From an uncultured bacterium (GTDB lineage Bacteria > SAR324 > NAC60-12), in contig CAXGMD010000069.1 in assembly GCA_964010765.1 (NCBI GenBank), positions 1-18,720 of the forward strand: DNA of 18,720 bases. Direction: 5' to 3'. Within the stretch, counting starts at the first letter, position 1. Every line of letters starts with the position of its first letter. The notes under the pieces are model-generated. The model did not search any database. It saw nothing but the letters and a program-made list of their open reading frames with translations, and had not been told where the DNA came from. A program made the position numbers and the translations under genes. This document shows, in pieces, positions 1-18,720 of the stretch.

Positions 1-451
1 TGGTATTTGAGGCTGATGGGATTGTGAAATTGTCGGTAACACCGTAATCAATGGCTCCGTCATCAAGAGTTTGGCTGGTCAGTTTGCTAAGTAGTTGATT
101 AGAGGTGAGGACTGTGGCGTAGCGGTAGATAAAGAGTTGGAGAGAAGCGTTGAGATCAAGCGATAAGGTGATTTGGTTGGAGCTTAAATCTAAAACTCCG
201 TAACTGCGATAGTCAGTGGGTCCTTTCTCAGAGAAGGTAGTCCCACCAGCAACAACAACGATGAACTCGGTGTTCCGTGAACTGGAGCCGGCACGAACAC
301 TCCGCTCGGATGTGCGATGTTGAAGGGTAAGGGTAACTTCCGCTTTATCGAGAGCTTCCCCTTCCTTCGGCAATGGGGCGCAGGTGCTCAGGAAAAAAGA
401 AAGGATCAGCAATAGATAGATCGTTTTTTTCTGTAACCGAGGTAGGGGCAT
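1..451 (-). CDS. 5' part (150 codons, runs off the window) of a predicted lipoprotein, tandem paralog of the 2799-aa surface protein
   Basis: Hand translation from the ATG at 451 is open to the window edge: MPLPRLQKKTIYLLLILSFFLSTCAPLPKEGEALDKAEVTLTLQHR...TEFIVVVAGGTTFSEKGP...NQITLSLDLNASLQLFIYRYA...GVTDNFTIPSASNT. It has a basic/hydrophobic signal peptide ending in L-S-T-C and about 81 of 122 identities (hand alignment) to the N-terminus of 793..9192. Confidence 0.9.
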   Translation of the reverse strand, partial: MPLPRLQKKTIYLLLILSFFLSTCAPLPKEGEALDKAEVTLTLQHRTSERSVRAGSSSRNTEFIVVVAGGTTFSEKGPTDYRSYGVLDLSSNQITLSLDLNASLQLFIYRYATVLTSNQLLSKLTSQTLDDGAIDYGVTDNFTIPSASNT

Positions 452-528
452 GCGTTATTATTTTTGATGGGAAATTTCAGGCAAGGCTCATGATTTTGCT
501 TAAGAAATAACTTAATTCAAGTACTGGA

Positions 529-544
529 TGCAACAATTATTGCA
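529..544. promoter_or_regulatory. Palindrome TGCAA-N6-TTGCA, candidate operator upstream of the paralog gene
   Basis: TGCAA CAATTA TTGCA about 78 bp upstream of the ATG at 451. The same arms and spacing recur at 15364-15379. Confidence 0.3.
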
Positions 545-704
545 CGAGTGAAGAAAAGTTTGAACTGTCCCTGGAATGAAGACCAGCAGAATTCAATAGA
601 ATCATATTTGAGAGAAGAGGATCACTCGATGAAGGTGATGATGACTTTCCCCATGTCCGCTTTTGAAAACTCCAAAATTTATGATGCTTGAAGTTCTAAA
701 GGTG

Positions 705-730
705 AGTGATTAGTCATGATCTTAATCACT
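705..730. repeat. Intergenic inverted repeat AGTGATTA-N10-TAATCACT
   Basis: Perfect 8-bp arms with an internal TCATGA palindrome, about 60 nt downstream of the giant gene's stop. It is AT-rich with no U-tract, so it is not a classic terminator. Confidence 0.5.
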
Positions 731-792
731 GTTTGTGATGTTTGATGACAAGCTGAGAATACTACCTGATATTCAAACGTTTAAAGCAATCA

Positions 793-3700
793 CTATTGCG
801 AACAAACGACAGATAGTGATTGAGTGTTACTGCCACAGGACCCGCCAATACCGCCCCAATTTTGATTTCCTATGCAAGGTCTTACAGTAAAGGCCGCGTC
901 ACAGGTACAGATACCACTAGTTGAGGCTGACAATTCTATGCCACCGCATGTGCCGACCCTCCAAGTTGTTCCACCGCACTCTGAAGAAGTGGGTGTGCCA
1001 CTTTTTAAAGCATTACAGAGTTCTGTAGCTGCAGATCCAGAACATATTTTTCCGATTGAATCGTTAGATCCATTAATTCTTATTGAAGAATAATTTCCAT
1101 TTAAGCTATCCCGGAAATGATTCCAATTAGTGCACTGGCTGCTGGATGATGAGAGAGTACCCGCGGTGAAATTTTCAGAATACGAAACCTCAATCACAAT
1201 CCAAGAAATGTTGTCAGAGTAGGATCCAGAAACATTCCCTGCCTCATCCTTGAACCAGACCTGTATTTCGCGCATTCCAGTCCCCGTTAACGTAAAGTTG
1301 TCTGAGCCACTGGATGGATAGTCCCGCCATCCTGCTGCTGTCGCAGAGGGGATGCTTGTAGCAGAGTCGTCTGTAGCAAAGTAGTGGCTGGCACCCATAA
1401 CATTGTAGAAGCTTAGAGTGACCGTCGAGGAGGTAGTGTTGTCGGCTCCATTGTTGATCAAGATGGAATTGGCCGTGGGGGAGACATTGTCAAAGGTGAT
1501 GTTTTCCATGAGGAAGCCGGAAATGTTCTGGGCGGCATCCTTAAACCAGAGGTAGATCTGTTTGGCTCCCTGCCCCGAACTCAGCTGAAAGGTTCCCGAA
1601 GTGCTGAAAGATTGCCAGCTGGAGGCGTTGTCTAAAGGTGGGGTGCTGTTTTCGCTAAGGTACATGCCAACAGCTGCAACATCATCAGTCGCACTCGCAG
1701 TGAAACTGACATTGGCTGAATTGGTGAAGTTGTCATTGCCTGCCGTTCCCAGCAATGAAAAGCTGAGGTGTTGGGGTGGGGTAGTATCGAGTCGGGTGAT
1801 GTTATCCGAGAAGGGTTGGGAGATATTGCTTGCCTGGTCTTGGAAGCGCACCTGGATTTGGCGTTCGCCATACAGCGGACTACCCAAGGTGAAATTGGTT
1901 GTGAAGTTGATGTTGTCTGATGGAGTCAGATTGTCGGAAATCCACGGCAACTCAGTAAAACTGCCATTGTCTGTGACTTGGTAGGCCACAATCGGCGAAG
2001 CATCCCGGGAAGTGAGGTTCAAGGTCAGCGTGTCCGAGGTGGTGTTATCGGCACCACTGTTGACCAACACACCTCCTTCGAGCGGAGGAACTGAGTCACT
2101 GACATTGATAAGTGCATGAATTTCATCCTGGTTCAGAGCCCGGTTGTAAAGCATGACTTCATCAATTTGTCCTCGCCAACCAAAGGAAGCTGAACCATCA
2201 GAATTTGGTTCTGCACCAATCGAAAGAGGAACTGATCCATGAACGATCTCATTAGCACTACTTGCTAGTTCAGCAATGTTCCCATCTATGTATAAAATTT
2301 GTTGATCTGAGGAATGGTCATGTACCACTGCAAAGTGATGCCAACCATTTTGAAGAGATGACGTTGGGTGTGTAAGAGAAACATAGCTTGAGCCAAGCAT
2401 AATTTGACTGCGGATTTTACTCACCCCTGAATCCACAAAGCAGCCTAAATTGTATCCACTGGACTGTGTTTTGGAGAGAATCAATTTTGTACTATTACAG
2501 CTAGTACTCCAATCATCAGAGTATGCCCAAACACTAATAGTCAGACTGCCAGTTGGTTTAAACAAGCTATTATCATTGATTTGAAGGTAATCACCGCCAC
2601 CAAAAGACATAGCCTTAGCATTGCCATTCAACCTGCTTGTAGAACTGGTAGCTCCATGGTTCGTCGCATCCAATGAATTTGTTCCTAGGTCAGCTCCATT
2701 TCCATTCATTGGATAGTAGGCAATCAGCCCATCACTGAGATTCGCACTTGGATTGATCGTGTCGGTGGTGAAGGGGAGGAGCCGGTTGATCTGGAAGATG
2801 GACTTGTTGTCACTCTGCTTCTTCAAACCAGTAGTGCCGATCAATTGATATGCAGTGGAGTTATCAAGTGGGCCATCCGGTACAAAACGAAGCGTGATGT
2901 TGTCAGGATCCATTAGCGGAGTGCCGGAAGAGAGGCTGCCGTTGTCTTGTTGCAAGAAGAAGTTGGTTGGATTGAGCGAATCTGGATTTAACGGATAGCT
3001 CAGCCGCATCCAGAGTTCAGGGGTCCGGTTGATATCTGTCGCGTTGTCACGCATTGAAGCGACGATCAAACCGCTACCTTCGGTGTACCAGACATCATTG
3101 AATCTTTGCCCAGCACCATTGTCTCCTGTAGCAATCCAGAGTTTGTTGTCGAATATAGTAGAGGTGAATCTAGAACGGGCAGGCCAGTCAGCGGCATCAA
3201 CCAACTCTATCCAGTTTGTGCCATCAGCTGTGTACCAGACATCATTAAAATTTAAATCTGGAGCAGAGCTGTCATTTCTTACTTCACCCCCGATCACCCA
3301 AATTTTGTTATCAAAGATAACGGCTTGATGATCCCATCGTGGTTCCCAGATTGCGCCCTGTGGGGTTACGGTTTGCCAGGTTTTACCATCAGAACTGTTA
3401 CGGATAGTGTTGATAAGTGTTCCAGGGTTTGGACCTTGCCAACCGCCAAGCATCCAGATTTTGCCATCAAAAACGACTGCGGTGGATTCAGCCCCATAAT
3501 CAACCCAGACTGAAGAAGTATTTTCTTGATCCCAATTGGTTCCATCAACAGAACTCCAGGCATCATTTTTCCAGCCGCTATTATGCCCCCCAATCACCCA
3601 AAGTCGGTCGTTGAAGACAACTGTAGAGTTGCGCCAACGCTTGCTCCATTCAGAATTTTCTGTAATTGACCAAGTAACCCCATTTGGAGAGCTCCAAATA

Positions 3701-6700
3701 GAGTTTGGATTAGCACCAGAACCCGAGTGCCCTCCCAGCACCCAGAGTTTGTTCTGGAAGACTGTGCTGGAGTGGTTTTGCCGTTGTACCCACATTTCGA
3801 GAGATTGGGTCGAAGTGCTAAATATGCTCCAGTCTACGCCATTTTCAGAGGTCCAGATTTGATTGGACACTGAGCCATTGTTGCCCCCTAGCAGCCAAAG
3901 CTTATTTTGGAAGACTTCCAAACGCGCTGCATTCAATGGTAGAAAGTCTGCGTTGGCGGTGGCCTGGATCCAGATTGCTCCTAGTTGGCCAGTGGTGAAG
4001 GTGTGGGTGAAGTTATCGATGATACTTTGCTGATCAGCGCTCCGAATATTCTGGAACTGAATCGTATATACGGTCCCTGCCACCAGAGGTTCAGCAGGCT
4101 GCAAAGTGAGGATTTGGGAAGTGTTGTCGTAACTGAAGTTGTCTAGACGGACTGCAGGAGTAATTTTGAGCGTATCTCCGAAAATCAAGGTGTTGTTGTC
4201 CAGAGGACGGTTGAAGCCGATCTGAATTCCTGCGGATCGACTGGCAGCGTTCGCATTGTCAAGGCCATCATGCAGTACACAGCTGACCTGCAGCGGTTCA
4301 TTTTGCCAGCGTAACCGAGGATAGTCACAGGCACTGCCTGGATCCCAAATATTATTAAAGTCCCAGCCTGTGTAGGTCTGTGCACCGTCGACAATATCAG
4401 TGCTAGTCAGGGTGTGTTTAAGTTGGGTTTCCGTACGATTATCACCAATAGTATTGAAAGAGCTTTGGGCTAACTGACTGTTATAATAAGTATTGATGAC
4501 AATGCCACCAGAATCATTATCGCCAACCACCCCACCAATGTCAGTTCCACCCGAAATAGATCCTATAGCATAAGAATTTTTTATGGGTCCAGCACCACTA
4601 TATCGACCAGTAAGCCCTCCCAAAAACATTCCTGAGCCGCCTAAACTGTCAGTAATATCAGTCAATGCATAGCTGTTAGTAATTGAGCCATTAGCTAAAT
4701 TTCCAACCAGTCCTCCAACTTTATTGTCACCAGCAACATTGCCCATTACAGAAGATAACTGGATTGAACCAGCAGCCATTCTGCCAACAAGACCTCCAAC
4801 TGAATCTTGTCCACTCAGGTTTAAATTTTTGATGGATATCTTTGAAATGCTTCCGAAGCTTTCCCCGATGATTCCCCCAGATTTGCTGTGCAATCCAACG
4901 ACTGTCAAATTATCTATTTCGATGTGTGAAATGGATCCAGTGGTTTGTTTGCCGGATAGCAACCCAACCCTTTCGTATCCCCGAATGTAAGCATCTTTAA
5001 ATTTCAAATCATTGATAGTACCGGAAACAAAACGAAAAAATCCTGTAAAGTTATCAGTTTGATTGTCAATGATTAGGTTACTAATGGTGTAGTTATCTCC
5101 ATTTATGGTTCCATTAAATTTATTTGTAGATGTTCCAAGTGGAGTCCAAACTTTTGTTAAAATTATATTATTAGTGAATGTATAATGAGCATTCATATTT
5201 TTGATAATTTCCCTCAGACCTTCCTCATTGCTGATCAGAAACGGATCTGTTGCAGAACCACCTCCCAACATTTGAGTTTGGAAAGGGATCTGGGTAGGAG
5301 AGATCGAGTTCCCGATAAAGTCTCGAATGCTTGAATGAAGATAGAGAGTATAGTTCGTGAGACTGCTCAGGTTTTCGATCGGATCAAAAATCAGTGATCG
5401 GTTATCGTTTGGATCTAAATAGAGATTTCCAGCTACAGTAGTATTGTCTGACCTGCGCAATTCCACGCTAGAAGCTTGAATTGTGCTGCCATCCAAAGGT
5501 TTATCAAAGGTAATCGTCAGATTATCCGCAACGCTAAATCCAGTTTCATTGTTGGCTGGTGTGCTACTGGTGATTTCCGGTGGGTTTGGATCTGCTACAG
5601 CGTAGAGAGCTTTGATTTCTGCAATCTGTAATGGTCGATTGTAAACTCTTATCTCATCTAGCTTGCCTCTAAAATAATGCAAGTCATGACTCCAGCCAAT
5701 TGTTAAATTATCAGACGAAGCGGTGTTCAAAGATAAAATAGATTGATCAATAACGTTTTGAAGATTGTAATAATATTTTAGATAATTCTGATCATATAAA
5801 AGACAATGTAGATTCCATCTACTATTATCGCTAATCCCAGAATTTATATCAGAATTATGTTTCCATAAAGACCATTGATCAGAATCATTCAAATAGATTC
5901 CAAATCCTCCATTAGTAACATCGTCTCCATATCTTACGGGCATTCCATTATTGTCATCATTAGATCTAATCCAAGCACATAAACTTCTTTTACTGTTGCC
6001 AAATGGTAATTTTGTATTTGTGATCCCTTTAACGTAGTCATCAACTCCATCAAGCTCTAAAGAATTATTTTCTCTGTTAAAACGATCTCGAGTTAATGAT
6101 GGTCCTCCATTAGCAACCGCAGTTTCTTGGTTTTGTCTCTCAACTGGGGGATTCTCATCCAAAGGATAGTAAGCGACCAACCCCTGGTTAAGGTCGAGGG
6201 TTTGATTATCACTCTGGAAGTGAAAGACCTGCGAAGCATAGAGTGAGAGGTTGTCAACATGTCCCTTGATCTCTAACTGGTAGCCCTGCTCCGGTTGCAG
6301 CGGTCCCTCCATCCAAAAGACCAGGCTGTCGTTATCGATATTCCATTGACCAGAGACACTCTGATTGTCTGAGCTGCGACTAACTCGAAGCTGCTCCAGT
6401 GGATAGCTGCTACTGAGGGTCTGTGGGTACTTGAGGGTCAAGGCTGCATAGCGATTGGCAGTTGGGCTGCTCTGATTATCGAGTCTCTCTTCTCCATCAT
6501 AGAGCCGAGACCAATATGCAGTCCTTGTGCTGAGTGCAGCAATGTTGCCCGCCTGATCCTTGAGCCACAGAGAGAGGGTTTGTTGCTGCAGGTCACTGGT
6601 ATTATCTAGCGCTATTGAATAGTACTGCTGTCCTGTTGCTTGCCAATTAGCGTCATGCATTGCCGGAGTCGAAGCATTATCCAATTGAGCCAGTAAGAAG

Positions 6701-9192
6701 ACACTGTCATTATCTCTTCCGCTGAGTAGCAGTTGGAAGCGGAGTTCCTTGTTGCTGTGAAAGAGTTCCAGTCGTAAAGCAGTCGCTGAGAGCAAGGAAC
6801 TGCCATTGTCCTGCTCTAGAGAGACTTGGCTGAGATCAGGCGTGACGTTGTCAAAGAGGATCTCAAAAGGATAGCCCCAGCCGATGTTGCCAGCTCGGTC
6901 CTGTACCCAAAGAACCAGGGACTGGGGGTTGGGATCACTGAGATTGTCAAAGACAAAACTCTGGTTGTCCCAGGCTGGCAACAGTGAACTGAAATTGTCG
7001 AAGCTGGCTATTCCAGGTGCATCACACGCAGGAGAGTTGTCAGGGTTGTCATTACCCGGATTGGGAACTCCATTGGCAAAGGCTCTCAACTCTTCAAGAC
7101 GCACACACTCCCATCGGGGGTCGATCCGAGTAATGTTGTCCCAAAGCTGGGAGCGGTCCGCCAAGCTCATTGGCGAATGGGGAAAGTCCTGCCAGCTTTC
7201 GAGATCTTTTGCAGGGTAGCTGTTTATACGGGTGACCAGGTAGCGCCAGGCGCCACTCAGATTGTCATTGGCCATCACCAGATAGGGTAGAGTGGGTTGG
7301 TTGGTGGCCTTTGGCAAAGTGAGCAGCCCGATCGGTGGGCTATAGTCGAGATTCACAGTGACACTTCGATTGTCGAGCAAGGTCCCATTGTCTTGACGGT
7401 ACCAGACTCGAACGTTTTGCTCACCTTCTGCTCCCTCCAACTCAAAGGGGACCTGCACTGGATAAAACAGGGGCAGTCTCCACTTACTCTCATTGTCTAC
7501 TGGAGCCTCACCCTGCCCGAGTTGGTACTGTGATCCTCCTTCCCCGACCATCAGCCCAATCAGCCGATCCCGGCTGACGTTATCATGAAACTCCCCAAGG
7601 TGTTGCAGTGAGGCCACTCCGCTACTTGGTCCGGAACCCGTCTGGAACCGCCAGCTGAGGTTGTCGTTTTCCAAGCCCTCGAAGGAGCGCAGACTTCCGG
7701 CCACCAAAGTAATTGTGAAGTTGTCATTGGCAGTCAAATCGTTACTAGGCAAACAGGAGATACTGATTGACTGCAGGCTGTTGGCACAGCTTACTTGGCT
7801 GCCATTGTCCAGTTGGAGATTCCAGCGGATACCCTGGGATCCGACAAAGAGTGGTCCATCGAAGGTTAAGGAAAGTACAGAGTTGGTGGGAACACTGGTA
7901 GAATTATTGTCAGGATGGAGCTGGACTAGCCTGGGGAAGAGAGAGCTAGGATGGTCTGCGGTAGAGAAGCTCCAGCTGAAATCAGCCTCAAGACTTCTGC
8001 CGGATTGGCTCAGTAGACCTCGTGAGACTGTAGCGTTAAACTGAGAATGCTGGGGGAGAGCTGTAGTTGGTTTAAAGAGAAGCCAGTTACGCTCAGTGGA
8101 GAGGGTGCCACTGAGCGGGCTGCCATTGCTATCGCTGAGCAGGAAGGAAGCAGGACCGATGGTGGAGGCTCGCAAGTTTTCATCAAAGACGACCCCAATA
8201 AGACCAGATGGAGAGGTGTGGTCTTCATTCTGAGCGGGAATGGTGGTGAAAGGCTTTAGGGCCCCTAGATTTTTGAGCCTCATGGTTCCCGCTAAGTGTC
8301 GCAGAGCACGATCTGCTGGGACTGCTAACTGGTCAAAGGAGGTGCCGTTGAGGGCTACGGAAGAATTGTCTCCAAAGTTCAAATTGGGGTTTAGTCCAGC
8401 GATTACGGAAGCATCGAGTTGAATGCCATTTTGGGGATCAGTGTCTCGGTCCATGGATTGGAGGAGTCTGGCAAAGTTGGTCACCCGATCGTCACTTTCG
8501 CCCTCCGTAACCTCGAACAGACTGTAGGGAGTCAACACTGCAGGGGGCTGTGTGAAGTTACCAAGGGGGAGGTTGCCCAGAGAGAGTGAGACCAGATTGT
8601 CTGGGAAGTAGTAAAGCAGTCCATCCTGGTTGGTGGTAGCGGTAGTTCCCCCAGTAGAGTAGGTCAGCCCTTTGACAGCAGAGTCGAGAAAGAGAGCTTC
8701 CCGCTGAAGCTGGACGGTCAGGCTTTGTGAAGTGGTTGAAGACTCAGAGGAGATACTGAAAGGTTCTGTCACCCCGAAGTCAATCGCATCTTGATCAAGA
8801 GTTTGGTTAGCCAGTTTTGTTTCGAGTTGACTGAGACTGAAGGTCTCAGCGTAACGATAGATGAAGAGTTGGAGGGATGTGTCCAGATCCAGGGAGAGAG
8901 TGATTTGGTTGAATTGGAGATCCAGAATGCCATAGCTCACAAAGTTGCTGGGCCCTTGCTCGGAGAAGGCCGTTCCACCGGGGACGACCACGATGAACTC
9001 GGTCAGTCGAGAGGCAGTGCCTGAGCGAGCCAGACGGTCAGCACGATGCTGCAAAGTCAGCGTTACTTCGGCTTGTTGACGCGACTCCCCTTCCTTCGGC
9101 AACGGAGCACAAGTCACCAGAAGTAAAGAGAGTAAACAAAGTAGCCGACCACTACAAAAGACAGGCTTGACCAGAAAAAACCGGAGTATCAC
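793..9192 (-). CDS. Giant (2799 aa) multidomain surface lipoprotein / putative adhesin
   Basis: Uninterrupted 8.4-kb ORF with a GTG start and a signal peptide ending in L-V-T-C (Cys28). Domains recognised by motif: an LDSAV...RLLQSMDRDTDPQNGI module (~8415-8695); SbsA/Big_5-like Ig domains (~7960-8250, 7640-7935, 5275-5585, 3990-4275, 2765-3055); two LamG-like jellyrolls (GL[VI]AYYP...G.[LI]DE...YNR.L...EI.AL; ~5600-6195 and 2105-2740); a GLUG-type VGGLVG repeat region (~4300-5270); six Kelch-like blades (~3075-3975); W.KD.AGN[IV] repeats; a 10-Cys C-terminal domain. Confidence 0.92.
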   Translation of the reverse strand: MILRFFLVKPVFCSGRLLCLLSLLLVTCAPLPKEGESRQQAEVTLTLQHRADRLARSGTASRLTEFIVVVPGGTAFSEQGPSNFVSYGILDLQFNQITLSLDLDTSLQLFIYRYAETFSLSQLETKLANQTLDQDAIDFGVTEPFSISSESSTTSQSLTVQLQREALFLDSAVKGLTYSTGGTTATTNQDGLLYYFPDNLVSLSLGNLPLGNFTQPPAVLTPYSLFEVTEGESDDRVTNFARLLQSMDRDTDPQNGIQLDASVIAGLNPNLNFGDNSSVALNGTSFDQLAVPADRALRHLAGTMRLKNLGALKPFTTIPAQNEDHTSPSGLIGVVFDENLRASTIGPASFLLSDSNGSPLSGTLSTERNWLLFKPTTALPQHSQFNATVSRGLLSQSGRSLEADFSWSFSTADHPSSLFPRLVQLHPDNNSTSVPTNSVLSLTFDGPLFVGSQGIRWNLQLDNGSQVSCANSLQSISISCLPSNDLTANDNFTITLVAGSLRSFEGLENDNLSWRFQTGSGPSSGVASLQHLGEFHDNVSRDRLIGLMVGEGGSQYQLGQGEAPVDNESKWRLPLFYPVQVPFELEGAEGEQNVRVWYRQDNGTLLDNRSVTVNLDYSPPIGLLTLPKATNQPTLPYLVMANDNLSGAWRYLVTRINSYPAKDLESWQDFPHSPMSLADRSQLWDNITRIDPRWECVRLEELRAFANGVPNPGNDNPDNSPACDAPGIASFDNFSSLLPAWDNQSFVFDNLSDPNPQSLVLWVQDRAGNIGWGYPFEILFDNVTPDLSQVSLEQDNGSSLLSATALRLELFHSNKELRFQLLLSGRDNDSVFLLAQLDNASTPAMHDANWQATGQQYYSIALDNTSDLQQQTLSLWLKDQAGNIAALSTRTAYWSRLYDGEERLDNQSSPTANRYAALTLKYPQTLSSSYPLEQLRVSRSSDNQSVSGQWNIDNDSLVFWMEGPLQPEQGYQLEIKGHVDNLSLYASQVFHFQSDNQTLDLNQGLVAYYPLDENPPVERQNQETAVANGGPSLTRDRFNRENNSLELDGVDDYVKGITNTKLPFGNSKRSLCAWIRSNDDNNGMPVRYGDDVTNGGFGIYLNDSDQWSLWKHNSDINSGISDNSRWNLHCLLYDQNYLKYYYNLQNVIDQSILSLNTASSDNLTIGWSHDLHYFRGKLDEIRVYNRPLQIAEIKALYAVADPNPPEITSSTPANNETGFSVADNLTITFDKPLDGSTIQASSVELRRSDNTTVAGNLYLDPNDNRSLIFDPIENLSSLTNYTLYLHSSIRDFIGNSISPTQIPFQTQMLGGGSATDPFLISNEEGLREIIKNMNAHYTFTNNIILTKVWTPLGTSTNKFNGTINGDNYTISNLIIDNQTDNFTGFFRFVSGTINDLKFKDAYIRGYERVGLLSGKQTTGSISHIEIDNLTVVGLHSKSGGIIGESFGSISKISIKNLNLSGQDSVGGLVGRMAAGSIQLSSVMGNVAGDNKVGGLVGNLANGSITNSYALTDITDSLGGSGMFLGGLTGRYSGAGPIKNSYAIGSISGGTDIGGVVGDNDSGGIVINTYYNSQLAQSSFNTIGDNRTETQLKHTLTSTDIVDGAQTYTGWDFNNIWDPGSACDYPRLRWQNEPLQVSCVLHDGLDNANAASRSAGIQIGFNRPLDNNTLIFGDTLKITPAVRLDNFSYDNTSQILTLQPAEPLVAGTVYTIQFQNIRSADQQSIIDNFTHTFTTGQLGAIWIQATANADFLPLNAARLEVFQNKLWLLGGNNGSVSNQIWTSENGVDWSIFSTSTQSLEMWVQRQNHSSTVFQNKLWVLGGHSGSGANPNSIWSSPNGVTWSITENSEWSKRWRNSTVVFNDRLWVIGGHNSGWKNDAWSSVDGTNWDQENTSSVWVDYGAESTAVVFDGKIWMLGGWQGPNPGTLINTIRNSSDGKTWQTVTPQGAIWEPRWDHQAVIFDNKIWVIGGEVRNDSSAPDLNFNDVWYTADGTNWIELVDAADWPARSRFTSTIFDNKLWIATGDNGAGQRFNDVWYTEGSGLIVASMRDNATDINRTPELWMRLSYPLNPDSLNPTNFFLQQDNGSLSSGTPLMDPDNITLRFVPDGPLDNSTAYQLIGTTGLKKQSDNKSIFQINRLLPFTTDTINPSANLSDGLIAYYPMNGNGADLGTNSLDATNHGATSSTSRLNGNAKAMSFGGGDYLQINDNSLFKPTGSLTISVWAYSDDWSTSCNSTKLILSKTQSSGYNLGCFVDSGVSKIRSQIMLGSSYVSLTHPTSSLQNGWHHFAVVHDHSSDQQILYIDGNIAELASSANEIVHGSVPLSIGAEPNSDGSASFGWRGQIDEVMLYNRALNQDEIHALINVSDSVPPLEGGVLVNSGADNTTSDTLTLNLTSRDASPIVAYQVTDNGSFTELPWISDNLTPSDNINFTTNFTLGSPLYGERQIQVRFQDQASNISQPFSDNITRLDTTPPQHLSFSLLGTAGNDNFTNSANVSFTASATDDVAAVGMYLSENSTPPLDNASSWQSFSTSGTFQLSSGQGAKQIYLWFKDAAQNISGFLMENITFDNVSPTANSILINNGADNTTSSTVTLSFYNVMGASHYFATDDSATSIPSATAAGWRDYPSSGSDNFTLTGTGMREIQVWFKDEAGNVSGSYSDNISWIVIEVSYSENFTAGTLSSSSSQCTNWNHFRDSLNGNYSSIRINGSNDSIGKICSGSAATELCNALKSGTPTSSECGGTTWRVGTCGGIELSASTSGICTCDAAFTVRPCIGNQNWGGIGGSCGSNTQSLSVVCSQ
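3075..3975 (-). repeat. Six Kelch-like repeats (beta-propeller) within the giant CDS
   Basis: VFQNKLWLLGG, VFQNKLWVLGG, VFNDRLWVIGG, VFDGKIWMLGG, IFDNKIWVIGG and IFDNKLWIATG, most followed by a W-x-S-x-[DN]-G-x-x-W-like motif. An exact 17-bp DNA duplicate, GTGTACCAGACATCATT, occurs at 3083-3099 and 3230-3246. Confidence 0.85.
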
Positions 9193-9359
9193 AAAAATTT
9201 CTTTAATGGACTAAAAACTGGTATATTATGCTGAAATTGATAGATTTATTTTGATTTTACCTTAAAGCATCTTACTATCATAACTACACCAAAGTTGGGT
9301 GCACAAAATGAGCTTGTACAGGAAAAAATTTTTTTAATCTGTGGAGGAACCAGAGTTGA

Positions 9360-10394
9360 CTAGCTGCGATGCCTCGGATCAAAGGCATCCCGAACGCCTT
9401 CGCCGATGAAAACGAGCAGGCTGAGCATCAAAGCCAAGACAAAGAATCCAGAGAGACCCAGCCACGGGGCATGGATGTTAGCTTTTCCTTGAGCAAGTAG
9501 CTCACCCAGCGAAGGCGAACCAACTGGTAGTCCAAAGCCGAGGAAGTCGAGGGAGGTCAACGTGGTGATCGAACTGTTGAGCAGAAAGGGCAGAAAGGTC
9601 AGGGTGGCGACCATTGCGTTGGGGAGGATGTGACGACGCATGATCGTGGCGTTGCTCAGTCCAAGAGCTTGGGCGGCCCGAACATATTCGAGATTACGAC
9701 CCCGAAGAAATTCAGCCCGGACGACCCCGACGAGTCCCATCCAACTGAACAAGAGCATAATGCCGAGCAGCCACCAGAAATTGGGTTCCACGAAGCTGGA
9801 GAGGATGATCAACAGGAACAGCACCGGCAATCCAGACCAGACTTCGATGAAGCGCTGACCACCCAGATCGACCCAGCCTCCGTAATAGCCTTGCAGGGCC
9901 CCAAAAGCGACGCCAAGGATCGAACTGAAGATCGTCAGGCAGAGTCCAAACAAAACCGAAATACGAAAGCCATAGATCAAGCGCGCCATGACGTCGCGTC
10001 CCTGGTCGTCAGTTCCCAACCAGTTTTCTGAAGAGGGAGGGGCTGGGGCCGGGACACTCAGGTTGTAGTTGATCGTGTCATAGCTGTAGCGAATCATTGG
10101 CCAGAGGATCCAACCCTTTTCTTCGATCAGGTCCTTGACAAAAGGATCGGTATATTCTGCTTCAGTCGCAAACTCTCCACCAAATTGAGTCTCAGAATAC
10201 TCTACCAAAAAAGGGGTGTAGAATTCTCCGTCAAAGCGAATCAATAGGGGCTTGTCGTTGGAGACGAGTTCTGCCAGTAGGCTGAAAAAAAAGAGAAAGA
10301 GGAAAAACCAGAGGGACCAATAGCCTCGTCGGTTGGCACGGAAAGCCCGCAGGCGTCGTTGATTGATTGGATTGGAGAGAAGGGAAGAGGCCAT
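9360..10394 (-). CDS. yejE: Peptide ABC transporter permease, YejE/OppC/DppC type
   Basis: Characteristic N-terminus (LSNPINQRRLRAFRANRRGYWSLW), NWLGTDDQGRDV..RLIYGFRIS, EAA loop (EYVRAAQALG) and C-terminal GEGVRDAFDPR. Confidence 0.88.
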   Translation of the reverse strand: MASSLLSNPINQRRLRAFRANRRGYWSLWFFLFLFFFSLLAELVSNDKPLLIRFDGEFYTPFLVEYSETQFGGEFATEAEYTDPFVKDLIEEKGWILWPMIRYSYDTINYNLSVPAPAPPSSENWLGTDDQGRDVMARLIYGFRISVLFGLCLTIFSSILGVAFGALQGYYGGWVDLGGQRFIEVWSGLPVLFLLIILSSFVEPNFWWLLGIMLLFSWMGLVGVVRAEFLRGRNLEYVRAAQALGLSNATIMRRHILPNAMVATLTFLPFLLNSSITTLTSLDFLGFGLPVGSPSLGELLAQGKANIHAPWLGLSGFFVLALMLSLLVFIGEGVRDAFDPRHRS

Positions 10395-10405
10395 GAGTGT
10401 TTGCT

Positions 10406-11215
10406 TTAGGAATCCAACAAGCGTCGAGCGAGTGTTAAGCTGCCCACAAAAGTCACCCCAGATTTTTTGAGAACACGCACAATCTCGTTCAAGGTTGCCC
10501 CCGAGGTCATCACGTCATCCACAAGCCAGACACGATCCGGGAGATTCGTAAAATGAACCTAAAAAACATTCTGCACATTCTTGCGTCTTTGTTCAATGTT
10601 CAAGGTGGTTGCTTGACTGGATCCTTGGATTTTTCGCGTGATTGGATTGGTCTTGGGCAGGCACAAAGTGGAGATGTGTCGCTGAATTTCCAATGCCAGC
10701 AATTGAGCCTGGTTGAACTGTCTCTGGCGCAAGCGACTGTTGGAGAGAGGCACAGGAACTAACGGCCCAGTCAACTCGACTCCCTTAATCATCAGCCCTT
10801 CATGAAAAAGCGTCCCCAGCAATTTGCGGAGCCTCTCTTGTTGCGAGAACTTGAAACTCAGCAGCGACTCTCGAATCGAATCTTCGTAACGCAAGACGCT
10901 GTGACATTCGTCCAGATGCCAGGTTGGAAAATTCTTGCAGGCTGAGCAGCCGAATTGGGATGGGTTCAAGGTGGGTTGTGCACAACGCAGACAGTGAGTC
11001 CTGATCCAAGGTAGGTTGACCTCGCACGAATAGCACAGCAGGTTGGTGAAAGGGCTTTCCGAATCTCCCCAAAGTGCCTGTCCACACTGCCAACACTGAC
11101 AAGGTAGCCATTTGCCTGGATTCAGCCAACTCTCAAATATAGTTCGCCAATTTGTCTTCCGACTGACCATCCGCGGTTGAAGTTGAATCACTTTGGGTGG
11201 GGTTTCTTTCGTCAA
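10406..11215 (-). pseudogene. comF: ComF family protein (double zinc ribbon + phosphoribosyltransferase domain) interrupted by an in-frame TAG at 10559-10561
   Basis: Four CxxC motifs (CWQC, CYSC, CLRC, CSAC), VPVPLS..RLRQRQFNQA and RRKNVQNVF. After the TAG the same frame continues VHFTNLPDRVWLVDDVMTSGATLNEIVRVLKKSGVTFVGSLTLARRLLDS to TAA at 10406-10408. The start is uncertain (TTG 11215 or ATG 11170). The stop could be a sequencing error. Confidence 0.85.
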
Positions 11216-11489
11216 AACTTTGATTGTTCAAGGCCAACAGACCCTGAACAGTGGGACGATCACGCCAAATGCCAAGCATCAGAAAATAACCGGTCAGCCC
11301 CCCAATAACCAGCAAGCTGAACTCTCCCCACTGTGAAGTCAGCCCAAGATCTATACCGACAAGAGCCCCTGGAATGATGGCGAATCCTGGAAATCTTAGT
11401 GCTCGCTCACCGCCAGCCAACAGCAACGTGAAAGCCCCAATGAAGAGACCCAGAATCGTAGCCATGATCAGAATTTGTAGAAAAGCCAT
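11133..11489 (-). CDS. Small hypothetical membrane protein (about 3 TM helices, polar acidic tail)
   Basis: ATG start, three Gly-rich hydrophobic segments, co-oriented and filling the gap between the nuclease gene and comF. Its 3' end overlaps the comF 5' region. Confidence 0.65.
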   Translation of the reverse strand: MAFLQILIMATILGLFIGAFTLLLAGGERALRFPGFAIIPGALVGIDLGLTSQWGEFSLLVIGGLTGYFLMLGIWRDRPTVQGLLALNNQSFDERNPTQSDSTSTADGQSEDKLANYI

Positions 11490-11549
11490 GATGTTTTTAG
11501 GTAAGGGATGTGATGAATCTAAAATTTAATTTTCAGAGATGGTTGTTGG

Positions 11550-12290
11550 TCAAGCAGGATCGTCAAATTCTGGGGGAGCCGCATAGGCTTTATACTCGAT
11601 CAAGGATTCCTGCAATAATCGATCACCGACGTCTAGGGTTTCTTTCTCCAATTCAGCAACCACCACTCGGTAGGGAGTGTTGCGCTCGACAAAGATCAGA
11701 TAGAAGGGGAGCCATTCGCCAGTGAGTTGGTAAATTCCCTGACGATACCAGGCGGCTTGAAAAGCATAGTGCCATTGGGTGTTGGCCTCGGTGATGGTCC
11801 GATAGGAAAATTTGAGATCTGCGATGAAGGCTTTCTCCGGACAGAACAGATCCAACCGGCCCTTGCAGCGCAAGCTGTTCTCAGGGGCTTCCCAGAAAAG
11901 TGAGACCTCCTTGAGGCTATTTTCCAGCATCCAGCTGGCCTTTGGGTGTGTGTTGACTGCATTCTGCGCATTCATCAATGCATCCCAGACGTTTGTGGGC
12001 AGCATGGTTGGACGAAATTCCTCGCTGGATGGTTCCTCCTCTGCTTCCAGTTTTTTTAACTTTCTGAGCGAAATCCCTGGGGCAAGTCTCTGATAGTCCT
12101 GCTCAAATCTCTCCGGTTCAAGCAGGAGACAGTGGCCCGCATTGCCGATCAGAACACCATGCGGGTTGTAGTAATTCCCAGGTCGGAAAATCTGCTTTAG
12201 AGTCGACTGATTCAGTCCTTGAGCTTGTTGATATTGCTCAAAGGGCATCTCCTCAAAAATACCGGTTTGAAAGTCGGCTTCCTCCATCAT
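11550..12290 (-). CDS. PD-(D/E)XK nuclease, RecE (exonuclease VIII) C-terminal / DUF3799-like
   Basis: Motifs G..[AG][23 protein letters not shown]...IADLK, Y..QAAWY and FIFVE-like [10 protein letters not shown]. Start placed at ATG 12290, which overlaps the gcvP stop (ATGA), giving 246 aa. Confidence 0.8.
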
Positions 12291-15169
12291 CGATATGATT
12301 CCACTGTTGGGCAAGAGCAGACCAGGTTGCGGTCTCCATAGGCGTTATCAATTCGATTGACGGTTGGCCAGAATTTTTGGGTTTGCATGCCTGGCAAGGG
12401 ATACGCTGCGATTTCTCGAGTGTAGGGATGCGTCCAGACCTCAGCGGTGAGGTCCAATTGAGTGTGTGGAGCGTTGACTAACGGGTTGTCCTCCAAAGGC
12501 CAGGTTCCTTCTTCTACTTGGCGGACTTCTTCACGGATCTTGAGCATGGCTTCACAAAAACGATCCAGCTCTTCTCTTGATTCGCTCTCCGTGGGTTCAA
12601 TCATGAGAGTTCCAGCGACAGGCCAGGACATGGTGGGTGCGTGAAATCCATAGTCCATTAGACGCTTCGCGATATCTTCCTCAGAGATTCCAGAGTTGTT
12701 CTTGAGGGGTCGGATGTCAAGGATACACTCATGGGCTAAGCGACCGTTCCGGCCACGATAGAGGATTGGATAGGCGTCACTGAGTCGTTCTGCCATATAG
12801 TTTGCGTTGAGAATGGCGACTTGGGAGGCAGTGCGCAGATTTGGTCCTCCCATCATGCGAATGTACATCCAGGAGATTGGCAGGATGCTTGGGCTTCCCC
12901 ATGGCGCAGCAGAAACAGCCCCACCGGTTCGATTTTCTGCAACCTTGATGATGGAGTGGTTCGGCAGATAGGGAGCCAGGTGAGAACGGACGCCAATGGG
13001 CCCCATTCCTGGGCCGCCGCCTCCATGCGGAATGCAGAAGGTCTTGTGCAGATTAAAGTGCATCACATCTGGTCCAAATTGACCGGGTTGAGCAATGCCC
13101 ACCAGTGCATTCAGGTTGGCTCCATCCATATAAACCTGTCCACCAAAGCCTTGGATGATTTCACAGATGTTGCAAATTTCTTCTTCAAAAACTCCATGAG
13201 TTGATGGATAGGTCACCATCAAGGCGGCTAGTTCGCTAGCGTGTGCTTCTGCTTTTTGACGAAGATCATTGACGTCAACATTCCCTTGGGAATCGCAGTT
13301 GACCACCACTACTTTCATTCCTGCCATCTGGGCACTGGCTGGATTGGTACCATGGGCAGAGCTGGGGATCAGACAGATGTGACGATGTACTTCTCCTTGG
13401 GAGATATGATAGTTGCGGATGGTCAGTAACCCTGCGTACTCGCCTTGAGCGCCGGAATTAGGCTGCATGGAGATAGCATCAAAACCGGTCAATTGCATCA
13501 GCCAATCTTCCAATTGCTGAATCATTTTCTGCATTCCTTGCGCCTGTTCTAAAGGCACAAATGGATGAAGAGACCCTACACTTTCCCAGGTCACCGGAAT
13601 CATCTCAGCGCTGGCATTCAATTTCATTGTGCAGGAGCCCAGCGGTATCATGGCCCGATTCAGCGCCAGATCCTTCTCTTCCAGATTTCTGAGGTAGCGC
13701 ATCAAGTCTGTTTCGGAGTGGTATCGATGAAAAACAGGATGGCTTAAAAAATCAGATACTCTTCGCAAGCTTTCGGGAATGCCGGCATCAGAGGAGTTGG
13801 CTTGACTGAGCAAGGAATCTAAATCTACTTCTACTCCAAAAACTTTGAGAAGCTTGCTGACATCTTCGGGAGTCGTGGTTTCATCAAGACTGACTCCGAG
13901 ATGAGTGGAGTCGATCACTCGAAGATTCATCTTAGCTTCTTGTGCACGCTGCAGAATTTCTGGCTGTTGCGTTTTGGTTTCGATGCAAAGGGTATCAAAA
14001 AACTGATCATTCGAGACAAACCCACCCTGATTCAAGCCTTGTCGAAGTAGTGCCGTCAGGGTATGAGTCCTTCGAGCGATCTTTTTGAGACCTTCAGGAC
14101 CATGATAAATTGCATAAAAACTTGCGATCACAGCAAGCAGAACCTGGGCTGTGCAGATATTGCTGGTGGCCTTCTCACGGCGGATGTGTTGCTCGCGAGT
14201 CTGCAATGCCATGCGAAGGGCAAGCTGTCCCTGTCGATCTTGAGAGACACCGATTAATCTTCCGGGCAGAGATCTTTTTAGGGTGTCACGCGTTGCCAGA
14301 AAGGCAGCATGTGGTCCACCATACCCCATGGGTACTCCAAAACGTTGGGCACTTCCAAAGACGATATCAGCGCCCATCTCTCCGGGTGGTTTGAGGAGCG
14401 TTAGGCTGAGTAAGTCCGTGGCCACAGCGACCAAGACCCCTTGCTGGTGCATGGCTTCGATCCACTCTGACCAATCATTGATCGGCCCAAATGTATTGGG
14501 ACACTGCAATAATGCTCCAAAATAGTCCCCACTGGGTATTTCTGCTGGCTCACCAACCACCAACTGGATGTTCATTGGTTCCGCCCTGGTTTGCAGAAGA
14601 TCGAGGGTTTGCCGGTGCAGATTGCGATCAACAAAGAACTGTTTGCTTTTTTTCTTTGAGTGACGTTGACAGAGTGTCATCGCTTCGGCAGCTGCAGTGG
14701 CTTCATCCAACAGTGAAGCGTTGGCCACCTCCATTCCTGTGAGATCCAGGACCATCTGCTGAAAATTGAGCAGCGCTTCCAGTCTTCCCTGGGCGATCTC
14801 TGCCTGGTAGGGAGTATAAGCGGTGTACCAGCCAGGATTCTCTAGGAGGTTCCGGCGAATTACAGCAGGCAGGTGTGTTCCGTAGTACCCCTGACCCAGA
14901 AAGCTCTGCCAAAGCTGGTTGGCTTCCATCATTGATTTCAACTCATTCAGAGCCTGCTCTTCACTTGCGGGTTTCAGGTCCAGCTTGCTTTGTGGCTGCA
15001 GAATGTCATGAGGTACCGTTTTTTCGAGCAAATCCTCTAGAGACTGCAATTCAAGGAACTGCAGCATTGCTTGTTGTTGAGCCTGGTTTGGCCCAATGTG
15101 ACGGTGGGCAAAATCAGCTGATGGCTGCAGTTGATGAAGTTCTTTGAGCAAGCTGGATTGTGTAGGCAT
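12287..15169 (-). CDS. gcvP: Glycine dehydrogenase (decarboxylating), glycine cleavage P protein, single-chain type
   Basis: [56 protein letters not shown], the PLP-lysine motif HFNLHKTF and C-terminal GDRNLVCSC. Start placed at ATG 15169 (960 aa) rather than the upstream GTG. Confidence 0.97.
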
Positions 15170-15279
15170 GAAATATTCAAGGAAAATTAAAAGATCAGGT
15201 AAGTAGCTTGAAATCACTCAATGAATCATGACAAATTCCGGTCATCGCTGCAAGGTTGGTACTATTAAAACTTAAGATC

Positions 15280-15308
15280 TTGACAGCCAATCTGACTTTG
15301 CCAAAGAT
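15280..15308 (+). promoter_or_regulatory. Possible sigma70 promoter for the ptsN-like/ClC pair
   Basis: Perfect TTGACA at 15280-15285 and a 17-bp spacer, but a weak -10 (AAAGAT, 3/6). Confidence 0.3.
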
Positions 15309-15363
15309 TTCTGATCATTAATCCATTCTTTGTTTGCAGCGAACAGTAGAAATAGTTATCATT

Positions 15364-15379
15364 TGCAAATTAAATTGCA
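15364..15379. promoter_or_regulatory. Palindrome TGCAA-N6-TTGCA, candidate operator
   Basis: TGCAA ATTAAA TTGCA 26 bp upstream of the ATG at 15406, with the same form as 529-544. Confidence 0.3.
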
Positions 15380-15405
15380 GTTGATTTTTCATTTAGTCAA
15401 AGTCC

Positions 15406-16071
15406 ATGGCTCAGATGCTCACAATCCCGGAGGTGGTTAATTTACTCCGGGTACCAGAAACAACGATTCGTCGCTGGATTCAACAAGGGGAGTTCCCTTG
15501 TACTATCCGAAACGGCAAGCCGCTCATCAATCAGGCCACGCTGATTTCCTGGGCAGAAGCCAAGCACCTCCGCTTGGGTTCATCCGCACTGGGCAAAAAG
15601 GGAAATCTTGTTTCAGACAATCTGTTGACTGCCTTGGAATTGGGAGGCACGCACTATGCGCTCAAGGGTGAAGATCGAGAGACAGTTCTCCGGCACATAC
15701 CTGGACAGATGCAGTTGAATAAGATCTCACCACAAAAATTGGAGACACTCCTCTTGGAGCGGGAGAACCAGTCATCAACTGCTCTCGGTAAAGGAGTAGC
15801 GGTTCCCCATCCTCGTTATCCTTTGCCCATCCCGAAATCGCAATCCCGTGTGGATGTGTTTTTTCTTTCCTCATCTATCGAATGGGACGCACCAGACGGA
15901 AAACCTGTTCATACACTCTTTCTTTTGCTCAGCGCCGAATCTTCCCACCATCTTAAGATCCTTTCGCAAATAGCTGGTCTGCTGCGGCAAGCAGGCGTCG
16001 AGGACTTTCTGCAGCAGGCACCTCCACAAGATGAAATCTTGGATTACATTCAAACAAGAACTTCACTCTAA
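15406..16071 (+). CDS. PTS EIIA (PtsN/fructose-mannitol type) protein with an N-terminal excisionase-like (HTH_17) DNA-binding domain
   Basis: N-terminal LTIPEVVNLLRVPETTIRRWIQQGEFP (Xis/MerR-like HTH). C-terminal LERE...STALGKGVAVPHPR (phospho-His motif), WDAPDGKPVH.LF.L and HLKILSQIA. Confidence 0.88.
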   Translation: MAQMLTIPEVVNLLRVPETTIRRWIQQGEFPCTIRNGKPLINQATLISWAEAKHLRLGSSALGKKGNLVSDNLLTALELGGTHYALKGEDRETVLRHIPGQMQLNKISPQKLETLLLERENQSSTALGKGVAVPHPRYPLPIPKSQSRVDVFFLSSSIEWDAPDGKPVHTLFLLLSAESSHHLKILSQIAGLLRQAGVEDFLQQAPPQDEILDYIQTRTSL

Positions 16072-17806
16072 GCTTCAATCTCTCCTACCGAGCTCGCCTC
16101 TTGGCGAGGGCGAAAGACTTTCACATTTTCGAGCTCATTCTGCCCGTGAAACTGTGGTGATGATGCTATGTGCTCTGATCATTGGAGCTGGTAGCGGGGT
16201 CCTGGCAGTAAGCCTGAACTGGGGTGTGCACTTCCTGCAGGAATCCATTCTTTTCCTACCTGATCTTGGCCAGATTCTGATGCCTGCGCTGGGAGCAGGT
16301 TTAGCTGTTTTCATGATTCGAAATTTACTGAGAGATCCCTCTGGGCACGGAGTTCCGGAGGTGATTCATGCTGTACTGCATGACGCGAGAAATCTGAAAA
16401 AAAGAATGATTTTTTCTCGGTTTTTCGGAAGCTTATTCACTGTTGGAACCGGTAATTCCGCTGGACTAGAAGGTCCCACAGTTTGTATTGGAGCTGCTTG
16501 GGGGGCGGTGGTTGCTCGCTGGTTGAACACGAATGAACGGCGTAGCAAACTACTACTTGGCTACGGGGTAGCAGGTGCGGTTGCTGGGATTTTCAATGCT
16601 CCTCTAACAGGTCTGATTTTTACACTGGAGATCATTCTTGGAGAGTGGTCGGTATTAACGGTCTTGCCTTCGATCATCGCTGCGGTGACTGCGACAGAGT
16701 TCAGCCGTGTCTTGATGGGCAATAAGATTACATTTACACATGAGTTTGAGTTCTTCGACCCAACTTCCTTGGTCGCCTGTGTTTTGCTTGGAATCCTGAC
16801 GGGCCTCGTTTCAATTGCATTTTCTAGAAGCCTCAGTTGGTCTGAGAAAAAATTTAATAAGATTGGGAGTCCGTGGGCGAGAGCTGCTCTTGGAGGTGCA
16901 ATCATTGGAGGAATGGCCTACCTCAATCCATCCGTGCTTGGAGAGGGCTACAACATCACGCAGGAGTTCCTGGCGCAGATGGATCAGCACACTGTGGACT
17001 GGGTTCTCTTGTTTATCTTGCTTAAATTCATTGCCTGTTGCGTGACTCTAGGTTCGGGTGGCGTAGGAGGAGTCTTTGCTCCGAGCCTTGTGCTTGGCAG
17101 TGCGGTGGGTATGTCTTTCGGTTTAATCTTGGGATTGACTGGCTGGGAAGGTGTGGCTGAGCCAGCAGCCTTCGCTCTGGTTGGCATGGCTGGGATGGTG
17201 ACTGGAGTGATGCATGGGCCTCTGACCGGGGTTTTTCTAGTCATGGAATCCACGGGGGGATACTCGCTGATTCTTCCCTTGATGCTCACCGCAAGCAGCG
17301 CCATGGTAACGAGTTCATTTTTGGAAGTGGGTTCTGTTTACACCCGAAATCTGATCTTCAAGGGTGATCTAGTCAAAAGAGGGTCGGATCAACATCTACT
17401 TCGATCACTGTCCAGGGATTTTCGGGATTTGTTGGATCACGATTTCCTGACAGTCCGAGACAGCACCCTCTTGGGCGAGTTTGTGGAGGTCTTCAAAAAT
17501 GCACATCGTAATTATTTTCCAGTTCTTGAAGCAGATTCCGACCGTTGTATCGGAATTGTTTTTCTGGATGACATCCGCTCCTATCTATTTGATACCCATC
17601 TCTACAATATAGTTTCCATGGGTTCAATCATGCGCTCTCTACCCACCATCTCTACGAATGAATCTATTGAAGAAGCACTAGATAAATTTGAACTGAGTGG
17701 GGCCTGGGCGTTACCGGTGATGGATGGCAAGGAGAGGTTTTTGGGAATGCTTTCAAAATCAACCTTGTTTGATCATTACCGGAGGGAGTTGCAAATCACC
17801 GTTTAA
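16031..17806 (+). CDS. ClC-family chloride channel/transporter with C-terminal CBS pair
   Basis: ClC signatures GHGVP, GLEGP, FNAPLTG, GGVFAPSL and SVY. Many TM helices and two CBS-like repeats (RNYFPVL; AWALPVMD...FLGMLSK). The start is uncertain; the ATG at 16031 overlaps the upstream gene by 41 nt. Confidence 0.92.
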   Translation: MKSWITFKQELHSKLQSLLPSSPLGEGERLSHFRAHSARETVVMMLCALIIGAGSGVLAVSLNWGVHFLQESILFLPDLGQILMPALGAGLAVFMIRNLLRDPSGHGVPEVIHAVLHDARNLKKRMIFSRFFGSLFTVGTGNSAGLEGPTVCIGAAWGAVVARWLNTNERRSKLLLGYGVAGAVAGIFNAPLTGLIFTLEIILGEWSVLTVLPSIIAAVTATEFSRVLMGNKITFTHEFEFFDPTSLVACVLLGILTGLVSIAFSRSLSWSEKKFNKIGSPWARAALGGAIIGGMAYLNPSVLGEGYNITQEFLAQMDQHTVDWVLLFILLKFIACCVTLGSGGVGGVFAPSLVLGSAVGMSFGLILGLTGWEGVAEPAAFALVGMAGMVTGVMHGPLTGVFLVMESTGGYSLILPLMLTASSAMVTSSFLEVGSVYTRNLIFKGDLVKRGSDQHLLRSLSRDFRDLLDHDFLTVRDSTLLGEFVEVFKNAHRNYFPVLEADSDRCIGIVFLDDIRSYLFDTHLYNIVSMGSIMRSLPTISTNESIEEALDKFELSGAWALPVMDGKERFLGMLSKSTLFDHYRRELQITV

Positions 17807-17808
17807 AA

Positions 17809-18591
17809 TCAACTCCAAAGATGCAGTGTCCCAATTCCTGGCCAGTAAAGTTTTCCTTTCCAAGGGTTTAGCCCAAATTCCAGTGCAAACCACTGAAGAC
17901 GAAGCCCCTCTTCAATTCCAATAGAAATTCCAAAAATTCCCCAAAGAGTTAGTTGCAATCCCTTTCCGCCTGTCGTGGGTTGTATCCAAAAACCCAAAGG
18001 AAAATCCTTACCAATTGCAGTGGGTGGTAGAGTAACTTGAAGTTCAGGGACTTGTCGAAGCACATGTGCTGTAAAGGTGTTGCTGTTTGGACCAGGCCAG
18101 ACGCGATAGAATTCACTCGCAGGATAGCTGGCGATTGCGTCCTCAACTTTGTTGATTAGTTTTTCAGCTCCCTGTCCACGTACTTGACCATAAAGCTCAG
18201 GAGCATTCCCAAACCATGATCGATTTGGTAGTCCAGTTGATTCAGAAACCACGGGCATACCTCGAAAGTGCCGCCAACCGATCACATCATATCGACGAAA
18301 GTCAGGATCTCCTGCTTCTTTGATCGCAATCCAAGTGTGGACTGCAAACGCTCCACGCCAATTATAGGCTCTTGCTCCGTAGATTTGAATGACAGCCTGG
18401 TCCTTTGTCACCTCCGCATTCGGAATTGTAACTGCTTCTTGAGAGCTTCTGCTCCAGTGGGTGTCCAAATCTAGATCAGAGAACTTCCAGGTCCACAAGG
18501 GTCCAGTCAAGAGCAAGGGGGTTAATAAGACTAAGCAAAGGAGCAACAAGCGAATAGCTCTCCAAAGTCGTTGGTACCTGATGGGGATCAT
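17809..18591 (-). CDS. DUF3750 family protein with an N-terminal membrane anchor/signal
   Basis: Motifs YGARAYNWRGAFAVHTWI, YDVIGWR, WFGNAP, YRVWPGPNSNTF and LPPTAIGKDF, which I recognise as DUF3750. Convergent with the ClC gene, 2-bp gap. Confidence 0.8.
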   Translation of the reverse strand: MIPIRYQRLWRAIRLLLLCLVLLTPLLLTGPLWTWKFSDLDLDTHWSRSSQEAVTIPNAEVTKDQAVIQIYGARAYNWRGAFAVHTWIAIKEAGDPDFRRYDVIGWRHFRGMPVVSESTGLPNRSWFGNAPELYGQVRGQGAEKLINKVEDAIASYPASEFYRVWPGPNSNTFTAHVLRQVPELQVTLPPTAIGKDFPLGFWIQPTTGGKGLQLTLWGIFGISIGIEEGLRLQWFALEFGLNPWKGKLYWPGIGTLHLWS

Positions 18592-18630
18592 TTGTGGAAG
18601 AAGATGAGAAATTCTGTGGCGGTCGAGAGG

Positions 18631-18720
18631 CTAAGGGCGAATAACTTCCATACCAGGAGGAATCTCAAAACTAAAGAAATCCTCTGAAAATTTGACGTTG
18701 TAACTCAACGCTTCAAATTC
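18631..18720 (-). CDS. 3' end of a probable outer-membrane lipoprotein carrier LolA-family protein (partial)
   Basis: Open frame from the window edge: EFEALSYNVKFSEDFFSFEIPPGMEVIRP*, matching the typical LolA C-terminus (N......F.F..P.G.EVI). Only 29 residues are visible. Confidence 0.6.
   Translation of the reverse strand, partial: EFEALSYNVKFSEDFFSFEIPPGMEVIRP

Follow-up and report, generated by a model that had tools for sequence, protein, structure and literature searches.

The window analysed here, an 18,720-nucleotide stretch of DNA from an uncultured SAR324 bacterium, encodes a giant lipoprotein that is rich in the motif D-N-x-S/T. Judged from the sequences, periplasmic N-glycosylation by a divergent PglB oligosaccharyltransferase (OST) with a preference for Asp at position −1 is the probable explanation, with D-N-x-S/T as the predicted acceptor site. 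Since 53 motifs are present where ~3 are expected, and since motif and enzyme co-occur across phyla, the motif likely represents an undescribed code for attaching sugars to Asn. For the giant lipoprotein itself, a role as a surface adhesin with many N-linked glycans is likely.

The giant lipoprotein and its motifs

The protein consists of Big_5/Ig-like modules, two LamG domains, a GLUG-type β-helix (named after precomputed PF07581 matches on homologues, the protein itself giving no direct match), a Kelch propeller and a Cys-rich C-terminus (Table 1). A lipid anchor is predicted at Cys28, and the lipoprotein chain would therefore cross the periplasm. An exact recount finds Ser or Thr at +2 in 53 of the 65 D-N dipeptides, in agreement with the hand count of the preliminary description, and Pro at +1 in none, as had also been claimed. 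In 2000 residue shuffles of the protein the motif occurs 3.07 times on average (SD 1.74, maximum 11), which corresponds to a ~17-fold excess. Sequons preceded by residues other than Asp (37 of 90 N-x-S/T) are at background level, the shuffle mean for all sequons being 44, and 6 of 11 E-N dipeptides are part of E-N-x-S/T. Asp or Glu is found at −2 in 3 of the 90 sequons, which does not agree with a Campylobacter-type acid at that position.

All 53 matches to the corresponding DNA pattern are in the coding frame, against none in either of the remaining sense frames and two on the antisense strand. The twelve-mers around the motifs are distinct in 52 of 53 cases. The excess therefore stems neither from a DNA repeat nor from a motif at the nucleotide level, and both origins were ruled out. 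The earlier statement that the motifs are dispersed and not the product of tandem duplication holds with respect to duplication, but their placement is uneven: with domain boundaries drawn from Pfam plus judgement by eye, 52 motifs are located in the N-terminal, Big_5/Ig-like and β-helix parts, and one in the ~840 aa of the LamG, Kelch and Cys-rich C-terminal parts. The Big_5 modules together contain 21 motifs in 22 D-N dipeptides. Elsewhere in the window, the eight other full-length ORFs (2982 aa) have three D-N dipeptides in all and no motif, and the paralogue fragment carries its single motif where the giant protein reads EPFS, both as first described.

Table 1. Features of the giant lipoprotein and its paralogue in the window.
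Feature	Position	Strand	Basis
Giant lipoprotein, 2799 aa, putative acceptor, 53 D-N-x-S/T sites	793..9192	(-)	ORF translation, motif count, Pfam
Signal peptide with lipobox-like LLVTC end (Cys28)	9109..9192	(-)	Sequence heuristic, without signal-peptide predictor
Motif span, residues 275-2663, spacing 4-323 aa, n=53	1204..8370	(-)	Motif positions
Best Big_5 domain, residues 1201-1306, 3 motifs	5275..5592	(-)	Pfam and motif count
LamG domain 1, nearly spared, 1 motif in 3 D-N	5593..6177	(-)	Pfam and motif count
Kelch propeller, spared, 0 motifs in 3 D-N	3073..3972	(-)	Pfam and motif count
LamG domain 2, spared, 0 motifs in 1 D-N	2098..2742	(-)	Pfam and motif count
Paralogous lipoprotein, N-terminal 150 aa, cut by contig end, 1 motif (DNFT)	2..451	(-)	ORF list

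The SAR324 genome to which the window belongs (G000; 92.4% complete, 266 contigs, 3554 script-called ORFs) encodes five further motif-rich proteins, with 6–26 motifs each. Secreted and cytoplasmic proteins, a comparison proposed in the preliminary description, differ clearly: with export classes assigned by a hydrophobicity heuristic, lipoproteins contain 101 motifs versus 17.5 expected, and cytoplasmic proteins show no excess, with 102 versus 129 expected. Without the top three proteins the lipoprotein class retains 16 motifs versus 10.5 expected, and the other signal-peptide proteins contain 32 versus 38.7 expected. The drop of the excess upon removal of the top proteins indicates that the mark is selective; in G000 the enrichment is limited to a handful of surface proteins and does not comprise the whole secretome.

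A PglB subfamily that accompanies the motif

PglB proteins of 730–770 aa are encoded by SAR324 relatives. An AlphaFold model of one of these (pLDDT 93) can be superimposed on Campylobacter lari PglB (6GXC) with a Z-score of 32.8 and an rmsd of 3.0 for 623 residues. The relatives' enzymes keep the equivalents of C. lari residues D56, R147, D154, D156, E319 and R375 (numbering from PMC7226087 and PMC12229607), together with the TIXE and WWD motifs. Among 118 aligned PglB sequences, D76, R205, D214, E344, R401 and W508 are invariant, while D212 is present in 115 and D509 in 108. The subfamily scores 77–112 bits against the equivalog model NF050801, below its cut-off of 1300 bits.

For comparison between genomes, two D-N-x-S/T codon patterns no more than 30 bases apart were counted as a pair, with Ser AGY codons excluded and the reading frame not enforced; the same codon pattern with N-D served as control, and kin genomes are not independent in these counts. 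The pglB gene is present in 14 of 44 genomes of the SAR324 family (genera g1, g2, g4, g11 and g12) and in none of the 19 genomes of the sister family; several of the closest PglB records are from the SAR324 cluster or Deltaproteobacteria. SAR324 genera with pglB contain 929 D-N pairs versus 105 control pairs (32 genomes), and genera without it 74 versus 137 (9 genomes), a comparison covering 41 of 45 genomes, as a size limit kept four g11 genomes from the control. Amino-acid composition as the cause of the excess was ruled out by this control and by the residue shuffles.

At the level of single genomes the association fails in places. Genomes G005, G007, G018, G024 and G054 are motif-rich without detected pglB, the assemblies of G005, G018 and G054 being 99%, 92% and 86% complete (the last in 5 contigs), and G021 and G058 are motif-poor with pglB. 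As few as 5 pairs and 1 pair are present in two g4 genomes that have pglB. The link between motif and enzyme is thus true by branch and incomplete by genome.

Beyond SAR324, members of the subfamily are found in Deferribacterales, Desulfurellales, magnetotactic Nitrospirota, Myxococcota, Puniceispirillaceae (SAR116), Thermodesulfobacteria and Aquificota. A survey starting from the enzyme comprised 50 genomes (out of 68 non-SAR324 loci), 39 of them also with the N-D control; at least 10 pairs and more than 2.5 times the control were found in 19 of these 50 genomes. In individual proteins underlying the matches, 46 of 58, 37 of 46, 29 of 32 and 15 of 17 D-N dipeptides are part of a motif, and the carriers include pilin-like proteins and the C-termini of ExeA-like ATPases. 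A set of 21 proteins, descriptive only as it was selected for at least 4 motifs, has 257 motifs in 340 D-N dipeptides, no Pro, and Thr in 145 cases versus Ser in 112. Other branches are motif-poor: 18 genomes of the Thermodesulfobacteria/Aquificota branch (support 1.0) possess the enzyme and only 0–5 pairs, and among SAR116-like and other alphaproteobacteria no clear excess is seen in five of the nine genomes whose PglB locus is complete or almost so, nor in one genome represented by a fragment.

In the Deferribacterota, the 48 of 61 searched genomes with full or contig-cut PglB contain 1061 pairs versus 86 control pairs (median 16.5; at least 8 pairs in 39 genomes), whereas the 13 with no PglB or with a truncated STT3-like protein contain 55 versus 25 (median 2; at least 8 in one). 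This one is G131, which lacks a full PglB; of its 17 pairs, 6 are out of frame, 2 run across a stop codon and 4 derive from one tandem repeat. In an unselected 800 kb of G128, which has PglB, 81 exported proteins contain 33 motifs versus 9.9 expected and 431 cytoplasmic proteins 48 versus 46.1 expected. The corresponding values in an unselected 360 kb of G143, which lacks a full PglB, are 5 versus 5.2 for exported and 22 versus 21.2 for cytoplasmic proteins.

How the enzyme could recognize Asp at −1 is a matter of speculation. At the position of C. lari Tyr152, Arg is present in 109 of 113 SAR324-type homologues and in 104 of 118 wider homologues, within the signature G-R-x-D-T-D, and this Arg might bind Asp(−1). 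In G132 and G075, where Tyr or Trp replaces it, only 3 and 2 motif pairs are found. The Arg is conserved in PglBs of the motif-poor Thermodesulfobacteria/Aquificota branch, where in most cases a bulky residue replaces the Gly before it. Given this branch and the alphaproteobacterial genomes without a clear excess, the Arg alone does not suffice. As further candidate readers, Lys/Arg at 347 and Arg400 were discarded because both positions vary. In C. lari, Asp(−2) is bound by Arg331 (numbering as in PMC7226087 and PMC12229607). The equivalent residue is Gln in the window's genus, Arg in 73 of 113 SAR324-type homologues and a residue other than Arg in the Deferribacterota sequences; with Arg retained in 73 of 113, the −2 reader has not been lost throughout.

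Alternative explanations

The residues around the motif were compared in a pooled set of 17 SAR324 proteins, which are partly homologous and hence not independent. Ser or Thr is located at +2 in 445 of 502 D-N-(non-Pro) cases, Pro at +1 is found in none of the 445 motifs (~17 expected), and Thr (252) is favoured over Ser (193), although Ser is more common overall. The rate of Ser/Thr is 0.89 after Asp at −1 and weakly raised, to 0.43, after Glu (24 of 56), and shows no rise after Gly, Ser, Thr, Asn or Pro; with Asp or Glu at −2 it is 30 of 141, equal to the background of 21%. These rates bear on the possibility that PglB is a relaxed N-x-S/T enzyme and that Asp(−1) is not bound by it, but is selected in the substrates as a turn or an exposed acidic loop giving access after folding. 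The variable Arg331 equivalent and the conservation of the candidate Arg in a motif-poor branch are in line with such an enzyme, as is the location of the motif Asn in coil in 10 of 14 cases (helix 1, strand 3) in an AlphaFold model of residues 2049–2660, whose mean pLDDT of 51 is too poor to judge burial. Desulfovibrio PglBs moreover glycosylated RDNAT and not RQNAT, which the authors read as context dependence (PMC4894442). On the other hand, only Asp and, weakly, Glu at −1 raise the Ser/Thr rate, non-D sequons should exceed background if glycans were selected for with a relaxed enzyme, which they do not, and an XXNXT screen of D. marinus PglB revealed no bias to Asp(−1), Thr at that position being favoured only slightly (PMC12229607). 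We regard the relaxed enzyme as unlikely.

A second possibility is that the sequon is valid for the lineage, but that this species and some of its relatives have lost pglB, the remaining motifs being relics. The search for an OST or N-glycosyltransferase in the species' own genome, suggested in the preliminary description, gave a divided result: intact PglB is found in relatives, but no match in the G000 assembly. In that 92.4% complete assembly STT3/PglB is not detected with PF02516, PF21436, tblastn or the subfamily alignment, and no OST emerges from a six-frame scan for WWDxG or from Pfam searches with 30 selected proteins, motif-rich or located in the membrane. GT41 and HMW1C_N likewise gave no match in this incomplete genome, the second search having no positive control; the blank searches with PF08409 and PF18071 also had none and carry little weight. 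The same searches as for the other family genomes did not find pglB in G004–G008. Overall it was detected in three of eight genomes of the same genus and in three of 18 g11 genomes, the other 15 thus lacking a detected copy, and its location varies between genera. Two slots, one between priA and an aldehyde dehydrogenase gene and one between ruvB and mfd, are occupied by pglB in G001 and in g4/g12; both are intact in G000 and contain no pglB. The blank pglB searches and the varying location of the gene would be compatible with loss.

Several observations point to a different cause. In G002 and G003 pglB is part of a glycan island beside cysDN, which in G002 also includes gmd, rmlC, rmlA and PBP1a (labels assigned from recognisable sequences). 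Pieces of this island are present in G000 on contigs C241, C176, C253 and C227 (1.8–4.0 kb), with ends inside rmlA, wecB and wecA-like genes, at or near the expected position of pglB; the homologues of lipid-linked glycan genes lie on C176 and C253. An IS-like repeat adjoining the island breaks other assemblies. Furthermore, of 20 runs with the window, possibly its source runs, all four that were examined also hold pglB contigs, ~90% identical to that of G002. Depths in these runs are 4–14 for the pglB contigs, 5–15 for the PBP1a contigs and 9–18 for the window, so that pglB and PBP1a reach ~0.5–0.8 of the depth of the window. The alleles of the PBP1a contigs agree with those of C241 at 23 of the 24 sites listed, and no contig bridging pglB and C241 was found in the four runs. 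Because the island is fragmented in G000 and pglB contigs accompany the window in all four runs, an assembly gap is the likely cause of the missing pglB. All g1 genomes, in addition, retain 3–6 sites in the linker of an LpoA-like protein, which speaks against relics, and the loss of pglB is considered improbable. In the g11 genomes the DNA around the pglB of G052 was matched only as rearranged pieces, and no empty slot could be resolved in G054 or G018.

Recognition of the motif might also be due to an enzyme other than PglB, either an O-OST of the Wzy_C/PglL type or a GT-C resembling PMT/TMEM260; such an enzyme may act on Ser/Thr, with PglB only sharing the glycan islands. G000 indeed contains two Wzy_C genes, two PMT_2 genes and one TMEM260-like gene without a pglB, and many motif-rich SAR324 assemblies lack pglB as well. 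Yet the fixed Asn, the exclusion of Pro at +1 and the preference for Thr are hallmarks of the WWD/TIXE pocket (PMC8342417, PMC8479172), and the presence of the motif in Deferribacterota goes with full-length PglB, not with the truncated STT3-like protein that has no WWD. A different enzyme is therefore quite improbable. An O-glycosylation motif of the Bacteroidetes type, D-S/T, was set aside by reasoning, as in that motif Ser/Thr directly follows Asp.

Comparison with homologous proteins separates the motif from the fold. Fifty-eight non-SAR324 homologues with LamG, Big_5, GLUG or Kelch domains have 114 of 655 D-N dipeptides in a motif, versus 131.7 expected. Four close homologues of the giant lipoprotein have 42–43 motifs in 45–48 D-N dipeptides, and giant proteins of the same genus lie between 8 of 8 and 61 of 67. 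By these comparisons the excess is caused by neither fold nor composition. A turn without any modification, serving the structure of Ig-like marine adhesins or binding calcium in them, could account for the clustering in Big_5/Ig-like modules and for the motif being kept at 239 of 340 aligned sites in homologues ~35–54% identical (with x and S/T interchanging), but is very unlikely, since homologues with the same domains from other taxa show no excess, giant proteins of SAR324 family genera without pglB have only 1 of 10, 3 of 15, 2 of 18 and 4 of 11 D-N dipeptides in a motif, and the motif also occurs in the LpoA-like linker, in pilin-like proteins and at the C-termini of ExeA-like ATPases.

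Comparison thus gives good support to the reading of D-N-x-S/T as a sequon: Pro is excluded, Thr is preferred to Ser, the motif is restricted to exported proteins and missing from the homologous folds of other taxa, and it co-occurs in several phyla with a PglB subfamily whose catalytic residues are intact. The dense N-glycosylation by an OST preferring this motif that was originally proposed is strengthened by most of these features; it is weakened by the lack of pglB in the G000 assembly and by the small number of enriched proteins. In the mechanism proposed here, the observed basis is a motif ~17-fold above chance, free of Pro at +1, favouring Thr and confined to exported proteins, together with PglBs of relatives that have all catalytic residues and the WWD pocket and, in one genome (G052), a lipid-linked glycan operon in the order dehydrogenase-GT4-wecB-pglB-wecA-like. 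The species of the window would carry pglB in its unassembled glycan island. As motif and enzyme are found together in SAR324, Deferribacterota, Nitrospirota, Myxococcota and some of SAR116, the subfamily PglB would read the motif and transfer a glycan to its Asn in the periplasm. More speculatively, the Arg of G-R-x-D-T-D would hold Asp(−1), and the glycans might coat the Ig-like stalk, while the LamG and Kelch binding heads stay free.

Comparison with known glycosylation systems

Bacterial N-glycosylation of the OST type is mostly known from Campylobacter relatives, with either the −2 rule or relaxed enzymes. On the sequence evidence, new here is a PglB subfamily with Arg in place of Tyr152 in several phyla, with the motif following the enzyme. 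No description of a D-N-x-S/T rule or of a SAR324 PglB was found in the full-text literature, the coverage of which excludes subscription journals; Mills et al. 2016, cited for differing sequon recognition by the cloned Deferribacter desulfuricans PglB (PMC6025236), may bear on novelty. We lean slightly towards a wider generalization in which D-N-x-S/T is a third acceptor rule of OSTs, belonging to the PglB subfamily of SAR324, Deferribacterota (with cultured as well as gut lineages among them), magnetotactic Nitrospirota, some Myxococcota and SAR116. The Arg beside D-x-D would read the Asp, the rule would account for the seeming inactivity of cloned Deferribacterota PglBs, and dense surface N-glycosylation would be common in abundant ocean bacteria. 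If true, the Asp(−1) rule would constitute a new specificity class of OSTs, general N-glycosylation would reach several further phyla, with abundant bacteria of the sea among them, and glycoproteins would be predictable from sequence in those phyla. The proposal is directly testable, as enzymes of the subfamily are already cloned, hosts are cultured and an XXNXT library screen exists, and an OST with an orthogonal sequon would be useful in glycoengineering.

The HMW1C/ApNGT enzymes work in the cytoplasm, and no Asp(−1) rule is known for them. Their substrates resemble the giant lipoprotein in the dense N-x-S/T sites, here only predicted to be glycosylated, on a large surface adhesin; the incomplete G000 assembly gave no match to GT41 or HMW1C_N. 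Like the relaxed PglBs of D. gigas, D. desulfuricans and D. marinus, which use RDNAT (PMC4894442), the subfamily does not seem to need an acid at −2, but the Desulfovibrio enzymes are reported to be broad, whereas the substrates described here are ~90% biased to one residue at −1. Among Deferribacterota, the PglBs of F. sinusarabici and C. nitroreducens carry the subfamily signature G-R-V-D-T-D. The cloned PglBs of M. schaedleri and F. sinusarabici, the latter from the same subfamily, were tried on Campylobacter-type acceptors and transferred none of the glycans tried to D/E-X-N-X-S/T (PMC11164674), a result that may equally be due to glycan mismatch or poor expression.

The closest known relatives are the PglBs of C. 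lari and C. jejuni (3RCE, 5OGL, 6GXC; NF050801), with which the subfamily shares the fold, the equivalents of the catalytic residues, and the TIXE and WWD motifs. Both systems have exported acceptors, a core N-x-S/T from which Pro is excluded, and one extra acid upstream. Despite these similarities, sequence identity is only 18–19%, the subfamily has Arg for Tyr152 and a D-x-x-x-K motif in the C-terminal domain, its predicted acid is at −1 (Asp much preferred over Glu) instead of −2, and, unlike in the Campylobacter system, up to 53–61 sites are present in a single protein.

Gene content and read depth around the giant gene

The neighbours of the giant gene between 9360 and 18591 of the window are ordinary genes (Table), none of which contains a D-N-x-S/T motif, the predicted acceptor site of the divergent PglB subfamily. 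The small Cys-rich ORF is presumably ComF-like, and the ORF labelled glycine dehydrogenase is taken to be that enzyme.

Table. Other genes of the window.
Feature	Position	Remark
ABC permease	9360-10394	
Small Cys-rich ORF	10559-11215	No Pfam match
DUF3799 PDDEXK-like protein	11550-12314	
ORF labelled glycine dehydrogenase	12287-15217	Tentative label
HTH-PTS EIIA	15406-16071	
CLC-CBS	16031-17806	
DUF3750	17809-18591	

In the contigs of the sequencing runs X7 and X11, read depth over positions 1-3670 is approximately twice that of the rest of the window, a possible sign that these populations carry the 3' part of the giant gene twice. In one X7 contig position 292 is joined to position 9083, these being the homologous starts of the two paralogues in the window.

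Motif-rich proteins in other genomes

The strongest motif signal of the SAR324 family is found in genus g2, with 109-115 motif pairs versus 0-1 for the N-D control pattern (genomes G009, G020 and G057). In Deferribacterota and related genomes, the motif occupies from four of four to five of six Asp-Asn pairs in pilin-like proteins, and up to six of six in the C-termini of ExeA-like ATPases (L194, L199, L201, L202 and L203 for the two sets together); both assignments are tentative and based on sequence features.

PglB, STT3-like and other glycosyltransferase-type proteins

The genome assembly holding the window also encodes a TMEM260-like GT-C protein, two further PMT_2 proteins and two Wzy_C proteins (L003:103-2121, L001, L002; contigs C121 and C253). 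The glycan island, which holds pglB in some relatives, is adjoined by an IS-like repeat (L098:14200-14600), present in dozens of copies in genomes G005 and G007, many of them at contig ends.

Several Deferribacterales carry a tandem pair of full-length PglB paralogues (L128, L130, L157). Deferribacterota without full PglB retain an STT3-like membrane protein of 520-590 residues that lacks the WWD acceptor-pocket domain (L329:6391-7980, L330:7875-9434, L317:187-1890), and its gene has a single conserved neighbourhood, adjoining a gene which we take to be LysR-like.

Several SAR324 PglBs themselves bear the D-N-x-S/T motif, located in the EL5 loop or in the periplasmic domain (L034, L035, L038, L039). 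In the midpoint-rooted tree, the SAR324 branch includes SAR116-like PglBs and one Myxococcota enzyme as a group, with a support of 0.98-0.99 (L159, L173, L176, L177, L180, L185, L186). The SAR116-like enzymes of this group, only some of whose genomes show the D-N-x-S/T motif, have Q-x-x-x-W in place of the D-x-x-x-K motif of the PglB C-terminal domain.
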